From: Candidatus Spyradenecus sp.
GTDB taxonomy: Bacteria; Verrucomicrobiota; Kiritimatiellia; RFP12; DVOR01
Direction of reading: 5' to 3'
DNA length: 64,000 bases
Assembly (NCBI GenBank): GCA_045613865.1
Contig: JAZLBT010000015.1
Location: 42,913 to 106,912 of the forward strand
The translations under genes were made by a program, and so were the position numbers. The notes beneath the pieces are model-generated. The model made no database searches. It had not been told where the DNA came from and saw only the letters and a list, made by a program, of their open reading frames with translations. Positions 1 to 64,000 of the stretch are shown in pieces. How positions within the stretch are numbered: position 1 is the stretch's first letter; the number at the start of each line of letters is the position of its first letter.

Positions 1-1328
1 ATGGCACTGTAGATCACATCAGCTATACATGGACCGCAGAACAAATTCCTTCTGTTGCAAACGAACGTGCACTTCCTGAAGCCATCCACTATCTTCCTTC
101 CGTCGTATATGCATGGAAGAGCGCAGATGAAGCTGTTTCACTTCCTTTAATCTACAAGCAAATTGATGCGTTGATGAAGGATGCTCGCAAGAGCGATCTC
201 ATCGAATCGATTGCTGAATCGATTGAGAATAGCGTTGATTCGGATGATGATGAAGCATTATTGCGTGCAACCATTGATTTTGTTGCACAGAAGATTCGCA
301 CCGTTGGTCCTGCATGGCATTCGCTTACCACCAATACCTTCTCGAACCCTGAGACTGTTTACAACGATGGCTATGGCAATCGTATGGACGTTCTCTTGTT
401 GAAGTATGCCATCTTGCGTGAACTTGGTATTGATTGCGACATTGTCTTTGCTTGCGTCTACTCCGATATTGAGTTGAACACAAAACATAGCGCAAACTAT
501 CTTGTAAAGGAAATGCCGCGTTGGTCGATGTGGTCAACCCCCTACATTCAACTTGAAGATGGTCGTTGCATTGGCGACGAAGGCGAATTTGATATGCCTG
601 GTGTTAGCATGCTCGAAGATGGTATGCTCTACACCCGTAAAGGTCACAAGCACTTCAAGCAACTTGATCGTCTTGCAAATAATGTTGAATCCGTTCGCAC
701 CTATGTGATTAATAGCGATGGCGATGCCATCATCACTGAGCAGCGCATCCTCTCGGGTGTTGTTGCAGGTCTCATGCGTCGTACAAAGCGCGATTTCACA
801 CCTGAAACCTATCGCCGTACCGCGTTGGCAGAAGTTGAAGCTCTCGCGCCTTCTGCAAAGCCTAACTGCCTCTATTTCATTGGTTCAAGCTATCCAACGG
901 AAACGCGTGTTTCGGCAGAGGCTCTCTCCTACGCCAACATTCAGGGTGACATCATGAGCATTCCTGTTGCGAACTTCGTCGGCCAAGTCTATGGCTTGCG
1001 TGGAACAAAGCGCACCAATCCGATTTGGCAGAGCGCCTCTAAGGAAGAAAAGCACGTCCTCGAATTCTGGTTGCCTGCAGATGTTGAAATCATCTCTGGT
1101 CCAGAACCCTTCGAAATGGAACTCCCTGGCGGTGGCTTCATTACGCTCACACGCAATGTCTTCACCTCCGACAACGGTTTCACGCGCATTACCTATACCC
1201 TCACCCACAGCGCTCAGCCAGCAATGCTCGAAAATTGGCAGTTCTCCTCGCTCATTGAATTTGATCGCAATCTTATTGCACCGACGATGAGCACGTTGAA
1301 CATCCGCTTGCCGAAACAAAAGAAGTGA
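1..1328 (+). CDS. Hypothetical protein, 5'-partial (reading frame is open from nt 3, so the gene starts upstream of the window). The central segment GYGNRMDVLLLKYAILRELGIDCDIVFA resembles a transglutaminase-like core but lacks the catalytic Cys.
   Basis: Frame 3 has no stop codon from nt 3 to the TGA at 1326-1328. The ORF is long with coding-like composition. The transglutaminase-like resemblance is recall of the family pattern G.C.D.A.L..lLRa.GIpAR.V, with Cys replaced here. Confidence 0.5.
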   Translation, partial: GTVDHISYTWTAEQIPSVANERALPEAIHYLPSVVYAWKSADEAVSLPLIYKQIDALMKDARKSDLIESIAESIENSVDSDDDEALLRATIDFVAQKIRTVGPAWHSLTTNTFSNPETVYNDGYGNRMDVLLLKYAILRELGIDCDIVFACVYSDIELNTKHSANYLVKEMPRWSMWSTPYIQLEDGRCIGDEGEFDMPGVSMLEDGMLYTRKGHKHFKQLDRLANNVESVRTYVINSDGDAIITEQRILSGVVAGLMRRTKRDFTPETYRRTALAEVEALAPSAKPNCLYFIGSSYPTETRVSAEALSYANIQGDIMSIPVANFVGQVYGLRGTKRTNPIWQSASKEEKHVLEFWLPADVEIISGPEPFEMELPGGGFITLTRNVFTSDNGFTRITYTLTHSAQPAMLENWQFSSLIEFDRNLIAPTMSTLNIRLPKQKK

Positions 1329-1335
1329 GTTAATT

Positions 1336-2400
1336 ATGACACGCACCATCTTAGCGATTGAAAGTTCTTGTGATGAAACCGCCGCGGCAATTGTTCGTGG
1401 CGGGAATGAGGTACTCTCTTCCATCATCTACTCACAAGTTCCTCTTCATCAGCCCTATGGTGGTGTTGTGCCAGAAATTGCTTCTCGCTCACATATCGAG
1501 AAGATTCGTTCGATTATTGAGCAAGCTGTTCGCGAAGCCTTCCCCAACGATCCTGATCCATGGCAAAAGATTGATGCCATCGCTGCAACGCGTGGCCCAG
1601 GTCTTGCAGCCTCCTTGCTCGTTGGGTGGAGCGCGGCGAAAGGTCTTGCTCTCGCGTTGAATAAGCAACTCTTGCCCATTAATCATATTCACGCGCACTT
1701 ACATTCTGTCTATCTCGACAAACCAGAACCACCTCAACCTACGGACTATCCGCAACTTGCTCTCGCAGTTAGCGGAGGACATACGTGCATCCTTCATGCA
1801 GATGCTCCTCACCAATGGCAACTTCTCGGACAAACCATTGATGATGCCGCTGGCGAAGCGCTCGATAAGGCCGCAAAACTTCTCGATCTTGGTTATCCCG
1901 GCGGCCCAATCATCGACAAACGCGCGAAGCAGATTCCCGTTGAAGCACGTAAAACAATTCCCTTTCCCCAGGGTCGTATCAACCCTGACCACCCCCTACC
2001 CCCTGGGCTTAACGCGGACTTATGCCTCAGCTTTAGTGGTCTCAAAACCTCCCTTCTCACCTATTTGCAAAAACATCCGCCACAAGATGACGCAACGATT
2101 GACCTTATCTGCGCATGCTATCAAGAATCCATTGTGGATGCCATTGCAAAACGTCTAGAAAAAGCCATCCGCGCACGTCGATATAAGACGCTCGTCGTTG
2201 GTGGAGGCGTCTCCTTAAATAGTCGTTTACGCGAAGTTTTAACAACACTTGCAGAGAAGTATCGCGTTCGCTTACTTCTAGCAGCGCCCAAGTATTGTGG
2301 CGATAATGCGGCAATGATTGCGGGACTTGCCGCCGTCGGAGGTGCGGAACAAACCGATGCTCCGCTCTCACTCGATATTGACCCCTCAATGGAAATCTAA
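1336..2400 (+). CDS. tsaD: tRNA N6-adenosine threonylcarbamoyltransferase TsaD (Kae1/YgjD family)
   Basis: N-terminal ILAIESSCDETAAAIV and the internal HIEKIRS and LGYPGGPIIDK segments are hallmark TsaD segments, and the 354-aa length is typical. Confidence 0.9.
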   Translation: MTRTILAIESSCDETAAAIVRGGNEVLSSIIYSQVPLHQPYGGVVPEIASRSHIEKIRSIIEQAVREAFPNDPDPWQKIDAIAATRGPGLAASLLVGWSAAKGLALALNKQLLPINHIHAHLHSVYLDKPEPPQPTDYPQLALAVSGGHTCILHADAPHQWQLLGQTIDDAAGEALDKAAKLLDLGYPGGPIIDKRAKQIPVEARKTIPFPQGRINPDHPLPPGLNADLCLSFSGLKTSLLTYLQKHPPQDDATIDLICACYQESIVDAIAKRLEKAIRARRYKTLVVGGGVSLNSRLREVLTTLAEKYRVRLLLAAPKYCGDNAAMIAGLAAVGGAEQTDAPLSLDIDPSMEI

Positions 2401-2533
2401 ATTCCGCTTGTAATTTCTCGGCTAATAAGGTATCCTATTTAGTCAATGGTCACAAAAGACCAACTGTGAAGTTTTCAAAGTCGTGGATCACTTCACACCC
2501 ACAACCCTCACGACAACGTTAGGATATATCCAA

Positions 2534-3025
2534 ATGGATATTTATGTTGGCAATCTTGCCTACGCAACTACCAGCGAAACCCTTCGTGCTGCTTTTGCAG
2601 CCTTCGGCGAAGTCGCTTCGGCAGAAGTCAAAACCGATCGCATGAGCGGTCGTTCTAAAGGCTTTGGTTTCGTTGAAATGCCCAATCCAGAAGAGGCAAA
2701 TGCCGCCATTGCTGCGCTCAATGAATCCGAGCTCGATGGCCGTAACATTCGTGTGAACGAATCGAATCCCCAAGCACGTGATAGCCGTCCGCCTCGCCGT
2801 GGTGGTTTTGATCGTGGTCCTCGTCGTGAAGGTGGTCGCGGTGGCTTCGGTGGCGGCCGTGGTGGGTTTGGAGGAGAACGTCGCTCCTTTGGCGATCGTC
2901 GTGAAGGTGGTCGTGGTGGTTTCGGCGGTGGCCCTCGTCGCGAAGGTGGCCGTCCGGGTGGTCGCGGTGGCTTCGGTCGTCCGCGTCGTGAAAAGAGTGA
3001 TGTGCCTCGCGAATCGAAGTGGTAA
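2534..3025 (+). CDS. RRM-domain RNA-binding protein with a C-terminal Gly/Arg-rich (RGG) tail
   Basis: IYVGNL (RNP2) and KGFGFVEM (RNP1) motifs are present. The C-terminal 75 aa is made of GGRGGFGG and RREGG repeats. The likely start is the internal ATG at 2534 (MDIYVGNL); the ORF track starts at 2483. Confidence 0.8.
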   Translation: MDIYVGNLAYATTSETLRAAFAAFGEVASAEVKTDRMSGRSKGFGFVEMPNPEEANAAIAALNESELDGRNIRVNESNPQARDSRPPRRGGFDRGPRREGGRGGFGGGRGGFGGERRSFGDRREGGRGGFGGGPRREGGRPGGRGGFGRPRREKSDVPRESKW

Positions 3026-3054
3026 GCCCTGTAAATTCCACGATTCAAAAAGAC

Positions 3055-3090
3055 GAAAAAAGACATGCTTTCACGCATGTCTTTTTTCAT
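3055..3090 (+). terminator. Rho-independent terminator after the RRM gene
   Basis: Stem AAAAAGACATGC, loop TTTCAC, stem GCATGTCTTTTT, followed by a T-run (TTCATTT). Confidence 0.6.
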
Positions 3091-3108
3091 TTAAATCACA
3101 CCTCAATC

Positions 3109-3462
3109 TCAATAATATTTCACACGATATCGACCAAAACAGCAAAAGATTGTGAGCACTTCAAGCTCTGCATAACGGAGCGGCATTCCTTGGTCTATCT
3201 GTTTGGGAGACAAGCATTTATTGTTCCATGCAATGTCGATACGAGGCTGTGGCCAAAAGAAGTAAAAATTCTCGTTTTCTGCAATTGGAAAAGCGGTAGG
3301 ATCACACGCCTTAACGTCAAGTGTCAAAGGGACTGTATAGCTTGTTAAGAACCACCCTGTCGACGGTTTTAATGGTGCATCAAAGAAATTTGCGCACCCT
3401 GTAAAAAGGACGCAACTCAACATGCAAAGCACGATTAAAAAACATCGAGACTTATTTACCAT
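3109..3462 (-). CDS. Small lipoprotein, divergent TRL-like family member, tandem paralog of the next gene
   Basis: Signal peptide with lipobox LFTGC. The N-terminal half (FLTSYTVPLTLDVKA) parallels the neighbouring paralog, and the protein ends in an aromatic/Tyr-rich C-terminus. Confidence 0.4.
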   Translation of the reverse strand: MVNKSRCFLIVLCMLSCVLFTGCANFFDAPLKPSTGWFLTSYTVPLTLDVKACDPTAFPIAENENFYFFWPQPRIDIAWNNKCLSPKQIDQGMPLRYAELEVLTIFCCFGRYRVKYY

Positions 3463-3787
3463 AAACCCTCACGGTCGTCGATTGATAGAGACCAAAGAAG
3501 CTAAAGTTTTCGTAATCTGCAAAAACGATTGTCTTGAGGTCTCCATTTCTTGCCGCAGTGTAAAGACTACAGTCTCCAATTGCAAAAAGACCACAGATAT
3601 TGGTTGTTGATGCAGTACCAACACGCAATTCATCCACTGGCGTATCATTAAACTCTGTTGAGAGTGGCGCAACTGTTGCCGTGAGTAGCATCGCTTGCGA
3701 AGGAACAAAAGGTGCGCGAGGTCCTGTTGCACAGCCTGTAAAACCCAATGTTAGTATAAGACAAAATATCCACAATCCACATTTCAT
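3452..3787 (-). CDS. Small lipoprotein of the TRL-like family (PF13146-like pattern)
   Basis: Lipobox GFTGC. The segment LLTATVAPLS...NICGLFAIGDCSLYTAARNGDLKTIVFADYENFSFFGLYQSTTVRVYG matches my recollection of the TRL-like signature (T.V.aPL, ilGL.a.GD.S, aA.kngGI.kI, ilG.Y). It overlaps the 5' end of the 3109..3462 gene by 11 nt. Confidence 0.5.
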   Translation of the reverse strand: MKCGLWIFCLILTLGFTGCATGPRAPFVPSQAMLLTATVAPLSTEFNDTPVDELRVGTASTTNICGLFAIGDCSLYTAARNGDLKTIVFADYENFSFFGLYQSTTVRVYGK

Positions 3788-3969
3788 AGCAATCCTCTTT
3801 TCATTTCGTTAAAGTTCAATTTATTAATAACAAACCCGCGTCAATGAGTCAAGACAAATTAAACGATCATTCTCTAATCTCTCCGAAAAGTAAATCGTAA
3901 AAGCATCGTTGTTTCGCTTCCCATTCAATTTAATAAAGATTATTACAAATTCTTAACTTCAAGTTTTAA

Positions 3970-4140
3970 ACCATTTTGTACTATTTGGGGTGACGAATAA
4001 ATTATTGCGGGCAAATACTTTATTTCGACAAACTTTCGACTGAAAAAAGTATAGTACAAACGGTATTGAAATGTACTATTACCCGACCGCAAAAAGCTAT
4101 TCCCCTAAATCATTTCTGCCGCAAAATTCATAGTACAAAA
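3970..4140. promoter_or_regulatory. Cluster of four copies of the 8-mer TGTACTAT/ATAGTACA in alternating orientation in an AT-rich intergenic region
   Basis: TGTACTAT at 3977-3984 and 4072-4079; its reverse complement ATAGTACA at 4051-4058 and 4130-4137. The cluster lies between the divergent TRL-like lipoprotein operon and folP. Confidence 0.35.
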
Positions 4141-4218
4141 TAAGTTAATTTGATATCTTAACATCTCCTCAATGCTTCAAAATCAAACCACATGAAATGG
4201 CAAATAAAACATGGCACG

Positions 4219-4305
4219 TTTGGGATTCAAACAGGGCGACTTTGCGATTCAAACAGGGCGACTTTGGGATTCAAACAGGGCGAGTTTGAGATTCAAACAG
4301 AGCGC
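4219..4305. repeat. Four tandem 22-bp direct repeats (TTTGGGATTCAAACAGGGCGAC)
   Basis: Units start at 4219, 4241, 4263 and 4285, with an exact 22-bp period. Three units are near-identical and the fourth is degenerate (TTTGAGATTCAAACAGAGCGCG). The array is about 165 bp upstream of folP. Confidence 0.85.
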
Positions 4306-4469
4306 GTTTAAAACGAGGCAGTTATAAACAACTTGTCAACAAGCAAAATCTACTTGGTTTGAGTGTCTCATTTTGTTTAATTTTTATTCTTGTATCGTTA
4401 ATACCTATTTTATATTTATTATTTTTATGTTATAATTAAGATAGTTTACGACGTTTTGGAGTTTGGTTT

Positions 4470-5267
4470 ATGAAGTTATGGAAATGTGCTCATTTGACGG
4501 TAAGGCTTGATCGGCCTTTGCTGATGGGTATTATTAACGTAACACCAGATTCGTTTGTTGCAGCAAGTCGTGTTGCCGATATTGAACACGCACTTGAACG
4601 CGCGGCACAAATGGTTGCTGCAGGGGTAGACATTCTTGATGTCGGCGGTGAATCAACGCGACCTGGTGCAACACCTTTGGATGCAACGCTTGAATGTGAT
4701 CGTGTTGTACCTGTCATTGAAGCATTACATCAAACATTCCCCAATGTGCTCATCTCCGTGGATACGTACAAAACGCGTGTAGCAAAGGCGGCGCTTGAGG
4801 CAGGCGCCGTGATTGTCAACGATGTTCACGGCTGTCAACCTGATGAAGGAATGTGGGAGTTTATCGTTCAGTCAGGTGCAGGGTATGTGTTGATGCATTC
4901 GCGTGGAGATGCCCAGACAATGGATGGATGTTGTGATTATACTTCTGTTGTCGATGATGTTTATTCTACACTTGCTTCTGCCGGTGCACAGTTAGAGGCT
5001 TTAGGGGCTGCGCGTGAACAGATCGTTGTAGATGTCGGATTTGGATTTGCGAAAACGGCAAAGGATTGTATTGCATTGATGGAGGCAACGGAGCGTTTTG
5101 CAACGTTACCTTATGGTCTCTTGGCGGGCGTCTCAAAGAAGCGTTTCTTATCATTGGTCGACACGGATGAGGATGCAACGGTGTGGGCGTCAAAGCGTTT
5201 GATTGCTTTGGGAACGAATATTGTTCGCGTGCATGATGTTGAGGCGATGGCTCGAGTTTTGGGATGA
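4470..5267 (+). CDS. folP: Dihydropteroate synthase
   Basis: MGIINVTPDSF, DILDVGGESTRPGA and the pterin-binding fold pattern are typical of FolP; the length is 265 aa. Confidence 0.85.
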   Translation: MKLWKCAHLTVRLDRPLLMGIINVTPDSFVAASRVADIEHALERAAQMVAAGVDILDVGGESTRPGATPLDATLECDRVVPVIEALHQTFPNVLISVDTYKTRVAKAALEAGAVIVNDVHGCQPDEGMWEFIVQSGAGYVLMHSRGDAQTMDGCCDYTSVVDDVYSTLASAGAQLEALGAAREQIVVDVGFGFAKTAKDCIALMEATERFATLPYGLLAGVSKKRFLSLVDTDEDATVWASKRLIALGTNIVRVHDVEAMARVLG

Positions 5268-6118
5268 TTGGAAGGATTGATGGGATGTTTGATTCATGGG
5301 TAACGAATGTTCTTGATATTTTTCAAGTTTACTTGTTGACGATGGGCGTCTATTGGGTGCTCAAGTTTTTACGTGGCACACGCGCTGCGCAAATGTTAAT
5401 TGGCGTTGGCGGTCTCTTTTTATCGATTTACTTTTTAACCATCGTTTTGGATCTCGATGTATTACGCGAAATTTTGCGTTGGTCATCGATTTTCTTCTTG
5501 TTAGCACTTTTGGTGGTCTTCCATCCAGAGATTCGTCGCGCGTTGTCAATCTTAGGGCGTAACACAACCATTCAATTGCTTCAGGGAAATATTCCTGAAA
5601 CACCAATTGAACGTATTATTCGCATTGCCCGTTCATTAGCCAATGCGCGTTTAGGTGCATTGATTGCCTTGGAACGAACAGTATCGCTAGAACGTTGGGC
5701 GGAATCAGGGATTGCGCTTGATGCATTAGTCAGCGAGGAGTTGTTAACAACAATCTTTACGCCGCCTTTACCATTGCATGATGGTGGCGCAATTATTCGT
5801 GGTGAACGTTTGGTCGCAGCACATTGTATTTTCCCTATCGACAACGAGGAGTCTGTTCACGGTGCGGGGATGCGCCACCGTGCGGCACTCTCGCTTTCAA
5901 CAGAGTGTGATGCCATTATTCTTGTTGTTTCTGAAGAGCGTGGTCAAGTTTCAATCGCGCGTGAAGGCGCACTCTTAAGAAATTTATCAGACCATCAATT
6001 ACGGAGTATTCTTGAAACACATTTGGCGCCTCAGCATTCAAAGTATTATCACTTGCCGTGGTATTTGCGCCCTATTGCATTTTTGATTCGTCGCCCAAAG
6101 AAGGAGGGTGATAAATGA
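5264..6118 (+). CDS. cdaA: Diadenylate cyclase CdaA (c-di-AMP synthase, DAC domain) with an N-terminal membrane anchor
   Basis: Three predicted N-terminal TM helices. DAC-domain motifs GALIALER and PLHDGGAIIRG, and RHRAALSLS, are present. The start overlaps the folP stop (ATGA). Confidence 0.85.
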   Translation: MIGRIDGMFDSWVTNVLDIFQVYLLTMGVYWVLKFLRGTRAAQMLIGVGGLFLSIYFLTIVLDLDVLREILRWSSIFFLLALLVVFHPEIRRALSILGRNTTIQLLQGNIPETPIERIIRIARSLANARLGALIALERTVSLERWAESGIALDALVSEELLTTIFTPPLPLHDGGAIIRGERLVAAHCIFPIDNEESVHGAGMRHRAALSLSTECDAIILVVSEERGQVSIAREGALLRNLSDHQLRSILETHLAPQHSKYYHLPWYLRPIAFLIRRPKKEGDK

Positions 6119-7215
6119 GTTTTTCAACATTCTTTTCTCACAGCTATCAAGCGAGCGTGCGGTTTTTACGTTGGCTTCTTAGAGATTGGCCGTGGAAGCT
6201 TGTAGCCTTGGGGATTGGACTTTTTCTCTTTTTCAGTATCCGTCAAACAGTGAGCCATACACAAACCTTAAGTTTGATGGTTGAGGCGGATTTAACGGAT
6301 GGTGCACACGCATTACGCGGATTCTCGCCAGCGGCAGTGCGCGTAACGTTTCGTGGTTCTGAATCTGAAATTCGCCGTTTATCGTTGCGAGGGAGTGAAC
6401 CGCCTCGTGTAACCGTGCGTTTGCAACAACCCCCCGCAGGGCAAACGCAAGTGCCCGTAACCTTAACGCGTCGAAACGTATTGGTTGATGGAGATTTGCA
6501 TATTGTCTCGGTTGAGCCAGCACAGGTGGTTGCCGAATATGACACAAGTGAAACGCGTTATTTCAATGTCGAAACGCCGCTTGTTCACGGCGAAACAGAA
6601 ACAACAAAGTTTAGTGTCACGCTTGATCCTGGTTATGTTGAGGTTACAGGTCCACGCGAACGCCTTGATGAGCTTGTCGAACAGTCGATTGAATTACCCA
6701 CAGAACCCATTGAAGCGATTGGCCGCACGGAAGATTTCTCGGTTGTATTACGCGTTCAACCGCCAGATTCTCGTTCGAGTTGGACGGTGAGTCCAGCAAC
6801 GGTTCGTGCAGATGTGAAGGTTTTACGCGATGCAAGTAAACGAGACTTTGATCGTGTGGGCGTGCGCGTCTTACAATCTGCAGAGGGGCAGACGTATCAA
6901 TTAAAGCCTGAAACAATTAAGCTCACAATCGAAGGCGTTAAAGAAGAGTTAGACGCCATTCTTGCTGAATCGCTGCTCGCGGTCGTTGAGCCACCGCAAA
7001 TTGCTAACACCACGGAGCAAGATGATGCGCCCATTTATGTTAAGCCGAACCTGATTTTCCCTTATAATCGTCGTGTGAAGTCCATTGAGATGACGCCAAG
7101 CGTTGTACAGTTGATTCCAGATAAACCTCGCGAGCAGCCCAAAGGCGCGCAGGAGGATGTAAGTCCCGTTGCGGAATCGACCAATGAGACAAGCGAGAGG
7201 AGTGATGTAAAATGA
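6115..7215 (+). CDS. cdaR: CdaR-like regulator of CdaA (YbbR-repeat protein), membrane-anchored
   Basis: One N-terminal TM helix followed by repeated beta-rich modules of about 90 aa. It sits immediately downstream of cdaA with an ATGA start/stop overlap, the conserved cdaA-cdaR arrangement. Confidence 0.5.
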   Translation: MSFSTFFSHSYQASVRFLRWLLRDWPWKLVALGIGLFLFFSIRQTVSHTQTLSLMVEADLTDGAHALRGFSPAAVRVTFRGSESEIRRLSLRGSEPPRVTVRLQQPPAGQTQVPVTLTRRNVLVDGDLHIVSVEPAQVVAEYDTSETRYFNVETPLVHGETETTKFSVTLDPGYVEVTGPRERLDELVEQSIELPTEPIEAIGRTEDFSVVLRVQPPDSRSSWTVSPATVRADVKVLRDASKRDFDRVGVRVLQSAEGQTYQLKPETIKLTIEGVKEELDAILAESLLAVVEPPQIANTTEQDDAPIYVKPNLIFPYNRRVKSIEMTPSVVQLIPDKPREQPKGAQEDVSPVAESTNETSERSDVK

Positions 7216-8582
7216 AAATGTTACCAATGAAATATCGTTGGTTTACTTGTGCATTTTTTGCATGTGTGCTCGCAATTGTTGCTGCGATTTTGACAGATGC
7301 ATTTCTTGCACATTGGATTCCTAATCCCGATTTCTCTCATTGGGGTGAAGCCCCTTTAACAGAGCGTAGTCAACATATTCTTGATACAACACAGGGACAT
7401 GTTCAGGCGACGGCAATCTTTTCGAAAGATTCACCCATTAGCATTCCCGCAGGTCGTCTTCTTCGCACCTTTGCACAGGTGGCAAAAAAAGGCGGCTCGA
7501 TGGAGATGCAATTAAGTTATATTGATCCGCGTATTGATCTTGCCGGAGCTGCGCGCCTTAAAACGTTAGGCGCAAAGGGCGAAGGCGTCTTTTTGCAGCA
7601 CGCTGGTCAATCAACGTTTATCCCCTCTGAACATCTTTGTAATGGCGAAGGCTTATTCCATCTCGCAGAGGCAGAAGAATCGATCGCCGCAGGCATTCAT
7701 CGTTTGACACGTGGGTCTATTAAGGTCGGTTGGTTAACAGGTCATAATGAACCCTCTTACACAAATGCGGATTTGCTCAGTGGTCTCTCTGGCTTTGCTC
7801 GACTTTTACAAAACCAAGGCTATGTCATTGAGCCAGTGACCATTGACACACTCAATGCTGAAGCACCCATTCCACACGACATTCGCATTCTCTTTGTTGT
7901 TGCACCACAACTTCCACTTACCACAGATGAAAGTGCAATTCTTTTTGACTGGGTAAATGATGGCGGTCGTTTATTCTGTGCGTTACCAGCAAAGGATGAT
8001 GGTGGCATTGCTCCGCTTGCAGAACGTTGGGGAATTGAAATTGGGCATCAACCGATTCAACCTGTTCAAATCGACATGAATGGCGCAGGTCTCACGCGTT
8101 CACTTTCCAAAACACATCCTATTACACACGAATTTGACGATTCCGTAATAATGACATTTGTTGCGCCTCGCGCACTCGTCTATTCGCAAATCCAACAGAT
8201 GACGATTGAATCCATTGTTCAGATGCCCGATCGTCGCCAAGAAAAGGATGCGCGTTTACAAACAATTATGGCCGCCATTGAACGTGACGCCACGATGGGT
8301 GATGATTTAACATTGCGCACTGGCCGTATTCTCTTGTGCGGCGATGCACACTTCCTCGAAAATCGTTATCTCACACATTACGCAACGGCAAATCGCGAGC
8401 TTGTTGTTAATGCAATTTCTTGGTTGGGAGGCATTTCTACAGAAGGACAACAAAATGTGCTCAACATCCTTCGTGTTGCTCAAGACTCCAGAAGTTGGAG
8501 ATTGGACTTTCTTATGTTAGTGGGTGTTTATCCCCCTGTCTTTATCGTTCTTGTATGGTTGATTTTCCGGAGGCGCAAATGA
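7212..8582 (+). CDS. GldG-like protein (ABC-type uncharacterised transport system auxiliary component family)
   Basis: N-terminal and C-terminal TM helices flank a large extracytoplasmic domain. The C-terminal segment LLCGDAHFLENRYL...ANRELVVNAISWL resembles the GldG family signature (GDSDF..N). ATGA overlap with cdaR. Confidence 0.4.
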   Translation: MKMLPMKYRWFTCAFFACVLAIVAAILTDAFLAHWIPNPDFSHWGEAPLTERSQHILDTTQGHVQATAIFSKDSPISIPAGRLLRTFAQVAKKGGSMEMQLSYIDPRIDLAGAARLKTLGAKGEGVFLQHAGQSTFIPSEHLCNGEGLFHLAEAEESIAAGIHRLTRGSIKVGWLTGHNEPSYTNADLLSGLSGFARLLQNQGYVIEPVTIDTLNAEAPIPHDIRILFVVAPQLPLTTDESAILFDWVNDGGRLFCALPAKDDGGIAPLAERWGIEIGHQPIQPVQIDMNGAGLTRSLSKTHPITHEFDDSVIMTFVAPRALVYSQIQQMTIESIVQMPDRRQEKDARLQTIMAAIERDATMGDDLTLRTGRILLCGDAHFLENRYLTHYATANRELVVNAISWLGGISTEGQQNVLNILRVAQDSRSWRLDFLMLVGVYPPVFIVLVWLIFRRRK

Positions 8583-10417
8583 ATTTCAAGCATAGCATCA
8601 TCCTTTTCATTATTATTTCTATCTTTTCTGGTGTGGGTCTCTTCTTAACAAAGACCTATGCTCGGATTGAAGATTCTCTCATTGGAAAGCCTCTTTTCCC
8701 AGTACAATCTCAGTATGTCACCTCTATCTCGTGGCATGTCAGCACGTTAAATGGCACTATGCCTGTTGTCGTTAAGCGAACTGGGCAACGTTGGTCTTTT
8801 GTCAAGCCCTTTCCGGGAAGTGACTGTGACGAACGCACCATCTCTGCCATTCTTGATGCCGCAAGCGCAATGCGTGTAACCGCCCCCCAAGGTCGCCTTG
8901 AAGAAAGCGAGTTTATCCCAACACGTGAGCTCATTCTTTCAACAACCGATCAACGATATAGTGCAAGTTTCGGCAATGAACAGCCGTTTGTAAATGAATC
9001 CACTATCGCAGAACAAAATGGTGAACTTGTCGCCATCCCTTCGAATTACTTTGCAAAACTGCCACGTACAATTAATGACTTCAGAACAAAAAGTTTGCTC
9101 GCATTTATTCGACCAAGTCAAATCAATGCACTCGAGTGGCATGTTAAAGGATCTCCCTTTACTCGTATTCAACGCAAGTCAAATACAAGCAACTGGGAAC
9201 TTACGCAACCCTTTACATTAACGCTTTCAAGAGAAAAAGTGCGCCTTCTTTTAGAACGATTGACGCAGTCTAACTTGATTGACTCTTATTTAACTCCTGA
9301 TGACTACTCTGTTAAAATGACACCGACACAATTCACAAGTACCGAACTTATTCAATATGGTCTTGATGAAGAGCACGCGATTCGCTTGAGTGTTTATGTT
9401 CGTGGTCTTAAGGACCCGCTAAAACTTCGTTTCGGCAAGAATGACCCCATCCGAGCAAACCATGTCTTTTGTTTACTTTCGAATGACCAAGCCATTGTCT
9501 CAATTCCAAAAGATATCGCTGATGCATTTACAAACAATGAAAATTCTATTGTGAATGCGACAGATATCCCTGTTATCGCAGATGTTAAGAATCCGACAAA
9601 GATTCTTCTCCGTCAAAAAAATGAAGCGCTCCACACAACCTACACATTAAATCAAGGCAAGTGGATGCAACAATCGTATGAATGCGAGACCGATGTTGAT
9701 GCAATGGCGGCTTTTCAAGCAGCACTGCTTGGTCTTCGAGGAGATCTTGTTAACACAGGTGTTGCACCGACCGAGGAGCCATTATGTGTTATTACAATTG
9801 AAGAAGATGATCTAACAAAAACGCCAATTAAACTCACCTTCTATCGCAATAAGACCACACAAAAGACAGAAGTCTATCGTGAAGACAATCACTACAGTTA
9901 TGCATTGAAAAACGAGAGTTTCCTACTCCCTCTTCTCGCAAACGATGTGACCTATGCCCTGTTAAGCAAACAGCTTCTTTCTATTCCAAAAGAAAACATT
10001 CAAACAATTACATTGCAACGGCCAGGCTTGGCAAATGTTGTACTTACACACAATCCATCTGTCGAAACCGAATGGCAGACAATTAGTCCTGCAGGTGCAT
10101 TTGTAAATCCCGAAATCATCACGACATGGCTTGAGATTTTCGGCGATTTACGTGCGACAAAAGTGATTGGACCAGCAGACGATCCAAATGCACCATGGGG
10201 TGCTGATATTGTGGGAAATGTCAACTTCTCTCATCGTATGATTCTTGATCTCAAGAACGACAACAATAGCCTTCGAAAGATTCTTCTTTTTGAAAAGCCT
10301 CAGCCAGGAAAAACGTCCATTCAAGTCCTTGTGCATGGTTCCCCTATCTTGTATGAAATTCCACTTTCTCTCTTTGAGACACTTCAACAATCGCCACTTA
10401 TTTACGAAATGAAGTAA
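8579..10417 (+). CDS. Membrane-anchored periplasmic protein, possibly DUF4340-type (the usual partner of GldG-like proteins)
   Basis: The internal ATG at 8579 (MNFKHSIILFIIISIF...) gives an N-terminal TM anchor and overlaps the upstream stop (ATGA). The ORF track start at 8420 would overlap the preceding gene by 160 nt. The family assignment rests on context and architecture only. Confidence 0.3.
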   Translation: MNFKHSIILFIIISIFSGVGLFLTKTYARIEDSLIGKPLFPVQSQYVTSISWHVSTLNGTMPVVVKRTGQRWSFVKPFPGSDCDERTISAILDAASAMRVTAPQGRLEESEFIPTRELILSTTDQRYSASFGNEQPFVNESTIAEQNGELVAIPSNYFAKLPRTINDFRTKSLLAFIRPSQINALEWHVKGSPFTRIQRKSNTSNWELTQPFTLTLSREKVRLLLERLTQSNLIDSYLTPDDYSVKMTPTQFTSTELIQYGLDEEHAIRLSVYVRGLKDPLKLRFGKNDPIRANHVFCLLSNDQAIVSIPKDIADAFTNNENSIVNATDIPVIADVKNPTKILLRQKNEALHTTYTLNQGKWMQQSYECETDVDAMAAFQAALLGLRGDLVNTGVAPTEEPLCVITIEEDDLTKTPIKLTFYRNKTTQKTEVYREDNHYSYALKNESFLLPLLANDVTYALLSKQLLSIPKENIQTITLQRPGLANVVLTHNPSVETEWQTISPAGAFVNPEIITTWLEIFGDLRATKVIGPADDPNAPWGADIVGNVNFSHRMILDLKNDNNSLRKILLFEKPQPGKTSIQVLVHGSPILYEIPLSLFETLQQSPLIYEMK

Positions 10418-11838
10418 TGCTTTCTCACGGAATTCCGCTCGATGCCCTTTATGAGGCCGTCTTTATTTTAGACGTGCATGGATCTATTCAAGCGTGTAAT
10501 CAACGCGCAATTGATCTCTTTCACGCGGCGTCCGAAGCGGATTTTATTGGTCAACCCGCAACGACGCTCTTTGCATCCCAGCAACAAGCGCATAACGTAT
10601 TATATAATAATGGCTTAACTACAGAAGGCGAATCTTCCTTTTTCGTTCAAGAAGCGCGTGTCGTTCGTATCAACGGCGCAACATTTACCGCAGAGGTCAC
10701 ATTGCACCCGCTCTCTGATACAACGCGTATGCTCTCAATACGTGATATAAGTATTCGTGTCAAAGCGTTACGCGATCTTGAAGAGGCAAATGAACGTCTT
10801 CGCATCATTGATCGTGAACGAATGAACTTTGTTTCTAATGTTTCTCACGAGTTGCGAACTCCTCTTACATCAATGTCATATGCGTTAGCAAATATGCACC
10901 GTGGAATTTGCGGACAACTCCCCGAGAAAGCCACGGACTATATTGCACGATTACAAACAGATGTACGTCGGCTTCTCTTGACAGTGAACGACATTCTTGA
11001 TTTAAGACAACTTGAACGAGGAACGCTTGTTTTACAAAAAACTACGCACTCTCTTACACGACTTCTCGCGAGTGCTATTGATTCCCTTCGACTCCAAGCC
11101 GAAGCAAAAAACCAAACACTTCGTTTTGAGGAAATTAGTGATGGTTGTTATGCCTTAATCGACCCTCATAAGATAGAACGCGTATTTGTTAATATTATTG
11201 CAAATGCAATCAAATATACACAGGAAAAAGGCACAATTACACTCTCGATTCAACGAGAAGGTGAAGATGCGATTCTCCTTTTTGATGATAATGGCGTCGG
11301 TATTCCACAAGAAGCAATTCATCAAGTTTCTCTCCCCTATTATCGCGTTGGAAGTCACGTAACAGGAACTGGGCTAGGTCTTGCAATTGTCAAAGAACTC
11401 ACAGAAATGCATCAAGGTTCGTTCTCCATCCAATCCCCAGTCCCTATGACAACAACAGGAACGCGTGTTAAATTAAGAATCCCTTTAACACTCGGCCCCT
11501 TGTGGATGGTTATTTCTGGAGATGAATCCTTTATTTCCCTCATTAACGAAGTCGCACAAGTGTTAGGTTGTCGAACAATCGTAGACCGCGCGGCATTAGA
11601 TATTGCATCTCTTTCTCAACCAACAACGCCTAAATATTTTATTATTGATGGGGATTTGCCAGAGAGTTCTCTTGAAGACATCATCTTTCAAATTCGAAGC
11701 ACGCCCGCTCTCGCACAAAGTAAAATTATGATTGTCTCTGATCAAACATTTGACGCCTCACGACGTTATACCTATGCACGTATGCATGTAACCCTTTGTC
11801 AAAAAGACAAGAATCAGCTTCGTTTTTGCTTTCGTTAA
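10417..11838 (+). CDS. PAS-domain sensor histidine kinase (HisKA + HATPase_c) with an extra C-terminal extension of about 110 aa
   Basis: H-box SHELRTPLTSM, N-box IIANAIKYT, G-boxes DDNGVGI and GTGLGLAIVKEL. The start overlaps the upstream stop (TAATG). Confidence 0.8.
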   Translation: MLSHGIPLDALYEAVFILDVHGSIQACNQRAIDLFHAASEADFIGQPATTLFASQQQAHNVLYNNGLTTEGESSFFVQEARVVRINGATFTAEVTLHPLSDTTRMLSIRDISIRVKALRDLEEANERLRIIDRERMNFVSNVSHELRTPLTSMSYALANMHRGICGQLPEKATDYIARLQTDVRRLLLTVNDILDLRQLERGTLVLQKTTHSLTRLLASAIDSLRLQAEAKNQTLRFEEISDGCYALIDPHKIERVFVNIIANAIKYTQEKGTITLSIQREGEDAILLFDDNGVGIPQEAIHQVSLPYYRVGSHVTGTGLGLAIVKELTEMHQGSFSIQSPVPMTTTGTRVKLRIPLTLGPLWMVISGDESFISLINEVAQVLGCRTIVDRAALDIASLSQPTTPKYFIIDGDLPESSLEDIIFQIRSTPALAQSKIMIVSDQTFDASRRYTYARMHVTLCQKDKNQLRFCFR

Positions 11839-11962
11839 TCCACCCAACAATATTATATAAGAAAAGAAAAGTTGTAACACTTTCTTCTTTTTGGTATTAT
11901 ATATGAGATTATGTGGAGTGTAAAGACACATACAATGTTGATGTCTCAACGAACACCCCAAT

Positions 11963-14407
11963 ATGGGGTTGAAAGGATTTAAAATGTCCGATTCTGGAAA
12001 AACAAAAGGACGTAGCCTTTATTATCACCGATATTCTCCTCAGCTCCTCGGCTCAGGGGGAACATCCTATGGAGCCCCAGCCTATGGTGGAAGTTCTTAT
12101 GGCACCAACGCTTACGGCGGAAACGCATATGGCGGCAATGCTTATGGAGCAAATCCAGACGAAGGGATTGGTTCTTTAAGTATTGGTCGTATCTTCCGGG
12201 TTTGCTCAACGCACTGGATGACCATCTTTGTTTTTCTTATTTTAGGTCTCCTTGCATCGTTTGTCATCTTCCAACTCCTTCCTGAAAAGTTTGAAGCTGA
12301 AGCATATTACGAAATGCGCGTTCAAGGCCAAACACTCGTTGAAGGGCGCGTTTATGCAGATGAAGGTCTCGGTGGTGGCGTTTCACCCTTGAAGGAAGTT
12401 TTCAATACGCGTCGCGAACTGTTTAACACGAAAGCAGTTCAAAAAGCCGTTATTGATAAATATCGTGCAAAGAATGTTAGCTCGCAAGTTTCCACAGACG
12501 AACTTGAACGTTGTCTTAAGGAAAACACAGAGATGGAGCTTATGCCGATGTCGCGTTTGGTTCGCGTTTCGGTTGTTGCAAGTAATCCTATTCTCGCCTC
12601 TGAACTTGCAAATATTTACATTGATGTCTGCCGCATTTACATGGAAGATCTCAATCGCGCACAAGCGGAATCTGCTGTTGCATGGTTGATGACCATGGTT
12701 GATAATGAAGAGCACATTTTGCGCGACCTTGATCGCCAGCTTCTTGAAGCTCGCCAAGGCCGTCAAATCGACTCCTCAAAGCGTGAACGCGAAAATGTCC
12801 AACAGCGACTTTCCTCTCTTGATTCGCGTCGTATTGAACTCGATACCGCAATCTTGAATGCAACCGAACTTCTCTCTGCTCTCGCCATTGTTAAAGATGA
12901 TCCCACGCGTTTCGGCACTTTGCCCGAATCTATTCCGCGCTCAACTGAAATCGCTGAAACTTATCAGCGTTGGCAACAAGCATCTACCGAAAAATTAACA
13001 CTTCTTACGCGTCTTACAGAAAACCACCCCGATGTAAAGTTAAAGGTGCGCGAAGAAGAGCTTTATCGTACACAATTTGCAGAAACAGCTTTACGCGCCT
13101 ATGAAACAGGTGAAGCTCAACTTGAACTTCTTAAGCGTCAGCGTGACCCCATTCTTGAGGATGCAAACAATCTCCGTACTCGCCTCATCGCTCTTGACAC
13201 AGAGATTATTGCCTCGGAAATGGCGGTTCAACAGTTGGAACGTGCGCGTGAACTCGAAGTTGAAAAAGCCGCCGACCTCCGTGCTCGTGCTCGCGTTGCA
13301 CAGTTAAAGGCTGACGAAAATGCTGCAACAATCAAACTCGTTCGTGAAGCCTTGCCGCCAGAAGAACAGTCAAGTCCAAATCCTTACATTGTTTTCCCTG
13401 CAGGTATTATTCTCGGTATTGTCATTGGCACTATTTTCGTTCTTCTTCTTGACCATATGGAAGACAAACTCGTTGGTGTCTCTGATATTGAACAGCGCCT
13501 TCGTCTTAAAGCACTTGCCGTCTTCCCGCACTTACGTCGTAAGCAACGTTCGCAAGTTGCTCTTACGATGCACGATGCTCCATTCTCGCAATATGCAGAG
13601 TCAATGGCAGGCCTTCGCAACCTTCTCGACTCTCCACGTTATCATGATTTAACACGTGTTATTCTCTGTATGTCAACCCAGCCTGCAGAAGGTAAGACGT
13701 GTACATCAACCAACCTTGCTATCGCCTATGCACAATCGGGTCAGCGCACATTGCTCGTTGACTTTGATATGCGTCGTCCGCGTTTGGCGGGTATCTTTGG
13801 TCGTACAAATGATAACTTCCCCTCTTTGCCACATATTCTTGCTCGCAATGATAAGGCTCTCTTTGATACCCTTCCGCAAGAAACCCAGGTTCCTAACCTC
13901 CACGTGGTCATGTCTCGTGCATCCAACTCCATCAGTCCCTCGGTTCTTATGGGTACAAATGTGATTACAGAGTTCTTTGATTGGGCTCGTTCCAATTATG
14001 ATCACATCATTATCGACTCTCCGCCGTTTGGTTTAGTTGGTGACGTTATTGTGCTTGCGAACCTTGTGGATGCCGTTCTTCTTGTGGCCACTCCCGATAA
14101 AACCCGCTTTGGGCCAATCCAATTTGCAGCTCGTCGCTTGACTGAAGTTGGCGCTCGTATTCTTGGTGTTATCGTCAACAATGTTGACTTCGGTCGTTGG
14201 GCCGGATTCGGAAAGTACGAAACCCGTTATGGCTACGCAACCGCAACTTATGTTCCTCGCGAGCGAACAAAAGACAACCCTGATGAACTTAAAAAGGCAG
14301 TCTTTACGGTTGACCCCAATGCGGCGCCAATGCCAACAGAAAGCGACTCAATCTTCTCTCCAGAAGATCAACCCATCAGCGATGAACTTGCCTCTGATGA
14401 TGATTAA
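11963..14407 (+). CDS. Polysaccharide co-polymerase / Wzc-type tyrosine autokinase (chain-length determinant + P-loop BY-kinase domain)
   Basis: There is a TM helix after residue ~80, a long coiled-coil periplasmic region and a second TM. The cytoplasmic part carries Walker A (PAEGKTCTSTNLA), Walker B (HIIIDSPP) and a C-terminal Tyr cluster (YETRYGYATATY). The N-terminus carries AYGG(N/S) repeats. Confidence 0.75.
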   Translation: MGLKGFKMSDSGKTKGRSLYYHRYSPQLLGSGGTSYGAPAYGGSSYGTNAYGGNAYGGNAYGANPDEGIGSLSIGRIFRVCSTHWMTIFVFLILGLLASFVIFQLLPEKFEAEAYYEMRVQGQTLVEGRVYADEGLGGGVSPLKEVFNTRRELFNTKAVQKAVIDKYRAKNVSSQVSTDELERCLKENTEMELMPMSRLVRVSVVASNPILASELANIYIDVCRIYMEDLNRAQAESAVAWLMTMVDNEEHILRDLDRQLLEARQGRQIDSSKRERENVQQRLSSLDSRRIELDTAILNATELLSALAIVKDDPTRFGTLPESIPRSTEIAETYQRWQQASTEKLTLLTRLTENHPDVKLKVREEELYRTQFAETALRAYETGEAQLELLKRQRDPILEDANNLRTRLIALDTEIIASEMAVQQLERARELEVEKAADLRARARVAQLKADENAATIKLVREALPPEEQSSPNPYIVFPAGIILGIVIGTIFVLLLDHMEDKLVGVSDIEQRLRLKALAVFPHLRRKQRSQVALTMHDAPFSQYAESMAGLRNLLDSPRYHDLTRVILCMSTQPAEGKTCTSTNLAIAYAQSGQRTLLVDFDMRRPRLAGIFGRTNDNFPSLPHILARNDKALFDTLPQETQVPNLHVVMSRASNSISPSVLMGTNVITEFFDWARSNYDHIIIDSPPFGLVGDVIVLANLVDAVLLVATPDKTRFGPIQFAARRLTEVGARILGVIVNNVDFGRWAGFGKYETRYGYATATYVPRERTKDNPDELKKAVFTVDPNAAPMPTESDSIFSPEDQPISDELASDDD

Positions 14408-14413
14408 ACGAAT

Positions 14414-14438
14414 GGCGCCTTCGGGCGCCTTTTGTTTT
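14414..14438 (+). terminator. Rho-independent terminator (GGCGCC-TTCG-GGCGCC + T-run)
   Basis: Perfect 6-bp GC stem with a UUCG tetraloop, followed by TTTTGTTTT, 7 nt after the Wzc-like stop. Confidence 0.7.
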
Positions 14439-14557
14439 ACCTCTTGTCTTTCAGATTGTATCTATAACGCATCTTGCTTTTTTAAGGATTAATTTTTGTC
14501 TTTTAATTGTATTTATGATAAAATATATCATATTATATATCTAATGAAGGATAAGGT

Positions 14558-15865
14558 ATGCGACCAACACGGCAAACTTTAGCGGTTAACCTTTTGCTCG
14601 AAGGGCAAAAGGCGCTTGTTGTTGGCGGTGGCCGCGTTGGCTTGCGAAAAACCCACACCCTGCTCGCTGCGGGGATGAGTGTCCGACTCGTTTGCCCGAA
14701 GGCAGTTCCTGAATTTAAAGATATGGCAATTGAATGGAATCAAAAGAAATTTGATCCCTCAGATTTGGATGATTGCGCGCTTGTTATTGCATGTACAGAT
14801 GACAAATTCGTTAATCGTTCAGTTCTTGAAGCTGCCAAAAAGGCAAATATCCTTTGTTGTTGTGCGGATGGAAATTGGGCTGAAGGTGATTTTATTGTTC
14901 CCGCAACCTTCTCCACGAATGATGCCAAAATTTCTGTTTCTACAAATGGACGTAGTTGTCGATCCGCAAAACGAATAATGGAATCGCTTCAACGCTTTAT
15001 GACTCAACAAACGGATGGTTGTTTATTTATTCTTGGTGTCAACGAATCAATTCCCCTCCCCCTTTCAAAAGAGCTTCTCTCTCAACGACTCAACTTCCTT
15101 TCTGGTCTTTATGAATGGGTCTTTTTAACAACGTGCCATCGAACAATGTTTATTGCATGGGCAACACATGCATTAATTGAAAGTAAACTCTTACACCACA
15201 TCTTCAACTTCCCTGCATCCTACACCCATGAAAGCGAAGATGCGATGCGCCACCTAACCTATTTACTCGCTGGTCTAGAATCTCGCATGATTGGAGAATT
15301 TCATATTGTAGGTCAAGTTAGAGATGCATTTGACCATGCACGAGAAGCTGGCTGGGCACGAGCAGCATTACCAGAAGTTTATGCAGAAGCCTATCAACGC
15401 GCACAAAAACTTCGTAATGCCATTGCGCCCCACCTCCCAAACATTGAAGTTGAAGCCTTGGCATTAGAGGGTGCAACTGGCCGTGTTGTTATTGCAGGGA
15501 CTGGCTCGCTCGGCATGGCCACAGCACATCACGCGCGTAAAATGGGTCTTGACGTTACACTTCTCTACCATTCTCGCCCTGCGCAAGACGATTGGGATTG
15601 TCGACCGCTCAACGAATGGGAGTCCGCCATTAAAGGCGCCTCGCGTTTTATCTCTGCATGCACAATGGACACCCCCTATTTTGTTGCAGAAAAAATCCCC
15701 ATTCCAATGGTTGATCTTGGCGCTCCACGAAACATTGTAGGAGATAATAATGTACGAGATCTTGACGCCCTCCGTTGCGACTATCTTAAGCGAACAAATA
15801 GCGTAAATACTATTTTATCCATTGCCAACACCGTCTATCAAACGGGAGATTATCGTCATGTCTAA
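14558..15865 (+). CDS. hemA: Fusion protein. The N-terminal ~150 aa is precorrin-2 dehydrogenase / sirohydrochlorin ferrochelatase (SirC / CysG-N / Met8-like); the C-terminal ~285 aa is glutamyl-tRNA reductase (HemA catalytic + NADPH domains).
   Basis: The N-terminus shows LVVGGGRVGLRK, IACTDDKFVN and ISVSTNGRSCRSAKRI, matching the CysG-N pattern. The C-terminus shows LTTCHRTMF (HemA active-site Cys region), GEFHIVGQVRDAF, VVIAGTGSLGM (NADPH site) and MVDLGAPRNI. Confidence 0.65.
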   Translation: MRPTRQTLAVNLLLEGQKALVVGGGRVGLRKTHTLLAAGMSVRLVCPKAVPEFKDMAIEWNQKKFDPSDLDDCALVIACTDDKFVNRSVLEAAKKANILCCCADGNWAEGDFIVPATFSTNDAKISVSTNGRSCRSAKRIMESLQRFMTQQTDGCLFILGVNESIPLPLSKELLSQRLNFLSGLYEWVFLTTCHRTMFIAWATHALIESKLLHHIFNFPASYTHESEDAMRHLTYLLAGLESRMIGEFHIVGQVRDAFDHAREAGWARAALPEVYAEAYQRAQKLRNAIAPHLPNIEVEALALEGATGRVVIAGTGSLGMATAHHARKMGLDVTLLYHSRPAQDDWDCRPLNEWESAIKGASRFISACTMDTPYFVAEKIPIPMVDLGAPRNIVGDNNVRDLDALRCDYLKRTNSVNTILSIANTVYQTGDYRHV

Positions 15866-17846
15866 CACGTTTCGTGTCGGAGCTCGTGACTCTCAACTTT
15901 CACTCTTACAAGCACAAGAAGCCCTCCAACAAATAACGGCGTGCACAGGTGTAACATTTACACTAATTCCATTTTCTTCTCCTGGAGACCGAGACCAAAC
16001 CACAGATTTATCCATAAGTGATGACGATTTCTTTACCCGGGATCTTGACCATGCATTAATTTGTGGAGATATTGATTTTGCGATTCACTCGGCAAAGGAT
16101 CTTCCGCCTAACGGCTATACTCACGATATAGATTGGTTCTGGCTTCCGTGGCGAGAAGATCCGCGGGATAGTCTTATTTGTCGTTGTGAAAATCCAAAGG
16201 TGATTGGAGTCAGTAGCATTAGAAGAATTAACTGGGTTAAACAAAATCTTCCTAATGCAACATGTAAATCCCTAAGAGGAACAATTCCGTTACGCCTTGA
16301 AAAGCTTGATCGTGGCGAATATGATGCTATTCTTGTTGCAGCGGCAGCACTTCATCGCTTGGGGTTGCAACATCGAATTACACGCTATCTTTCATTAGAA
16401 GAGCTTCCCGTTCCAGAAGGTCAAGGTGTTTTAGCCATTACCCATCGTAAAGACGACAAGCGGATTCAGCAATTACGTAATTTGTGGCTTAAAAGTGTAC
16501 GTTTTATTGGTGCAGGGGTTGGTTCTGCAGAATTATGTACACTTGCAGGACTTCGAGAAATCCGACAAGCAGATACAATTATTTATGATGCTCTTATGGA
16601 TGCAACCCTTCTTAATGAAGCTCCATCCGCAAGAAAAATCTATGTTGGTAAACGAAATGGTGTTCATACACTTAAACAGCCAGAAATAACGAAACTCATC
16701 GAAACACATGTTCGTCGAGGAGAACGCGTTGTTCGACTTAAAGGTGGAGACCCTGGGCTCTTTGGCCGCCTAACAGAAGAAACCGATGCGCTCATTCATG
16801 CAAACATTCCATTCCGAGTTTGGCCTGGCGTTTCTGCTCTTACTGCGGCAACGACCGCCACAGGCCTCTTACTCACAGCAAGAGGCGAGAGTCGTGGCTT
16901 TACAGTCTCAACACCACGTAGTGAAAGCGATGCCATAAATGCCGTTTACTTTATGGCGCTTGGTATTGTTGAAACCATTACCGCTCAACACGCTTCTGAT
17001 ACACCTTGTGCCATCGTTACAGATGCAGCAACACCCAATCAAACAATTGAACTGATGACGGTTGGCCAGCTTCATAATCGTTCTACCAATCGCCCAGCAC
17101 TTCTTATTGTTGGACCAGCAGCAAAACACCTTTTCCAGCCATTAGGACCGCTCGCAGGAAGACGCATTTGGGTCACAGGAAGCAACTCTATTGCAGAAAA
17201 GGCTCACCGCATAATCACCGATCTTGGTGGCATACCAATTCTCTCCCCATTGGTTCAATTTAACCCCATTGATCGTATTAAAATCCGACCGAGTAAAGGC
17301 TATAATCTCCTCGTTTGCACCTCCCCCACTGCGGCAAAACTCTTTTTTAGCGAAATGGTCTCTCCTATCGTTTATATGCCAAAGAAAGTTGCTGTTACAG
17401 GTCCAGGAACCGCATCATACTTCCAACCATATAACATCGATGTTATATGTCCAGAAAAAGACTTCTCCGCAAAGGGGCTTCTCGCAACTCTTCCAAACGA
17501 TCTCAGCGGTATGAAAATCCTTCGTATCCGTAGCGTTGAAGCAGGAACAGCATTGTCAGAGGCTCTCAAAAAACGAGGGGCAAAAGTAAAAGATCTACCA
17601 TTTTACGAAACGATTGCATTGCCAGAGCCTCTCATTCCTCCGCACGACACAGTCTTTCTTGCTTCGTCCTCTGCTGCAAAAGCATGGCTAGCAAGTGGAG
17701 CTCCCCGAAGTGTCTCTATCATCGTAATGGGAGAACCAACAGCAAAACCTTTACGTGAGGCGGGGATTGAACCAACCTTTATTGCTCAATGTTCTGCCGT
17801 TGAGGACCTTTTTAATGCTTATAGCGCAAAGTTTATTTATGGATAA
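15858..17846 (+). CDS. Tri-domain fusion of truncated porphobilinogen deaminase (HemC domains 1-2), uroporphyrinogen-III C-methyltransferase (CobA/SUMT) and uroporphyrinogen-III synthase (HemD)
   Basis: HemC-like segment: [61 protein letters not shown] segment: [39 protein letters not shown]. The C-terminal ~230 aa is HemD-like. Start MSNTFRVG at 15858 overlaps the upstream stop. Confidence 0.6.
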
Positions 17847-19170
17847 TCGTTACGAAACCATCGCTGCACTTGCAACCGCACCAGGTCTAGGTGGCGTTGC
17901 AATTATTCGTTTAAGTGGTCCAGAGGCATACCCCATCGCAGACCAAATAACATCGCTCAAAACGCCTCCAAGCAAACGCCACGCAAATACCTTTGTACAC
18001 ACTTCCCTCTATAACTCGAACAATGACATTCTTGATGATGCTCTCGTGCTTTTTTTCCGCGCGCCCCACAGTTATACAGGAGAAGATACTGTTGAATTCC
18101 AAACACATGGTGGTGCAGTTGTTGCACAGTTAGTGCTTGAGCGACTCTATGAACTCGGTGCGCGACCTGCGGCACCAGGAGAATATACACGTAGAGCTTT
18201 CCTTAACGGGCGCTTAGATCTTACCCAAGCAGAAGCCGTTGCCGATCTTATTTCTGCACGTACACCTCGCGCAGAGCGAGCGGCACGTGCGAACTTACAA
18301 GGACGTCTAGGGGCAACGCTCCTTCCACTATACGATGATACGCTTCGCCTTTCCGTTGAAACAGAACACCTCTTAGACTTTGACGAAGGCGAACTCCCCG
18401 AAGACTTTTATTCCGAAGCACACAATCGCCTCAATGCACTCTCTCAACGTGTAGAAAAAATTCTCTCGACGTGGCACGAAGGACGGCTCGTTCGACAAGG
18501 TGCACTTGTTGTTCTTGCAGGAAAACCTAATGCGGGAAAATCAACACTTCTAAATCTTTTGCTTGGATACAACCGTGCAATCGTAAGTGATGAAGCAGGA
18601 ACAACACGAGACTCTTTAGAAGAGACGTTTATTCTCGATGGTGTGCCCATCCGTCTTACAGATACAGCAGGCCTACGTGATGCACCCACAGCAATTGAAC
18701 GCGAAGGCGTTGCCCGTGCACGCGATTTGGTTGAACAAGCCGATGCAGTCCTCTATCTCATTGCAACAGGAACAGAAGATACCCCGCCACAAGGCGCAAT
18801 CTGCATTCAAACAAAAGCTGATCTTCTCGATAACGCCACACCGTGCTCAAATGCGATCTCTATTTCTGCAAAAATTAAACCGGAAGAAGCTCGTAAAACA
18901 ATCTGTAACGCGCTTCGCGAAAAGCTGCAACTCTCCGCTGGCGAAACGACTCACGCAACGCTTGCAAATGCACGTCAATATGCCGGTCTTACAGAAGCTT
19001 ATAACGCCCTCCTCTCTGCACATCACGAATTCTCCCGAGGAGAAATGGGCTATGTCACAGCAGCACAACAACTCCGTTGTGCTGCACAATCTCTTGGACA
19101 ACTCCTTGGACGTGTTTGGAGCGAAGACCTTCTTGATAATGTCTTTTCTTCTTTTTGTGTTGGTAAATAA
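17839..19170 (+). CDS. mnmE: tRNA modification GTPase MnmE (TrmE)
   Basis: N-terminal [21 protein letters not shown]; G-domain [12 protein letters not shown] and DTAGLR; C-terminal CVGK tetrapeptide. The start at 17839 overlaps the upstream stop. Confidence 0.9.
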
Positions 19171-19197
19171 TTCCAATTTATTCCACTAGATTAAAAT

Positions 19198-19228
19198 AAG
19201 AAGAGCACCCCACAGGGATGCTCTTCTT
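19198..19228. terminator. Bidirectional rho-independent terminator between mnmE (+) and the NYN gene (-)
   Basis: Perfect 10-bp stem AAGAAGAGCA / TGCTCTTCTT with an 11-nt loop. It is flanked by A-runs on the 5' side and T-runs on the 3' side, so it works in both directions. Confidence 0.7.
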
Positions 19229-19246
19229 ATTTTAAAAATTAACCAC

Positions 19247-20128
19247 TTATTCTGACGGACTGAGGAATGTACGTAAGGGACGGGCATCTTCATCTGTCGT
19301 AGTTGGCTCCGTCGACATTTCATCTGTTCGGTTCTCATTACGATACTTTGAGCGACATTCCGAACAATAGAAGAAATCCTTATCCCAAGACGTTTCTTCT
19401 TCCTTTCCGCAATTATCACATGTGCGAATTTTACGAGAGCGCTTTACACGACATTCCGCACAGAAGAATTCTTCTCCTGCCCACGTGGTTTCTTCTTCCT
19501 TTTCACAACACATGCAAACTCGCTTTTGAACTTCTCGTTGCAAGCGAAAATCCTTTGCGTGTTCATCCATATAAATATGTGGATAATCAAAACAACCAGG
19601 AGCGGTCAATAAAATCTTACTCGTAATCGAAATGTTACGCTGAGAAGTCATTGCAACCAACTGTACTCGTTTCCCAAGGCGACGAATACGACGAAGTACA
19701 GGCACATAATCAGCATCGCCTGCGACAAGTACTGCAACATCATAAACACCTGGAACAGTTGCATACCATGTCATTTCAGAAGCAAGGTTAGCATTCACCC
19801 ACTTCGTTTCAGGTGTTACACTCGGATCGCAACGAAAATCAATTTCCGTAATATCCATTTCATAACCACACTGTTCGCCCAAGAAATCATAAAAGATTTT
19901 TTGTTTCGTTGGATTATAGCCAACCTTATTAACTGGAATTGTTCCATAATAACACGTACGAACAATATCCACCTCTTGTCCACTAATCTCTGCTAAAGAC
20001 TGTGCAATAATATCAGGGATTCGTTTATAATCTACTTCAAAACCCTTTTCGCCTAATCGGTTAAAGAGCGCTTGTCGACCTTTATAAAGCCAACATCCAT
20101 CAATGAAAATCATCGCACGTATGGCCAT
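19247..20128 (-). CDS. NYN-domain (LabA-like) putative RNase fused to two C-terminal zinc-ribbon repeats
   Basis: N-terminal IFIDGCW...VAGDADYVP fits the NYN/PIN-like pattern. The C-terminus carries two copies of C..C.KEEET.W....FFC.ECR. Confidence 0.55.
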   Translation of the reverse strand: MAIRAMIFIDGCWLYKGRQALFNRLGEKGFEVDYKRIPDIIAQSLAEISGQEVDIVRTCYYGTIPVNKVGYNPTKQKIFYDFLGEQCGYEMDITEIDFRCDPSVTPETKWVNANLASEMTWYATVPGVYDVAVLVAGDADYVPVLRRIRRLGKRVQLVAMTSQRNISITSKILLTAPGCFDYPHIYMDEHAKDFRLQREVQKRVCMCCEKEEETTWAGEEFFCAECRVKRSRKIRTCDNCGKEEETSWDKDFFYCSECRSKYRNENRTDEMSTEPTTTDEDARPLRTFLSPSE

Positions 20129-20152
20129 GATATAATTCCTTTATTTTCTTTG

Positions 20153-20166
20153 GTCACGTATGTGAC
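20153..20166. promoter_or_regulatory. Perfect palindrome GTCACGTATGTGAC in the NYN-gene promoter region, plus an 8-bp inverted repeat AATGGTGC/GCACCATT at 20184-20206
   Basis: Read directly from the sequence. Both elements lie 25-80 bp upstream of the NYN start (minus strand), and CACGTATG is also directly repeated. Confidence 0.35.
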
Positions 20167-20410
20167 ACGTATGTTTATATAAAATGGTGCTAATTGTGCA
20201 CCATTACAAAGCACTTCATAGGGCTACTTTGATATTAATATAAAAACAAAAAAAGCGCAAAAACGCAAGCATTCTTTTTTGAAAAGAAGGAATATCACAA
20301 AAAACACTCTAAAGATGCTATTTTCTATCCCTCCAAGGCGATTTTAAGCATCTCAAACCAAGCTTTCTATCGCACTAAAACGTTATAAAAAATAGACTCG
20401 CGTTAATTTT

Positions 20411-20442
20411 ATAAAAAACCGAAACGAAGGACTTCGTTTCGG
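20411..20442 (-). terminator. Rho-independent terminator of the tRNA-Gly/tRNA-Val transcript (minus strand)
   Basis: Perfect 10-bp stem CCGAAACGAA / TTCGTTTCGG with a 4-nt loop, followed on the minus strand by UUUUUUAU. Confidence 0.75.
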
Positions 20443-20497
20443 TGGTGAGTTCTTTTCGTGTGTGTATGTATAAACTGCAATGCAGTTATACAAAGAA

Positions 20498-20574
20498 TGG
20501 TGGGCTGTGCTGGACTCGAACCAGCGACCCCTACCGTGTGAAGGTAGTGCTCTAACCAACTGAGCTAACAGCCC
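20498..20574 (-). tRNA. tRNA-Val (anticodon CAC)
   Basis: Reverse complement GGGCTGTTAGCTCAGTTGGTTAGAGCACTACCTTCACACGGTAGGGGTCGCTGGTTCGAGTCCAGCACAGCCCACCA folds as a 77-nt cloverleaf. The anticodon loop TTCACAC and T-loop TTCGAGT are readable, and CCA is encoded. Confidence 0.9.
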
Positions 20575-20578
20575 TAAA

Positions 20579-20652
20579 TGGAGCGGGCGAAGGGAATCGA
20601 ACCCTCGTAAGAAGCATGGGAAGCTCCTATTCTGCCATTGAATTACGCCCGC
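20579..20652 (-). tRNA. tRNA-Gly (anticodon CCC)
   Basis: Reverse complement GCGGGCGTAATTCAATGGCAGAATAGGAGCTTCCCATGCTTCTTACGAGGGTTCGATTCCCTTCGCCCGCTCCA folds as a 74-nt cloverleaf. Anticodon loop TTCCCAT; CCA is encoded. Confidence 0.9.
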
Positions 20653-20819
20653 AAAACGCAATGAAGAATACCAAAACTCCAAATAAATAGCAAGATTTTT
20701 CTTTCTTCAAAAAGAGAATTCACAAATATTTCTCTCGTTTCTCTCATACAAAACAACCTTCTTCACCCCCCGATTCTCTGCTCTTACCCTCATCAAAGAC
20801 GCGTAAAAAGTCCCTTTTT

Positions 20820-20885
20820 CAAACAGGTGCTATTTAACGAACAAACAGCACCTATTTAACGGGCAAACAGCACCTGTTTGAGACA
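20820..20885. repeat. Three tandem 22-bp repeats of the CAAACAG family (CAAACAGGTGCTATTTAACGAA / CAAACAGCACCTATTTAACGGG / CAAACAGCACCTGTTTGAGACA)
   Basis: The period is exactly 22 bp. The GGTGC core is inverted to GCACC between units 1 and 2. Unit 3 forms the imperfect palindrome CAAACAGCACCTGTTTG. Confidence 0.8.
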
Positions 20886-20980
20886 CAAAGCAATACGGTT
20901 TCATTTAGAGAATAAAGCTCCCTTTTATAACGCATAGGGTTCACTCACTTAAAACATCTCTTCACATAGGGTGTAGAAAT

Positions 20981-21010
20981 TAAAAAGGCGGGTTTTCACC
21001 CGCCCTTTTG
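20981..21010 (-). terminator. Rho-independent terminator directly after the giant gene 1 stop
   Basis: On the minus strand: GGGCGGGU-GAAA-ACCCGCCU followed by UUUUUAAUUU. The hairpin starts 2 nt after the TAA stop. Confidence 0.75.
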
Positions 21011-21011
21011 A

Positions 21012-24000
21012 TTATTTCTTACGTTCAAGTTTTTTAACGTCTTCTTGCGACATCAAGACAACTTGGAAGTATTTACAATCCGTTGCGATATTGAGAATAC
21101 GTGGCGCGCCGCCAGAGGTATTCACATCCGAAGCGACATCCAACGTTTGGACAAAATACCATGCAGGATCAGAAAGTGTCTCCTTTCCAACAAGAACAAG
21201 TGTACCATCTGCATAGAGTTGCTTAATCTCTGTTGCACCATTCATAAGTGTAACCGATGCCTGAACACTCTTTTCTGCATTGTTTTCGATTATACCGAAA
21301 GCCGAGAAGCAGAGCGAGACATTGTCACCATTATCCGTAAGTGCGTCATCAAAGCCAAGCCAATACTTTTCTGACAAATCAATCGTACCACTGTTCATTG
21401 CTTGAGCAACGTCAGATGGTGTACCAGAGGCGATTAACCATGCTTCATAGCCAGCATCTTGAGGAGCAGAGTCCTTCAACTTTACAAGGATCTTTTGCGC
21501 TTCCTTATTCGGCACCAACATAACAACATAATTCTTGTCTGTATCAAGGAGCGCCGAATCATAAGAAGACGTCGATACCGAGCGTAAGCCAAGGCCATTA
21601 TCATCCTTTGACGGATCAAAGTCAATACAGTAGCGTCTTAACGTCATTGTCTTCTTTGTCGTGTTCAACGTTGTGACAAGATCCGTTGCGACCTTCACCT
21701 GACTAGAAGCAGCATTACTTAATGCTACATCAACATCAAACCACTCATCCGCAACCGGCTCAAGTGTCAAACGATAACGTGTATTCACTGGGAGATTTGC
21801 CACCGTAAACGACGAAGCTCGAGTCTTCAACGCCGTCAAAATGTCATTTCCTTCTGCATCTGTATAAACACGAGCAAGATCAAAGGTTGGCGTTGGCATC
21901 TTTGCTTCAAGCGCATTCAAGCCCAACGTTCCACCCATATAGCTTGCGCTAATTCGATACGTCCGCGAGATGAAGGCTATAAATTCATCCAACGACATCG
22001 AGGAATAAGGCTGCTTGAAATAATCGCCAGAGAAAGTCGCACTTGTATTATTATTGGGGCCAGGAATTGTAGAAACACCCGAACTTATTAAATAATCCAT
22101 GGGGTACCACACGCGCTGTTGATTTGCAATCGCCTCAAGACCAGATCCATTCTTCTTATAAACATCTACAAAGAGAATAGACGTATTACCCGCTAATCTA
22201 CCAATTGCGATGTTGACATAACGAATAATATTAGAAGAAGCAAAAGACTGCGTCTCAAGGGTTGCAATCTCCGACAAACGCGCATCAAGCGTCAACATCT
22301 CACCCAACGAATCAACTGCATTTTCGTTATTATGCGAGAAGAGAATCTCATCGGCAACAACACCATTATTACGCACGAGCTCAATACCAAAAACAAGTCC
22401 ATCCTTAGCATAATCTACGCCAAGTTCACTGTTAAGATACTTCACCAATGCGTCATAATTCGGGAAGATTTCCATCGTACCAATAGTAGCATCATCACCA
22501 AATTTCGTCTTTTTACCATTCTCTTCAGTCAACAATTCCACCGGGATTGTTGGCGTCTTCAAATAGACGAATTGATCAACATCCATTGCAGGGACAAGTG
22601 TACCCGTTCCCGAGCCATCGTCAACATATTCTCCCGATTGCTTAAGGCATGTAGCATAATCCAAACGCGACAACTCTGCCGTTAACGGATTATATGCTTC
22701 ATCAAACTTAAGATTCGTGATTTCATTATGACTTGTAGCAATTGCATAATAATCAATGCTATCTGCACTTGCATCCGTCGAAACAATACGCTTACCAGGA
22801 ATCCAAGACTTCAACTCAATCGTACGATTATAAAGCGGATGATCCATTGCAAGCATATCGGTCGAACGCGTCCAATTAAGTTTTGTTTTAGCATCCATTG
22901 TCGTTACATCTGGCATCGGTGCATACTTCACAACAATCTTCCAACCATCCAAGGATTGTGCCGGACGATAAAGTTTCTTAGATCCGAAATCAACTTCTGT
23001 AACCGTCGTTGCACGCATTGCAAGTTCAATCGCAGAACCATAACTATCTGTGTGGAAAGGACGAATTTCGTTAATCCAGACATCATTATAACCGATGGAA
23101 TAAATCCATGCATAAGGTGCCACGCCAGCCTTTTGACTCGTTGCCACATAGTTCACATCCGCACGATCTTCAGGAACATACCACGGGCAGTAAACAGGAA
23201 GATTGTCAGACGAGAAATTCGAAACGCCCTGGCAATCAATAATTTCACCCGTTGTTACATCCACGAGAACAACTGCGAAACGAAGAATGGCGCCTTCCGA
23301 CCACACACTTTCATTTTCAGCATTCTTCATCGATAACGTTGCCGTCAACGGAACAAGCGAGTCCTCATTCTGGATCATTGCCAACGCGCCATCATCGTCT
23401 GTTGTCGACGGATCACCCGCATTCAATGCCGCTGTAAGTTCGTCATTCGTCATCACTCGGAAGGCAAGATACGGTGCTTCCGAATCCTTCTTCAAGGCTT
23501 CAACCTCTTGTAATGTCAGCGAGGTCTTATTTTCGAAATCCTCTGTTTCAACTTGATCATCAATCGAACCGCGAATACCCTGAAGCGTCATCGGCAAAAT
23601 ACCACCCTTAACATAAGGCAAGCTCATCGACTTACCACTGTTAGCAAGTTGAAGATTGGTGCGCAACTTCTTGAAATCTGCCGTTACACCATCTCCAATT
23701 GCAGGCATTGCGCCAAACAACTTTGAAATATCCCAGTTTGCAAGGAAAGTTGTTGCACTTTGAGAAGCTGCCCCCGTAAAGAGATCGGAAGGCACTTTAT
23801 TTTTATCGGTCAATGCCCAAACAAGCATCGGAACAACCGTTGGCTTTTCAGAGGTCATCTCTTCAATAATGGTCTCACGAGCATACAAACCATTATCAGG
23901 GCGAATCACTGCCGACATCGACAAGGTATCACCAATCAACGGCTGATAAATCCAACCATGCTTATCACAATGTTCGCCTTCACCATTACCGATTTCATCA

Positions 24001-27000
24001 TCCCAAATAGGATTGGTTACAACCTCACCACCCTTTGTTAAGTCAGGAGCACCAGTGCTATCCAATCCATAGAAGCTCTGAGATACAAGCCATGCACCAA
24101 ATTCAATGCTACCAGGACGCATTGCCATAACAAGATTATTTGTTGCAGACGCCGGTTCTGCAATGAGAAGAACTGCAACCACATAATCATCTGTATCTTG
24201 GAAGAGCAATCCCGAGGTTTCATCAACCACCGCATCGCCATTAAAGATAATACGACCCGTAAAGGATTCTTCACCCGCGACCTCTGCAGTTGCAAAACCT
24301 CCGAGCTCAACATATATGCGAGCCTTTTCTGCATTTGACGTGGCAGTCTCTGCACGATAATAGGTTTCCCGTGCAAGCATCAACAAATCACCCTGCGAGA
24401 ATTCTTCACCCTTTGCAAGACGTTTGCCAACAAGAAGTACTTTACCCATCCATTCTGCAGGAAGCGTCAAGTAATCATAGGTATATCCCACGCGAGGACG
24501 ATAGGTAATCACACGCTGAATTTGATTCTTTGTGATATCAGAAACCCACGAATTCGCAGCAAACGATTCTTCTGCTGTAGCGCCAATAACTGTCGTTTCC
24601 GTTGGCACATAACCAAAGGCTTGCCAACCACAAGGCGATCCACCATAAACCGTATTCAACAATGTTGATGTCACACGAATGCGATTCCATTCGGGATTCG
24701 AATCAAGACCAACATCACCATTGGCGCCATTCTCTGTGCCGTTAGTTTCAGAGGCAACAAAACGCCACAAGGTTCGCTCTGCGCGGGTTTCACGCAAGAT
24801 GTCACCAAACTCATCGGTCGTTGTACCACCGACCAACTGAATCGAACCTGCTGTATTCAAGGCATCCGTTTGCCCCTCTACAATGTAGTGGCCAAGCGTA
24901 GTAGAAACATCGGTGGTAGCAGGAATACTACTTCCACCATTAGCTGTAACACCCGTCCAAACGCCACCCTCGCCTGCACCACACGGACGAATCAATGCAA
25001 CGGCAACAGCATCTTCATTTACATCAGTTGCCGTCTTAGCAACAAACTTGTAAGAGAAAGATGAAATCGCATCAAGCGCTTGAGCATCGCTCATATCCAC
25101 CCAGTCCATCGCTGTTCCACCTGGAACAGTATATTGGACCTTCCATCCATCTGTTGTAACTTCTGGTACACCTTCACCAAGACCTGCCCCAAGAATACCC
25201 TGACGCAACTTTGGAATAACCACTTCAACAAATGGCTCCGTTCCCGTACCTTTAACAAGGTTAACCTCATTCAACCACACCGATTCCGGAGGTGTGCTAT
25301 AGAGGTAGAAGTAAGGGATTTCTCCTTCTTGCTTTAATGGCGCATACCACTCTGGCCATGCATAACGAGGACTGGAAGTATCCTGAGGAATCAAATACTG
25401 AATTGTCTCTGTCGATGCACCCGATTGTACCGTAACGGCATAAACACCCCAGGCAAGATAGGGAATCTTTGGCTCCTTAATTATTATATTGCCATTAAGA
25501 TCCTTTTTCATATAGCTATCACCCAAGACCGTTACACACGTTGGGCTATAAATCTCACTTAAAGTGTCATTCACTTTACGCGTCAAGTCTAATACCGCAG
25601 AGCGCAAATAACCAGCGTCTCCCAACGCATTCATCTCGGCTTTAGCTTTGTCAAAGGTAAGACCCGTTAACGCAAGAATCTTATTCTTCCACTCCGTCCA
25701 CATTGTATCATCAAGATATGCAGTGGGATACGTGATAATCGCCCCAACAAGGCGTGCATTCTTTGCCGCTAATTCCGCGGTATTATATTTCACACTAAAT
25801 CCGAAGGCGCTACCACACCACGGTTGATACTTCGCATCACCCGTAAGCGCATCACCACAGAATGGCGAAACCTCCGTAATAATATCCTCTGCACCCTCTG
25901 CTGCAACAATATAATTTGCAGATAAGGTAAAGGAATACTTCGTTCCATCATTAAGCTCTGGAATCAATTGTAGGACAAGACGATCCACATTCTTTGGCTC
26001 AAAGGTTGCGACCATCGTGTTCGGTTGATTGACATCCGAAGCAAACGTTACACTAAACGAAGTCTCATCTTCAACGATTAAGTTTTTAAGCGCTTCTTCT
26101 GTTGCAACGGCCACACCATCTTCTGTACTTGTCGCAGTTAATGTAACCTTTTCAAGTTTATTAAACGGGAAGGCGGTATAGGTAACTTTAACCTTTGATC
26201 CATCAGGAATCGTACGATAAATCATATCACGACCACCAAAGATCGTTGTTGTACTAATCCCATTTTCATCAAGGAAGTCAACCATATGCTGACCAAGACC
26301 ATTAACTTGAGAAGAGATTGTATTACCATTTGGATCTGCATAGTAAATCAACCACTGATCAAGGTTAATTTGACGAGGTGTAACTTGAACCTCTTTATTC
26401 GTATCTCCTGGACGAGCCTGTTCTGTCAAATTGAGCGTTATATTAAACGGAGAGGCAAAAAGGTGGCTAACATCTAGCTGCCCCTTTTCCTCATTTTCCG
26501 TTCCAAGGGGTGTATTCGCATTGGTACGCATAACCCAAGCACCACCCATGTCGATCGTTGCAATCGAGTTTACGCGCTCCTTGCTTGAAGAACGAGCATC
26601 ACCAATAAAATTCTCTGTTGTGCCATTCTTGTCATAAATGCCATCGGCATTTGTCTTAAATGTCTTCACAACAGCGAGACGACGTGCATGATCTGCAGAT
26701 GTATAATTCGCATCGGGCTTATTCGTCGAGGAATCCCAATCTTCCTCACGGAAACTTTGGAACCATTCTGTACCGAAGCCTTCTTGTTTATAAGCAGTAC
26801 GATACTTTGTTGCTAATGCATCCAGACGAGACTCGGCATTGACAGATGATCCTTGACCATCTTGCCACAAGCTGTAAAGCACAATATGCTCTGCACCACC
26901 CGTTGGACGATAGAGGCGAAGCGCAACAGCAGCACTGTTCGTTCTTTCATAACCAGAATAAAGCCCCGTTTGTGCACGACCCGCATTTTTATGAGGTTCA

Positions 27001-30000
27001 CTCGTAACATTCTCATTATTTGCGAGAAGATTCGAATTCGCATTAATGATGGTATAAAATGTTCGATTCGAAAGCGGAGTTGCACCGCCCTGTGCAGGAA
27101 CTGCACCTGGATCAGGAACAAGCGGAGTCCCTTCATCTCTAATTGCAAAGGTCTCAACTGTAGAGAGTAAATTTGCATCGGAGATATCCGCGAACCAACC
27201 ATTCATGGAGTTCTTTGCCGGTGTACAGAATTCAATAAATCGTTTCATCAATGTTCTTGATGCATCGTTCATATTAAATTCATTAATAAAGACTTCTCCA
27301 GGAACGGTGTCATAAAGCCAAAAATAAGGCGTAAAGAAGCTTGAACCCTTTGTGTCAAAGGCGCCAACACCTGCATTTTCCGCATTTGAAGCAAGCTCAT
27401 TACAACGTGTACGCATTTCCGTATTAAGATTGCGCGGGAAATACCATGGGAAATCGGTATACGAGCCAGCATCAATAATCGAATATCCATAGCGTGGATT
27501 ATCCTCTGTACTATCCTCTGTTTCAAAAACCGCCCATACGGCATAACGCACAAGTCCATTTACTTTCAACTTCTTTATTTCATCAAACGCATCCGCATCA
27601 TCAGAGATTGTCCTAAAGGTTTGCTTTTCCGACGGCTCATCCTGACGCGTAAGCAAGATGGTATTTCCTTGCAAACTTGTCAAACTCTCAAGACCAGAAG
27701 CGGTTAACGCATCGTAATTTGCTTTATTCTCTGCTGCATCCAAACGCATGAAGGTGTCTTCAATTGCAGCACGCTTTGTTGCAAACCATGTTTCGAGCCC
27801 CCAAGCATCCAATGCTTGGGCAGCCTCTTCAAAGCTTGCCTTTGTGTCGCCAAGATTTTCAGTAATAGAAACATTCGATTCTATCGTAGGATCCCATGCA
27901 TAAATCGGTGTTGTTGCAGCTTCAACCGTTGTATCCAAAGCATTTCGGTAAGAATAATCCGAAGTAACACGTTTCATCTCCGTTGGAACATTCCACGTAA
28001 AGAAGACCTTAATTGAATCTTTCTTCACTTGCTGCAACCGATCCACTGTCACTTTTACCGCAAGAGGAGAACCCGCAAGTGGTTGAGAAAGCGGCGAATT
28101 ACGACCATCGGCAACGTCAAAAATACCACTGGCGCCATCCAACACTTTCGTATGCTTTTCAAAATTGTCTCCCGGAAGCGTTGAGAAACAAACATTACTC
28201 AAGCGTACAGAGGGAGCAATTGGTTCTGTGATAGAAAGTTTATCCAACCAAATGCGACCATACGCCTCAACTTGAGGTACACCATTACGACCATCAACAA
28301 CTCCACCCTCTACAGGAACATGAAGGCGAATGCGCTTCAAACTCTTATAATTCGGAATTATTTTAGTCAAATCAACATCATATTGACGATAAAGCGTATC
28401 CTCGATTTTTACACGTGTAAGATACGTATAATCATCTGGGAAGGACAATGATTCATGAGCATCAATGGTTTCACTCTCATAACCATAGACATAAACATAA
28501 TGATTTTCCAAAGAAGGCTCGTCAAGACGTGCAGCAAAACTAATAATCCCCGCACCCTTTTCCAAAATCGGAGACTCTACATAAGACTGAAGCAAAGGAT
28601 TTTCAATGCCACCAACAACATCCTCTGTGATGTGGTCATTAAAAAGTACGGCGCGCGTAAGACGACTCTTCCATGCGAACGTCTTTTCATTAATATTTTT
28701 CGCAAGACGATCCTTCCAATAAAGAGATGCTATTGGCTCTTCGCTTAATCGAATGTTACCTGCACTCCAAAGCGCCACCTCGCCAGAACTTGACGTAATA
28801 CGGAAATCATCAAGATAAACATAGGGGTCATCAGTACTATCAATCGGAGAAACCATGACGAGTCGAAGAATACCACGTTCCATCGAAACATATTTCGAAT
28901 TTTCTAATAGACGCGGTGTGATTGACATCGTTCGCCATTCACCATTGGTTATAGGAAGCTCAATTTCTGTCGAAACATTTTCCCAACTCGACAATGGATA
29001 AGAATCATTCAAATTATCAGTATGAGAGCTTCGGGCATTTGTGTATTGAAGCAACAAACTCACCGAAGGATTCTGTACATTGTCTTTAAATTCACTTTGT
29101 AAAGGAATACGATAACGGAAAGAAATCGTTCCAAAGTTATCGCTCGAATAAGGCGTATAAAGCGCCAATGTACTTGCTGTATGATGAATATTATTCGTCG
29201 ATCCTGCAGAAAGTCCGTTAGAAGTGTTACGTCGAGAATACTGCATCAAGAGACACTGCTCACCCGTGTATTCCGTTGGCTGCGCACTATTTTGCGATTC
29301 GTCTACTGGCTGTACCCAAACACCAACAGCAGAGAAACCATCCGTTTCCGACTCATTCCAATGTGTATTGGTATAAAGAGGAACTTTCGTTCCATTACGA
29401 TTCGTATCATCACCCTGCCACGAGCTAACCGTCAAATCATCAATGAAGACTTCGTTCCCATCTGTTGCCACAAGCGAGAGCGAAAGATCTGCTCGACCCA
29501 CCGTGATAGAATACTCTTGCTCTGTATCTCCCGCGGTAAACACGGCTAATTGCTCCGATTTGCCCTCCGAAGCAGAATATCCATCTAACCGAACCTGAGC
29601 AGAGGTGTCCGCGGGGCGTTTGCCACGTTGAAGTTGTAACTGTGAACCACTTGCGCTATTCACGACCCACTTCGCGTCTGACGTAAGAAGTTCCACTTTT
29701 GTTGTGTCTGGGGTATATGTTAAACCCTCAAATGCGCCATTGGTCGCATTCATATAAACAATAGAGTTAAAGATCGGCCAACATTCCGCCGAACCAAATG
29801 CAATATGCGTTAATGTTGTTTGGGGAACTGTACTCGTTGATTTAATTGTTTTATTCGCAAAGGATGCATTCAAGAAGCCCGCATCATCAATCCAAAGTCG
29901 CGCTTCTTTATTTTGCATCGAATCCTGATTCGTTACATGATAGTCCTTAGTGCCATTATCAACCTCGAACGACTTACGTGTAGCAACGCCCCCTGTCCAT

Positions 30001-33000
30001 TGCCATAACTCCATGACAACACGTTCTTGAGGACGTTCGCGACCATCTTGATAAATGAAAATCTGCGACAATCGTAATTCGTAATAAGTGGAAGTAAGTC
30101 CAACATTACAAAGATAAAGCGAAGTTGAATAACCAGACTTTGTTTTATCATTAATAGCAATTGTTGTACCAACACCCTTAAACGTCTTTGACGAATCACT
30201 GCAAAAAACAATACGGTCAATCGCATAGGGTTCCGAACGACTAAGCTTAAAACGAACCTCTCCTATACCCTTAAGAAGGGAAATATCACTACGAGCATCC
30301 GTAGACTGTTTAATGGTAGCATTACCAGACAATCGAACCATCGCATCGGGTTGATATCCCGATGGCGTCTCAATCATACTATTCGCGTCAAGTTTTAATA
30401 CAACCTGATTACCGTAAGAACTGCCAAATTCAAAGCCCTCGGTCCATGTTCTCGAATCATCTTCATCTTCACGCAAATACTTATGTGACGCAGGTTCACT
30501 CGAAGCACCCCAAGATGCAAAATAGTCTGCCGCAATGTTTGCAAGATCGCCAACAAAGAACTGATACGAAATACCAATATCCCCTGACGATTGCTTATTA
30601 TCACCATAAGCACGGCCAACCGTAAAATGATCCGTAATTTCAGAGGTTGTTGCAAGTGGACCTTGATCAGGAATCCAACCTCTTGAAATCTTTCCATCAC
30701 CCGAGATGATTGCATCAAAATTCGCGACCGCCGACTTTACATTCTCATGGAATTCTGTGTCAGCAAAGAGTCCATTTGACGCAGCATCCCATGTATTAAA
30801 ATCTTGTTCATTTGCACCACAAACAGAAAGTGTCCCAGCCTGCGTTGCAATATCTTCTGGCTCCTTAAAGGTGACACACAGATGTGTCGCACTGAGCTCG
30901 GAAATGTCAACCAAAATGGGAACGATCTCTTCAGGCGTTTTACCCGCTGTTAAGATTTCACCATTTGTTAACGAAATTGTACTTCCTGGATATGCAGGCA
31001 ATGTCGTTGGCATGCCACCTTGAACAACCGTTTCATTTTGACCATACCAATATTCATTGCCGTTCGGTTGACGAACACGAACTCGGAAGTTTACAAGATT
31101 TAAATGGTATTCCGCATCCCCGTCTGTCGCATCTGTAACCCAGGCATAAATCGCATCTGAATCCTTCTTTTCGGTATCCCCAGAATATATAATATTTCCC
31201 TCTGCAGAAACTGCAATTTCTTTAGGAAGCATCACATACCAAGAGCGAGATTCACGACCATCAGGAATGAAATTAACTTCTGCATCCTTCATCACATAGC
31301 CAAACGTTTCTCCTGCTCGCGTACGATATGTTAACACCATATCGATTTGCGTAGCATTCGTAAGTTGCTCTCGAACTTCAAGTGTTAAAGGATAGAAGCC
31401 CTTTGTTGAATCATTGTCATCTACTGGCAATTCCTTCACAAGAAGTGTTGTTTGCTCACGCTTATCCAAAACATCTCGGCCAGCCTCAAACGAACCAAGT
31501 AACTTACAATCTAATGTAAGATTATACACGCCTGGCAAAAGCGAAACTACATTGCCTTTTTCATCACGGCAAAAGGAGTTCTCTGCCACATTTGTAAATG
31601 CACCAAGACCATTTTTTGTAAGACGCTTAGAGTCTACGCCCATAAATGATGCAACAAGGGACTCACTATCAACCTCCATTGCCGCACTGTATGTTCCGCA
31701 AGCCTCATCACTGTCTGCTCGACGCGACAGCCCAAGAGATGCCTCATATCCTCGTGGCACCCGATTTACATTAGGGGTAACCTTAAAGTTAACCGTATAA
31801 CGTTCGCCCTCGTTCTTTTCTACATTATAGACATTACATGCTGCACCAATAAGATTTGCATCATTATCCTTAATTTGTGGTGCACCAATTGTTGCCATTG
31901 GTGTAGCTGATGAGACACGCAACTCTCGAATAAGAATCGTTGTCGCATACGCGTCATCAATCGTAACCTCGTTGCCAAATGATGTTACACGTAAAATACG
32001 GAATTGAGCCCCTGCATTCCCTGTAGCCTCTTCGTCCACCTTCACCGTAACAGATGTAAGACTTTGTGTTGGTGTAATAAGTGTTGCTGTAGGGTTACCT
32101 AAATCTTGCTTTACAAACGTACCATTTGCCCCTTTAACAGAAACACCTTCTGTCGTCCAAACACCTCCAACTTTCACCTGTACATAAAGATACTGTGGAG
32201 ATTCTGTTGCATCCGTAACAATCTTCGTCTTAAAGACAATCTTACTAATACCATCGGGGTAGGTTGGAGAGACAACCATCGGACAATCTTCAAACGTCTG
32301 TAAATTCTTGATGTTTTCAAGAGTCACGTCCACATCATTTAACAACAATGCACCCTCGTCTACGTAATTGCCTCCCGCAGAACCCAATGCAACTTTCTTT
32401 AATTCCCACGAAGTCCCAGAAATAGCCATGGAATCAAGCATATAAGCATTGTACTTCTCACGACCAAAATAAGAATCGCTCCAAACGTTATCTGTATTAT
32501 CATCACGATTAACCCCACGCCAAATACGCGGGTCTGTGAAATCCATCTTACGGCCATGGTCTTGAATATCAGAAACAATCGTGAAGAGGCCTAAACCGTA
32601 CCGCGATGCCGCATACCACTCATACGTTGCACGACCATTAATCAACGAATCCAAAAGCGGATTCATATTTTCAGGATTATTCCAATCAATCACAAGCACA
32701 TTACTATAAAAACGGCGTTCCCAACGCGCAGGATCGCGCACTGTTCCCACAGTCAAGGAGGTCAATGTGTCAGGAATCGAAGCGCCAGAAGAAACCACAT
32801 CTCGATTAATATCCCCCTGCTGAGGCATGGGATAATAACCCGAATCTTCTGCGGTTAAATAGATTGCACCAGACCACGCAGAGCCTTCGCCTCCATGCGG
32901 ACGATACATAAGGGTTGCAGGAATAGCTCGAAGTGTAGTCGCAATTCCCTTTGTTCCCGTACGAGGAACCGACACCGTTAAGCAAACCTGTGCGCTTGTT

Positions 33001-33182
33001 GAATTCTCCGTCAAAGGATCCTTTGTATCAGCATCAACAAGTGTTAATGCATAAAGCACCGGCTCTTCTTGAGAAACTCCAACAGGCACAGATGTTGTTG
33101 CCGAAAAAACAGGTTCGGCGGACCCGAAAATAAAGCCCGCCACAAGTGCTGAAAGCACGTTTGAAAAGGATAAGCGTTTCAT
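21012..33182 (-). CDS. Giant secreted protein 1 (4,056 aa from the ATG at 33182), probably a multi-domain beta-sandwich / jelly-roll surface protein or adhesin
   Basis: One uninterrupted ORF with a Sec signal peptide (MKRLSFSNVLSALVAGFIFGSAEPVFSA). It is Thr/Ser/Asn/Asp/Gly-rich and Cys-poor, with recurring (I/L)DD(F/L).(I/V) motifs (YVYLDDFRITS, EVFIDDLTVSS) of the kind that close ConA/LamG-like jelly rolls. The ORF track start at 33191 is a TTG; the ATG three codons later was preferred. Confidence 0.85.
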   Translation of the reverse strand: MKRLSFSNVLSALVAGFIFGSAEPVFSATTSVPVGVSQEEPVLYALTLVDADTKDPLTENSTSAQVCLTVSVPRTGTKGIATTLRAIPATLMYRPHGGEGSAWSGAIYLTAEDSGYYPMPQQGDINRDVVSSGASIPDTLTSLTVGTVRDPARWERRFYSNVLVIDWNNPENMNPLLDSLINGRATYEWYAASRYGLGLFTIVSDIQDHGRKMDFTDPRIWRGVNRDDNTDNVWSDSYFGREKYNAYMLDSMAISGTSWELKKVALGSAGGNYVDEGALLLNDVDVTLENIKNLQTFEDCPMVVSPTYPDGISKIVFKTKIVTDATESPQYLYVQVKVGGVWTTEGVSVKGANGTFVKQDLGNPTATLITPTQSLTSVTVKVDEEATGNAGAQFRILRVTSFGNEVTIDDAYATTILIRELRVSSATPMATIGAPQIKDNDANLIGAACNVYNVEKNEGERYTVNFKVTPNVNRVPRGYEASLGLSRRADSDEACGTYSAAMEVDSESLVASFMGVDSKRLTKNGLGAFTNVAENSFCRDEKGNVVSLLPGVYNLTLDCKLLGSFEAGRDVLDKREQTTLLVKELPVDDNDSTKGFYPLTLEVREQLTNATQIDMVLTYRTRAGETFGYVMKDAEVNFIPDGRESRSWYVMLPKEIAVSAEGNIIYSGDTEKKDSDAIYAWVTDATDGDAEYHLNLVNFRVRVRQPNGNEYWYGQNETVVQGGMPTTLPAYPGSTISLTNGEILTAGKTPEEIVPILVDISELSATHLCVTFKEPEDIATQAGTLSVCGANEQDFNTWDAASNGLFADTEFHENVKSAVANFDAIISGDGKISRGWIPDQGPLATTSEITDHFTVGRAYGDNKQSSGDIGISYQFFVGDLANIAADYFASWGASSEPASHKYLREDEDDSRTWTEGFEFGSSYGNQVVLKLDANSMIETPSGYQPDAMVRLSGNATIKQSTDARSDISLLKGIGEVRFKLSRSEPYAIDRIVFCSDSSKTFKGVGTTIAINDKTKSGYSTSLYLCNVGLTSTYYELRLSQIFIYQDGRERPQERVVMELWQWTGGVATRKSFEVDNGTKDYHVTNQDSMQNKEARLWIDDAGFLNASFANKTIKSTSTVPQTTLTHIAFGSAECWPIFNSIVYMNATNGAFEGLTYTPDTTKVELLTSDAKWVVNSASGSQLQLQRGKRPADTSAQVRLDGYSASEGKSEQLAVFTAGDTEQEYSITVGRADLSLSLVATDGNEVFIDDLTVSSWQGDDTNRNGTKVPLYTNTHWNESETDGFSAVGVWVQPVDESQNSAQPTEYTGEQCLLMQYSRRNTSNGLSAGSTNNIHHTASTLALYTPYSSDNFGTISFRYRIPLQSEFKDNVQNPSVSLLLQYTNARSSHTDNLNDSYPLSSWENVSTEIELPITNGEWRTMSITPRLLENSKYVSMERGILRLVMVSPIDSTDDPYVYLDDFRITSSSGEVALWSAGNIRLSEEPIASLYWKDRLAKNINEKTFAWKSRLTRAVLFNDHITEDVVGGIENPLLQSYVESPILEKGAGIISFAARLDEPSLENHYVYVYGYESETIDAHESLSFPDDYTYLTRVKIEDTLYRQYDVDLTKIIPNYKSLKRIRLHVPVEGGVVDGRNGVPQVEAYGRIWLDKLSITEPIAPSVRLSNVCFSTLPGDNFEKHTKVLDGASGIFDVADGRNSPLSQPLAGSPLAVKVTVDRLQQVKKDSIKVFFTWNVPTEMKRVTSDYSYRNALDTTVEAATTPIYAWDPTIESNVSITENLGDTKASFEEAAQALDAWGLETWFATKRAAIEDTFMRLDAAENKANYDALTASGLESLTSLQGNTILLTRQDEPSEKQTFRTISDDADAFDEIKKLKVNGLVRYAVWAVFETEDSTEDNPRYGYSIIDAGSYTDFPWYFPRNLNTEMRTRCNELASNAENAGVGAFDTKGSSFFTPYFWLYDTVPGEVFINEFNMNDASRTLMKRFIEFCTPAKNSMNGWFADISDANLLSTVETFAIRDEGTPLVPDPGAVPAQGGATPLSNRTFYTIINANSNLLANNENVTSEPHKNAGRAQTGLYSGYERTNSAAVALRLYRPTGGAEHIVLYSLWQDGQGSSVNAESRLDALATKYRTAYKQEGFGTEWFQSFREEDWDSSTNKPDANYTSADHARRLAVVKTFKTNADGIYDKNGTTENFIGDARSSSKERVNSIATIDMGGAWVMRTNANTPLGTENEEKGQLDVSHLFASPFNITLNLTEQARPGDTNKEVQVTPRQINLDQWLIYYADPNGNTISSQVNGLGQHMVDFLDENGISTTTIFGGRDMIYRTIPDGSKVKVTYTAFPFNKLEKVTLTATSTEDGVAVATEEALKNLIVEDETSFSVTFASDVNQPNTMVATFEPKNVDRLVLQLIPELNDGTKYSFTLSANYIVAAEGAEDIITEVSPFCGDALTGDAKYQPWCGSAFGFSVKYNTAELAAKNARLVGAIITYPTAYLDDTMWTEWKNKILALTGLTFDKAKAEMNALGDAGYLRSAVLDLTRKVNDTLSEIYSPTCVTVLGDSYMKKDLNGNIIIKEPKIPYLAWGVYAVTVQSGASTETIQYLIPQDTSSPRYAWPEWYAPLKQEGEIPYFYLYSTPPESVWLNEVNLVKGTGTEPFVEVVIPKLRQGILGAGLGEGVPEVTTDGWKVQYTVPGGTAMDWVDMSDAQALDAISSFSYKFVAKTATDVNEDAVAVALIRPCGAGEGGVWTGVTANGGSSIPATTDVSTTLGHYIVEGQTDALNTAGSIQLVGGTTTDEFGDILRETRAERTLWRFVASETNGTENGANGDVGLDSNPEWNRIRVTSTLLNTVYGGSPCGWQAFGYVPTETTVIGATAEESFAANSWVSDITKNQIQRVITYRPRVGYTYDYLTLPAEWMGKVLLVGKRLAKGEEFSQGDLLMLARETYYRAETATSNAEKARIYVELGGFATAEVAGEESFTGRIIFNGDAVVDETSGLLFQDTDDYVVAVLLIAEPASATNNLVMAMRPGSIEFGAWLVSQSFYGLDSTGAPDLTKGGEVVTNPIWDDEIGNGEGEHCDKHGWIYQPLIGDTLSMSAVIRPDNGLYARETIIEEMTSEKPTVVPMLVWALTDKNKVPSDLFTGAASQSATTFLANWDISKLFGAMPAIGDGVTADFKKLRTNLQLANSGKSMSLPYVKGGILPMTLQGIRGSIDDQVETEDFENKTSLTLQEVEALKKDSEAPYLAFRVMTNDELTAALNAGDPSTTDDDGALAMIQNEDSLVPLTATLSMKNAENESVWSEGAILRFAVVLVDVTTGEIIDCQGVSNFSSDNLPVYCPWYVPEDRADVNYVATSQKAGVAPYAWIYSIGYNDVWINEIRPFHTDSYGSAIELAMRATTVTEVDFGSKKLYRPAQSLDGWKIVVKYAPMPDVTTMDAKTKLNWTRSTDMLAMDHPLYNRTIELKSWIPGKRIVSTDASADSIDYYAIATSHNEITNLKFDEAYNPLTAELSRLDYATCLKQSGEYVDDGSGTGTLVPAMDVDQFVYLKTPTIPVELLTEENGKKTKFGDDATIGTMEIFPNYDALVKYLNSELGVDYAKDGLVFGIELVRNNGVVADEILFSHNNENAVDSLGEMLTLDARLSEIATLETQSFASSNIIRYVNIAIGRLAGNTSILFVDVYKKNGSGLEAIANQQRVWYPMDYLISSGVSTIPGPNNNTSATFSGDYFKQPYSSMSLDEFIAFISRTYRISASYMGGTLGLNALEAKMPTPTFDLARVYTDAEGNDILTALKTRASSFTVANLPVNTRYRLTLEPVADEWFDVDVALSNAASSQVKVATDLVTTLNTTKKTMTLRRYCIDFDPSKDDNGLGLRSVSTSSYDSALLDTDKNYVVMLVPNKEAQKILVKLKDSAPQDAGYEAWLIASGTPSDVAQAMNSGTIDLSEKYWLGFDDALTDNGDNVSLCFSAFGIIENNAEKSVQASVTLMNGATEIKQLYADGTLVLVGKETLSDPAWYFVQTLDVASDVNTSGGAPRILNIATDCKYFQVVLMSQEDVKKLERKK

Positions 33183-33183
33183 A

Positions 33184-34272
33184 TCAGTCAATCTTCTCCC
33201 CGTCTACATTGACGCCGCCAGAACCATACCACTTGGAAAGTTTCTTGCGTTTATTCATATCGGGTTTAGAGGAATCCGTTGATGGATCGTCAATTGCTTC
33301 AACACGTCCATCGCCAAAACAAACAAATGCTTGCATCTTGCCATCATTGTCATAATTGAAACCGAGACATTCGTCTTGGGCATCCCAATCCCAAACTTGG
33401 TCTCCTGCAAGAGGTTCTGTCTTCACCTTGTCATTATCCAAATCAAGCTCGACAAAGAGAACCGTTCGAGATGGCAATGCTTCAGCCGTTTCATTACCAC
33501 TTCCAGTTCGAGCCTTTAACGTATTCGCACCGTAATTGATAGAGGACGAAAAACCACGATTAAATTGCATCCCTGTACAATATTCCCGTTCTGTTCCGTA
33601 AAGATCTTCGTCTGCACCTGCAACAACATTCATTGCATACGAACGCATAACATGTTCTTCTCGACGAACATGACGTAAGCGGAATGCACGCTTCGCAAAG
33701 TTTTTATTCACATAGGAGGCGAAATCACTATTCATCAACTCGAAAAGTGCACCAACACGAATTGTATTCAATGCACCAGTCTTCATAGAACTTGTTGAAG
33801 ATTCGTCAAACCAAGTCGCGGGTTGCGCATTAATACCACCCTCTTTTTGAGAGGTATTAAAGCAACGGCAAAGACCTTCCTCATTGACGTAATCATCTGG
33901 ATTAGCATCATCCGACGAGCTAAAGCCATACCCATTACCACCGCCATCGCCAATTTCAAAAGAACATTCATGGCCAAAATAAACCCATCCTGCAGCACGG
34001 CCATAACGTTCTTCATAACCACTAGACTTCCGAAGGCGATACTCATTAAACCAACCACCCGCAGCAGGAAAATGACCATCATGGCGCATCTTGTAGAGAA
34101 GTGTAGATTGCCCCAAACGGCGTAAATCTTCACGCGCATCTGCAGACTCTGCAGAAGAAAATGCTTTACCAATAGTTGCTGTCAACGTTGCGCCAAGGAT
34201 GCCAATAATCATAATGACAACCAACAACTCAATCATTGTAAAACCGAGTGAAAAATTCTTTCGCGTCTTCAT
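33184..34272 (-). CDS. Prepilin-type N-terminal cleavage/methylation domain protein, DUF1559 (H-X9-DG-like) pseudopilin family
   Basis: MKTRKNFSLGFTMIELLVVIMIIGILGATL is a canonical type IV pilin / T2SS pseudopilin leader with the G|FTxxE methylation site. The C-terminal FVCFGDGRVEAIDD resembles the DUF1559 C-terminal box. Its stop TGA (33186-33184) lies 1 nt before the giant gene ATG (33182). Confidence 0.75.
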   Translation of the reverse strand: MKTRKNFSLGFTMIELLVVIMIIGILGATLTATIGKAFSSAESADAREDLRRLGQSTLLYKMRHDGHFPAAGGWFNEYRLRKSSGYEERYGRAAGWVYFGHECSFEIGDGGGNGYGFSSSDDANPDDYVNEEGLCRCFNTSQKEGGINAQPATWFDESSTSSMKTGALNTIRVGALFELMNSDFASYVNKNFAKRAFRLRHVRREEHVMRSYAMNVVAGADEDLYGTEREYCTGMQFNRGFSSSINYGANTLKARTGSGNETAEALPSRTVLFVELDLDNDKVKTEPLAGDQVWDWDAQDECLGFNYDNDGKMQAFVCFGDGRVEAIDDPSTDSSKPDMNKRKKLSKWYGSGGVNVDGEKID

Positions 34273-34486
34273 AAACGGTCCTCTCATACTTAACTATATT
34301 ATATGTCAAAAAACAGTCAAAAGCAACTGTTAATCAATGTGTCAAAAAAAATATTTCAAAAATGCGCTTAAAGTGCCTTTTTTATGCATCTTCTTTTTTA
34401 AAAAGATTTCTTAAATAAAAAATTAACTCTTTTTTTTCAATTTTCGCGTACTTTCTCCATCTTATCCCCCCTACTCTTCTTAACAA

Positions 34487-34534
34487 TACAAAACAAAAAA
34501 ATAAGAAGGCACCCAAGATGTTGGATGCCTTCTT
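34487..34534 (-). terminator. Rho-independent terminator after glgP (minus strand)
   Basis: 9-bp stem AAGAAGGCA / TGCCTTCTT followed on the minus strand by AUUUUUUUGUUUUGU. Confidence 0.55.
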
Positions 34535-34551
34535 GTTTGATTCAATATCCC

Positions 34552-37053
34552 TTACTTCGCAATAAAGGAATCAAGATGCCAAATATCCTTAGCATACTCA
34601 GCAATCGTACGGTCAGAGGAGAACTTACCTGCACATGCAGTATTCATCACAGAGGCCTTTGTCCATGCGGTCGGCTTACGATAGAGTGCTTCCACCTTGT
34701 CTTGAGCCTTAATAAAGGCAGGAAGGTCCTTGAGCAACATGTAGTAGTCATTGAAGTCAATGAGACTCTTCAAAAGCGGCTCAAAGATGCCAGGCGTCAT
34801 CAAGGAGAAGACGTTACGACGAATCATATCAAGAGCACGCTTAATCTCTGGATCAGACTCATAGATAGCACGAGAGTTATACGTCGGGCGGAGCTTCTCC
34901 ACTTCTTCCGTCTTAAGACCGAAGATGAAGATATTATCCTTACCCACTTCTTCTGCGATTTCAACATTTGCACCATCAAGCGTTCCGAGCGTAAGCGCAC
35001 CATTGAGCATAAGCTTCATGTTGCCTGTACCAGAGGCTTCTGTGCCCGCAAGCGAAATCTGTTCAGAAACGTTTGCAGCAGGAATAATCTTTTCTGCAAG
35101 AGAGACGCGATAATCTGGGAGGAATGCCACCGTAATGCGACCCTTAACAAGCGGGTGATTATTGACCACATCTGCAACGCCATGAATAAGACGAATAATA
35201 AGCTTCGCGATCCAATAACCAGGAGCAGCCTTTGCACCAAAGATAAAGACGCGAGGATGAATATCCATATCAGGCTTTTCAATCAAGCGATTAAAGAGAA
35301 CAATGATATAAAGCACGAGCAAGAGCTGACGCTTATATTCATGAAGACGCTTAACCTGAACGTCAAAGATTGCATCTGGGTTTGCCTGGAAACCAAGCGT
35401 ATTAAAGATTGTATTCGAAAGAATTTGCTTATTTGCACGCTTGATATCTGCGAACTCTTCCAAGAAAGAAGCGTCATTCACAAATTCCTTCAACTTAGAG
35501 AGTTCAGAGAGATCCGTAATCCACTTGTCGCCAATGCTATCTGTGATAAGATTTGCAAGACGGGGGTTAGCCTTAAGCAACCAACGACGTTGAGTAATAC
35601 CATTCGTCTTATTCGAGAAGTGATCCGGCATTAATTCAAAGAAGTCGCGGAAGATCGTCTTCTTCAAAATTTCAGAGTGGAGCGCGGCCACACCGTTAAC
35701 AGCGGAAGTACCCACAAGACAAAGATTTGCCATACGGACATACTTTTCGCCAGCTTCATCGATAAGCGACATACGACCAAGGCGTGCAATATCACCCGGA
35801 TAAAGATTTGTCACCTGCTGCAAGAAGCGTGCATTGATCTCATAAATGATTTGCATATGACGAGGAAGCACACGCTCCATCAACGGCACAGGCCACTTTT
35901 CAAGCGCTTCGGGAAGCACTGTGTGGTTTGTATAACCCGTGCAAGCACGAACATACTTCCACGCTTCATCCCAAGAAATGCCTTCAACGTCAACAAGAAC
36001 GCGCATCAACTCAGGAATAACAAGCGTTGGGTGCGTGTCATTTAACTGGATAAAGACATACTTCGGCAAGTGTTTCCAATCGTGACCTTCATCACGGAAA
36101 CGACGGAGGATATCATGCACCGATGCTGCAACAAAGAGATACTGCTGGCGGAGACGGAGTTCTTTACCCTGCGTGGTCGAATCATTTGGATAAAGAACCT
36201 TAGTCAAGTTTTCTGCAAGCACCTTCGATTCCACAGCTTCAATGTACGAACCGCGATTAAATTCTTCAAGAGAGAATTCATTTGTTGCATGTGCAGACCA
36301 AAGGCGAAGTGTACCAATGGTTGTACCCTTATAACCAACAACTGGCAAATCATACGGCACGGCTTGAACCTGCTGCGCAGGCACCCAAACCCATTCATCA
36401 TGACCCGTACGACCCTTGTAATGTTCAACATGACCACCAAAGCCAACAAGGCAGGTATATTCAGGACGTTGAATTTCCCAAGGATAACCATACTTCAACC
36501 AGTTATCCGGTTCTTCACGTTGTTCACCCTGAACGATACGCTGACGGAAGATACCATAGTCATAACGAAGACCATAACCCATTGCAGGGAGATTAAGCGT
36601 TGCGAGCGAATCAAGGAAGCAAGCGGCAAGACGACCAAGACCGCCATTACCAAGACCTGCGTCCATTTCGTAGTCGCGAAGACGATTCCAATCAAGACCA
36701 AGGGAATCCATTGCTTCACGGCACTGATCTTCAAGCCCCAAGTTGATCACATTATTGCCTAAGAGACGGCCAATAAGGAATTCGAGAGAAAGATAATAAA
36801 CACGACGAACTTTAGCGCTACGATAAGCGTCTTGTGTCGCCATCCAACGATCAACAATACGATCGCGAACAGCATAGGCAAGTGCATTATAACAATCGCG
36901 TTCAGTTGCACGATCATTGCTCTTTGCCATCGAAAAACGCATATTCCAAAGGAAGTCCTGTGCAAGACCCTTTGCGGTTAAATCAATGGAAGGATTTTCA
37001 GAGGGAAGTTTTACAGGCTGAATAGGTGCCGTTTTATTTTTTGATGTAGGCAT
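34552..37053 (-). CDS. glgP: Alpha-glucan (glycogen/maltodextrin) phosphorylase, GT35
   Basis: Family hallmarks YYLSLEFLIGRLLGNN, NGGLGRLAACFLDS, the PLP-site region TSAVNGVAALHSEILK and EASGTGNMK are present; the length is 833 aa. Confidence 0.9.
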   Translation of the reverse strand: MPTSKNKTAPIQPVKLPSENPSIDLTAKGLAQDFLWNMRFSMAKSNDRATERDCYNALAYAVRDRIVDRWMATQDAYRSAKVRRVYYLSLEFLIGRLLGNNVINLGLEDQCREAMDSLGLDWNRLRDYEMDAGLGNGGLGRLAACFLDSLATLNLPAMGYGLRYDYGIFRQRIVQGEQREEPDNWLKYGYPWEIQRPEYTCLVGFGGHVEHYKGRTGHDEWVWVPAQQVQAVPYDLPVVGYKGTTIGTLRLWSAHATNEFSLEEFNRGSYIEAVESKVLAENLTKVLYPNDSTTQGKELRLRQQYLFVAASVHDILRRFRDEGHDWKHLPKYVFIQLNDTHPTLVIPELMRVLVDVEGISWDEAWKYVRACTGYTNHTVLPEALEKWPVPLMERVLPRHMQIIYEINARFLQQVTNLYPGDIARLGRMSLIDEAGEKYVRMANLCLVGTSAVNGVAALHSEILKKTIFRDFFELMPDHFSNKTNGITQRRWLLKANPRLANLITDSIGDKWITDLSELSKLKEFVNDASFLEEFADIKRANKQILSNTIFNTLGFQANPDAIFDVQVKRLHEYKRQLLLVLYIIVLFNRLIEKPDMDIHPRVFIFGAKAAPGYWIAKLIIRLIHGVADVVNNHPLVKGRITVAFLPDYRVSLAEKIIPAANVSEQISLAGTEASGTGNMKLMLNGALTLGTLDGANVEIAEEVGKDNIFIFGLKTEEVEKLRPTYNSRAIYESDPEIKRALDMIRRNVFSLMTPGIFEPLLKSLIDFNDYYMLLKDLPAFIKAQDKVEALYRKPTAWTKASVMNTACAGKFSSDRTIAEYAKDIWHLDSFIAK

Positions 37054-37070
37054 GATATAAATCCTCGTTC

Positions 37071-37391
37071 TTACTCTTTAATTTTATTCTTTGCCTCGTT
37101 TACGCGCAAACGACGGCCCATGACATTTTTATCATGTAAAGCCTTGATTGCAGCTTCTGCTTCAGAGCGATAGATCATTTCAACAAATCCAAAGCCCTTG
37201 CTCTTATGATTATAACGATTTTCAATCACGCGTGCACTCTTCACTGTGCCATACTTTGCGAACGCCTTACGTAATTGTTCGCCAGTCATGTCATAGCTAA
37301 GATTGCCGACATAGATTTCGATCAGTTCCTTTTGCCCTTTATCGGCGGGTGCTTTCTTGCCAAAGGGCCAGAAGATGGAGAACCAACTCAT
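37071..37391 (-). CDS. RRM-domain RNA-binding protein
   Basis: IYVGNLSY (RNP2) and KGFGFVEM (RNP1). It has a short N-terminal basic extension and no RGG tail. Confidence 0.75.
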   Translation of the reverse strand: MSWFSIFWPFGKKAPADKGQKELIEIYVGNLSYDMTGEQLRKAFAKYGTVKSARVIENRYNHKSKGFGFVEMIYRSEAEAAIKALHDKNVMGRRLRVNEAKNKIKE

Positions 37392-37457
37392 CTCTGCATT
37401 TCCTCTTTTCTTTTTGGGTCAACGCGGCCGTTGCGGGCCCGCGCCACCATAAATCCC

Positions 37458-39827
37458 TTAATGTTGTTCACCAAGGAATCCATGGAGTTTCTTTATACGT
37501 GTGGGATGGCGAAGCTTACGCAACGCCTTGGATTCTATTTGACGAATACGTTCGCGAGTAACGGAAAAAAGTTTTCCGACCTCTTCGAGCGTACGGGAGT
37601 AACCATCGGTCAAGCCGAAACGATAATCAAGGACCTGGCGCTCACGTTCACTTAAAGAATAGAGCACCTCACGGAGACGTTCCTTGAGCAAGGTAAATGC
37701 AGCAACGTCTTCAGGACGTTCTGCAGCCTTGTCCTCAATAAAGTCTCCAAAGTGAGCGTCATCACTGTCGCCCACAGGGCTTTGGAGGGAAATGGGCTGC
37801 TGGGCCATGCGATAAACAGTCTTCACACGATCCACAGGCAAGTTCATTTCATCGGCGGTTTCTTCCATTGTCGGTTCGCGGCCCAACTCCTGAAGGAGTT
37901 TTTTCTGGACACGCAAAAGTTTATTAATGGTTTCAATCATATGCACAGGAATACGAATCGTTCGAGCCTGATCCGCGATTGCACGCGTTGCAGCTTGACG
38001 AATCCACCATGTTGCATACGTAGAGAATTTATAACCACGCTGATACTCAAATTTCTCAACAGCTTTCATCAAGCCTGTGTTGCCCTCTTGAATCAAATCC
38101 AAGAAGCTCAACCCGCGGTTCATATACTTCTTTACAATTGAAATCACCAAACGGAGATTGGCTTCCACCATCTCCTTTCTTGCTTGCGCTCCTGCGCGGA
38201 GTGCACAGCGAAGCTCTTCAAAAGCGTTCATAAACATCTTTGCAGGCATACCGAATTGCTTCTCTGCAACCGACATACGGCCTTCTAATTCTGCAAGCTT
38301 TTGTGTACGCTTTTTACTGAAACCTTGACGTTTCAGTTTCTTATGCACCACCATCATTTCCTTATAAGGCTTATAATAGGTTTCTTCGGCGTGCATACAA
38401 ATTGTTTCAAGCATCTTTTGCTTGAACTGCAAAGATTCATACTTTGCGCGCATTTTCTTACAATACTCTTCTAAACGGCGGTTAATCCCAGACAACGTCT
38501 CGGTATCATTCTTTGCCGTCGCAGCGATTTCATTATAAATCGCTTCCATCTCAATGCGCATTTCTTTAAGACGTGCTTGCTCTGGACGCATTGTTTCTAC
38601 ATACGTGTCGCGACTTTCCGAATACTTATCCGTCACAACACGATCAAAGCGTTCCTTGCCGCAATCCAACCCATTTAAAACATAGGCATACAAATCTGGA
38701 GCAATAGGCAAACGATTAAAGACATTAACAATCGTTGCTTCACTCTTTTCAATACGCTTACAAATAGAAACTTCCTGTTCGCGTGTAAGCAACGAGACTT
38801 GACCCATTTGATGCAAATACATACGAATCGGGTCATCAATAAAATCAACACGACCAGACGCGAATTCCTCACGTTGCTCTGCCATTGCATCTTCAAGATC
38901 TTCCTCTGCAACAACACGAACAGACATCGTTGCAAGTAAGTTCAAGAAACGCTCAATCGAGGTGTCTTTAATGATATCAGCAGGAAGATATTCATTCACC
39001 TGCTTAAGCGATAATACACGACTCTGTGTTTCAGAAAGCTTCAACAAATCTTTCAAACGTTCACGACATTCTTCACGCTCTTCAAGCTCTTCAATATCTT
39101 GTAACGCTTGTTGCTTCTTTGCATCCTCTTCAGAATTCGTAAAGACAACGCGAACATCAGAACCTTGAGCTAATCCACCCCATTCACCTTCATGAGCATA
39201 CATATCCGATTCGTCGTCAGGACGAATCGTACGCTCTGCCGGACGAACAAGACCCGAGTGTTCATGTTCGTTATATTCAACACCACCTACATTCTCAGAA
39301 TCCTGTTCTGACACACCGGCCAAAAGCTTTTCATCAGACAACTCTTCTGCATCTGGTACATCATCTTCATCATTTGAAAATTCACCAGGAGCATCAATAA
39401 GGAAATCATCCTCTCCAAGTGTAATCGTCACAAAGCCTTCTTCATCAACAGGCAAATTCACCAAACGAGGATCAAGCTCCTCTTTCTCCTTGGTTGTCTT
39501 CTTGGAGGAGGTCGATTCTACACCTTTCTTATTTTTCACAGGCTTCTCAGCAACCTCTGCAGTTTTTTTCTTAGAACCCTTTGGCGCTGCCGCAACCTTT
39601 TCAACACCCTTTTTAGAAACCTCTTGCGACGGCTTTGCTTTCTCAACACCCTTCTTACTCACAGTTTTTGATGGCATTGATACCTTTTTTGCTTCGTCTA
39701 CCTTAGAAGACTTCTTCTCGCTCTTCTTCTGAGGCTCCTCTGCTTTCACCGAACGCTTTGCAGACCCAGCTGTTGCTTGTGTTTTTTTCTTCTGCACAGG
39801 GGTTTCTTTTTTCGTTGCCTTCGCCAT
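37458..39827 (-). CDS. rpoD: RNA polymerase primary sigma factor sigma-70 (RpoD) with an extended Lys-rich/acidic N-terminal region of about 370 aa
   Basis: Region 2 [36 protein letters not shown], region 3 and region 4 ([30 protein letters not shown]) are all canonical. The start is assigned to [10 protein letters not shown] (ATG at 39827) rather than the ORF-track start at 39971. The N-terminus carries KKxS/KKGVEK repeats followed by an acidic block. Confidence 0.9.
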
Positions 39828-40073
39828 GAAACATTCTCTCCTGATTTTAGGGCGCAATGCACCTTCGCATAATATTGCCCGCGTACCATTATAACAAAAA
39901 ATATCACACTCTTCTAAAAAAGTCAAGTATTTTAAAGAACTTTTATTTTTCCACCTCCTTTTCCTATGCAAAGCAAAAGCATCACATACGCTTAAACAAT
40001 TTCTTGACTTTGGGGATTCAAATCCTCTACAATAAGTGAAGTTCTAACAATTTAATCATTAAGGTCTACGATA

Positions 40074-40523
40074 ATGCATACATTAACACCGATTCTTTCC
40101 TGCATCACACTCCTTTTTCTCATTGGATGTAACACAAAAGTGTCACAAAAACAAACAACAAATATCCATGCTGAGGAAAACTTTGTTCGCCAATTAACCA
40201 ATTCCGCGCATCTCGAAACAATTGCAAAAACAAATGAAAACTGGATTTTGCGTGAAATTGCTACACAAAAGATTTCTGATGAATCCGTCCTTTATGAGAT
40301 TGCACAAACCGATGAAAAAACCATGGTTCGTTGTGCAGCAATCGAAAATATTTCCAACCCTACCCTTCTTAAAGACATCGCCTTGTCAAACAACCATTGG
40401 CCTGCACGTCTCGCCGCGCTCAAGAAAATCGACGATTGCGATGTTCTAAAAACAATTGCACAATCCGATAAAGATCCTGATGTTCGTAATGCCGCGAACG
40501 AACGCCTTAATAAACAAAAATAA
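40074..40523 (+). CDS. Small lipoprotein with HEAT/PBS-lyase-like repeats
   Basis: Lipobox LFLIGC, then repeated modules of about 30 aa (...VRCAAIENISNPTLLKDIALSNNHWPARLAALKKIDD...DPDVRNAA) typical of HEAT-like repeats. Confidence 0.45.
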   Translation: MHTLTPILSCITLLFLIGCNTKVSQKQTTNIHAEENFVRQLTNSAHLETIAKTNENWILREIATQKISDESVLYEIAQTDEKTMVRCAAIENISNPTLLKDIALSNNHWPARLAALKKIDDCDVLKTIAQSDKDPDVRNAANERLNKQK

Positions 40524-40635
40524 ACCGCCTCTACTTTCATGCACCTTTTAAAACCGTTCTTACGAAACGCTCCCTCGCACAATAAAACGTAACTTCTAAA
40601 TTTAATCTACACAAATTTTCAATTATTTTAAAATA

Positions 40636-40672
40636 AAAAGAACCCCCAGCAAATGCTGAGGGTCTTTTTGTT
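40636..40672. terminator. Bidirectional rho-independent terminator between the lipoprotein gene (+) and giant gene 2 (-)
   Basis: Stem ACCCUCAGC / GCUGGGGGU with one G-U pair, flanked by A-runs and T-runs. It lies 15 nt past the giant gene 2 stop. Confidence 0.7.
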
Positions 40673-40686
40673 TCCTTAAGGATTTC

Positions 40687-43600
40687 TTACTTCGTCTTTA
40701 CTTCAAGAACAACCTTAAAGAACTTAGGAGCCGTTTCATTAAGCTTGACGGATGCGCCCTTAAGCACCTGACCATCTGCAAGAGAAACCTCAATAGCATT
40801 GATCAACGTCCATTCATCAGAAAGGGTTTCCTTTCCGTAGAAGTTATAGACAGCATTCGTCTTTGCAATGATGTCTGTAATGTCTTCTTCTGTGATGGTT
40901 TCTGTCGTACCCGTGGCCTCAGTCTTCGAAGCTTCAACACTCCACTGAAGTGCAACATTGTTACCATCAAAGACAACCGACTTAATGGCTACGCTATAAT
41001 CGGTGTAACCCTTAGCAGCGAGTTCAAGCCAATTTGCAGCAGGCATAATCGAACCAAAGTTCGACATCGTATTCTGATAGGCCTCAGCAGGAATACCGAC
41101 ATCAACAATTCCATCGTTATTCACAGAGAGAACGTTGAAGCCAAAGACCTGTGCACCAAGGGAGGTGAGACCCGCTTCCGTCCAAAGCACACCGGCCTTC
41201 GTGTATGCATTAGCACCACCAACAACCGTATTGCACCAATCAGCAAAGAGCGTGCTCGGACGACCAGACTGGATCCATTCCCATGCATCAGCAAGCTTGT
41301 CGCCATCAACATCCACATCCTGGATATAGAAGGTTGCATCAATGCTCGTGCCCGAACGCTTCGGCGTGACCAACATCGGATCATAGTAGAAGTTATCAGA
41401 GGATGTTGCACCCTTTGCAAGATAACCCCACGGTTCCCATGTATCGCGCTTACCATTCATGTTAAGGTCGAAGTAGGCCACCAAATAGACGGGCTCATCG
41501 CTTGCAAGACCGCGAAGTTCTGCACGGATAAGCGTCGAATGGAAGATTTCTTCATTACCATCAACATAAGTCTTATCCTTTTCCATAATAACCGTGTGGT
41601 TGAGGTTATCAAGTGCAGGATTCGTACCATCATAATTGAGGTAGTCAGACGTCGAGGCAACAGGCGTACCATTGAAGGAGGCCGAGTAGTGAGCTTCGAT
41701 ACGAACAAGACCCTGCGAGAAGTCGTCGTCAGTGTTAAGAACACCGTTGTAACGAATGTTCGCACGGACATAGTAAGAATTCAACGCATTGAATGTTGTA
41801 TCCTTTGCACCTGCAGTATACTTGCCATCAGATCCCTTATAGGTTTCAACCGTTCCAATACCATCGACCAAATCACGAGAGTCGGTCAACTGAACCTGGA
41901 AGTAACCAACGAGTTCTACAGGGGTACCCGTATAAGGATGTAACGTAAGGACATACTTATAGGAACCATTACCGAAGAGAGCGGTTGCATCGCTGTTCAA
42001 ATCGCCGATTGCATTTGGCATTTCGTAGCGATAGTAGAACTTCGAGCTCGACTCATTGCTACGAGCAATTGCAGAGACGCCACGGATTGCCGTCTTTTCA
42101 AAGACCGTCTGTTCCTTGGCAAGGGCAATACCTGCAGCATCCATTGTCTTCACAATCTTAACATCAAAGCTCGGCAATTGAGTTGTCGAAGCCCATTCAA
42201 AGGCAAGATCCGTATTGGTGATAATCTTACCACCATTCGGATTGGCCGATTCAGGATCGCGAAGATGCGTCTGTTCAACACTGAAGCGACCGAAGTTGTT
42301 GATCGCAGTTGCAATACCATAGGTACGTGCAACATATTCCGGATCCGCCAACTTCGCAACAGGTGCGTAACAGACGAGATACTTCATTGCAGTCACATTT
42401 GGAGACAATGCCACAGAGAGACCCGTCGGGTTTGCAGCAAAGATTTCATCTTCTGTGATATAAGGCTTTGCGGTATTATAATCCTGCTCATAAGCACGCG
42501 TGAGCGTTGCCGTTGCACCCGAATGAATCGTGTTCGAGATGGTTTCCCAATCGTAGAAGATAATCTTGAAGTTTTCGGTCATCTCTTCACCCACTTCCCC
42601 GAGGAAGTTCGACCACTTCAAATTATCTCCCGTAAGCGGGTTCTTAATCTTCGATTCAAGCGAAGCTTCTTGTTCAGCAGCCTGATTATTATCATCTTCG
42701 CCTTCAGCATCACCTGTGCCATTGTTTTCCATTGCCTCAGCAGCCTTCTTTTCTGCAATGAAGGTGTCAAGGATTGTCTTCATTTCGACGCGGACAGCAC
42801 CAGGAGGCGCATTCTTTGTCAATGCAACATGGAGTTCACGATTAATGGTGTCATAACCGATGTCAACATCATGCTGATCGGGTACACCGGCAGGTTCACC
42901 TTCGTTCCACATGTTATTACCATTGAGGTCAAGGAAGACGAAGAAGTTATTCTTGCCTTCACGGATATGACCACCTTCAAGCGGCTGCGAGAAGGTGTAA
43001 GTTGCAGGGAAGCTTTCCACAGGCGACATTTCATATGCGGCCTTAAGATAGATGTCCTTGAAGTAGGCAACGAACTTTCCTTCGTCATTGTAGAGCTCAT
43101 CAGTGATGTAATCCTTTTCACTAATCGTGTAAGAATATTCACCTGTGATGTAATTAATCGTACCAATTGCGCGTTCAGACCATACAGCCTTAAGAACAGG
43201 CTTTCCGTCTTCATCAAGCACGGGTTCTCCCGTGGTTTCATCAACAGAGACAACCTCTGTCTTGAAGAAGCCCTTCAATAAGCCATTACCGTCGTCACGA
43301 ATCGTCACACCTTCACCATCGGTGTAGCCATTCAACGTACCGTCTTCGCCAATTTCTTGATAGTAAGAAGTCTTGACTTCAACAGAACCAGCCTTGATAT
43401 TACCGGGTTCGAGATAACCCGTTGTCGTGCCATAATTCATGCGACCGATAATTTGCGTCAAACCTTCTGCATTATCACCTTCAGCTGCTTCACCGAAAGG
43501 AAGCACGAAGATTGCATCAGGAGCGGACATATTACCCTTCACCGTAAAGGCATGAACGACAACCTTAGCCGACATTGCAACATTTTCGCCTTCGTCATTA

Positions 43601-46600
43601 TTGCCAGAATTAAGGATAGAATCCAAATCTTCAAAGCAATCCACACGAATGCTCAAAGCAGGCGTCGGATAAGCAGCGACCTTACCATTGATGGTCTGTT
43701 CAACATCCACCAAGGGGTTCGTCGAGTGAACACCACGTGTAGAGACGCGAGCTTCTGCGAAGTTCGACCAACCATCATGATCTGGGTCAGCATACATATC
43801 GAAGGAATCAACAGAAGGATTCGAAGACTTGAATGTCGCTTCCCAATGATCTTCCATGAAGTCTGCATCGGAGTAGAGCAAGCCCATTACTGGCGCACCA
43901 CGACGATAATAGAGCGGCACATGGAAGTCAGGAATATCATTACCAGCCGTCGAGTAGAGACCCGGATTGGAGTTTGCAAGATATTCTGCATAGTTCGTCA
44001 AGAAGTCACCGTCATTATCATAGTACGGACCATTCTTGCCAATCGGATCTTCATAATCGAGACCATAATATGTTTCCCACCAGTCAGGCATCTTATCGCC
44101 ATCGGTGTCGCGCGTTGCACCCTTACGAACTTCGGTTTCCAAGATTTGACCACCAACAGAAAGCTGGATGTCATTCATCTTATCACCCGTGTCAACTCCA
44201 TCCTTATTATGGAGGAACCATTCCGGGGTACCTTCTGTACCTTCAGTCGGAGCTTCCTTCTGATCAGGCGAAGAGAAGGAGCCTTCGGGTTCCCAACAAA
44301 TAGCAGAGTACTTCGTGAAGGCATCGCCATAAACCATAAGGTCTGTATCACGAATCACGGTGAAAGGTTCTTGTACCGTCTGCTTATCCTGATCGTAGGT
44401 CGGGAAGATCTCATAACGATAAGCATAGGGGTTAGCATTCACCTTCAAAAATACCGTTGCGTCAACCGTGTCTCCAGCCTTGTTCTTACGCCAGAAGCAA
44501 GTATCCCACATACGATATTGACCGAGTTCCGGCAATGCCGACATCTTCGGATTAATCGGTTCAAGGACCGAGGTCTCCATCTTGTGAAGACGAGGATTAC
44601 CTTCCTTGTCAAGCACCTCAATATCGAAGATTGGCAAACGAGAAACCAAGTTAATTGCCTTCGGCACATATTCATAGAACTTCTTCGTTGTCGTTGTTGC
44701 GATAGGCTTACCCGTTGTAGGATTATAAACCTTATCACCAAACGCATCAACCATCGGAACACGAGCAGTACGTTCTTCGCCATACTTCGTAGACTTCAAG
44801 TAGTCAGGCGTGTTGATGTCATAATACGAGCAGAAGAGATCTGTTGCTTGAGGCTTTTCATCACCTACGTAAGAGCTACGACGATAGGTGAAGGAACCAG
44901 GAATAGTTTCATCACCAATCAACTTCTGACCAGGATAGACTTCATAGACGTTATCTGCGTCTTCTTCCGTTGAAGAAGGAAGATTGTTGAAGGTGTAAAC
45001 CGCAACAGGATAGGTTGTAAGCGTATTCTCATAAATACCTTCACCGTCCTCATGCAAGTATTCTTCAACATCACCATTATTCAAACGATCAATCATCGAG
45101 GTCAAACGATAGGTGAGAAGTTCGTCCTTCGTCAATGTACGCTTGCTATCCTGAGCAATTTCAGTCTCAGTGCGGGCGCCATTCCAAATGCGAACTTCAT
45201 CCATGTAGCCCTTATAGCACTTGGTGAAGACTTCGCCAAAGGTATTGATACCAACAACGTTAGCCTCTTCTTCCTTAGACAAATAGTCAGAGGTATCAGC
45301 AATCCAGTTGTTCGTAGGTGTTGCACCCAAGATAAACGGTGCTTGATAGACATTGTAATATCTCCAATCACCATCATAAGAGTTAACAACCACACCAGTA
45401 GCCGGCAAGAGCGAGCTCAAAACGCTATTCGTCTCTTTACCATTGACATAAATTCGCAACGAGTTGCCATCATACGTTGCAGCAACGTGCGTCCATTCCG
45501 CATTTGGATCAATAGTGACAGAACCATTATCCTGCTTAACTTCCTTACCAATTGGCGTCTTCGAAACGGCGCGAGCCGACATTGCAGGCACGCTTGTTCC
45601 GCCATCAACCGAGCCACCAGTTGCAGTGAAGCAGGCATAAGGATAAAGCTTGTCACCCTTCACTTCCAAACCAAGAATGAAGTTGTGACGCAAGTGTTGC
45701 GTAGAGAGGCTATTCGTCGAGAACGACCACGGACGATCCACGAGAACAACATCAGTTTCATTCTGAACATCATCGGGGAGAATCCAGCATTCCACCGTAA
45801 AGCGACGAAGTGCCGTCGGACCAAAGTCAATCAAGGCCGGCGTTTGCATCGCGCCTTCGCCACCAAAGTAAGCGGCAAAGTTACGGGTCGGCGAGAAGGG
45901 ATCTTGAGGATCACCATTGTAATATGCATAAGGCGTAGAAACTTCTGTGCCATCTGCAATACCATCGCCATCGGTATCAAAACCTTCGTTCACTTCAAAC
46001 GGATAGAAGGGCATATCCTCAACGGCTTGACGAGAAGCGTCAGGATACTTCACAATAAATCCAGGATAGGACGTAAAGTATTCCTTCACATTGAGACCAT
46101 TTTCATCGGTCAATCCAGCAAGATTGTTACCATAGAAACGGAGCGTGAAAGAGTTCATATTGCTTGGATCTGTCATCCACAACGGCGACGGGTCTGTGCC
46201 ATGGTGAACTGCAGCATCTTCCCCGTTCGGAGCTTCATCAGAGTTCACAAGACCATCACCATCCGGATCTGCAAACGGCACACCCGTAAACCAAGGATAC
46301 GAGTAATAATCAAAGCCCGTTGCCTGCGTTGCAAAGTCACCAATGATGGCATTCTTCATCACAGGATTATAGGTAGCAGAGATATCCGTCTTCTTATAGT
46401 TACTAGCCAAATAAGCAGCTTGCAACATATCAATATGACGACCCGTAGCATTGTCCTTTACCTCTTCGCGGTAATCACCCAAAAGCGGGTTAAGGCCGTG
46501 GACAATTTCCCAATAGTCATCCATGCCATCCAAATCCGAATCCGAGGAAATCGGGCTTGTCGCAAAGAGCGGAACCTTGGAACGTTTAGCATCATTATTC

Positions 46601-49600
46601 GTTGTCGAGATTGTCGGGAAGGTGAGGAATTCTTCCTTGATCTGAAGCATATCACCCAAGCGGTTAGCAGAATTCTCTAAATAACCCGGCTTGATATAAC
46701 CAAGAGGACCAAAGTAAAGATTTCCATCTTCACGCCAAAGGCCACCATTGTAACCACGATAAGCCATCCGGACTTGAGCCTGCAAGAGCGGACACGTCGT
46801 CTCTGCAATGGTTGTTGCATAGTTGCCTGCACCACCATTACCAACACGTGCAACCGTCGGTGCATCAGGTTCTGTACCCGTCTGCTCCTTCACCCATGCA
46901 CGAATGTTATCAACCGAGCGATACGTATCTTCAGCACGCTTGAGTGCGTCCTTGTACTTCGCAACAATCTGATCACGACGTGCAGCCCAAATCTTTTGGC
47001 CTTCTTCAAAGGTCTTGATAAAGGCATAACCATTCACCTTTTGATCAATTGCCTTAAGGCTTGTGATCATGTCATTGTCATCGCTAAAGAATTCATCGAC
47101 CTTATGAATTGCCGTTACAGCCATCCAATAATCCTCATCCGAAGGATCAATAAAGGCCAAACGGTCAATTGCAGCCAAATACGTTGCAGTTTCCTTAACC
47201 TTCGTTGCATACTCCATCATGACACTATCATGAGAGACGCCAGGAATTGTTGTAATATCCACAGGATTACGTTCTGCAGAGCCCTGCGTCAAGAGACCCT
47301 TGCGAGCATCAATTTGCGACTCCGTGGGAAGCGCAATCGTACGAGCAAAGAGATAATTCACCAAACGCAATGCAGCATCTTCTTCACCATCTGCAGATGC
47401 ACGTGCAACCTTAATCGGATTGACTTCTGTATCCATCACATAATCCAAAGAGATCATCATGTCTGGATTCATCAAATCTTCATAAACGTTATAAGTGTCA
47501 GGGAAGGACTTCCAAATTACACCATACGTCCGCTTACCATCCATATCGATTTCAGAGACCCACTGTGCAACACCCTTCGCATTATCAAGCGACTTCGTGT
47601 AAAGACGAGAGACACTCGGAGAAAGGTCATAGCGGAAGTGACGGAAGGCACTTGTCATGTATTCCTGATAGTTCGTAAGACCATCATGATCAACGTCAAT
47701 ATCAACATCACCTTCATAGGTCGGGTCGATATTTTCAGGAATAGCAACCACTTCTGTCTCTGCTTCAGGGTCTTCACCCTCTACATTTTCTTCGTCTTCA
47801 GTAGTATCTTCTGCAACCTGCGGTGCGGTACCCCAGTAGAATTCATAACCATCCGACATACCATCACAGTCGGTATCCATTGAGCAGGGGTTCAAACCGC
47901 GACCTTCCCAGATCGATTTACGTGTACCATCTGCCGTGTAGATAAAGGTTGCCGAACCTTCCTGACCATCTTCAATACCATCAAAGTCGGTATCACTATT
48001 ATTCGGATCGGTCGGATAAAGTTTGTTCGTCCAACCAGGATTCGACAATCCACCGAGATCAGGATAGGAGTAAACCGATGCCTGACAAATAAACTCATCC
48101 TTTGTTGTAAGACCGTCTTCGTCAGTATCTTGTTCTCGTGCAGTTGCTGCAGGACCCGTAGGATCAAGATCCACATAGAGCGACCAACCATCTGGGATGC
48201 CATCGCCATTCGTATCCATGCTAACAGGAGACAACTGATTTACGAGCGGAAGAAGACGTGCGGTATTGTATTCTTCCATATTCGTGAAGGCGGTTGTATT
48301 TTCCGAGGTGTATTGGAAACGTGCATCACCAATCATGCCGCCCGATGCGGAAACAGCCCATGCTGTATACGGCGAGAAGCCAACCGTCGTGTAGACGTCA
48401 TGGTGCTTCAAGATGACCGCTTCGTTCGTTTCCATCTGATAGGACTTATCCGTCACAATGTTGGTGAGATTAATCTTTTCAGTCTCATCATCCAAATCAT
48501 CCCATGCAAAGGTTGTCTTGGAGAAACGTTCCAACGTTACAACTTCACCCTCTTCCAACGGATTTGCTGTGCCGTTCGCGGGCAAGGTGAAACGAATTTC
48601 CTTCGTTGCAGCATCATAGTAAGCACAGCACTTCACGAGCTGAATCGGCATACCATCTGCATCATACGTATTCACATAATAACGTGCATCTGCGGGAGCT
48701 GCCGTACCATTGAATTCCACTTCATAGAGATCGTGCACCACGCCAAACTTCTTCACTTCCAAACGTGCATAGAAGTCATTATCAGGGTTTTCATTTGCAT
48801 CGTCAAGGAAGGGATTCACGTAAGGAATACCATTATCATCGGCACCCCAGCCAGCTTCCCAACCATCGGGCATCCAGTCATTATCCGTATCGCAGTCGAG
48901 CGGATTGGTACCCAATGCAAGTTCTTCAATCGTGTTGTAACCGTCATTATCAGGGTCACCAGCAATACCACCATAGATATCGTTAGCTGTGATAACATCC
49001 CAGTAATTACCCATTGCAGACTTGTGGTTCGGGCGTGCATTTGCAGCAGGCGAACCAACTTCTGCATCAGGATTATAATCATTACGCAAACGACGACCCA
49101 TCACAAAACGGTTCGGCATGCCAAAGTGATTACCAACACCACCACGACGCTTGCCATTCATATTGATCTTAGCAACACTGGTTGTATCCATCGACTCAAG
49201 GTCACGAATATCGATTGCCGGCCAAATTGAAGTATTGATTTGCGTATAAGTTACGTCATCAGAGGTATCTTCAACCGTTTCCTTCTCATCCGTCCACTGG
49301 AAGGCGGAAGCAAAACGCATACGCGATGCATAGTACCAGAAGTAGTACTTCACACCATTAACGATATCACCACCATTGGTTTCACCGCCGAAACGATCCA
49401 ACCAACACGTCTGAAGCGGATCCCACGCATTTGTAAAGTACTCATCAAGGACAATACCCGCGGGCACCAACCAGTCATGGAAGGCAAACATTTCTGTTGT
49501 TGCATATGTCTTCGTGTCAACCTTCACCGTTGCATCTGCACCATTTTCGTCTACATATTCTTGCGTGTAAACAGGAGCGAGATACATCTTCTGCTTATAA

Positions 49601-52600
49601 GCCTTGATGTCAGCCGTCGTCTTGGTGCAATAGAGCAAACCATTGTCACCAATTTCGAAGACAAAGTCTGTCGAAGCAGGTTCCATGTCCGTAACAAGCT
49701 GAAGGATAACATCCTTTACAGTGATGCCCGTAGCCTTAATGAGTGCATCCATCTGCTCTGCGTAATCCTCTGCGGTCTTATCAAGCGCTTCAATATCTGC
49801 CATCGAGAGGGCGGCGAGCTTGCCTTCGCCAACCTTAATCGGCGTGGCGGTCGAATGCATCTCAACCTGATCATTGATACCAATGTAATTAGGTTGTGCA
49901 AGTTCGTAGCAAAGGAAACGTTCACCTTGAGGAATCGTTTCGTAAATTACAGCATCCTTTACCGTCGGAGCATCTGGATCAAAGAGCGGAATCCATGCAC
50001 GCTTTGCATTGCCCGCTTCATCTACCATCGGAATATGAACCATTGTATCAACAGTCTTTTCCTCTGCCGATGGAGTCGCTGAGTCAAACGATGTCGTCAA
50101 GAAAACCTGACACATATTGGGAATTTTTATTTCCTCAATTGCAACAGTCGTAACCAAATTGCCTTCGCTATCTGTCATCTGTGCATAGGTATCAACCGGC
50201 TTTTTCTTCGTTGTGACAGGGTCTGTGGTGCTGTCAGTGACATACTCAATCTCAACTGTTCCCGTCTTCACCCAAACAGGATAAGACTCGCCCGCCTTCA
50301 CGGTCTTCGATGTTTCTGTTTCAGCAACACCATCCAAGTCAGGATCAAGCTGACGCATCATTGCTTCCGTCTTCACCGCGGAGATAAGCATCATCTTACC
50401 GCCTAATTCACGAATGTCGAGATGTTTAAGCGTACCTGCCTGCTTGGCATCATCCTTACCCGGCATTTCATCAGACGAGGTGAAAGGATAGACAAGATTT
50501 GCCCCCGTTGCTTCATCGTAAACAGGAATGAAGTGTCGAACCTTCCGCGTTGCCGTATAGAGACCCGTCTCTTCCGACACAGAGGTCTTATCAACAAAGG
50601 TCTCTTCTGCATTGTAAGCCCACGTAACCTTTTGGTTACCATGATAGTCTAGCGCATAATTGTAAAGGTCAACAATTTGTTCGTAGTCTACACTATCCTT
50701 ATCCGTACAAACGAGCACCATGTGACCTTCTGGGCGACCATGAAGATGATTCCATCCTAAGGGGAAACCACGAACCTTCGATTCGTCATTACCATCGCCA
50801 AGCACCCAACGCCAACCAGCCTCATGCCATTCCTGAGGAATATTCCACCATTGGGGTTCATCTGGATTATTGATGTGTTTGCTTACGAAATCTGTTTTTT
50901 CTTCATTGAGATAGGGAATTTGATGACGTTCTGTACGAGCGACACGAATACCCGTGTCTTCCCAATCGGCAATCGTATCTTCAACCTTACGATAAACGAT
51001 TTCAGAGCCCATGTAAAGCTTGTGCTTTTCAAGCTGAGAAGGAACGAAAGAACCATCATTACGAAGCGTACCAGCATTAATAAAGGTTTCTTTATCATGT
51101 CCGTTAGGAGCAGTCTTTTCTGTATAAGCCCCACCAAAACTATCCAACTTTGCCTGCGTCACAGCAGGACGAAGCGCAACAACCCATGCAGGAGCAGAGA
51201 GCCAATTACCATGACCATCACCAGCATTCAATGCATCATCACGACCACGAATACGCTGCTTATAGGTGAACTGTTCACCTGTAACCGAGCAAGGTCCTTG
51301 AGGATTATTACGCGTCCAATGAATGGGCAACGAAAGGTTAACCGTATCATTGGCACCAGCATTATCAAGCGTATTGTTTACAAAGTTAGCGGCATAAACA
51401 GTATCACCGCCATTCCAACCTGCGAAAGGAAGACGATCACCTTCAGCAACCGTTGCTGCAACATTGGTTTCGACAAGTTCACGACCATTGGTGAAGTTTG
51501 CAATCAACCAACCATCGGGAACGCCGTCCATATTGTAGTCGCCGAGATCAAAGAGACCATTACGATCGCTCGTCTCCATCGAGTAAGCGCGCAAAGCATC
51601 GCCTTCGTCATATTCAAGCGTAAAGATTGCAGAGAGCACAATATCTGCCCATGTTTCCGATTCCTTCGGATCAACTTCTGCATCACCAGGCGCAAACATA
51701 CGATTAATTTGCAAGGTAGGCGAATAGATCGACTGCAAGGGGTCGGTCGACTCAAGTGGAAGCAAGCCAATGTAATCTTCCGATGCTGCCCACTTGTAGA
51801 AGAAGGAGTCCTTCGTCGGATTTACACCGATAAAGGAGTCAAACTTCTTACCCGCATGGGTCTTCTTGTTTGTACCTGCAGAAAAAGGAATTGCAACAAC
51901 CGCTGCGGTTGTACCCGTACCACGACCTAAGGTTGCGGATGTTGCCGTGCGGGTAAAGGTCCACTTCGACTGGCCACCTTCAGCAACTGTACCATTCTTC
52001 GCAACGTCTTCAGCCCACGCAATGAAACCAGAAGCCGACATTGCACCATAGGTGTTATAAACATTAAACGTGAACTTCTGTGCAGAAGAGATATCAACAA
52101 GGCCCGAAGGACGATTTTCGGAAGCAACATAGGCACCCGACGAGTCATAGGCCGTCATGCTCCAGTTGTGTTGACCAGCTGCATCGTAGGAATAAGTAAA
52201 GGCAACTTGCGATTCATAGCCTTCGCGTTCAATGCGGCAAGCTCCACCCTTTGCGAAGGAACCGACGGCGTCGGCTTTTTCACCATAATACTTCTTTTCG
52301 AGTTCGCGAACCTTATCATTCCACTTGGCTTCGCCCATTTGCTGAATCATATCTTCATCATTTGCAATCAAACGATATTCACGAGCATCAGCGACAGCTT
52401 CATCGAAATTCATTTCAACAACGATATAATCGGTCTTTGCATCTGCGATGGAGAAGGCAAAGGGAATCGTTGCACCAACAGAAGAAGTTTGTGCTGCGGT
52501 TGCACCCGTCACAAACGGAGCACGGTTAGCAATTGTCGGCGCTGCAATCGGAGAGCAAATATCTGCATTGCCAGTGATACGACCCGTTGCGGTACCAGCG

Positions 52601-54675
52601 CGAACAGCAAAGAGCGGCATCTTGATGGCAACATCGGTAGCATCATAGGTACCAAGTTTATTATCCTTCTTATAAACGGGAGCATTGAGAAGCTTGCTTG
52701 CAAAATCGTTCAATGCAGCAACATAGAAAGACTTTGCCGTTTCACCAGGGGCAAAGGTCATCACAAGGCGCAAGGGATCCGTTGCAAGGTTACTTACACC
52801 CGAACCCGTCGACTGTACCTGAAGCATCGTCTTCAAGAGATCAACTACAGGCGTATAAATCGTCTCGATTATAGCATCATTCTCATCGCGGATCTCTTCC
52901 TTATAATAGTAGTCTTCCGTAATTTCCGTTGTGCCATTAGAGAAGACGGGGTGCACAACGAAGTAGCGTTTCGCCGTCGAAACGGACTCAACACTTGCAG
53001 TATACGTTGCAATCGAGAGCGCGGTCGTTGCGTCGCCCGCCATCGCAGGACGATATTCCTGCAAATAGTCACCTGTTTCGGCAACGCTAATGGTGATATT
53101 CTCAACCTTCGTCGAAGACATCACAACGATGTACATCGGCGTATCTTGATCGTTGCTAAGACCGGGGATATGAACACGATAGAGCGCCTGGCCCGACTTC
53201 GCATTCGTCTTTGCCGTGAACTTAATCGATTCCAAGTCACCCGTTGCATTATATAAAGGAACAACATACTTGTCAGGAGAGACATTCGCATTCGATTGAG
53301 AAATCTGCTCAACGATTGCATAGAGCGTACCTGCGCCACTCAAACGATCAATATTATTCTTATCGATTTCCACCGTTGCGGTAGAACCTGCAGGCACAGA
53401 AACGAAGACAACATTGCCATCGCCTTCTTTAAATGTTGCAGGCGTTGTGACATCGTCCGAGCCACCCTGAATAAAATCAGCCAAAAGGTCTGCATCTGCA
53501 AACGTTGCGGTATCCTTATTGGGAATGTCAAGCGTTGTTGCTGTATAGCCCGAAGTTGCCGTATTGTTCACAACAGGCGAATCCAACAAGTCAAATTCTG
53601 CAGCAGCATAAACGTGCGAGTAAGTGGCATTCGTTGAGGGCATACCATAGCAGATACGCACAGGAGCCGATGTAGTAACACCCTGCGGAATGCTTACATA
53701 AAACGTCTGTGCAACAAAAGGTGCAGTGGTGCTATGACCATCCACAGAGGCGGCATACTTGCTATAACCATCTGCATCCTTTGCAACAAGTGCGGTATTA
53801 TCTGCATCAGCACCTGCAATATACGATGTTGCGTCGCGGTAAACGCTAATCTTTGCAGGGATCAAATTGCCATTTGCATCCTCCACCCAGAGCTTGCAAC
53901 CTGCAGCAACCGAAGCAGACGTGAACGCAGCAGGAATTTGATCAACATAATCAGCTGGCATTGCCACAGTAACAGGCACAAGACCCTTGTAAAGCTTGCC
54001 GGCATCGCCCACGGTAATTGCGAAGCCGTTCACTGCACAAGAAGCACCCGCTGTCACAGAAGAGCCGTCAAACGCATCCCTGTCAAGCGAGAGCTGTGTC
54101 ATTGTTGTGCCCGTAGAGGCACGTTCCTGTACCGACAACTTAATATTTTCAACCGTGCCGGACAAACGTAACGAACCATCCGCATTGCGTGCAAGGTCAA
54201 TATCGTCAACCATATCACCCGGACGCACCACATAAGCGAAGCGAAGCGTACCAGCAGCAGTCGAATCCACATAGTAAGCAACAGCCGAAGACGTCTGAGC
54301 GGGCACATCAACGTCTGCCTTGTAGCCCTGAGGATTACCATCAACCGTTGCAACCGAAGAGAGACCCTTCAATGGAATGTTCAACAACAATGCGGGGCGT
54401 GTACCAGCCTTTGCCGTATCGGCATGTTCATAGCTCGCCTTACCTAACGTTGTCGTCACTGTTGTGCTCGTTACTGTCGACTTCAACTTCACATCGAAGT
54501 AAACAATATCGCCAACAGCAAGGGTTGTCGCATCTGGACCACCACTATTACTCTCAGCGAACGAACGAGACACGCTCTCTACAGTAAGATCCGCAGAACT
54601 TACTGCATATGCATTTGTGCTCCAAAATGCGGTTACCGCTACCGCAGAAGCAATCAACATGTGTTTCATTTTCAT
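40687..54675 (-). CDS. Giant secreted protein 2 (about 4,662 aa from the ATG at 54675). It has a scattered array of Ca-binding DxDxDG (thrombospondin-type-3-like) motifs and a LamG/ConA-like domain.
   Basis: Signal peptide MKMKHMLIASAVAVTAFWSTNAYA. At least 14 D.D.DG..(D/N)..E motifs (for example DTDNDWMPDGWE, DTDCDGMSDGYE, DTDGDGIADGTE, DVDVDGDKLADAWE) lie between residues ~1910 and 4470. A LamG-like jelly roll ending in YMDEVRIWNGARTETEIAQ spans residues ~2960-3190, about nt 45120..45810. The ORF track starts at a GTG at 54687; the ATG at 54675 has GGAG 11 nt upstream. Confidence 0.85.
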   Translation of the reverse strand: MKMKHMLIASAVAVTAFWSTNAYAVSSADLTVESVSRSFAESNSGGPDATTLAVGDIVYFDVKLKSTVTSTTVTTTLGKASYEHADTAKAGTRPALLLNIPLKGLSSVATVDGNPQGYKADVDVPAQTSSAVAYYVDSTAAGTLRFAYVVRPGDMVDDIDLARNADGSLRLSGTVENIKLSVQERASTGTTMTQLSLDRDAFDGSSVTAGASCAVNGFAITVGDAGKLYKGLVPVTVAMPADYVDQIPAAFTSASVAAGCKLWVEDANGNLIPAKISVYRDATSYIAGADADNTALVAKDADGYSKYAASVDGHSTTAPFVAQTFYVSIPQGVTTSAPVRICYGMPSTNATYSHVYAAAEFDLLDSPVVNNTATSGYTATTLDIPNKDTATFADADLLADFIQGGSDDVTTPATFKEGDGNVVFVSVPAGSTATVEIDKNNIDRLSGAGTLYAIVEQISQSNANVSPDKYVVPLYNATGDLESIKFTAKTNAKSGQALYRVHIPGLSNDQDTPMYIVVMSSTKVENITISVAETGDYLQEYRPAMAGDATTALSIATYTASVESVSTAKRYFVVHPVFSNGTTEITEDYYYKEEIRDENDAIIETIYTPVVDLLKTMLQVQSTGSGVSNLATDPLRLVMTFAPGETAKSFYVAALNDFASKLLNAPVYKKDNKLGTYDATDVAIKMPLFAVRAGTATGRITGNADICSPIAAPTIANRAPFVTGATAAQTSSVGATIPFAFSIADAKTDYIVVEMNFDEAVADAREYRLIANDEDMIQQMGEAKWNDKVRELEKKYYGEKADAVGSFAKGGACRIEREGYESQVAFTYSYDAAGQHNWSMTAYDSSGAYVASENRPSGLVDISSAQKFTFNVYNTYGAMSASGFIAWAEDVAKNGTVAEGGQSKWTFTRTATSATLGRGTGTTAAVVAIPFSAGTNKKTHAGKKFDSFIGVNPTKDSFFYKWAASEDYIGLLPLESTDPLQSIYSPTLQINRMFAPGDAEVDPKESETWADIVLSAIFTLEYDEGDALRAYSMETSDRNGLFDLGDYNMDGVPDGWLIANFTNGRELVETNVAATVAEGDRLPFAGWNGGDTVYAANFVNNTLDNAGANDTVNLSLPIHWTRNNPQGPCSVTGEQFTYKQRIRGRDDALNAGDGHGNWLSAPAWVVALRPAVTQAKLDSFGGAYTEKTAPNGHDKETFINAGTLRNDGSFVPSQLEKHKLYMGSEIVYRKVEDTIADWEDTGIRVARTERHQIPYLNEEKTDFVSKHINNPDEPQWWNIPQEWHEAGWRWVLGDGNDESKVRGFPLGWNHLHGRPEGHMVLVCTDKDSVDYEQIVDLYNYALDYHGNQKVTWAYNAEETFVDKTSVSEETGLYTATRKVRHFIPVYDEATGANLVYPFTSSDEMPGKDDAKQAGTLKHLDIRELGGKMMLISAVKTEAMMRQLDPDLDGVAETETSKTVKAGESYPVWVKTGTVEIEYVTDSTTDPVTTKKKPVDTYAQMTDSEGNLVTTVAIEEIKIPNMCQVFLTTSFDSATPSAEEKTVDTMVHIPMVDEAGNAKRAWIPLFDPDAPTVKDAVIYETIPQGERFLCYELAQPNYIGINDQVEMHSTATPIKVGEGKLAALSMADIEALDKTAEDYAEQMDALIKATGITVKDVILQLVTDMEPASTDFVFEIGDNGLLYCTKTTADIKAYKQKMYLAPVYTQEYVDENGADATVKVDTKTYATTEMFAFHDWLVPAGIVLDEYFTNAWDPLQTCWLDRFGGETNGGDIVNGVKYYFWYYASRMRFASAFQWTDEKETVEDTSDDVTYTQINTSIWPAIDIRDLESMDTTSVAKINMNGKRRGGVGNHFGMPNRFVMGRRLRNDYNPDAEVGSPAANARPNHKSAMGNYWDVITANDIYGGIAGDPDNDGYNTIEELALGTNPLDCDTDNDWMPDGWEAGWGADDNGIPYVNPFLDDANENPDNDFYARLEVKKFGVVHDLYEVEFNGTAAPADARYYVNTYDADGMPIQLVKCCAYYDAATKEIRFTLPANGTANPLEEGEVVTLERFSKTTFAWDDLDDETEKINLTNIVTDKSYQMETNEAVILKHHDVYTTVGFSPYTAWAVSASGGMIGDARFQYTSENTTAFTNMEEYNTARLLPLVNQLSPVSMDTNGDGIPDGWSLYVDLDPTGPAATAREQDTDEDGLTTKDEFICQASVYSYPDLGGLSNPGWTNKLYPTDPNNSDTDFDGIEDGQEGSATFIYTADGTRKSIWEGRGLNPCSMDTDCDGMSDGYEFYWGTAPQVAEDTTEDEENVEGEDPEAETEVVAIPENIDPTYEGDVDIDVDHDGLTNYQEYMTSAFRHFRYDLSPSVSRLYTKSLDNAKGVAQWVSEIDMDGKRTYGVIWKSFPDTYNVYEDLMNPDMMISLDYVMDTEVNPIKVARASADGEEDAALRLVNYLFARTIALPTESQIDARKGLLTQGSAERNPVDITTIPGVSHDSVMMEYATKVKETATYLAAIDRLAFIDPSDEDYWMAVTAIHKVDEFFSDDNDMITSLKAIDQKVNGYAFIKTFEEGQKIWAARRDQIVAKYKDALKRAEDTYRSVDNIRAWVKEQTGTEPDAPTVARVGNGGAGNYATTIAETTCPLLQAQVRMAYRGYNGGLWREDGNLYFGPLGYIKPGYLENSANRLGDMLQIKEEFLTFPTISTTNNDAKRSKVPLFATSPISSDSDLDGMDDYWEIVHGLNPLLGDYREEVKDNATGRHIDMLQAAYLASNYKKTDISATYNPVMKNAIIGDFATQATGFDYYSYPWFTGVPFADPDGDGLVNSDEAPNGEDAAVHHGTDPSPLWMTDPSNMNSFTLRFYGNNLAGLTDENGLNVKEYFTSYPGFIVKYPDASRQAVEDMPFYPFEVNEGFDTDGDGIADGTEVSTPYAYYNGDPQDPFSPTRNFAAYFGGEGAMQTPALIDFGPTALRRFTVECWILPDDVQNETDVVLVDRPWSFSTNSLSTQHLRHNFILGLEVKGDKLYPYACFTATGGSVDGGTSVPAMSARAVSKTPIGKEVKQDNGSVTIDPNAEWTHVAATYDGNSLRIYVNGKETNSVLSSLLPATGVVVNSYDGDWRYYNVYQAPFILGATPTNNWIADTSDYLSKEEEANVVGINTFGEVFTKCYKGYMDEVRIWNGARTETEIAQDSKRTLTKDELLTYRLTSMIDRLNNGDVEEYLHEDGEGIYENTLTTYPVAVYTFNNLPSSTEEDADNVYEVYPGQKLIGDETIPGSFTYRRSSYVGDEKPQATDLFCSYYDINTPDYLKSTKYGEERTARVPMVDAFGDKVYNPTTGKPIATTTTKKFYEYVPKAINLVSRLPIFDIEVLDKEGNPRLHKMETSVLEPINPKMSALPELGQYRMWDTCFWRKNKAGDTVDATVFLKVNANPYAYRYEIFPTYDQDKQTVQEPFTVIRDTDLMVYGDAFTKYSAICWEPEGSFSSPDQKEAPTEGTEGTPEWFLHNKDGVDTGDKMNDIQLSVGGQILETEVRKGATRDTDGDKMPDWWETYYGLDYEDPIGKNGPYYDNDGDFLTNYAEYLANSNPGLYSTAGNDIPDFHVPLYYRRGAPVMGLLYSDADFMEDHWEATFKSSNPSVDSFDMYADPDHDGWSNFAEARVSTRGVHSTNPLVDVEQTINGKVAAYPTPALSIRVDCFEDLDSILNSGNNDEGENVAMSAKVVVHAFTVKGNMSAPDAIFVLPFGEAAEGDNAEGLTQIIGRMNYGTTTGYLEPGNIKAGSVEVKTSYYQEIGEDGTLNGYTDGEGVTIRDDGNGLLKGFFKTEVVSVDETTGEPVLDEDGKPVLKAVWSERAIGTINYITGEYSYTISEKDYITDELYNDEGKFVAYFKDIYLKAAYEMSPVESFPATYTFSQPLEGGHIREGKNNFFVFLDLNGNNMWNEGEPAGVPDQHDVDIGYDTINRELHVALTKNAPPGAVRVEMKTILDTFIAEKKAAEAMENNGTGDAEGEDDNNQAAEQEASLESKIKNPLTGDNLKWSNFLGEVGEEMTENFKIIFYDWETISNTIHSGATATLTRAYEQDYNTAKPYITEDEIFAANPTGLSVALSPNVTAMKYLVCYAPVAKLADPEYVARTYGIATAINNFGRFSVEQTHLRDPESANPNGGKIITNTDLAFEWASTTQLPSFDVKIVKTMDAAGIALAKEQTVFEKTAIRGVSAIARSNESSSKFYYRYEMPNAIGDLNSDATALFGNGSYKYVLTLHPYTGTPVELVGYFQVQLTDSRDLVDGIGTVETYKGSDGKYTAGAKDTTFNALNSYYVRANIRYNGVLNTDDDFSQGLVRIEAHYSASFNGTPVASTSDYLNYDGTNPALDNLNHTVIMEKDKTYVDGNEEIFHSTLIRAELRGLASDEPVYLVAYFDLNMNGKRDTWEPWGYLAKGATSSDNFYYDPMLVTPKRSGTSIDATFYIQDVDVDGDKLADAWEWIQSGRPSTLFADWCNTVVGGANAYTKAGVLWTEAGLTSLGAQVFGFNVLSVNNDGIVDVGIPAEAYQNTMSNFGSIMPAANWLELAAKGYTDYSVAIKSVVFDGNNVALQWSVEASKTEATGTTETITEEDITDIIAKTNAVYNFYGKETLSDEWTLINAIEVSLADGQVLKGASVKLNETAPKFFKVVLEVKTK

Positions 54676-54714
54676 ACCGTGTACCACTCCATTTCAAGGG
54701 GGTTTTTTATAAAA

Positions 54715-55371
54715 TTACTGAGCAACCGCCTGTGTTGCTGTTTGAGAATCCTGTTTTTGAGCATCTGCACGTGTCGGGAGCCCCGCTTCCTTCACCTGCG
54801 TCTCAACCGTCGAAAGCATTTGATCATAATCATTTTGAGCCGCATGCGTCTGCTGTTTAATACGCTGATAAACGCGACCCGTTGCCTTGCGGCTTGCCTC
54901 TTCTGCTTCAGCTACGGCCTTTAACAACGACTGATAATGTGCGTGCTGAGCAAGCTTTTCATTAATCAACGTCTGGCTCACCTTCATGCCACGAGCCTCG
55001 ACCGCAGCCGTCCAATTCTTAACCAATAATGCACGATAATCATCGGCAGCTTTTTTTGCAACAGCATAGGCATCGGCCGCCTGTGCTCGCTCATTTCCCA
55101 ACTGTTTCAAGTCAGCTTTGTAAGCCTCATCCTTAACACGCTCATCGCCCGTTGTCAAAGCGGGACGACCATTTGGATACTTCGCGTCTAAATCTGCGTA
55201 ATATTTTTCACGCGCGACAAGCCCATCTGCGCTCGTCGTCGTGGAGTCTTTTTGTGTCTCTGCCTCTGGAGGCGAATTATCGCCGCACCCCTGTAAAATC
55301 AGGCTTCCAAAGACAAATAGTAAACACGCGATGCCTCTCGACAGCACGTGTAGCTGACGCCTATAAAACAT
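54715..55371 (-). CDS. Lipoprotein with an Ala/Lys/Glu/Gln-rich, coiled-coil-like C-terminal half; first gene of the giant-2 operon
   Basis: Signal peptide + lipobox LILQGCGD. The downstream half is predicted helical (KADLKQLGNERAQAADAYAVAKKAADDYRALL...). There is a 39-nt gap to the giant gene start on the same strand. Confidence 0.6.
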   Translation of the reverse strand: MFYRRQLHVLSRGIACLLFVFGSLILQGCGDNSPPEAETQKDSTTTSADGLVAREKYYADLDAKYPNGRPALTTGDERVKDEAYKADLKQLGNERAQAADAYAVAKKAADDYRALLVKNWTAAVEARGMKVSQTLINEKLAQHAHYQSLLKAVAEAEEASRKATGRVYQRIKQQTHAAQNDYDQMLSTVETQVKEAGLPTRADAQKQDSQTATQAVAQ

Positions 55372-55750
55372 TTTTAGACCTCTTCTCTAATTCAATCATA
55401 CGGGAATAAACTATCACATCTACCCCAAATACGCAAGCATTCTTTTGAAGAAAGAGAAAAAATACACCCACCTTTTACTAACCTATAATAGAGAGCATTT
55501 TCCATCCCCTCCCACCCCCACTCTAACCACCTCTCAACACCCCTCAAAATTCCTCCTTTTTTCACTCGATTTTCGTTCTGGAAAATGATTTCCCTGCCCC
55601 CCATCCCATCATTCCCCAACAAAATTCCCAATCAAATTTCTCATTTAAAAGTGTCGCACACGTCTTCAATCTCCAATCGCCTACACCCCACGCAACGTTT
55701 CACCAACCTTTGTTATACCTGTTGATAAGCTGTGCATAACCCACGATTTT

Positions 55751-55838
55751 GAAACCGCACCTGTTTGAAGCTCAAACGTGCCGCAATTGAAGCTCAAACA
55801 GGTGCGGTTTAAGCTTCAAATAGCACCTGTTTCAAATT
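55751..55838. repeat. Four tandem 22-bp repeats of the CAAACAG family, with an embedded 17-bp perfect inverted repeat
   Basis: Units: GAAACCGCACCTGTTTGAAGCT / CAAACGTGCCGCAATTGAAGCT / CAAACAGGTGCGGTTTAAGCTT / CAAATAGCACCTGTTTCAAATT. AAACCGCACCTGTTTGA (55752-55768) is the exact reverse complement of TCAAACAGGTGCGGTTT (55794-55810). Confidence 0.8.
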
Positions 55839-56612
55839 GACATTCATAACCATTAAAATCACCCCTTTTCCTTCTTTAAATTACGCCCCCTATAATTCCA
55901 CTCTTTGCCCCCTACCCCTCCTAATCCTTCACACATCACTTCTATTTTATAACGCACGACAACACACCCACCTTAATCATCTGCAAAGAGAAAAATCGCA
56001 CTTTAACAAACCTCACGCAAATACAACAAGAACAATCGTCTTAAAATCTTTCTACTTTGACATCCACTTCGTTTAAACACCCCGTAATTTTATCAATTTA
56101 AAATAATTTCCTTCTTCGTAGTTAAATATCTCCCCCTCTCCATCGCTAGAAACAAAACTCAAATCGCATCCCATCACCATAAAGCGATTCCACCATTATC
56201 CAATACCATAAACAGACGTCTTCCCACGAATAAATGACATTCTCGAAAATTTCATCTCTTCAATATGCATTTACAATAACTTCTTTTGAACATTTTATGG
56301 TTGGCAATTTTAAGCTTAAAATCAGTACAATCTGTACTATCTGTGTAAAATTTAAATAGTACGATTTTTCGCCGGGGTCTTTTAGACCTATTTAGAAAAT
56401 TCTAGAAAATCGTACGATGGGCCGAAGAAATGAAATCGAAAAGGAACAGCTGCTTTAGACGGGCCTATCGACTAGCACAAAGTCAAACGCTCAAATCACA
56501 CAACCGCATAAAGCATGTATATCAACGTTTGAAATTCTTAACAACACGACAAATATACATCTATACTTCGACTACGTAGCAACTTCACAATCTTCCACGA
56601 GGCACATCTACT

Positions 56613-56646
56613 TTACAAAAAAACGCCCCACGAATGTGAGGCGTTT
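56613..56646 (-). terminator. Rho-independent terminator after fusA (minus strand)
   Basis: On the minus strand: AAACGCCUC ... GGGGCGUUU, a 9-bp stem with one G-U pair, followed by UUUUUUGUAAAG, 24 nt after the stop. Confidence 0.65.
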
Positions 56647-56669
56647 CTTCATTGTTCGTTTTCGAAGGA

Positions 56670-58775
56670 TTAGTCTTCGGAATCGGAGTAACCGTGGACC
56701 TTACCTGCCTTACGACGCTTTTCAACGATTTCGTCTTGGAGGTTTTTCGGTACGGGTTCGTAGTGGTCGAACACCATGGTGAAGGAGCCACGACCCTGAG
56801 TGAGGGTACGGATGGTGTTGGAGTAACCGAACATTTCACCGAGGGGAACGAAGCCGTGGACGAGACGTGCGCCACCGCGTTCTTCCATACCTTCAACACG
56901 ACCACGACGCTGAGAGAGCGAGCCGGTTGCTGCACCCATGTAATCTTCGGGAACAACGACCTCGACCTTCATGATCGGTTCGAGGAGCTGAGGCTGGCTC
57001 TTGAGGAAGACTTCCTTGAAGCACTGACGAGCAGCGGTCTGGAAGGCGAATTCCGAAGAGTCGACATCGTGGTAAGAACCGTAGAAGAGGGTTGCCTTGA
57101 GCGGGAGCACAGGATAGCCTGCGAGCGGGCCGGATTCCATTGCTGCACGAGTACCCTTTTCGACTGCGGGGATGTATTCGCCAGGGATAACACCGCCCTT
57201 GATGTCGTTGATGAATTCGAATTCCTTGCCATCTTCCTGCGGAGCGAACTTCATGCAGACATGGCCATACTGACCACGACCACCAGACTGCTTCTTGTGC
57301 TTGTATTCGCCTTCGCCTTCGACAGCGATGGATTCGCGGTAAGCAACTTCGGGGCGACCGACTTCGCATTCAACGTTGAATTCGCGCTTCAAGCGGTCAA
57401 CGATGATTTCGAGGTGAAGTTCACCCATACCCGAAATGATGGTTTCGGAGGTTTCCTGGTCGAATGCGACGGTGAAGGTGGGGTCTTCCTGAGCGAGGGT
57501 GTGGAGCGCGTTACCGAGCTTTTCATTGTCCTGGCGAGAGACGGGCTTCACTGCAATCGAGATAACCGGTGCGGGGAAGTCGATGGATTCGAGGTGAATC
57601 GGGTTTTCGATGTCGCAGAGGGTATCGCCGGTGCGGGTGTTGGGAAGGCCGATAACAGCAACGATGTCACCAGCATAAGCTTCTTCGAGCTTTTCTTGGT
57701 GGTTAGCGTGCATACGGAAGAGGCGGGAGATACGAGCCTTCTTGTTGATGGAAGAGTCGAGGATTTCTTCGCCAGCGCGGAGGGTACCGGAGTAAACGCG
57801 GGTGAAGATGATCTTACCCATGTTCTTATCAGCCATGATCTTGAATGCGAGAGCGGAGAGGGGCTCATCGTCCTTAGCATGACGAACGATGGTTTCATCT
57901 GCTTCGTCAACGACCGGCGGAATATCGAGCGGGCTGGGGAGGTAAGAAACGACTGCGTCGAGAAGGATCTGGATACCCTTGTTCTTAAATGCAGTACCGC
58001 AGAAAGCAGGCATGATCGAACGGGAGATACAACCCTTACGGATACCCTTGATGATTTCTTCCTTGGAGAGGGTGCCTTCTTCAAAGAACTTGTTCATGAG
58101 GTCTTCGTCTTGTTCAGCAGCAGCTTCGATCATTTCCTGACGCATTTCAGCGCACTTGTCAGCGAGTTCTGCGGGGATTTCAGAGTAGATCTGCTTAACA
58201 CCGTTGGAAGCCTTATCGAAGGTGACGAGGCGTTCTTCGAGCAAGTCAACAACGCCTTCGAAGGTTTCACCAGCGCCGAGAGGGCAAACCATCGGAACGG
58301 GGCGAGCCTTGAGCTGTTCGCGAGCCTGGTCCATCACGGAGAAGAAGTTTGCACCAACGCGGTCCATCTTGTTCACGAAGATGAGCTTCGGTACTTTGTA
58401 CTTTTCGGACTGACGCCACACCTGTTCGGACTGGGGCTGAACGCCACCAACTGCGCAGAACACTGCAACAGCGCCGTCGAGAACGCGGAGGGAGCGTTCC
58501 ACTTCAGCGGTGAAGTCCACGTGGCCGGGGGTGTCGATGAGGGAGATCATGTAGTCGCCCCACATAACAGCCGTTGCTGCGGAGGTAATCGTGATACCGC
58601 GTTCTTGTTCCTGGACCATCCAGTCCATCGTTGCGCCACCATCGTGCACTTCGCCGATCTTGTGGTTCTTACCAGAATAGAAAAGAATACGTTCAGACGT
58701 CGTGGTTTTACCAGCGTCAATGTGCGCCATAATACCGATGTTACGGACCTTGGCCAAGGGGATTTTGCGTGCCAT
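56670..58775 (-). CDS. fusA: Translation elongation factor G
   Basis: [36 protein letters not shown] and NKMDR, followed by the full five-domain EF-G architecture (701 aa). No rpsL/rpsG genes lie upstream and no tuf gene lies downstream. Confidence 0.95.
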
Positions 58776-58896
58776 ATCTGACTCCTAATAGTACGGGATG
58801 CAAATAAAAAAGATAGTGCAATATATCACAAACCTTGATGAAAAATCAAGCATTTATTTTATTCTTTTAAAAAAAGTCCTTGATGTATCAAAAGAA

Positions 58897-58935
58897 AAAG
58901 GCATACATCGAGGATGATGCATGCCTTTTAAAATG
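58897..58935 (-). terminator. Rho-independent terminator after the 138-aa gene (minus strand)
   Basis: On the minus strand: GGCAUGCAUC-AUCCUC-GAUGUAUGCC followed by UUUUUCUUUU. Confidence 0.55.
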
Positions 58936-58948
58936 GGGTTGACTTCTA

Positions 58949-59365
58949 TTAAAGTTGAAGTTGCGTACACGCATCGCAAAGACGATCCCAAAGGGCGGTG
59001 ATCTTCTCCGTTGTCACTTCTGAGATGGGGCACTTTATTTGGAAGGCGACAGAACCGCCATCACCAAAGTCCTTCACCACTACGCAAATCCCATTTAACC
59101 ATTCTGCAAAGGAAAGCAAGGAAACAGCTTCGTCACGCGAGGCAAGTGGGGCAATCGGTGGAAGAATCGAAATCGCAAAAACATCCTTTCCTTGCGAAAG
59201 ATCGGGATGGTTAATTAATTCCATCATACCACGGCCAAGTTTGCCACGTTGAAAAATCCAAAAATGGTAATCATTATCGCTGCATTCACACGAATGATTT
59301 TCGCAGTGTGAAGCGAGCCACTGTTCAAGCATTGGGCGAAGCGATTCAAAAGGTGCATATGCCAT
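58949..59365 (-). CDS. Hypothetical cytoplasmic protein (138 aa)
   Basis: The ORF has coding-like composition and sits 12 nt downstream of the GHL10 gene on the same strand. I recognise no family signature. Confidence 0.5.
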   Translation of the reverse strand: MAYAPFESLRPMLEQWLASHCENHSCECSDNDYHFWIFQRGKLGRGMMELINHPDLSQGKDVFAISILPPIAPLASRDEAVSLLSFAEWLNGICVVVKDFGDGGSVAFQIKCPISEVTTEKITALWDRLCDACTQLQL

Positions 59366-59377
59366 AACGTTTATCCT

Positions 59378-61297
59378 TTACTGTGCACCACGCGTCACGC
59401 CCTCACGCAAAACCGGCAAGACGTCTCGACGCAACGTTTCATCCAAATCAAAGAGCGCAAAGCCTCCACACTTTGCACGACGCGCAATGTCAATCTGATT
59501 CAACACATCAATCGGCGACAAACGACTTTCATTCGCCGTGACGCCAATACCACAAATAATCTTCTTTGCATAACGCGCTTCGGAGGTTTGCGTTCCGAGC
59601 CAATCGCGAAGAGAATTTTCATCCTCGGTGTAGTTCATCGGCAATAACGCATCCACGAGATTGAGATGAAGCCACATGCGCCAATTCTGCCCCACGGTGT
59701 AAACACACTTTGGATAGTCCCCATAGGACGCAACGGTCAACGCCTTCTGCGGATGATTCTTTTGCATCCACAAACGAATCGTTTGCAACGCATCTGTAAT
59801 CATCGAAGCACGCCATTGTGCAAAATTATTTCGTTGCGAACCCTTTGTATCAGTTACACATGCAGGCCACGCAGATTGTTTGCCATAAATTGCTTCAAAG
59901 CGCTTTCGAATCGCCAATCCGGTCGACTGCGGTAATTCGGCGAAGCGCATAAAATCGAGATGAATTCCATCCACGGAATACGTCGAAATTTCCTTCACGA
60001 GCGAAAGGAGATGCTGACGCACCTGCGGATGCGAGGGATCCAACCACGTTTGAGAGAGCGGCTGACCATTCGCATCTTGCAACAACCACCCGCGCTGAGC
60101 AAACAACTCACGCGTCGCCTTGTTACAACGTTCACCAGAGAACGCAAGAATCCACGCATGAACACGCAACTTATATTTGCGACATGCACGAATCGCCTCA
60201 GCAAGACAATTTTCTGTTGTGACCTGCGGAACAATCTTAGAAGGATAGCGCGCAAATGCCGCCCCTGCGACATTCACATAAACGTCTGTTACGCCATACC
60301 CTGCGAGCTCTTTTGCGGTTCGCTCCCAATCACCTGGATAAAGCCCCTGCCCCGAGTGATCCCAAACCCCACACTGTTCACCCGAAATTGCCCAATACGA
60401 CATCCCATACACACGCGCAGCAAGCATTTGCAAATCTGTAACCACTTGATACGCTTCATACCCCTTATTCTGCTTCAACAAGCGATCTAACTTCCGCTGC
60501 TCTGCAACCAACGTTTGAAACGTACGTTCCATTTGTTGGCGACGCGGAGAAGACGATGGCAACGTACGCATACGTGCCTCAATCGCACCCGAGGCCAACC
60601 ATTGCTTCAACGAACGATAACGAAACTCCGTTGCTGTTGTCCACGTCTGCGGAATCGACTCCCCTGCAATTGAAAGCAACAACCGACGTTTGGCATCCTC
60701 ATTGCCATCGCCCGTAAAGATATGCGTCATCCAATACGAACCCGTCGCCGTGCGCCACCATGCAATGTCCGTTTCCTTCCCTGCGCGATTCTGCCAAACC
60801 GCCATGGGCACCGTCTTCGGATCAATCGAGTGCGCGCGTAGAAGCGCTGTACTCGTTTGCAAAATCTCAACAGGAGCACCCTGTGGCTTCGGTCCACGGA
60901 AAACCATCTTGCTCCACGCTCCCGTCGAATCGCGTACATACGCCGCCGGCTTCAAACCAAACAGCTTCGCAAGCCCTGTAGAACTTGAATAGAAGACAAC
61001 AAAACGCGTCCCCTTATCCATCTTCGCTTTGACAGCAGATAAAATTTCCGCAGGCGGCTGGTCGCAATAAATCAAGATTGCCAACTTACACGGCGTACGC
61101 GCCAAAGCCTTATCCGAGATAAAATCAACCGTTATCCCTGCCTCGTTATACCACCGTTGCACATGTGAAGCAACACGTTTCGCATACGCGCGCTCGCCTT
61201 CACCAATCGACTGCTCGGCATAAACCACCGCAATCTCGGCCCCGAAAAGAAGCGAGCTCACCAAACAACAAACAGCGAAGAAAAACTTCCGAAGCAA
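59378..61297 (-). CDS. Secreted glycoside-hydrolase-like family 10 (GHL10 / DUF187, PF02638-like) TIM-barrel protein
   Basis: TTG start with a signal peptide (MLRKFFFAVCCLVSSLLFGA). The segment SVDGIHLDFMRFAELPQS matches the GHL10 hallmark DGIHLDYIRYP. There is a large N-terminal extension before the barrel. Confidence 0.5.
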   Translation of the reverse strand: MLRKFFFAVCCLVSSLLFGAEIAVVYAEQSIGEGERAYAKRVASHVQRWYNEAGITVDFISDKALARTPCKLAILIYCDQPPAEILSAVKAKMDKGTRFVVFYSSSTGLAKLFGLKPAAYVRDSTGAWSKMVFRGPKPQGAPVEILQTSTALLRAHSIDPKTVPMAVWQNRAGKETDIAWWRTATGSYWMTHIFTGDGNEDAKRRLLLSIAGESIPQTWTTATEFRYRSLKQWLASGAIEARMRTLPSSSPRRQQMERTFQTLVAEQRKLDRLLKQNKGYEAYQVVTDLQMLAARVYGMSYWAISGEQCGVWDHSGQGLYPGDWERTAKELAGYGVTDVYVNVAGAAFARYPSKIVPQVTTENCLAEAIRACRKYKLRVHAWILAFSGERCNKATRELFAQRGWLLQDANGQPLSQTWLDPSHPQVRQHLLSLVKEISTYSVDGIHLDFMRFAELPQSTGLAIRKRFEAIYGKQSAWPACVTDTKGSQRNNFAQWRASMITDALQTIRLWMQKNHPQKALTVASYGDYPKCVYTVGQNWRMWLHLNLVDALLPMNYTEDENSLRDWLGTQTSEARYAKKIICGIGVTANESRLSPIDVLNQIDIARRAKCGGFALFDLDETLRRDVLPVLREGVTRGAQ

Positions 61298-61299
61298 GG

Positions 61300-61521
61300 T
61301 TAAGCCTTGTGACGATAAATGATGCGACCCTTTGTCAAATCATAAGGAGAAATTTCAAGTGTCACCTTATCACCGGTTGCAATCTTAATGAAGAACTTAC
61401 GCATCTTGCCGGAGATATGAGCCAACACCTCGTGGCCATTCTCTAGACGGACACGATACATCGTCGCGGGAAGCACCTTCACCACAACGCCATTCACTTC
61501 AATTGCATCATCACTTGCCAT
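61300..61521 (-). CDS. infA: Translation initiation factor IF-1
   Basis: [72 protein letters not shown] is a near-consensus 74-aa IF-1 S1 fold. The start is assigned to the internal ATG at 61521. Confidence 0.9.
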
Positions 61522-61725
61522 AACATTCCTTTGCTTAACGTTTTCGGATGACAACGACATAAAAACAATAAAATACCACACCTCGCAAAAAAACGCAAGC
61601 CCTTCCCCTTCTTCCCCCAACAAAACCTTACAACAAAAATACTTATTTTCATCCTCCTCGAGACATTAAATTTGCTTTTCCATATAAATTGTGATAGAAT
61701 TAATACTAACAATGGGAGAGTATTG

Positions 61726-62508
61726 ATGAAAATATCCGTCTACATCATAACGAAAAATGAAGAAAAGCGTTTGCCATTAACCCTACAAGCCGTCGCAAAA
61801 GTCGCAGACGAAATCATCGTTGTTGACTCTGGATCGACCGACCGCACGGAAGAAATCGCAAAACGATACAACGCAAAGTTCATCTTCAACAAGTGGAAAA
61901 ACATCTCCGCCCAAAAACGCTTTGCAAGCTTCCAATGCGAAAACGAGTGGCTCCTTTCGCTTGACACAGATGAAGTTCTCTCCCCCGAACTCATCGAAGA
62001 AATCAACGCACTTAAGGCAAATCCAACGGCTGACGCCTATCAAATCTATATCCGCGATATGTATCCTGGAGACAAAAAGCCTAGACGTTTCGCAAAATCC
62101 TACAACCTCATCCGACTTTACAATAAAAACGCGGGAGAAATGCCAGACGATCTTACGCACGACCGTATCGTGATGAATGAAAATACAACCGTGCAACAAC
62201 TCAAAGCTCCCGTCCACCACTACTCCTATCTAAACATTGAACACACGGTTTACAAATTAAACAAATCCTCAACCGAACTTGTACAAACCGCGAACGCGAC
62301 AGGTCGCAGATACTCTTTATTCAGACTCTTCTTTGAATTTCCCTTCCAATTCTTCCGCTACTACTTCCTCAAACGCTACATATTTGCAGGCGTCTATGGA
62401 TTTATCCTCGCAACCATTTATGCCTTTGAGCGCTTCTTAAAAATTGCAAAATGTATCGAAAAACAAAGATACGAAAACTACATTGAGAACCAACAACCCA
62501 AAGATTAA
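61726..62508 (+). CDS. Family 2 glycosyltransferase (LPS core / KdtX-WaaE-like subgroup)
   Basis: MKISVYIITKNEEKRL and IIVVDSGSTDRTEEIA, with an LSLDTDE motif. The ATG at 61726 is preceded by GGGAGAG at -12. A hydrophobic C-terminal segment is typical of this subgroup. Confidence 0.7.
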   Translation: MKISVYIITKNEEKRLPLTLQAVAKVADEIIVVDSGSTDRTEEIAKRYNAKFIFNKWKNISAQKRFASFQCENEWLLSLDTDEVLSPELIEEINALKANPTADAYQIYIRDMYPGDKKPRRFAKSYNLIRLYNKNAGEMPDDLTHDRIVMNENTTVQQLKAPVHHYSYLNIEHTVYKLNKSSTELVQTANATGRRYSLFRLFFEFPFQFFRYYFLKRYIFAGVYGFILATIYAFERFLKIAKCIEKQRYENYIENQQPKD

Positions 62509-62520
62509 ATCTCGCCCCTT

Positions 62521-63471
62521 ATGACACCCAAAGTCTCCATTATCATCCCCGTCTACAACACAGAAGCGTATTTAGAACGCGCGCTTACGTCTGTCTTGTC
62601 GCAGACGTATCGTGACTTTGAAGCTATCTGTGTCAACGACGGCTCAACAGATAACAGCCTTGCAATCCTCGAATCCTACGCACAAAAAGACCCCCGTATT
62701 AAAGTGGTTAGCCAAGAAAACCAAGGCCTCTCAATGGCGCGTAACAACGGACTGAAAAACGCACGCGGAGAGTATATATACTTCCTTGATTCAGATGATG
62801 CTTTGCATCCCCAAATGCTCGAGATTACCATCTCAAAAATAACCGAACACCAAGCGGATTTACTTTGCTTTAGATTTAAAAAAAATACTAGCCTGACAAT
62901 CCAACCCACTCCCATTCCGTTAAATCAAATACCATTTAAAACCACACAAAAACCACTCGCCTTTACAAAAAAACATAAATTTAAAGTCACCTTTAATGCG
63001 TGGGATAAACTCTTTAAACGTACATTAATCGGTACAAGCACCTTCATCTCAGGAATCTATTTCGAAGACTATCCATTTACATACGAAATTTTGTCTAAAT
63101 CCCCCAAGACAGTCCTACTTAAAACAGCGCTTCACTACTATACTACGAATAACCAAGCTTCAATTATGCACTTAAAGCTAACCACAAGGCATTTCCATGA
63201 CTACTTGGTCGGATTGCGTCATGTCATCGACTGCTACAACAAACCCAACTTCGAGAAAGAACAAGCCTACCTCAAGCGCACCCTCGTCCCAACAATCTTA
63301 AAAACACAACTTCAAGGACTCCAACACGCAAACGTAGCGCCCGATTCCGAACTCTACCAAGCCTTCATCGCCGAGCTGAAAGAAATCCACGCTCGCGGCT
63401 GGCTCACTTGGCGCGGACACAAACTCTCCCGCTACCTACGCTACAAAAAGCTCCTCCGCCAAGGACGCTAA
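62521..63471 (+). CDS. Family 2 glycosyltransferase
   Basis: VSIIIPVYNTEAYLERALTSVLSQTY, ICVNDGSTDNSLAIL and YIYFLDSDDAL (DxD motif) form a canonical GT-A fold N-terminus. Confidence 0.8.
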   Translation: MTPKVSIIIPVYNTEAYLERALTSVLSQTYRDFEAICVNDGSTDNSLAILESYAQKDPRIKVVSQENQGLSMARNNGLKNARGEYIYFLDSDDALHPQMLEITISKITEHQADLLCFRFKKNTSLTIQPTPIPLNQIPFKTTQKPLAFTKKHKFKVTFNAWDKLFKRTLIGTSTFISGIYFEDYPFTYEILSKSPKTVLLKTALHYYTTNNQASIMHLKLTTRHFHDYLVGLRHVIDCYNKPNFEKEQAYLKRTLVPTILKTQLQGLQHANVAPDSELYQAFIAELKEIHARGWLTWRGHKLSRYLRYKKLLRQGR

Positions 63472-63530
63472 AACAAACGCGCTGCTATCGGAAAAACGAT
63501 AACAGCGCTTGTTCTATAAGGGATACGCCC

Positions 63531-63992
63531 TTAATCTTCCTTTAAATACTTTTGAAATCGCTGAAACAACCGTTCTGCGATTACCACTCGCGTAACCTCC
63601 TCCGCTTGAGACGGCTCCTTAAGATCGAGATAAGCCACCCCCTTCTCCTTACACACCGCCTTCTGCAAACGCCGATACGCCTCCCCTACGGCGCCCTCCT
63701 TCTGCGTCCCCACCATAACAAGCGGCGGTGTGCTCGGCGACTGCAACACATCGACAACCGCCGCCAACGTCTCACGCACATAATCCTCGTCAACCTTGAC
63801 TGCGCCTTCTTCCCCGAGCGTGAAACACGTCTCCTCGGGCGCATAAAGCACCCCCTTCACCTTCAACACCCGCACGGGCATAAGCCCGCGCTTATACATC
63901 ACCCCGAGTCCCCACCAACGGCCATCCTCTGCCAAACGCCGCCGATACTCCTGCTTACACCACGTCATAGGGAACGATGCATTCATATCCAT
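63531..63992 (-). CDS. Hypothetical protein (153 aa). The start codon is 8 nt from the window edge, so the true start may lie further upstream.
   Basis: The ORF has coding-like composition and is convergent with the GT2 genes. I recognise no family. Confidence 0.4.
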   Translation of the reverse strand: MDMNASFPMTWCKQEYRRRLAEDGRWWGLGVMYKRGLMPVRVLKVKGVLYAPEETCFTLGEEGAVKVDEDYVRETLAAVVDVLQSPSTPPLVMVGTQKEGAVGEAYRRLQKAVCKEKGVAYLDLKEPSQAEEVTRVVIAERLFQRFQKYLKED

Positions 63993-64000
63993 CTGCCGGC

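Follow-up and report, generated by a model that had tools for sequence, protein, structure and literature searches.

The 64-kb stretch of chromosome analyzed here (the window) carries three arrays of a 22-bp tandem repeat, every one of them intergenic, which together are a new repeat family from a barely studied phylum. Judged from their sequences, the arrays may well be a dispersed family of the REP/BIME or BrickBuilt kind, in which each repeat unit is a putative phased site for a dimeric DNA-binding protein, a reading in which our confidence is about evenly balanced.

Structure of the Arrays

The existence of three intergenic arrays with a period of exactly 22 bp, as given in the original prediction, was confirmed by TRF, by repeat comparison and by a pattern search against shuffled sequences. 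TRF detected array 1 (4207–4304, period 22, 4.5 copies, 89% matches, score 145) and array 2 (20830–20889, period 22). Array 3, which has diverged, lies below TRF detection and was recovered by repeat comparison (families D5, D6, I1, I2, and I17); it is tied to array 2 through families D5, D6, I1, and I2, and to array 1 through I3 and I15. The three-unit search pattern, in which CAAAC-N8-TTT-N6 was repeated with at most two mismatches allowed, gave 10 matches in the window, all at the three arrays, and none in the 100 shuffles that served as the control (0.00 expected). Exact matches to AAAC-N7-GTTT in the 64 kb are likewise found solely within the arrays (six of six), as are 10 of the 19 CAAACAG heptamers of the window. 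When a dyad model derived from the units was scanned across the window, 10–11 units were recovered, every one in the arrays, and the one or two matches elsewhere were at the level of shuffled sequence. The dyad site has no single occurrences beyond chance and is confined to the arrays.

Array 1 (4184–4315, plus strand) is composed of six head-to-tail 22-bp units, all in direct orientation, which start at 4184 (a degenerate unit), 4206, 4228, 4250, 4272, and 4294. It had been placed at 4219–4305 with four units; the location is correct, but the array is larger, with five clear units in addition to the degenerate one. The array 1 unit reads CAAACAG-GGC-GA(C/G)TTTG and is followed by the linker GGATT. 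In array 2 (20820–20907, plus strand), units start at 20820, 20842, and 20864, in agreement with the three units expected at 20820–20885, to which a degenerate fourth unit at 20886 can be added. Its first three units read CAAACAG-GTG-CTATTTA, CAAACAG-CAC-CTATTTA, and CAAACAG-CAC-CTGTTTG, so that the center of unit 1 is inverted relative to units 2 and 3. The four units of array 3 (55751–55838, plus strand), which start at 55751, 55773, 55795, and 55817, are of mixed orientation: GAAACCG-CAC-CTGTTTG, CAAACGT-GCC-GCAATTG (the array 1 type, reversed), CAAACAG-GTG-CGGTTTA, and CAAATAG-CAC-CTGTTTC.

Each unit is thus a 17-bp near-palindrome, formed by two inverted heptamer half-sites around a 3-nt center, and is followed by a 5-bp linker. 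Among the 24 half-sites, the counts along the heptamer (C17, A24, A24, A23, C18, A15, G16) give the consensus CAAACAG. Because one helical turn (10 bp) separates the centers of the two half-sites and two turns (22 bp) separate successive units, all of the half-sites would lie on one face of B-DNA. All three arrays have in common the CAAACAG half-site and the dyad frame. The shared core CAAACAGG(G/T)GC that had been proposed holds for arrays 2 and 3 but not for array 1, the core of which, CAAACAGGGCGA, differs from it at 2 positions. Unit 2 of array 3 is the reverse complement of unit 1 of array 1 (I15, 23 nt, 91%), and this match to the array 1 type indicates that the three arrays are one family. 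No similarity was found among the three intergenic regions outside the units; only the arrays are shared.

The observation that the core can be flipped while its flanks stay constant proved to be real, as is evident from units 1 and 2 of array 2, in which 7 nt are inverted (AGGTGCT to AGCACCT) between complementary AG and CT boundaries and the asymmetric outer flanks are unmoved. This flip can be explained by the dyad symmetry of the unit, since a 7-nt center has been inverted between palindromic arms. Such an inversion could arise by template switching or by recombination between the arms and would leave the site unchanged, because the arms are palindromic. Within the 14 units of the window, the variability of the core is not clearly lower than that of the linker.

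Genomic Setting of the Arrays

The best named relatives of the EF-G encoded in the window are from Kiritimatiellia. Array 1 lies in a 682-bp divergent spacer between a TRL-like gene (3452–3787, minus strand) and the folP operon (folP-cdaA-ybbR-ABC auxiliary-DUF4340-histidine kinase). It is upstream of the TRL-like gene by 397 bp, measured from the degenerate unit at 4184, or by 419 bp, measured from the first clear unit at 4206, and it is located at about −130 to −260 relative to the start site or likely promoter of folP. The likely folP promoter (4409–4436, plus strand) reads TTTATA-16-TG-TATAAT and has an extended −10 element; the TGnTATAAT motif upstream of folP is also found in two relatives (L113 and L114). 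Array 2 lies 168–255 bp upstream of the 5′ end of tRNA-Gly, which together with tRNA-Val occupies 20498–20652 of the minus strand (tRNA-Val(CAC) and tRNA-Gly(CCC)), and it is beyond the terminator (20987–21004) of giant gene 1, which encodes 4059 aa. Directly upstream of tRNA-Gly, the sequence TTGCTA-17-TATTCT appears promoter-like.

The spacer that holds array 3 is 1.3 kb long; the array lies about 830 bp beyond the stop codon and terminator of fusA (EF-G) and 380–467 bp upstream of the start codon of a 218-aa lipoprotein-like gene (54715–55371, minus strand), which heads an operon that includes a 4666-aa giant gene (40687–54687). Near the lipoprotein-like gene, the sequence TTGCGT-17-TAGTTT (about 55436–55407), which is common to two other minus-strand genes (D12/D9), is apparently promoter-like. 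Array 3 had been thought to lie in a long leader upstream of this operon; the upstream position stands, but because the promoter-like site is close to the lipoprotein-like gene, the array is probably upstream of the promoter and not in a leader. All three arrays reside in spacer DNA 130–430 bp upstream of likely promoters.

This position would be consistent with activating or operator sites of a single transcription factor with a regulon consisting of tRNA-Gly/Val, the lipoprotein-giant gene operon, and TRL-like/folP, each array being 130–430 bp ahead of a promoter or a gene on the minus strand. Such a regulon is nevertheless distinctly doubtful. The genes downstream of the arrays (the tRNAs, the lipoprotein-giant gene operon, and TRL-like/folP) have no common function, and single sites do not occur outside the arrays, although regulons usually include such sites. 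Known sites of several types were also compared with the units. A sigma-54 promoter or NtrC site, which was prompted by TGGCAC and GCACC, was rejected because the spacing misfits GG-N10-GC and each unit has one GCACC, and sites of the LytTR, PhoB, or LacI/PurR type were rejected because the half-site sequence or its arrangement does not match.

Iteron, Transposon-end, and RNA Interpretations

Sites of 22 bp are classical in iterons and in the ends of transposons Mu and Tn7. In the textbook layout of iterons, of Mu R1-R2-R3, and of Tn7R, three to six copies with a 22-bp period are arranged head to tail, with an occasional inverted copy, and the arrays in the window resemble this arrangement. 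The arrays might accordingly be iterons of a chromosomal or integrated plasmid origin, or multi-site ends of a Mu- or Tn7-like element; arrays 2 and 3 are also partly inverted relative to each other (I1). This explanation, which includes the iteron array suggested in the original prediction, is extremely improbable. Among all of the array-flanking ORFs and most of the larger ones, Pfam searches detected no Rep, DnaA, transposase, or integrase genes. DnaA boxes are present at the chance level (16 in the window versus 16.2 expected), and the cumulative GC skew declines through most of the window, the only departure being a slight positive excursion at 4–8 kb, and shows no sustained reversal. No plasmid match to the arrays was found, and 2.9 million viral contigs contain 4 matches to the frame, which also argues against a phage or plasmid origin. 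The phase of about 22 bp agrees with that of iterons, but the unit in the window is a dyad of two inverted half-sites and not an asymmetric site. For ends of the Mu or Tn7 type, the absence of a transposase is joined by the fact that the 35 kb between arrays 2 and 3 includes rpoD and glgP. CRISPR was dismissed, since the repeats lack spacers and recur every 22 bp.

It is also conceivable that the arrays act as RNA, with transcribed hairpins serving as a leader or attenuator, a terminator, a stabilizer, or a sponge for an RNA-binding protein. Long hairpins are predicted in arrays 2 (strong, z −3.9 and −4.2) and 3 (z −5.3 and −4.8), two proteins with an RRM domain are encoded in the window (2483–3025 and 37071–37391), and REP and BrickBuilt elements have been discussed as RNA stem-loops (PMC4596501; PMC3733652). 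However, no fold is predicted for array 1 (z −0.6 and −0.8), so that a hairpin is not a shared property, and the strong folding of arrays 2 and 3 is accounted for by their inverted units alone. In the wider class described below, the would-be stem contains a conserved C-C mismatch, and the dyad often has a single-base center. In Rfam, only the two tRNAs are above threshold in the window, and no array was matched at E values up to 0.5; in addition, the arrays are located beyond the terminators of the preceding genes and before promoter-like sites. A function at the RNA level is accordingly very unlikely.

Arrays in Related Kiritimatiellia

Arrays of the same design but with other cores are present in related genomes. 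In L151, the EF-G of which is 94% identical to that of the window, a 23-bp array of the dyad GACCACTATAGTGGTC is located about 470 bp downstream of fusA, and a second copy is found 5 kb away. The L151 and window loci downstream of fusA are not strictly orthologous, because the genes farther downstream are unrelated. In four samples of the L151 species, the array has an equal number of units and shows only two SNPs, both in linkers, and the spacer around it differs by large indels among the same four samples. The intergenic regions of L151 are dense with other short repeat modules. In L158 (EF-G 89% identical), a 22-bp array of CCTCAcTGAGG lies 150–230 bp upstream of a tRNA operon and mirrors array 2, and the similar distance of this dyad array from a tRNA operon is in line with the regulon discussed above. 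At folP, the nearest relative of the FolP protein is 63% identical, and array 1 is absent upstream of folP in L113 and L114, the two nearest retrievable relatives, which indicates that this site is not anciently conserved.

The Same Design in Bacteroidales

In a wide scan of one genome per species (596 Gb), the three-unit frame, which has 21 specified bases and for which less than one chance match is expected, was found at no fewer than 112 loci, mostly in Prevotella, Prevotellaceae, Bacteroidaceae, and Parabacteroides; the matches listed include a few in Lentisphaeria, Kiritimatiellae, and Treponema. In all of these matches, CAAAC and TTT were imposed by the search pattern. Two matches in Acinetobacter have asymmetric units beside Rep_3 genes (Rep3_N/Rep3_C) and are true iterons, and this recovery of Rep_3 iterons by the same scan speaks in favor of the iteron interpretation, although their asymmetry and adjoining rep genes set them apart from the dyad arrays of the window.

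Among the matches listed, the Bacteroidales arrays are intergenic, the core differs genome by genome (e.g., CAAACTCGTCGACTTTG, CAAACAAGGCTTCTTTG, and CAAACTACCGGTAGTTTG), an inverted unit often ends the array, and there are at least 6–9 loci in one genome. Copies within a genome are 90–100% identical, including their linkers and unit order, and their flanks are at the random level; some Bacteroidales families have flanks at the block level. Such copying of linkers and unit order between loci points to duplication of an element, and not to operators that evolved independently as the regulon would require. The genes neighboring 53 Bacteroidales arrays showed no enrichment of any protein family and are unrelated housekeeping genes, so that a common function is lacking at these loci as well as in the window. 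In Prevotella L022, fmt, sua5, clc (ClC channel), mrp, and trmB lie between two inverted arrays that are separated by 6 kb, and the presence of these housekeeping genes indicates that the two arrays are not transposon ends. Proximity to tRNA genes, which is seen in two Kiritimatiellia genomes, applies to only 2 of the 112 arrays listed, which is a further point against a regulon that includes the tRNAs.

The relation of the Bacteroidales arrays to promoters is less clear. About 15 of 85 Bacteroidales arrays are between convergent genes, and a promoter-related role is unlikely for those arrays. The orientation of arrays with respect to the neighboring gene is biased (67:32), a bias that orthologous loci inflate. 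In a single Prevotella genome, a TAnnTTTG promoter box is found 99–111 bp downstream of each of three independent copies; this arrangement, together with the 21-bp period predicted for HTCS sites (PMC3878776), would fit a regulon. The orientation bias and the distance of about 100–120 bp to the boxes give a weak hint of an effect on promoters, which is confounded by orthologous loci and short spacers. The arrays in Prevotella are not themselves Bacteroidetes promoters, because the 22-bp spacing of TTTG misfits the −33/−7 arrangement and the real TAnnTTTG boxes are 60–120 bp beyond.

The two-turn period is not confined to the sequences selected by the pattern. When the other tandem repeats at the listed loci were collected (units of at least 18 bp, with the pattern-selected arrays excluded), 22 bp was the dominant period, with about 35 arrays of unrelated cores; periods of 21, 23, and 24 bp were seen in 12, 2, and 5 arrays, respectively. 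A second search, of metagenomes for CAAACAG-phased repeats, found arrays of CAAACAG-GGG/CCC-CTGTTTG in rumen metagenome contigs from a few projects; these have the half-site of the window and a GGG/CCC flip of the center, and are beside housekeeping genes. The link between the window family and Bacteroidales thus consists of the design and, in a few metagenome contigs, of a shared half-site, and homology is not demonstrated. No description of the 22-bp dyad design in Prevotella or Bacteroidetes was found in the searchable literature, the coverage of which is incomplete.

Constraint on the Dyad and a Putative Binding Protein

The wider class allows the symmetry of the unit to be considered apart from the bases that the scan pattern forced. 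In the 59 distinct cores listed, the three inner, unforced pairs are all complementary in 11, whereas 1 in 64, or about one core, is expected; position 17, which the pattern also left free, is occupied by G in 33 of the 59. Because complementary inner pairs occur in varied cores, the dyad symmetry appears to be kept while the sequence changes. Deviation from the array consensus in the 108 arrays listed is 7.8% at core positions and 24.9% at linker positions, an approximately threefold contrast that is not explained by slippage, which copies whole units. Orthologous arrays are retained in different species, and their identity is about that of the sequences flanking them. The C-C mismatch (CAAAC...CTTTG) is frequent and conserved, and single-base centers are often seen in the wider class; both features argue against a hairpin function and for recognition of duplex DNA.

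These data bear on the simplest alternative, namely, that the arrays are neutral or selfish minisatellites made and spread by slippage and gene conversion, with no host function and no dedicated protein. This explanation would account for the species-specific cores, for the near-identical copies with unrelated flanks and unrelated neighboring genes, and for the arrays between convergent genes. Many arrays are at the ends of metagenome contigs, as is typical of multicopy repeats. Array 1 is missing at folP in relatives, and the spacers of L151 are full of other repeat modules. Slippage, however, predicts equal divergence of core and linker, whereas the linker is about three times more variable; the dyad symmetry and the 22–23-bp period recur across unrelated sequences and two phyla; the unit number is constant in the four samples of the L151 species, in which SNPs are restricted to linkers; and orthologous arrays are retained between species. 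On this evidence, we regard neutral minisatellites as unlikely, with the counterpoint that gene conversion limited to the cores could yield the contrast between core and linker without any protein.

For the preferred interpretation, that of a dispersed, lineage-specific family of phased binding sites that would act at the level of DNA, the following model can be proposed. A dimeric sequence-specific protein would occupy each 17-bp dyad, and neighboring dimers would touch, which would give a short cooperative filament of three to six dimers. Lying in untranscribed spacer 130–430 bp upstream of promoters, the filament could bend the DNA, insulate, or modulate the promoter. The spread and uniformity of the family would result from copying and not from independent origin at each promoter. 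The binding of a protein, its cooperativity, and its effect on neighboring promoters are all inferred. The suggestion in the original prediction that the arrays resemble operator arrays is supported indirectly, by half-sites one turn apart, units two turns apart, and, in the wider class, retention of the dyad and its approximately threefold lower variability compared with the linker; no binding protein was found, and profile searches of the flanking ORFs detected no gene for a DNA-binding regulator beside any array, which counts against the preferred interpretation.

We tentatively raise a broader possibility, which is rather unlikely on present grounds, that the window family belongs to a widespread class across Bacteroidales and Kiritimatiellia, undescribed in the literature searched, of two-turn dyad arrays with species-specific cores that would be matched by a fast-evolving partner protein. 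Candidates for this partner are architectural or nucleoid-associated factors and transposases or recombinases that have been domesticated; the protein would cover each array as a short cooperative filament and would shape local transcription or chromosome structure. The connection across phyla is suggested by recurrence of the design and not by demonstrated homology.

As phased binding platforms, the arrays would be markers of a new DNA-binding protein and of a layer of promoter-upstream or nucleoid organization in two gut lineages that are ecologically dominant but little studied, namely, Prevotella with other Bacteroidales, and Kiritimatiellia. In that case, the species-specific cores would be a natural series of co-evolving protein-DNA pairs, of use for the evolution of specificity and for orthogonal parts. 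If they are merely selfish minisatellites, they are an ordinary repeat family, and the notable point is a design that recurs across phyla. In practice, metagenome assemblies are interrupted at such arrays, which may also be annotated wrongly as small ORFs, and knowledge of the 22-bp dyad design aids annotation.

Comparison with Known Systems

Iterons of the Rep_3/RepA type are asymmetric, are located beside a rep gene, and occur once per replicon. The arrays in the window share with iterons the 22-bp period, the three to six head-to-tail copies, and the placement of bound proteins that would share a helix face, but their units are dyads, three arrays are present in 64 kb of chromosome, and none has a rep gene in its vicinity. 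The operator sites OR1–3 of lambda are 17-bp dyads at a spacing of 23–24 bp, which are cooperatively bound by dimers. For the HTCS regulators of Bacteroides, which have AraC-type sites, the predicted targets are direct repeats that recur every 21 bp (PMC3878776). The arrays are similar to both in having several adjacent 17-bp sites about two turns apart upstream of promoters; however, the lambda and HTCS operators belong to a single locus or a coherent regulon, usually with an adjacent regulator, whereas the copies described here are dispersed beside unrelated genes and their linkers have been copied along.

The BOX elements of Streptococcus pneumoniae and the Neisseria intergenic mosaic elements are modular, reiterated, and dispersed, and affect the expression of neighboring genes. 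The arrays resemble them as modular intergenic repeats with an internally reiterated unit that are dispersed in many copies. The units of BOX and the Neisseria mosaic elements are about 45 bp and more and have flanking modules, and strict two-turn phasing of short dyads is not known for these elements.

REPs are palindromic, intergenic, species-specific, and multicopy, and at times form head-to-tail clusters (PMC2817692; PMC3733652); short-stem REPs were first noticed as tandem repeats, and the reported hosts of REPs include PVC bacteria and Bacteroidetes (PMC2817692; PMC3733652). A REP has an unpaired GTAG/CGTC tag and a longer G+C-rich stem, and REPs usually occur as inverted pairs with variable spacing (PMC2817692; PMC3733652). 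In contrast, the units in the window have no tag (GTAG/CTAC or CGTC/GACG is present in none of the 14 units), have A-rich arms of 7 bp, and are in strict 22-bp phase. The proposal of a genome-specific, REP-like family thus applies as a description, in that the arrays are dispersed, intergenic, and species-specific with unrelated flanks, but it does not extend to the GTAG/CGTC tag. No Y1 transposase gene is encoded in the window. Terminal inverted repeats of the MITE type and target-site duplications were also not found, and no sequence is shared outside the units.

The distribution of the arrays, which suggests copying and pasting beside unrelated neighbors, resembles REP/BIME or BrickBuilt elements more closely than a regulon. 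BrickBuilt of Porphyromonas gingivalis (Klein et al., 2015) has 19 copies of up to 23 units, the number of which varies among strains (PMC4596501); it is always intergenic, species-specific, and beside unrelated genes, and promoter activity has been reported for it (PMC4596501). Like BrickBuilt, the arrays are composed of dyad units of about 22–23 nt in tandem without spacers and are dispersed and intergenic, and the order of its host, Bacteroidales, shares the design found in the window. The likeness is one of design, and the arrays of the window are shorter (3–6 units) and have no leader, tail, or terminal inverted repeats. Unlike the variable copy number of BrickBuilt, the number of units is fixed in the four samples of L151, the species related to that of the window.

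Dyad Arrays in Relatives of the Window Organism

Arrays of 23-bp units built on the perfect dyad GACCACTATAGTGGTC are present in a related species of Kiritimatiellia (EF-G 94% identical), at 12580-12665 and 17870-17960 of locus L151 and also in L152, L155 and L156. In this species, the array has the same number of units in all four samples, and the SNPs among these four samples are confined to the linkers. The spacers that carry GACCACTATAGTGGTC arrays also contain 8-bp tandem repeats, CCAATCAG and GGAAGCTT, and dispersed modules of 89 nt each. Because the 23-bp arrays, the 8-bp repeats and the 89-nt modules share spacers, the intergenic DNA of the L151 species is a mosaic of repeats.

A different dyad, CCTCAcTGAGG, forms a 22-bp array at 7282-7370 of L158, another Kiritimatiellia locus, and is also found in L160. 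The last unit of the L158 array is inverted, and the array occupies the stretch 150-230 bp upstream of a duplicated tRNA operon with the promoter TTGCAA-17-TGTTATATT, a placement equivalent to that of array 2 of the window relative to tRNA-Gly/Val. In a more distant relative (L114, GCA_965341595.1; FolP 49% identical), a 22-bp array of TACG(T/C)CGTAAG dyads (16070-16225) follows the folP-cdaA operon and separates its end from a UbiA gene in convergent orientation.

The 22-bp Period among Bacteroidales Repeats

Beyond the arrays selected by the pattern, approximately 35 additional tandem repeats with a 22-bp period and unrelated cores occur among the listed loci L001-L112, mostly from Bacteroidales (for example, L030 3732-3795, L064 259-341 and L010 3543-3608), and several of them, such as AAGTATcATACTT and GACCTAGGTC, are dyads. 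Among repeats of these listed loci with units of at least 18 bp, the period of 22 bp far outnumbers those of 20, 21, 23 and 24 bp.

An Array Near a Putative Transposase Gene

On a rumen contig (L141), a CAAACAG-GGG-CTGTTTG array at 342-430 lies approximately 300 bp upstream of a putative transposase gene of the PD-(D/E)XK type (PDDEXK_2, Rpn-like; 731-1615). This is a single case, and no enrichment of the PDDEXK_2 family was found among the neighbors of other arrays.

Sequences Upstream of Minus-Strand Genes

The upstream regions of three minus-strand genes of the window, encoding an NYN-domain protein, a lipoprotein and a GHL10 protein, have in common the minus-strand motif (A)AAAGAATGCTTGCGT (20237-20287, 55405-55455 and 61567-61600; repeat families D9/D12), which reads like a candidate common -35 region in the arrangement TTGCGT-17-TAnTTT. 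The tRNA-Gly gene is preceded by a similar promoter-like sequence, TTGCTA-17-TATTCT. In spacers upstream of minus-strand genes (55500-55640 and 20740-20800), the plus strand is strikingly rich in C and poor in G, as exemplified by ccccatcccatcattcccc, and the GC skew of the 54-56 kb bin is -0.26.

Two DnaA-box-like 9-mers on the minus strand at 55720-55739, TTATCAACA and TTATGCACA, immediately adjoin array 3; they are 11 bp apart, and each has one mismatch to TTATCCACA. Across the whole window, DnaA boxes occur at the frequency expected by chance.

Other Genes of the Window

Two giant ORFs lie on the minus strand. One, of 4059 aa (21012-33191), is preceded by a gene (33184-34287) whose product has a prepilin-type N-methylation motif, and the other, of 4666 aa (40687-54687), by one for a small lipoprotein. 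A Pfam search of both returned almost no match, the only domain being a single Laminin_G_3.

RRM-domain RNA-binding proteins are encoded at 2483-3025 (plus strand) and 37071-37391 (minus strand), and the former has an Arg/Gly-rich C-terminal tail specified by in-frame repeats of 9 to 39 bp (2803-2989). A primary-type sigma factor of 837 aa with regions 1.1 to 4 (37458-39971, minus strand) carries an extension of approximately 300 aa N-terminal to region 1.1.

Follow-up and report, generated by a model that had tools for sequence, protein, structure and literature searches.

Fused and trimmed: two multidomain proteins that carry five tetrapyrrole-pathway modules in a Kiritimatiellia bacterium

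How far the enzymes of tetrapyrrole biosynthesis can be joined and shortened while keeping their chemistry is the question raised by a 64,000-nucleotide stretch of DNA (the window) from Candidatus Spyradenecus sp., in which two overlapping open reading frames hold modules of five pathway enzymes. The textbook mechanism of hydroxymethylbilane synthase (HMBS, HemC) requires a dipyrromethane cofactor attached to a domain-3 cysteine, and in this window, as in thousands of related sequences, domain 3 is gone. An initial annotation of the locus had proposed five enzymatic activities in two fusion proteins, SirC::HemA and HemC-N::CobA::HemD, translationally coupled to the tRNA modification gene mnmE. 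Matches in Pfam, NCBIfam, and the PDB bear out the five domain assignments; as SirC, glutamyl-tRNA reductase (GluTR), and HemC are each present in a trimmed form, the activities themselves are predictions from sequence.

Organization of the Locus

Both open reading frames of that annotation are present in the window, with the start of ORF2 moved from TTG 15822 to, most likely, ATG 15858, because a GGGAGA Shine-Dalgarno sequence lies 7 nt upstream and because the resulting 662-residue form is found in an NCBI-derived protein collection. The features of the locus are as follows.

14414..14438, + strand: intrinsic terminator-like hairpin (GGCGCC-TTCG-GGCGCC plus a T run)
14496..14524, + strand: sigma-70-like promoter candidate (TTGTCT, 17-nt spacer, TG-TAAAAT; a consensus match only)
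14558..15865, + strand: ORF1, SirC::HemA fusion protein, 435 aa
14558..15010, + strand: SirC/CysG-B-type module, aa 1-151 (NAD_binding_7, E 1.3e-29; TIGR01470 above cutoff)
15017..15862, + strand: GluTR module, aa 154-435 (GlutR_N, E 2e-18; 1GPJ profile alignment)
15134..15136, + strand: codon of Cys193, the GluTR active-site cysteine, invariant in 96/96 family members (codon checked)
15858..17846, + strand: ORF2, HemC(domains 1-2)::CobA(SUMT)::HemD fusion protein, 662 aa, start ATG 15858
15858..16478, + strand: HemC module, aa 1-207, porphobilinogen deaminase domains 1 and 2
16497..17132, + strand: SUMT (CobA/CysG-A) module, aa 214-425 (TP_methylase, E 1.8e-33; CysG residues 218-443)
16536..16538, + strand: codon of Cys227 in the SUMT N-terminal loop, Cys in 109/112 family members (codon checked)
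17163..17843, + strand: uroporphyrinogen-III synthase (HemD) module, aa 436-662 (HEM4)
17839..19170, + strand: mnmE, tRNA modification GTPase (NF003661, 393 bits against a cutoff of 380)

The hairpin marks the end of an upstream Wzc-like gene and the start of a separate transcription unit, and the promoter candidate sits in the AT-rich spacer 5' of ORF1. Given the ATG 15858 start, ORF1 and ORF2 overlap by 8 nt (ATGTCTAA). The proposed coupling to mnmE, the third and last gene of the unit, is upheld by a second overlap of 8 nt between the ORF2 stop and the most likely mnmE start, ATG 17839 (MDNRYE...; ATGGATAA), and the adjacency of fusion gene and mnmE recurs in four relatives of the window's clade (loci L082, L083, L085, and L086). 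No tRNA-Glu gene accompanies hemA, the only tRNA genes of the window being those for tRNA-Val and tRNA-Gly, and an Rfam scan found no riboswitch 5' of ORF1.

The SirC::HemA Protein

The N-terminal module of ORF1 consists of an NAD-binding Rossmann domain and a short central segment. It matches NAD_binding_7 (PF13241) over residues 12-116 (E 1.3e-29), carries the GxGxxG motif and the conserved active-site-loop serine (CysG Ser128), and scores 77.6 bits against the cysG_Nterm model TIGR01470 (cutoff 62.3), so that the assignment of this segment to SirC, which failure in such a search would have undone, stands. Its best PDB match, like that of the SUMT module of ORF2, is CysG of E. coli and Salmonella (1PJQ), which likewise pairs a SUMT module with an NAD-binding module of the SirC/Met8p type. 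In CysG, however, the two lie on one chain, whereas in the window they are divided between two proteins and fused in each to other enzymes of the pathway. Unlike CysG, moreover, the SirC module of the window aligns only to CysG residues 10-150; alignments to both CysG and SirC end at residue 150, the C-terminal helical domain (CysG residues about 150-215) is absent from ORF1, and GluTR begins directly afterward at about residue 154. A SirC model of 157 positions in NCBIfam (NF005223) offers a precedent for a short SirC. Cysteines 79, 100-102, and 134 of the module are conserved within the ORF1 family. Sequence does not tell the ferrochelatase-bifunctional (Met8p/CysG-B) and dehydrogenase-only (SirC) types apart; by analogy, a separate CbiK-type chelatase gene beside a short, unfused SirC (about 160-174 aa) in loci L004 and L007 (the 174-residue L007 frame supported by a Pfam scan, that of L004 by tblastn) hints that the module is a dehydrogenase-only enzyme.

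The GluTR module runs from the catalytic domain through the NADPH-binding domain into the beginning of the spinal helix. ORF1 residues 175-287 match GlutR_N (PF05201; E 2e-18, 67 bits), and the family profile aligns to residues 3-326 of the 404 of Methanopyrus kandleri GluTR (1GPJ; E 4e-36). At about residue 326 the protein stops; the dimerization domain (PF00745) gave no Pfam match in ORF1 and is missing from nearly all listed homologues, P0118 being the one listed member that has it. Against the hemA equivalog TIGR01035, ORF1 scores 61.9 bits, below the cutoff of 209.55. Thr192, Cys193, Arg195, Gln253, and the Gly314/Gly316 motif are invariant among 96 sequences. Within the window's own sub-clade the catalytic motif TCNRxE is replaced by TCHRT(M/A/V), reading TTCHRTM in the window (Asn to His, Glu to Met), and the window and its closest relatives share an 11-residue deletion in the N-terminal region of GluTR. 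Because of these two changes, GluTR activity could be impaired or altered in this sub-clade. A dimeric SirC module may have taken the place of the lost GluTR dimerization domain.

The HemC(N)::CobA::HemD Protein

The SUMT module of ORF2, which begins 6 residues past the last HemC helix, matches TP_methylase (PF00590; E 1.8e-33, 116.8 bits) and has the features of a class III methyltransferase, with a loop reading GAGVGS rather than GAGPGD. Asp244, Lys265, and the GGD motif Gly296-Gly297-Asp298 are invariant in 112 sequences (the catalytic residues of CysG are Asp248 and Lys270). Two NCBIfam equivalog cutoffs for SUMT are missed (162.7 against 185 bits for TIGR01469, and 169.8 against 198 for NF004790), near misses of the kind expected of a divergent lineage. 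The HemD module has the two-lobed HEM4 fold (PF02602, E 9.6e-29).

The HemC module is cut short. Domains 1 and 2, of the periplasmic-binding-protein-like fold, are present by comparison with the family profile (PF01379, E 6.5e-49), and ORF2 passes the hemC model TIGR00212 with 167.6 bits (cutoff 164). The catalytic aspartate is Asp81 in HSAKDLP, and the arginine cluster is retained: Asp81, Arg122, Arg123, Arg140, and Arg146 are invariant and Arg10 and Ser12 at least 90% conserved in the same 112 sequences; Asp81 and the five arginines are counterparts, mapped by eye, of E. coli Asp84 and the pyrrole-side-chain arginines Arg11, Arg131, Arg132, Arg149, and Arg155. Domain 3 and its cofactor cysteine (E. 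coli residues 222-313, Cys242) are absent from ORF2. Nor does domain 3 lie nearby, as a clean domain-3 HMM that found 47 controls gave no match in six frames of the window and 18 related loci. Matches of a first HMM at the SUMT start of L004 and L007 were artefacts, the SUMT segment of L004 having been in the training set, and vanished with the cleaned model.

Several known architectures resemble that of ORF2 in part. CobA/HemD fusions occur in clostridia, lactobacilli, and Desulfovibrio, and dozens of loci have such two-domain genes beside a separate hemC gene, many with hemB and hemL downstream; the order and linkage of SUMT and HemD are those of the window, which differs in having HemC domains 1 and 2 added in front with no domain 3 between. 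Full-length HemC::CobA::HemD fusions of 800-880 aa (e.g. L029, L044, L055, L065, L074, and P0366), found in Blautia, Lachnospiraceae, Eubacteriales, Treponema, and 'Ca. Merdivicinus', join these three enzymes in identical order in a single polypeptide, but keep domain 3 and the GGC cofactor turn (PF03900 match), which the window and its PVC family do not. In a third arrangement, SirC::HemA::HemC(N) (about 700 aa, e.g. P0311, and L084), SirC::HemA lacks the GluTR dimerization domain and HemC lacks domain 3, both as in the window, but HemC(N) stands at the end of SirC::HemA with nothing after it, and the hinge motif is APWEC instead of the REDPRD of the window-type fusion. Finally, stand-alone counterparts of both trimmed enzymes are represented by curated models, NF002202/PRK01066 (241 positions) for HMBS without domain 3 and NF001909/PRK00676 (338 positions) for GluTR without the dimerization domain. 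The window modules match both (HemC over positions 19-225 of NF002202), but the window proteins are fused, score far below the cutoffs, and are not members. The two models presumably represent chlamydial enzymes, and to our knowledge neither short enzyme has been characterized biochemically.

Distribution and Origin of the Fusions

Whether such architectures are genuine is a fair question for a window that seems to come from a draft assembly (contig on record, 112,527 bp), as metagenome-assembled genomes can contain apparent fusions created by a frameshift or by the loss of a stop codon. At E <= 0.001, ORF1 has 271 homologues and ORF2 has 1916, and among the matches listed almost all full-length homologues show the same domain sets across many independent assemblies. 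Hundreds of proteins share the two architectures; they come from metagenome genomes of Kiritimatiellia and other PVC bacteria in independent assemblies (NCBI, ENA, JGI, and Logan), and the homologues include one on a 6.1-Mb chromosome; the junctions are conserved, and structural models are confident across them (AlphaFold2 model of ORF2, pLDDT 92.3, pTM 0.91). An assembly artefact is thereby refuted, with a residual chance that is negligible.

Judged from these homologues, neither architecture is rare: both prevail in a large PVC/Kiritimatiellia clade and constitute a lineage-wide trait. Triple fusions with a full HemC extend to Lachnospiraceae, Blautia, Treponema, and others. The fusion proteins are already in databases, under generic names. 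A search of the literature on haem synthesis in Kiritimatiellia, on both fusions, on truncated HemC, and on chlamydial HemC returned no relevant paper, and none describing SirC::HemA or HemC-N::CobA::HemD, in keeping with the initial view that these are not textbook architectures. The locus is a real, lineage-wide variant of known enzymes, with all five modules from well known families and an ordinary gene content.

Compaction of an operon suggests how the fusions arose. Neighboring genes overlap by 8 nt in the window and by 4-26 nt in L082, L083, L085, and L086. An unrelated cofactor gene, bioD (TIGR00347), overlaps sirC::hemA in L082, and in L083, L086, and some 15 further homologues the two are fused. 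On this evidence, the sirC::hemA and hemC(N)::cobA::hemD fusions were most likely born by loss of stop codons between operon neighbors that already overlapped. Each junction comes with loss of a peripheral domain, namely the C-terminal helices of SirC, the dimerization domain of GluTR, and domain 3 of HemC.

Pathway Context and Proposed Function

The five modules are assigned here, with reasonable though incomplete confidence, to steps toward sirohydrochlorin and siroheme, carried by a translationally coupled operon of three genes in the order sirC::hemA, hemC(N)::cobA::hemD, and mnmE, with its own promoter region. The GluTR module would convert Glu-tRNA to glutamate-1-semialdehyde, HemC domains 1 and 2 would convert porphobilinogen to hydroxymethylbilane, HemD would convert this to uroporphyrinogen III, SUMT would produce precorrin-2, and SirC would oxidize the latter to sirohydrochlorin. 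All five modules are predicted to be active. HemL, HemB, and iron insertion would be encoded elsewhere in the genome, as they are absent from the 64 kb. The product would supply the cofactor of sulfite or nitrite reductase in this organism and, as related PVC genomes suggest, might also be converted to haem through the Ahb route.

The siroheme-oriented content first proposed for the locus finds support in relatives, because their fusion genes adjoin ahb/haem or sulfite reductase genes, even if the pathway is incomplete within the window, from which genes for hemB, hemL, ahb, a chelatase, and sulfite reductase (siroheme enzyme) are all missing. None of hemB, hemL, chelatase, ahb, or siroheme enzyme genes was found within 10 kb of the fusion genes of five closer relatives (L082, L083, L085, and L086 of the window's clade, and the more distant L001). 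Further afield the context is richer. In L002, L003, L004, L005, and L007, hemB and hemL lie directly 3' of the hemC-cobA-hemD fusion gene; upstream in L002, L003, and L007, in the same operon, are ahbAB (NirDL-like siroheme decarboxylase) and two radical-SAM/SPASM genes, with ahb genes present in part at L004 and L010. On gene content, the set found in these PVC relatives (hemC-cobA-hemD with hemB, hemL, ahbAB, and the two radical-SAM genes) is a siroheme-dependent haem operon. The alternative haem route hinted at in the initial annotation is therefore shown for these relatives, the ahb-bearing ones being about 40-44% identical; in the window, and within 10 kb of the fusion genes of the five closer relatives, no ahb gene was seen. 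In other phyla, the fusion is found among genes for assimilatory sulfate reduction and sulfite reductase: L014 and L015 have cysH, cysNC, sulfite reductase, the fusion gene, hemB, and hemL (with cysD in L014 too), and the SirC::HemA::HemC(N) fusion of L084 belongs to a sulfate-assimilation/siroheme operon in the order cysH-cysD-cysNC-sulfite reductase-SirC::HemA::HemC(N)-CobA::HemD-HemB-HemL.

The same two enzymes, SUMT and SirC, are common to the anaerobic route to vitamin B12, and with a CbiK-family chelatase adjoining the fusion gene in L004 and L007 the gene pair might instead feed sirohydrochlorin to a cobaltochelatase for cobalamin synthesis. Yet the CbiK-type gene in both loci lies beside ahbAB, and in L007 also beside the radical-SAM ahb genes, without cbi methyltransferases, which fits the role of an iron chelatase; the 64-kb window holds no cbi or cob genes, the Rfam scan 5' of ORF1 found no cobalamin riboswitch, and in other lineages the fusions are tied to sulfite reductase. 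A role in B12 synthesis is accordingly quite improbable.

A HemC Module without Domain 3

In E. coli HMBS the dipyrromethane cofactor is thioether-linked to Cys242 of domain 3, and every characterized HMBS carries the cofactor on domain 3 and its cysteine (PMC3945110, PMC7242693). The lack of both in ORF2 raises the alternative that the HemC module is a remnant devoid of catalysis, or serves to bind substrate or as a scaffold, with ORF2 serving as a CobA/HemD enzyme only and a full-length HemC encoded elsewhere. Against this, conservation of the catalytic aspartate and of every arginine that binds substrate is complete or at least 90%. The module is also as conserved as SUMT, with identities to the window of 62% in a close clade and 52% in a distant one (63% and 52% for SUMT, and lower for HemD), and is by this measure not decaying. 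No other hemC accompanies it in relatives whose operons are complete, from hemA through to ahb or sulfite reductase: neither a second hemC nor a stand-alone domain 3 was found at L002-L005, L007, L014, L015, or L084, and the clean HMM detected no separate domain 3 at the window and 18 loci. Since the model NF002202 exists, the short HemC is, moreover, an accepted annotation class. A dead or purely structural module is therefore unlikely, and the domain-3-less HemC is predicted to be a working HMBS.

How it would work invites a bolder proposal, itself doubtful, namely that a large unrecognized class of HMBS functions without domain 3 and the canonical cofactor cysteine. Such enzymes might assemble the polypyrrole without a covalently tethered dipyrromethane primer. 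Alternatively, in the PVC fusion family, the primer might be tethered to Cys227 of the fused SUMT, the sole near-invariant cysteine of the HemC(N)::CobA::HemD family, at a position that in 71 other SUMT loci is Ile, Leu, Phe, Val, or Met in 69 and Cys in 1. If this tether exists, the mechanism could not do without the fusion, and HemD and SUMT would receive hydroxymethylbilane directly from HemC on their own chain.

Cys227 as a general substitute tether was ruled out by domain-3-less fusions that have no such cysteine. Those of Omnitrophota, Spirochaetes, Paludibacter, and Termititenax have the canonical GAGPGD...L at the Cys227 site, the HemC module of L012 contains no cysteine at all, and in the SirC::HemA::HemC(N) family no SUMT follows HemC.

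Implications

Should the domain-3-less HemC prove active, the rule that HMBS depends on a domain-3 tether would have a widespread exception. In practice, genome-based pathway calls that demand full-length models of HemC or HemA will probably list Kiritimatiellia and their PVC relatives wrongly as tetrapyrrole auxotrophs; at this locus, the NCBIfam cutoffs for hemA and SUMT are missed.

Gene Unit and Its Boundaries

Both overlapping ORFs that the initial annotation had read from the sequence are present where it placed them, and the domain identities it gave them are borne out by Pfam matches and by the same families in NCBIfam.

Features of the gene unit and its surroundings
14414-14438: terminator-like hairpin
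14558-15865, + strand: ORF1, sirC::hemA, 435 aa
ORF1 aa 12-116: NAD_binding_7 (Pfam, E 1.3e-29)
ORF1 aa 175-287: GlutR_N (Pfam, E 2e-18)
15822/15858-17846, + strand: ORF2, hemC(N)::cobA(SUMT)::hemD, 662 aa from ATG 15858
ORF2: Porphobil_deam (Pfam, E 6.5e-49), TP_methylase (E 1.8e-33) and HEM4 (E 9.6e-29)
from ATG 17839, + strand: mnmE, directly after ORF2
19247-20128, - strand: NYN-domain protein (predicted RNase fold), convergent with mnmE

The realistic start of ORF2 appears to be ATG 15858, which is preceded by a GGGAGA Shine-Dalgarno sequence, and the 662-residue product is the form on record. Both the ORF1/ORF2 and the ORF2/mnmE junctions are 8-nt overlaps (ATGTCTAA and ATGGATAA). Upstream of ORF1 lie the hairpin and an AT-rich spacer containing a promoter-like site, and the gene 3' of mnmE is on the opposite strand, so the unit is taken to comprise three genes. 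The C-terminal tail of the NYN-domain protein carries two CxxC...CxxC motif repeats, CCEKEEETTWAGEEFFCAEC and CDNCGKEEETSWDKDFFYCSEC.

Other ORFs in the window
21012-33191, - strand: giant ORF, 4059 aa, no Pfam match
37458-39971, - strand: primary-type sigma-70, 837 aa; regions 1.1 to 4 confined to the last ~540 residues, with an N-terminal extension of ~300 aa that has no Pfam match
40687-54687, - strand: giant ORF, 4666 aa, one Laminin_G_3 domain as sole Pfam match; several ORFs of 360-540 aa on the opposite strand are probably shadows of its repeats
56652-58781, + strand: 709-aa ORF, no Pfam match, exactly antisense to the elongation factor G gene (56670-58775, - strand); almost certainly a shadow ORF rather than a gene

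Distribution of the Fusions

Homologues at E <= 0.001 number 271 for ORF1 and 1916 for ORF2; their sources are NCBI, ENA, JGI and Logan assemblies, and those with a name belong to Kiritimatiellia or 'Candidatus Spyradenecus'. The initial annotation had allowed that proper alignment might resolve the fusions into separate ORFs, but the same domain sets recur in almost all listed full-length homologues across these multiple assembly sources. One homologue (P0230) lies on a 6.1 Mb chromosome, OW818680.1, where 4.7 kb separates the two fusion genes. The fusions are real, not an artefact, and not rare.

Among the matches listed from a scan of GTDB species genomes, triple fusions of the ORF2 type without HemC domain 3 occur in MAGs labelled Lentisphaerales, Victivallales, Verrucomicrobiota and Kiritimatiellia, with more distant examples in an Omnitrophota, a Spirochaetes and a Paludibacter MAG and a HemC(N)::CobA form in 'Ca. 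Termititenax'. HemC::CobA::HemD fusions with a complete HemC are found, among the matches listed, in Blautia, Lachnospiraceae, Eubacteriales, Treponema and 'Ca. Merdivicinus', and in most other genomes listed hemC is followed by a separate cobA-hemD gene.

A HemC Module without Domain 3

In the E. coli hydroxymethylbilane synthase (HMBS, the product of hemC), domain 3 comprises residues 222-313, and one of its turns carries Cys242, to which the dipyrromethane cofactor is attached through a thioether bond (PMC3945110; PMC7242693). The HemC part of ORF2 aligns to residues 3-216 of the 313 in the E. coli enzyme, and in the AlphaFold2 model of ORF2 (pLDDT 92.3, pTM 0.91) the first SUMT strand begins 6 residues past the last HemC helix. 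ORF2 has no match to PF03900 in Pfam, domain 3 being wholly absent, and a cleaned domain-3 HMM that recovered 47 positive controls found no match in six frames of the window and 18 related loci. An earlier match to a home-made domain-3 HMM was an artefact, gone with the cleaned model.

Across the ORF2 family, the catalytic aspartate D81 and the HemC arginines are invariant or at least 90% conserved. Judged by identity to the window, the HemC module (62% in the close clade, 52% in the distant clade) is as conserved as the SUMT module (63% and 52%). The latter retains D244, K265 and the GGD motif, and the HemD module is full length by its HEM4 match.

A single cysteine is nearly invariant in the family: C227, in the N-terminal loop of SUMT, which 109 of 112 members share. 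Ordinary SUMTs have I, L, F, V or M at this position (69 of 71 loci). Counted from the position that matches E. coli residue 216, C227 lies at +20 residues and Cys242 at +26, a similarity in spacing that makes C227 a candidate replacement tether. As a general answer to the missing cofactor cysteine, however, a C227 tether would be weak, because domain-3-less fusions outside the PVC group have the normal hydrophobic residue at this position, because the HemC module of one locus (L012) has zero cysteines, and because the hydrophobic residue of ordinary SUMTs suggests that the C227 side chain may be buried. A further reason is that the second large family of domain-3-less HemC, the C-terminus of SirC::HemA::HemC(N) proteins (L084 5671-7812, P0311, P0315, P0326 and P0322), ends ~15 residues past HemC domain 1. 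In that family the hinge joining HemC domains 1 and 2 has a conserved APWEC motif instead of REDPRD, and the APWEC cysteine is a possible alternative cofactor site.

The SirC::GluTR Protein

The SirC part of ORF1 aligns to CysG residues 10-150 and also to Bacillus megaterium SirC. As the CysG alignment stops at 150 and that of the glutamyl-tRNA reductase (GluTR, HemA) part starts at ~aa 154, the C-terminal helical domain of SirC/CysG-B is absent. Precedents for a short SirC include a 157-position NCBIfam model and stand-alone genes of ~160-174 aa at two loci, L004 and L007. The GluTR part is likewise short: its profile aligns to residues 3-326 of 404 in Methanopyrus kandleri GluTR (1GPJ; E 4e-36), a match that takes in the catalytic and NADPH domains and the beginning of the spinal helix but leaves out the dimerisation domain. 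Nearly all listed ORF1 homologues lack that domain; in P0118, SirC is joined to a full-length HemA. SirC-type proteins are homodimers, and a reasonable hypothesis is that dimerisation of the SirC module may make up for the contact lost from the GluTR part.

In 96 sequences, GluTR residues T192, C193, R195, Q253, G314 and G316 are invariant. Only in the window and its nearest relatives (P0002-P0007) does TCHRT(M/A/V) replace the GluTR motif TCNRxE (ORF1 aa 190-198, window 15125-15151), and the same proteins lack 11 residues of the GluTR N-terminal segment around aa 160-172. GluTR activity in this sub-clade may be altered or weakened as a result.

The SirC module contains conserved cysteines C79, C100-C102 and C134 (14792-14794, 14855-14863 and 14957-14959), in the motifs ACTDD, CCCADGNW and GRSC, that are present in 86-98% of the 96 sequences; CysG has instead A, C-N-V and P. 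Since these positions correspond to strands and a loop lining the CysG-B active site, a metal or Fe-S site there is conceivable.

Operon Contexts and Pathway Use

The initial annotation saw in the gene content a hint of the siroheme-dependent haem route. Support comes from more distant PVC relatives (~40-44% identity), where the operons are complete for this route. At L002 and L003 the order is radical-SAM/SPASM, radical-SAM, ahbAB (NirDL-like siroheme decarboxylase), SirC::HemA, triple fusion, hemB and hemL; at L007 it is full-length hemA, two radical-SAM/SPASM genes, ahbAB, a CbiK-type chelatase, short sirC, triple fusion, hemB and hemL. The 64-kb window, by contrast, contains no ahb genes, and a search of it also found no hemB, hemL, chelatase, cbi or siroheme enzyme gene and no riboswitch. 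Four loci of the window's own clade (L082, L083, L085, L086) carry the same gene unit, in the order bioD (separate or fused), sirC::hemA, hemC::cobA::hemD and mnmE.

In other lineages the gene context is one of assimilatory sulfate reduction: L084 has, in this order, Rrf2, cysH, cysD, cysNC, sulfite reductase, SirC::HemA::HemC(N), CobA::HemD, hemB and hemL, and comparable gene sets occur at L014 and L015. In the operons of L002, L003, L007, L084, L014 and L015, the sole hemC is the one without domain 3.

Haem need differs among cultured Kiritimatiellia: K. glycovorans has no cytochromes (PMC5148204), Pontiella several (PMC7356697). In the window's genome, siroheme may be the end product or may serve as a precursor of haem.

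Origin of the Fusions

Adjacent genes overlap by 4-26 nt throughout the window's clade. In relatives, bioD (dethiobiotin synthase, TIGR00347 above cutoff; L082 9361-10017, L083 10001-12067, L086 7996-10008), a gene unrelated to tetrapyrrole synthesis, lies directly 5' of sirC::hemA. The two genes overlap in L082; in L083, in L086 and, among the matches listed, in ~15 other homologues BioD forms the N-terminus of the fusion, and the L083 and L086 products are BioD::SirC::HemA proteins of ~660-690 aa. The window has no bioD gene; its lineage has either lost the gene from this place or never carried it there. SirC itself is found as a separate protein, joined to HemA, joined to HemC, and in SirC::HemA::HemC(N). 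The overlaps, the bioD fusion and the varied SirC partners speak more for repeated stop-codon loss between coupled neighbours than for selection of a particular channelling arrangement, although both may have contributed.

The mnmE link is kept within the window's clade. In L085 (12067-20519), mnmE lies 4.4 kb upstream of rpmH, rnpA and yidC, the usual origin-proximal gene neighbourhood, which points to chromosomal position rather than function as the basis of the hem-mnmE link.

Relation to Known Enzymes

All modules can be assigned to known families, but they lack several features that define the canonical enzymes. The closest known proteins are CysG, CobA/HemD fusions, full-length HemC::CobA::HemD fusions and the short HemC and short HemA classes in NCBIfam, which are chlamydial. 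A literature search turned up no paper describing these fusions or an HMBS that lacks domain 3. The fusions are real, lineage-wide and already in databases, a variant of known enzymes, and their main interest lies in a conserved HemC without its cofactor-binding domain.

Follow-up and report, generated by a model that had tools for sequence, protein, structure and literature searches.

A dipyrromethane cofactor linked to a cysteine is the textbook hallmark of porphobilinogen deaminase (hydroxymethylbilane synthase, HMBS; HemC). In human HMBS, a deep mutational scan showed that no substitution of the cofactor cysteine, C261, is tolerated. Reviews published in 2020, 2021 and 2026 either give the Cys-linked cofactor as the mechanism or mention no enzyme without domain 3. 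Thus, a cysteine-free mechanism would be without experimental precedent. Searching the literature, we found no paper that describes a domain-3-less HemC or its mechanism.

Three described systems come close to the HemC analyzed here, in addition to the canonical enzyme. The Chlamydia-type short HemC (NF002202/PRK01066, a 241-position equivalog for hydroxymethylbilane synthase) has the same two-domain architecture. This family exists in the database by name only, and our literature search found no mechanistic study of it. The HemC-CobA-HemD tri-fusions of Clostridia/Lachnospiraceae (L043, L073, and L074) have the same module order and the same span from porphobilinogen to precorrin-2. However, these Firmicutes proteins are 808-828 aa long (stop to stop), keep domain 3 between HemC domains 1-2 and SUMT, and have the canonical GAGPGD loop in SUMT. 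Thus, fusion alone does not explain a loss of domain 3. CobA-HemD fusions are known in many anaerobes. The HmbS-UroS (HemC/D) fusion of Leptospira interrogans is reported to have dual activity (Guegan et al., cited in bioRxiv 10.1101/2021.02.09.429727). As presented there, it is a bifunctional HemC-HemD fusion like members of the family described below, but it has no SUMT module.

Three-module architecture of the fusion gene

We analyzed a 64-kb stretch of DNA (the window) that carries a complete gene for a 662-aa HemC–SUMT(CobA)–HemD fusion (15858..17846, + strand), as judged from the ORF list, Pfam and NCBIfam. The ORF extends over 15822-17846 (+), with the ATG at 15858 as its likely start. 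A Shine-Dalgarno-like GGGAG (15844..15848, +) is located 10 nt 5' of this ATG, within the end of the upstream gene. The start of the tri-fusion overlaps the stop of that gene (TAA, 15863-15865) by 8 nt. The upstream gene (14558..15865, +) is predicted to be translationally coupled to the tri-fusion, and it encodes a fusion of a SirC-like precorrin-2 dehydrogenase domain with a short glutamyl-tRNA reductase (HemA). Its protein shows NAD_binding_7 at aa 12-116 and GlutR_N at aa 175-287, together with TIGR01470 and TIGR01035 matches.

Performing Pfam searches on the 662-aa fusion, we find PF01379 (Porphobil_deam) at aa 5-204 (profile positions 1-206 of 207, E 6e-49), PF00590 (TP_methylase) at aa 216-405 (E 1.7e-33, above its cut-off), and PF02602 (HEM4) at aa 451-652 (profile positions 5-230 of 231, E 9e-29). 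The HemC module (aa 1-209; 15858..16484, +) consists of domains 1 and 2, as defined by the alignment to residues 3-215 of E. coli HemC. At the HemC-to-SUMT junction (aa 205-219; 16470..16514, +), the alignment of 25 tri-fusions shows that HemC domain 1 is followed, after just 4-5 residues, by the first strand and P-loop of SUMT. The SUMT/CobA module (aa 213-423; 16494..17126, +) was assigned by Pfam, NCBIfam and P-loop comparison, and scores below the cut-offs of its family models (TIGR01469, 162.8 bits against 185; NF004790, 169.9 bits against 198). Its SAM loop is atypical, reading GAGVGS with a Cys227-Thr end, while the canonical form is GAGPGDPxL[IL]T. The HemD (uroporphyrinogen-III synthase) module (aa 434-654; 17157..17819, +) is supported by the HEM4 match and by NF004593, which covers aa 434-654.

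An exact-sequence look-up returned no database record identical to the tri-fusion protein. An assembly or frameshift artefact in the window is ruled out by the continuous ORF and by an architecture common to about 27 genomes.

The HemC module lacks domain 3 and the cofactor cysteine

The first-pass annotation had read 15858-16520, which corresponds to aa 1-221, as a HemC-like part made of domains 1-2 without domain 3. The protein motifs that it quoted are all found in the ORF, and its structural claim is borne out. In the Pfam alignment that it proposed as a check, Porphobil_deam was matched, whereas PF03900 (Porphobil_deamC) was not found in the 662-aa fusion even at E<=1. TIGR00212 (hemC) was matched at profile positions 2-211 of 293 only (167.7 bits, cut-off 164). 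A phmmer search of the PDB aligned aa 2-206 of the fusion with residues 3-215 of the 313 in E. coli HemC, at about 33% identity; residues 216-313, including Cys242, stayed uncovered. We also built a domain-3 HMM from 22 full-length HemCs, and it detected domain 3 in 44 of 44 non-PVC HemC loci as a positive control. With this HMM, domain 3 was not found in the six-frame translation of the 64-kb window (best E 0.62).

Moreover, no unassigned stretch in the 662-aa protein exceeds 11 aa, leaving no room for a diverged domain 3 of ~85 aa. A hidden or diverged domain 3 is thus ruled out by Pfam at E<=1, by the domain-3 HMM in six frames (the window and 80 loci), and by this residue accounting. In summary, the HemC module has neither domain 3 nor the cofactor cysteine, and no canonical thioether-linked dipyrromethane is possible on it.

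We then looked at the remaining cysteines. The HemC module has five (C29, C69, C108, C110, and C136), all in non-conserved columns. No column of the module holds a conserved cysteine, the best one having 23 Cys among 119 sequences. The SUMT module and HemD, whether adjacent or fused, have no conserved cysteine column either, and no invariant cysteine occurs anywhere across the 25 aligned tri-fusions. Some members contain no cysteine at all: 6 of the 65 stand-alone members retrieved by the search with the window's HemC segment, and 3 of the 37 stand-alone representatives from a profile search (P0012, P0030, P0044, P0074, P0111, P0113, P0121, P0184, and P0209). P0174, a complete HemC-HemD fusion of 401 aa, is also without any cysteine. 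P0109 and P0114 carry an ArsC/LMW-PTP-like domain joined to HemC. This domain was rejected as a general cysteine donor, the CX5R cysteines being lost in P0109.

A two-domain HemC family with a conserved active site and a remodelled lid

The HemC module and canonical HMBS (E. coli HemC, PDB 1PDA/1AH5; human HMBS) have the domain 1-2 fold in common. The AF2 model of the module has a pLDDT of 94.2, and Foldseek gives query-normalised TM values of 0.78-0.90 over domains 1-2 against 32 matched solved HMBS chains. The C-terminal end of the module is formed by the last helix of domain 1 (E. coli residue ~215-220). The canonical set of Asp84, Arg11/131/132/149/155/176, Ser13, Gln19, Lys83, Phe62, and Gln198 is the same in both. 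Here, R10, S12, Q18, F59, K80, D81, and S120 correspond to E. coli R11, S13, Q19, F62, K83, D84, and S129, and R122, R123, R140, R146, R167, and Q189 correspond to R131, R132, R149, R155, R176, and Q198.

Among the 120 homologues listed for the window's HemC segment, 77 lack domain 3 while their domains 1-2 are complete. Ten positions are invariant in all 77 (R11, Q19, F62, K83, D84, S129, R132, R149, G150, and R155, in E. coli numbering), and S13, R131, A170, R176, Q198, and G199 are each present in 75-76 of them. The HemC module is also the best conserved part of the 25 tri-fusions, with a mean pairwise identity of 50% as compared to 45% and 37% for the other two modules.

What differs from canonical HMBS, besides the C-terminal fusion to SUMT and HemD, is the active-site lid (aa 44-60; 15987..16037, +), which was delimited by its family-specific columns. 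The first-pass annotation had noticed that the KGLF/ELE region is altered, and we find a remodelled lid there. The module lacks K55 and K59, no Lys being present at either position, and carries D46 (E. coli I48), D57 (G60), F58 (L61), and T60 (V63). Thus, domain-3-less HemCs show the signature …D…DFFT in place of K-G-L-F-V. Comparing 82 genome loci, we find D48, D60, and F61 in 37, 36, and 37, respectively, of the 37 domain-3-less HemCs, while D60 and F61 are absent from all 45 domain-3-containing loci. The lid remodelling therefore coincides with domain-3 loss across the 82 loci compared. A residue that faces domain 3 behaves differently. In human HMBS, R116 forms a salt bridge to E250 of domain 3, according to the deep mutational scan paper. 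Its counterpart, R101, is present in 45 of 45 loci with domain 3 and in 15 of 37 without; the subclade of the window's tri-fusion still keeps it (R99).

A profile of 53 family members was searched against 1.84 billion cluster representatives (50% identity), and the best 149 clusters were analyzed. Domain 3 was found in none of these 149 best-scoring representatives. They comprise 78 HemC-HemD proteins, 44 without another detected module, 17 HemC-SUMT-HemD, 4 HemC-SUMT, and 6 with SirC and/or HemA upstream. The family thus comprises 149 or more clusters at 50% identity, and its members are either stand-alone or fused to HemD, SUMT-HemD or SirC-HemA. The 37 domain-3-less genome loci belong mainly to Kiritimatiellia, Lentisphaerae/Victivallales, Verrucomicrobia, and Chlamydiae, with the shared features present throughout; some Planctomycetes and WS1 also have the family. 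About 27 species-representative genomes of PVC bacteria have the tri-fusion as a single ORF, and domain 3 was not found within ±6 kb of it. More broadly, we examined about 45 two-domain hemC loci with flanks of ±6-10 kb and found no domain-3-like ORF. One relative (L004) carries a frameshifted tri-fusion, at 2.25x coverage.

In hem operons, the two-domain gene stands where canonical hemC does. In L005, the genes are unfused, in the order sirC-hemA-hemC-cobA-hemD-hemB-hemL, and the two-domain gene is the operon's only hemC. It is also the only hemC in the Pontiella arrangement, [sirC-hemA]-hemC-hemB-hemL, which has the same SirC-HemA fusion as the window, and at the Chlamydiales locus radA-hemC-hemD. 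Chlamydiales also have hemB, hemE, hemN, and hemY, and across 37 of their genomes, porphobilinogen deaminase belongs to the core genes present once per genome (PMC3899948).

The Chlamydiales and Parachlamydia members that we examined carry the same D..DFFT lid signature as the window HemC. In Chlamydiales, hemC stands beside hemD or is fused to it (the taxonomy of the HemC-HemD fusions includes Neochlamydia and Parachlamydiaceae), whereas the window HemC is fused to SUMT-HemD. The window HemC matches positions 20-225 of the 241 in the NF002202 profile. Its score of 127.7 bits is below the cut-off of 251, which assigns it to a different subfamily (Kiritimatiellia/Lentisphaerae); environmental Chlamydiales members reach 200-233 bits. 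Sequence comparison thus places the HemC module in a large, conserved two-domain family typical of the PVC superphylum, and argues against an accidental truncation.

Proposed function and competing explanations

We infer from the conserved residues and gene order that the HemC module acts as the working hydroxymethylbilane synthase of the organism. The HemC-SUMT-HemD fusion would convert porphobilinogen to precorrin-2. The SirC-HemA fusion encoded upstream would catalyze glutamyl-tRNA reduction and the final dehydrogenation, which are the first and last steps around those of the tri-fusion. Since the Cys-thioether-linked dipyrromethane cannot form, the pyrrole chain is most likely elongated on a non-covalently held primer. 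Candidates for this primer are a free dipyrromethane, a bilane, and the first porphobilinogen. With porphobilinogen as the primer, the final step would be the deamination of an aminomethylbilane by the same Asp-catalyzed chemistry. The Arg cluster would hold the growing chain, and the product would be handed straight to the fused or adjacent HemD. The lid changes I48->D, loss of K59, G60->D, and L61->F (E. coli numbering) would have arisen together with domain-3 loss. Speculatively, the family-specific lid aspartates could anchor the positively charged aminomethyl head, in replacement of the covalent tether.

The two alternatives offered by the first-pass annotation, that a cysteine is supplied from elsewhere in the fusion or that the module is non-catalytic, are both improbable on the evidence. 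If the module merely bound porphobilinogen or a bilane, or served as a scaffold or decaying remnant, a canonical HemC would have to lie outside the window. A feature held essential for catalysis is indeed missing, and the genome is seen here through a 64-kb window. Against this stand the catalytic Asp (D84), invariant in 77 of 77 sequences, and the substrate-site residues kept in 75-77 of 77. The module is more conserved than SUMT and HemD of the same protein, fills the sole hemC position of complete hem operons, and belongs to a family of at least 149 clusters that is a single-copy core gene in Chlamydiales. We therefore give this explanation the least credence of all. The kept active-site residues, the module conservation and the operon position disfavor a non-catalytic binding module, and the same three points lead us to reject a decayed remnant. 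A cysteine donated within the fusion fares little better, being disfavored by the unfused and four other fusion arrangements, the lack of a conserved cysteine, and the Cys-free members. Its most specific form, in which Cys227 of the SUMT P-loop tethers the dipyrromethane in the tri-fusion subclade, appears highly improbable. This residue follows the HemC module at a distance of about 17 residues, near the point in the sequence where domain 3 would be expected to begin. It is Cys in 17 of the 24 tri-fusions aligned, as well as in additional truncated tri-fusions of Kiritimatiellia/Lentisphaerae with a readable P-loop, and is I or L, never Cys, in 21 motif-matched SUMTs at canonical-HemC loci. 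However, about 30% of the same subclade has V, I, T, A, L or M instead, and the SUMTs beside or fused to two-domain HemCs in L005, L038, L056, and L088 lack the Cys. Judging from the known SUMT fold, the residue would sit within the SAM-binding helix and not in a mobile loop, and the family also exists in unfused, HemD-fused and Cys-free forms.

A split enzyme, in which domain 3 or a small Cys carrier encoded elsewhere docks in trans and anchors a normal dipyrromethane, is unlikely in our estimate, although canonical chemistry strictly needs the cysteine. The retention of R99 in the window's subclade, a domain-3 partner residue in canonical enzymes, would suit such docking, and our search covered the 64-kb window and the flanks of related loci. 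However, the other hem genes all cluster at these loci, and no domain-3 ORF was found in the window or within ±6-10 kb of about 45 loci. Most of the family no longer keeps R101 (15 of 37 do), and the lid changed in step with the loss, which resembles compensation rather than a kept interface.

Thus, we consider it likely that the module is a working hydroxymethylbilane synthase that lost domain 3 and the cysteine, acquired a remodelled lid, and probably holds its primer or chain non-covalently. A broader proposal falls slightly short of an even chance in our judgement: that the entire family, including the Chlamydia enzymes and the tri-fusion, makes the linear tetrapyrrole without a covalent dipyrromethane cofactor. 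This would proceed either on a non-covalent primer or by primer-free head-to-tail assembly, with the aminomethylbilane deaminated last and the two lid aspartates as chain-head anchor.

If true, a cofactor-free family would be the first to depart from a mechanism held to be universal in tetrapyrrole biosynthesis. The covalent anchor would be either dispensable or supplied by an unknown partner, and both outcomes would change the view of the polymerisation mechanism. As the family includes the Chlamydia enzyme, this may provide a pathogen-specific difference from the human enzyme.

Domain composition of the tri-fusion and its neighbours

The tri-fusion, a HemC-SUMT(CobA)-HemD protein, is encoded by an ORF at window positions 15822-17846 (+). 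Its most plausible start is the ATG at 15858, which has a GGGAG 10 nt upstream and overlaps the end of the preceding gene (TAA stop, 15863-15865) by 8 nt. Pfam places Porphobil_deam at aa 5-204 (profile positions 1-206 of 207, E 6e-49), TP_methylase at aa 216-405 and HEM4 at aa 451-652 of the 662-aa product. The SUMT module scores under the NCBIfam cut-offs. The first-pass annotation, made from the sequence alone, had described the HemC segment as lacking domain 3, which carries the cofactor cysteine (Cys242 in E. coli) of canonical hydroxymethylbilane synthase (HMBS). This description, including all the motifs quoted in it, proved to be correct. Porphobil_deam is matched at near full length, while Porphobil_deamC (PF03900) gave no match in the product even at E ≤ 1. 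The match to TIGR00212 (hemC) is confined to profile positions 2-211 of 293. Against PDB sequences, aa 2-206 of the query align with residues 3-215 of the 313-aa E. coli HemC, and residues 216-313, Cys242 included, found no aligned counterpart.

A diverged domain 3 in the tri-fusion is ruled out by residue accounting, by Pfam at E ≤ 1 and by a domain-3 HMM. Each domain-free stretch of the product is at most about 11 residues long, leaving no room to hide such a domain. The HMM, made from 22 full-length HemCs, picked up domain 3 in 44 of 44 non-PVC HemC loci as a positive control. In the 64-kb window, translated in all six frames, it had no match (best E 0.62).

The gene upstream (14558-15865, +) encodes a SirC-like precorrin-2 dehydrogenase fused to a short glutamyl-tRNA reductase, with NAD_binding_7 at aa 12-116, GlutR_N at aa 175-287 and a Rossmann domain. 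Its product gave no match to the GlutR dimerisation domain and also matches NF001909, a 338-position NCBIfam glutamyl-tRNA reductase model; thus, HemA appears minimised in this lineage, and so does the ~205-aa HemD of relatives. Neither hemB nor hemL is present in the 64-kb window. Other genes of the window are housekeeping ones (TsaD, FolP, a DAC-domain cyclase, a PAS histidine kinase, a Wzz/tyrosine-kinase-like protein, MnmE, glycogen phosphorylase, an 837-aa RpoD and EF-G), indicating ordinary chromosome. The window also encodes a bacterial RRM_1 (RNA recognition motif) protein (2483-3025, +) and an NYN-domain protein (19247-20128, -), whose C-terminal half has repeated CxxC...CxxC motifs (CMCCEKEEETTWAGEEFFCAEC, CDNCGKEEETSWDKDFFYCSEC) that resemble duplicated zinc ribbons. 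Two giant ORFs lie on the minus strand. The ORF at 21012-33191 (4059 aa) has zero Pfam matches, and the one at 40687-54687 (4666 aa) has Laminin_G_3 as its sole Pfam domain, around aa 2942-3089; several 360-540-aa ORFs inside the latter, on the opposite strand, are probably spurious.

Distribution and genomic context of the two-domain HemC

The missing domain 3 is a family trait and no accident of the window gene. Searching with aa 1-221 of the tri-fusion, we found that 77 of the 120 homologues listed have complete domains 1-2 and no domain 3, with named members from Lentisphaerae, Kiritimatiellia, Pontiella, Verrucomicrobiota, Chlamydiales and Simkaniaceae. Canonical three-domain enzymes, 34-39% identical to the query, account for 21 of the 120. 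A family profile of 53 domain-3-less sequences, run against 1.84 billion cluster representatives, gave 19,336 HemC-like matches, and domain 3 was found in 0 of the best 149 new clusters among them. These 149 comprise 78 HemC-HemD fusions, 44 HemCs with no other module detected, 17 HemC-SUMT-HemD and four HemC-SUMT proteins, and six with SirC and/or HemA 5′ of HemC. The HemC-HemD fusions are from Neochlamydia and Parachlamydiaceae (722 matches at E ≤ 1e-20).

Among species-representative genomes, 80 loci were recovered; those nearest to the query, from an uncultured Kiritimatiellaeota MAG (62% identity) and a Candidatus Spyradenecus (59%), place the window in their neighbourhood. About 27 PVC genomes (L011-L037, L059) encode HemC(domains 1-2)-SUMT-HemD as one ORF of ~700-760 aa, and no domain 3 was found within ±6 kb of these loci. 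At one further locus (L004, 10001-12174), a seeming stand-alone 240-aa HemC beside a CobA-HemD gene was rejected as such, being a tri-fusion whose reading frame breaks within the GAGxG motif; given the 2.25x contig coverage, the frameshift is probably a sequencing error.

Tri-fusions with the same module order as the query also occur in three Clostridia/Lachnospiraceae genomes, but there domain 3 is present. Those of L043, L073 and L074 (Clostridiales/Lachnospiraceae/Pilosibacter; 808-828 aa stop to stop) retain it, so its loss is not demanded by the fusion itself. With their canonical HemC, they seem to be either an independent or the ancestral form of this tri-fusion.

The two-domain HemC looks functional, and the strongest argument that it is the working enzyme is its genomic context. 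Two loci (L005/L006) have the order sirC-hemA-hemC-cobA-hemD-hemB-hemL with a two-domain hemC of 212 aa, and Pontiella has a sirC-hemA fusion followed by hemC (226 aa), hemB and hemL. The same gene string is fused in another pattern at L038, where a 740-aa SirC-HemA-HemC(two-domain) ORF (stop to stop, 4483-6702) precedes CobA-HemD (6666-8072). Chlamydiales show radA-hemC-hemD, with hemE and hemN close by. The sole hemC in each of these strings is the two-domain gene, and the window's SirC-HemA and HemC-SUMT-HemD pair is another fusion form of the same conserved string. PBG deaminase is listed as a core gene, one per genome, in 37 Chlamydiales genomes (PMC3899948).

Residue conservation is high. 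Ten residues (R11, Q19, F62, K83, D84, S129, R132, R149, G150 and R155, E. coli numbering) are invariant in all 77 domain-3-less sequences, and S13, R131, A170, R176, Q198 and G199 are retained in 75-76 of them; the query carries all 16. Across the three modules of 25 aligned tri-fusions, conservation is highest in HemC, with a mean pairwise identity of 50% (SUMT, 45%; HemD, 37%). The AlphaFold2 model of aa 1-211 (pLDDT 94.2) matches solved HMBS structures, all of the three-domain form, at a query-normalised TM of 0.78-0.90.

By fold and active site the query is a member of the HMBS superfamily, but domain 3 and the cofactor cysteine, two features by which the canonical enzyme is defined, are missing. 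The short form is already known to annotation resources, since NCBIfam NF002202, a 241-position model of domains 1-2 only, is named hydroxymethylbilane synthase; environmental Chlamydiales reach 200-233 bits with it, and the query match falls under the cut-off. A full-text literature search, which included reviews of 2020, 2021 and 2026 and covered subscription papers in part, found no treatment of a HemC that lacks domain 3 or the cysteine.

Cofactor anchor and active-site lid

The first-pass annotation had proposed that the cofactor cysteine might come from elsewhere in the fusion. The alignments speak against this idea. No cysteine is conserved in HemC (top column, at most 23 of 119 sequences), and none common to the HemD partners of two-domain HemCs was found. 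The best cysteine column in the 78 HemC-HemD fusions (39/78) is positioned inside domain 1. Moreover, six of 65 complete stand-alone two-domain HemCs contain no cysteine, including P0030 in the complete L005 operon and P0044 from Chlamydiales; three further stand-alone cluster representatives and an entire 401-aa HemC-HemD fusion (P0174) are likewise Cys-free. In this family, then, attachment of the cofactor through a thioether in cis cannot be the general case. The sole lead for a partner-supplied anchor is Cys227 in the SAM-binding P-loop of SUMT (window 16518-16550, aa 221-231), which departs from the canonical GAGPGDPxL[IL]T. Where canonical SUMTs have I/L, 17 of 24 aligned tri-fusions have this cysteine; at loci with a canonical HemC, 0 of 21 SUMTs matched by the motif do. 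However, it is not invariant in tri-fusions and is located inside the methyltransferase fold, making it only a minor rival; the SUMTs of L005, L038, L056 and L088 also lack it though they accompany two-domain HemCs. Two other two-domain HemCs (P0109 and P0114) bear a C-terminal ArsC/low-molecular-weight phosphatase-like domain exactly at the place of domain 3, with the CX5R cysteines kept in P0114 (CIENSCRS) and gone in P0109 (SIENSLRS).

Comparing 37 domain-3-less with 45 domain-3-containing loci, we find that a sharp active-site lid signature separates the two groups (E. coli numbering). I48 is replaced by D in 37/37 domain-3-less loci (D in 6/45 with domain 3), G60 by D in 36/37 (0/45), L61 by F in 37/37 (0/45) and V63 by T in 36/37 (20/45), while K59 is present in 0/37 versus 33/45. 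The altered KGLF/ELE motif noticed in the first reading corresponds to this signature, the hallmark of the domain-3-less family. R101 is found in 45/45 loci with domain 3 and in only 15/37 without it; its human counterpart, R116, is joined to domain 3 by a salt bridge (R116-E250) that matters for function. This pattern fits a relaxed domain-3 interface rather than a domain 3 supplied in trans.

A candidate mechanism

The HemC module retains the full catalytic apparatus of PBG deamination and C-C coupling, plus Arg-lined sites for several pyrrole rings, and it cannot form the canonical thioether. The simplest interpretation, we infer, is an HMBS that extends a primer it holds non-covalently. 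The primer may be a free dipyrromethane or bilane. Alternatively, the first PBG itself would serve, and four condensations would give aminomethylbilane, which the deaminase reportedly handles according to Battersby-era work. Terminal deamination and hydration, using the Asp-catalysed chemistry that also deaminates the substrate, would then convert it to hydroxymethylbilane. The two new invariant lid aspartates and the loss of the lid lysines would suit binding of the cationic aminomethyl head. The labile bilane may be handed on to HemD via direct fusion or translational coupling; in the query, the chain would run on through SUMT to precorrin-2 and then to SirC in the fusion protein encoded upstream.

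Follow-up and report, generated by a model that had tools for sequence, protein, structure and literature searches.

Diderm bacteria of the PVC group encode proteins of 4,000-8,000 residues, and it is of interest how these are carried over the outer membrane and retained on the surface. In a contig of Candidatus Spyradenecus sp. (JAZLBT010000015.1), a stretch of 64,000 nucleotides, which is the window analysed here, contains two giant genes, g1 and g2, and a first-pass annotation proposed that both products end in a homologous module, a candidate for a novel sorting, secretion or anchoring signal. We ask here how far this likeness extends, which other proteins share it and what role the tail might have.

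Two giant genes in the window

Both genes lie on the minus strand, with their C-termini at the low coordinates, so that positions 21012..21464, where the module of g1 had been placed, correspond to its last 150 codons (Table 1). The ATG at 33182 is likely the real start of g1 and would yield a protein of 4056 aa, and an identical 4056-aa product is recorded in an NCBI assembly (112.5-kb contig). For g2, the recorded product begins with the ATG at 54675, has 4662 aa and is identical to P0009. A Sec-type signal peptide is found in the N-terminal sequence of g1 (MKRLSFSNVLSALVAGFIFGSAEPVFSA), and a Sec signal peptide in that of g2.

Table 1. Features of the two giant genes and their neighbours in the window.
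Feature	Position	Strand	Remarks
Giant protein g1	21012..33191	(-)	4059 aa from TTG start; ORF list
g1 residues 3997-4054, TLVLVGKETLSDPAW...CKYFQVVL	21030..21203	(-)	Sole part of g1 demonstrably homologous to the g2 family
g1 EAWLIASGTPS	21414..21446	(-)	Likeness to g2 DAWEWIQSGRPS without statistical support
Prepilin-type (pseudopilin-like) gene	33184..34287	(-)	Directly upstream of g1, translationally coupled; N_methyl / TIGR02532
Giant protein g2	40687..54687	(-)	4666 aa from GTG start; ORF list
g2 residues 4616-4661, core common with g1 (FYGKETLSDEW...KFFKVVL)	40705..40842	(-)	BLASTP, Smith-Waterman
g2 residues 4555-4665, complete C-terminal domain	40693..41025	(-)	AF2 model: Ig/FN3-like beta-sandwich, two short helices
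g2 DVDGDKLADAWEWIQSGRPS	41254..41313	(-)	Bacterial TSP3-type Ca-binding repeat, ninth in g2; regex survey
Predicted lipoprotein (LILQGC|G)	54715..55371	(-)	Directly upstream of g2; no family match

Searches with the whole g1 protein gave no match in Pfam, NCBIfam or PDB, nor any BLASTP match with the giants fetched in this work. In the body of g2, a Pfam scan and a regular expression survey identified TSP3-type repeats, nine in all, and a single LamG (Laminin_G_3) domain; a SnoaL_2 match (E=1e-5, under the gathering score) was taken as spurious, other members being devoid of it. Full-length orthologues of g2, with ~35% identity, were present in 21 loci of Kiritimatiellae metagenome-assembled genomes (MAGs). 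Outside the tail, g1 and g2 are unrelated, as first noted, the best other BLASTP match having E=0.03. The last 200 aa of g1 had no match in a 5.8-billion-protein index, and metagenome scans for g1 relatives gave none either. These negatives are weak, since the representative of the g1 cluster in the database is an internal fragment of 150 aa, which makes the tail of g1 invisible to those indexes.

Extent of the shared C-terminal segment

BLASTP comparison of the 299-aa tails of g1 and g2 aligned 48 aa with 42% identity (E=4e-4). With the last ~60 aa of each protein, the Smith-Waterman score was 61; shuffled sequences averaged 21 (z=9.7), and 0 of 2000 shuffles reached 61. A profile constructed with 28 related tails, g1 and g2 being left out, matched residues 3997-4054 of g1 (iE 1.7e-5) and residues 4555-4665 of g2 (iE 2e-19), and g1 was the sole extra profile match (E=0.003) among 2,443 ORFs encoded in ~530 kb of related DNA. 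The proposal that two otherwise unrelated giants end in a homologous segment is supported, and all the strings on which it was originally based were found: EAWLIASGTPS and DAWEWIQSGRPS, GKETLSD followed by W, and KYFQVVLMSQEDVKKLERKK and KFFKVVLEVKTK. We also considered whether the two genes had recently undergone gene conversion, and rejected this: P0081 and P0012 are no more distant from the tail of g1 than g2 is, and nothing stands out in the DNA identity.

The module turned out to be considerably shorter than the 150-200 aa starting at (E/D)AW..SG.PS that had been suggested. The upstream region as a whole gave z=0.5 in the shuffle test, the HMM and hhalign alignments covered the last 55-60 aa only, and no significant alignment of g1 beyond its last ~60-85 residues was obtained with hhalign and HMMs derived from 4, 29 and 128 tails. 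On sequence grounds, the demonstrable homology between g1 and g2 is restricted to the last ~48-60 residues, from GKETLSD..W to K[YF]F[QK]VVL.

Of the four features proposed as a signature, two did not hold, namely the EAW motif and the terminal Lys/Glu stretch. Comparison of 40-aa windows around the EAW motif of g1 and g2 gave z=1.4, and the likeness between EAWLIASGTPS and its g2 counterpart is probably due to chance. In g2, DAWEW is part of DVDGDKLADAWEW, the ninth D.D.D[GK]..D..E repeat of this protein, which conforms to the bacterial TSP3 repeat (PF18884, DxDxDGxxDxxE). The motif is invariant as DKLADAWEW among g2 orthologues, and Pfam TSP3_bac matches relatives. This repeat is not a tail-specific motif: it is located outside the module shared by both giants, and the regular expression survey detected none of its type in g1, so that it accounts for the EAW-type motif in g2 only. 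With respect to the Lys/Glu tail, the strings are indeed present in g1 and g2, but they do not constitute a family feature, and in most relatives just 4 residues separate F[FY][KR]V from the stop.

Predicted fold of the terminal domain

The C-terminal domain of g2 was modelled by AF2 (pLDDT 77.9) as a beta-sandwich with strands of 7-8 residues and two inserted helices; an earlier model of its last 299 aa, obtained with 4 sequences, had a pLDDT of 46 and was unusable. As judged from their alignment to the family, residues 3997-4054 of g1 are the predicted equivalent of the last four beta-strands of this domain. A profile match to Ig constant domains was found below threshold, and Foldseek returned no match in PDB at E<1e-3. 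The signature of the domain can be written as [VI]x[VI][YW]xKxxLxxxxW followed, after ~25-35 aa, by GF[FY][KR]V[EVI][VLI]. Other proteins (P0033, P0095, P0099 and P0141) have tandem fn3-like '...W...FYRV' repeats that the tail profile also matches. The Pfam fn3 model (PF00041) matches neither g1, g2 nor any of 41 family tails, its only match being P0141, a distant protein with tandem repeats.

A family of giant carriers

The tail is not confined to g1 and g2. A profile scan of 1.84 billion representative proteins retrieved 160 clusters with the domain (E<=1e-3), nearly always at the very C-terminus: [FY][FY][KR]V was found within the last 25 residues in 147 of the 154 proteins fetched, most commonly 4 residues before the stop. 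The domain is single-copy in 58 of 60 giants, and in 57 of the 60 it is followed by no more than 5 residues. The apparently complete carriers, 59 in total, have Sec-like signals and range from 1,061 to 7,774 aa (median ~4,250). We defined the family by a profile match ending within ~15 residues of the stop, the presence of the L....W and F[FY][KR]V strands, Sec export and a length above 1,000 aa. Both g1 and g2 fall within this definition, g2 with its complete domain (iE 2e-19) and g1 (iE 1.7e-5) over the C-terminal half only.

The support sought in the first-pass annotation, a tail recurring on many unrelated secreted proteins, was not found. With the exception of g1, the sole carrier with an unrelated body, the long carriers are all connected by BLAST into a single family of giants with common TSP3_bac and Laminin_G_3 body domains, and no small unrelated cargo appeared above the profile threshold among the 1.84 billion cluster representatives, some of which are fragments. 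Among g2 orthologues, tail identity is 27-33%, compared to a protein-wide mean of 30%, that is, there is no conservation peak at the tail.

The C-terminal 299 aa of g2 led to 30 genome loci, labelled as Kiritimatiellae, 'Lentisphaeraceae' or Verrucomicrobia gut or rumen MAGs, with two exceptions: one contig in an Agathobacter bin, apparently mis-binned, and one labelled only as 'uncultured bacterium'. These labels place the host in the PVC group (Kiritimatiellae), in agreement with the initial remark that it is not Bacteroidota-like. Full-text literature searches and papers on giant genes of PVC bacteria and Omnitrophota gave no mention of such a terminal domain.

Neighbouring genes

One pseudopilin is the only secretion gene in the window. 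The pairing of this pilin-like gene with the N-terminus of g1 is repeated, with an orthologous N-terminus, in one other locus (L016, JAFYWN010000030.1), and no pilin-like gene adjoins giants other than these. No neighbour is kept in more than 3 of the 30 loci. A dedicated processing or transport gene co-occurring with the tail, which would have supported the original proposal, was found neither in the window nor near those loci.

Possible role of the tail

The tail is a real, undescribed and clade-specific terminal domain, for which sorting is only a candidate role. On balance, we lean towards the explanation that it represents the end of a single terminal Ig/FN3-like domain in a lineage-specific family of Sec-exported giants, and that it probably serves as a structural cap or foot, not as a portable tag. 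The segment shared by g1 and g2 would correspond to the last four strands of an Ig/FN3-like beta-sandwich of ~110-130 residues, which would be the single, obligatory C-terminal domain of giant Sec-exported proteins of gut and rumen Kiritimatiellae, in which LamG domains and calcium-binding repeats of the TSP3 type abound. In this scheme g2 is a typical member, and g1, an otherwise unrelated giant, would carry a divergent copy that can be recognised in its C-terminal half only. We infer that these proteins are located at the surface and that the domain is most likely the end cap or cell-proximal 'foot' of an extended fibre, which would leave the Sec channel last and may dock the fibre to the envelope. 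It would have been inherited along with the protein architecture instead of being a portable tag recognised by a machinery.

The strictly terminal, single-copy location of the domain on diverged bodies, and its presence in the unrelated g1, would also fit a recognition or anchoring signal, and this counts against the explanation just given, as does the fact that T9SS CTDs are Ig-like sandwiches with equally weak conservation. The tail could be a true C-terminal sorting or anchoring domain following the logic of T9SS CTDs, read after Sec export by a putative Kiritimatiellae system for outer membrane translocation or attachment of giants. This is a rather unlikely reading, although several observations agree with it: the invariant extreme C-terminal position with one copy per protein over 160 clusters, the tail on g1, which over its other 4,000 aa has no relationship with any other carrier, the presence of Sec signals on all complete carriers, none of which shows a further recognisable device for outer membrane transit, and the modelled Ig-like fold and size, which resemble those of T9SS CTDs. 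Against them stand a cargo made up essentially of one giant-protein family, with small unrelated proteins absent from the 1.84-billion-protein scan, the fact that neither the window nor the surroundings of the 30 loci contain a conserved partner gene, a tail conservation no higher than that of the body, and the matches to Por_Secre_tail or other sorting HMMs in 0 of 41 members. It is distinctly unlikely, in our opinion, that Kiritimatiellae possess an undescribed route for export or surface anchoring of giant proteins in which the sandwich serves for recognition or attachment, as a CTD-type signal that evolved independently of the Bacteroidota T9SS; g1 would then be evidence that the domain can be grafted onto unrelated cargo.

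Alternatively, the tail could form the distal tip of the fibre, where it would self-associate or bind ligands (other cells or glycans of the host) and take no part in export or anchoring. This would suit the LamG domains and calcium-binding repeats of these giants, typical of adhesins, and their gut and rumen habitat. We nevertheless consider it improbable, since a tip should vary with its ligand, yet one domain closes very different bodies. Finally, the likeness between g1 and g2 might be convergence or chance, reflecting two short beta-strand motifs chosen post hoc from ~8,700 residues. The tail alignment is not listed at E<10 when the whole proteins are compared by BLASTP, the profile scores of g1 are low (9.5-14.5 bits), the hhalign probability is only 50-65%, '...L....W ... 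F[FY][KR]V' is found in generic fn3-like repeats too, and half of the motifs initially proposed are non-significant. Such an origin is highly improbable, however, in view of the shuffle test (z=9.7, with none of the 2000 shuffles reaching the score) and because three independent g1-free profiles each give a single significant match to g1, within its last 60 of 4,059 residues and in the register of the family. In addition, g1 was the sole non-family match among the 2,443 ORFs, and its tail scores equally against the distant members P0081 and P0012 and against g2.

Whatever its role, a compact, uncatalogued domain marks the C-terminus of at least 160 clusters of giants from animal-gut Kiritimatiellae. 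It provides an annotation handle for otherwise featureless proteins and a means of counting them per genome, as well as a testable candidate determinant of anchoring or export. If the domain is only a structural cap, the outcome would be a useful new family definition and no new mechanism.

Comparison with known systems

The remark that the tail matches none of the PEP-CTERM, T9SS CTD or LPXTG signals was confirmed in Pfam and NCBIfam scans, in which the tails of g1 and g2, the whole proteins and 41 family tails yielded nothing related to sorting or anchoring, be it PEP-CTERM, Por_Secre_tail, LPXTG or GlyGly-CTERM. The tails of g1 and g2 also lack, as noted, a PEP motif, a TM helix and a terminal LPXTG, and an RTX motif is absent as well. 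All that they have in common with PEP-CTERM, LPXTG and GlyGly-CTERM signals is the C-terminal location; they differ from these in having no signature motif, TM helix, family-conserved basic cluster or NCBIfam/Pfam match. PEP-CTERM consists of a PEP motif followed by a TM helix and an Arg-rich cluster. Neither a PEP motif nor a match to TIGR02595 was found, and within the last 150 aa the Kyte-Doolittle hydropathy, taken over 19 residues, peaked at 0.8, which indicates that there is no hydrophobic segment. No LPXTG or TM segment, as would correspond to sortase substrates, exists near the C-terminus of g1 or g2. Type V autotransporters, including the trimeric YadA anchor, can be set apart by the absence of Pfam matches to PF03797 or PF03895, and their C-terminal outer membrane barrel, which ends in an aromatic residue, is unlike the model, a soluble sandwich with 7-8-residue strands, in proteins that end in Q, E, K or variable tails.

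Giant RTX adhesins secreted by T1SS (LapA, SiiE and MpIBP type) are similar in that they are also giant calcium-binding repeat proteins with export information at the C-terminal end. Their signal is uncleaved and disordered, however, while the g1/g2 family has Sec peptides and a tail predicted to fold as a sandwich, and no GGxGxD nonapeptides were found in g1, g2 or their relatives.

The T9SS CTDs of Bacteroidota resemble the tail of the giants in being folded domains (~80-130 aa) with an Ig-like sandwich fold at the C-terminal end of Sec-exported and often very large surface proteins, without a TM helix and with weak sequence conservation except for a few strand motifs, and an Ig-like beta-sandwich, as modelled here, does occupy the extreme C-terminus of Sec-dependent proteins in this family. 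They differ in other respects. The T9SS CTD models TIGR04183 and PF18962 gave no match at E<=1 with the g1 and g2 tails, nor at E<=0.01 with the 41 members (g1, g2 and 39 relatives), and the host belongs to the PVC group (Kiritimatiellae). T9SS cargo includes dozens of diverse enzymes, whereas the tail is present in one giant-protein family plus g1, with no PorU/PorV-type partner seen; neither T9SS core genes (PorK/L/M/N, Sov, PorU/V) nor conserved partners were detected within the window and the 30 loci.

Fn3 and Ig-like sandwiches (PF00041) show the same strand signature as the tail, including the tandem '...W.S.pG..Y.v....dL....W...FYRV' repeats of bacterial surface proteins. The domain of the giants differs from them in that it escapes recognition by Pfam fn3, has two inserted helices, and is single-copy and strictly terminal.

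Organization of the two giant genes

The two giant proteins compared here, g1 and g2, are encoded on the minus strand, so that low coordinates correspond to their C-termini and 21012..21464 therefore covers the last 150 codons of g1. Both proteins begin with a Sec-type signal peptide; g2 contains a single LamG (Laminin_G_3) domain, and zero matches were obtained with the whole of g1 in Pfam, NCBIfam and PDB. Genes for sigma-70, glycogen phosphorylase and a prepilin-type protein lie between them, and the stop codon of the latter abuts the start of g1. The predicted lipoprotein upstream of g2, rich in Ala, Lys, Glu and Gln, matched no family, and a near-identical copy of it is present in a Logan assembly. 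Opposite g2 there is a one-frame chain of long antisense ORFs (280-542 aa, spanning 42178..53256), and similar "shadow" ORFs of up to >3,000 codons are found antisense to giant genes in related loci; these chains are presumably an artefact of codon composition and not genes.

Features of the giant genes and other observations in the window
Feature	Position	Strand	Remarks
g1	21012..33191	minus	ORF, 4059 aa
g2	40687..54687	minus	ORF, 4666 aa
Prepilin/pseudopilin gene, PVC-type	33184..34287	minus	GFTMIELLVV...; C-terminus ...FGDGRVEAI; translationally coupled to g1
Predicted lipoprotein gene	54715..55371	minus	218 aa; lipobox LILQGC/G (slash, cleavage bar); 28 nt upstream of g2
Antisense ORFs opposite g2	42178..43281, 43357..44973, 45052..46680, 46774..47883, 48130..49230, 49240..50082, 50824..51930, 52168..53256	plus
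Primary sigma-70	37458..39971	minus	837 aa; ~300-aa N-terminal extension before region 1.1
Siroheme-synthase-type NAD_binding_7 fused to GlutR_N (HemA)	14558..15865	plus	Unusual tetrapyrrole-pathway fusion
Porphobilinogen deaminase, TP_methylase and HemD in one ORF	15822..17846	plus	674 aa; unusual tetrapyrrole-pathway fusion
ORF of ~700 aa	56652..58781	plus	No match in Pfam; nearly identical span to next
ORF of ~700 aa	56670..58775	minus	Opposite strand to previous

Extent of the similarity between g1 and g2

Translation of both genes confirmed every tail string quoted in the first-pass annotation, in which a shared C-terminal module had been proposed. BLASTP of the 299-aa tails gave an alignment that starts at GKETLSD, finishes at K[YF]F[QK]VVL and is only 48 residues long, with 42% identity (E=4e-4). 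For the last ~60 aa the Smith-Waterman score was 61, whereas shuffled sequences averaged 21 (z=9.7) and none of 2000 shuffles reached it. Homology is supported for these ~60 residues but not for the upstream stretch, where "(E/D)AW..SG.PS" had been taken as the start of the module: shuffle tests gave z=0.5 for that region and z=1.4 for a 40-aa window on the motif. In g2 this motif is part of "DVDGDKLADAWEW", the ninth D.D.D[GK]..D..E repeat of the protein and a bacterial TSP3-type Ca-binding motif, and no such repeats were found in g1. The rest of the two proteins is unlike, as had been stated (best non-tail E-value 0.03), while the Lys/Glu tail does not extend to the family, most relatives stopping 4 residues past F[FY][KR]V.

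A profile of 28 tails from the genome-scan loci described below, from which g1 and g2 were left out, matched g2 residues 4555-4665 (iE 2e-19) and g1 residues 3997-4054 (iE 1.7e-5), g1 being its sole match beyond the training set and g2 among 2,443 ORFs of the window and loci (~530 kb). With larger profiles and hhalign the alignment was confined to the last ~55-85 residues of g1. Weak, non-significant echoes of the final strand motif were seen in g2 residues 3784-3818 ("...GLLKGFFKTEVVSV") and g1 residues 587-617 ("...DSTKGFYPLTLEV"), a hint that internal domains of both proteins may be remotely related to the terminal sandwich.

Predicted fold of the terminal domain

The AlphaFold2 model of the last 135 residues of g2, obtained with a 41-sequence alignment (pLDDT 77.9, pTM 0.69), opens with a helix and a long beta-hairpin, which are followed by another helix and four strands; by sequence, these four predicted strands are common to g1. 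Foldseek against the PDB returned nothing at E<1e-3 with this model. The tail profile matched Ig constant domains below threshold, and a few other proteins through their tandem fn3-like "...W...FYRV" repeats. In the 41 members searched, the domain was covered by neither a Pfam nor an NCBIfam model, in agreement with the earlier statement that it matches no known sorting-domain model.

Distribution of the terminal domain

The last 299 aa of g2 retrieved three metagenome fragments, and a genome scan with its tail yielded 30 loci, nearly all in gut/rumen Kiritimatiellae MAGs. With the eight-sequence tail profile A3, 1.84 billion cluster representatives were scanned in full by HMMER; 160 clusters were matched at E<=1e-3, the match ending at the extreme C-terminus in almost all of them. 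When these matches were joined to the earlier metagenome fragments, 147 of the 154 proteins had [FY][FY][KR]V within the last 25 residues. Among the 60 proteins of at least 2,900 aa, 58 have exactly one copy, and in 57 the domain ends 0-5 residues from the stop. Signal-peptide-like N-termini are present on the 59 carriers that appear complete, which measure 1,061-7,774 aa (median near 4,250); the many short A3 matches are contig-end fragments without signals. Typical carriers contain TSP3_bac repeats, one Laminin_G_3 and no other recognisable domain.

Immediately behind their signal peptides, many giants of the family carry the conserved motif "GDIYEI(R)P(C)" (database proteins P0015, P0020, P0024, P0046, P0055, P0062, P0080, P0111, P0128, P0129, P0132, P0143 and others), which points to a conserved N-terminal domain besides the C-terminal one; it is absent from g1 and g2, the g2 type starting with "...IRIDSIK.S" instead. 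A g2 orthologue is also carried by locus L020 (CAVDHG010000003.1), labelled Agathobacter rectalis and probably a mis-binned Kiritimatiellae contig, and P0001 is a class-V aminotransferase (PF00266) with a g2-type tail joined in frame to its end, probably through an assembly or gene-call chimera.

The 90%-identity cluster holding the 4056-aa g1 (P0163 / P0164) has as its representative a JGI metagenome fragment of 150 aa, internal to the protein. Searches against representatives therefore miss most of g1, and its tail is invisible to protein indexes, a problem that may affect other giant proteins too. Two metagenome scans for g1 relatives gave no matches. Judging from the encoded N-terminus, one g1 orthologue clearly exists, in locus L016 (JAFYWN010000030.1; 19463..20927), where a pilin-like gene, 41% identical, is directly followed by "MKRQFKLGALFLL...GVVQEERVSYALSLIDAGD", matching the signal peptide and N-terminus of g1 ("GVSQEEPVLYALTLVDADT"). 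The pair formed by the pilin-like gene and the g1-like start is conserved in this water-buffalo colon Kiritimatiellae MAG.

Structural domain or sorting signal

On balance, we lean towards reading the tail as a terminal Ig/FN3-like domain, undescribed and restricted to one clade, that belongs to a family of giant surface proteins and most likely forms their structural cap or cell-proximal foot. The first-pass annotation had proposed a sorting or secretion signal, and a role as a CTD-like recognition or anchoring domain is favoured by its strictly terminal, single-copy nature, by its presence on g1, a protein that has no match to any carrier over its other 4,000 residues, and by the predicted Sec export of all carriers, none of which has another recognisable outer-membrane route. 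We nevertheless consider this role less likely, since the long carriers except g1 form a single BLAST-connected family and no small unrelated cargo appeared in the 1.84 billion cluster representatives. The expected recurrence on many unrelated secreted proteins, together with a dedicated partner gene, was not observed: there is one family plus g1, and any given neighbouring gene is shared by at most 3/30 loci. The window itself offers only housekeeping genes and one pseudopilin, and pseudopilin genes are not generally next to giants, no adjoining pilin-like gene having been found in the neighbourhoods of the others. Furthermore, the tail is no conservation peak, because its identity to g2 in 13 g2 orthologues is 27-33%, versus a protein-wide mean of 30%. 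A TM helix, PEP motif and terminal LPXTG are absent, as the annotation had noted, and so is an RTX motif. That the tail belongs to a new route by which PVC bacteria sort or anchor giant proteins seems to us rather improbable.

Comparison with known systems

The features of PEP-CTERM, LPXTG and GlyGly-CTERM signals were looked for in the tail and found lacking, as were those of a T1SS signal or autotransporter anchor, and these assignments were rejected. The domain is not described in the retrieved papers on giant genes of PVC and Omnitrophota, and we regard it as a new Ig/FN3-like terminal domain family. Its closest likeness is to the T9SS CTD; although HMM match, taxon and cargo diversity set it apart and it is not a member of that class, the two have in common the fold class, the C-terminal position and the dependence on Sec.
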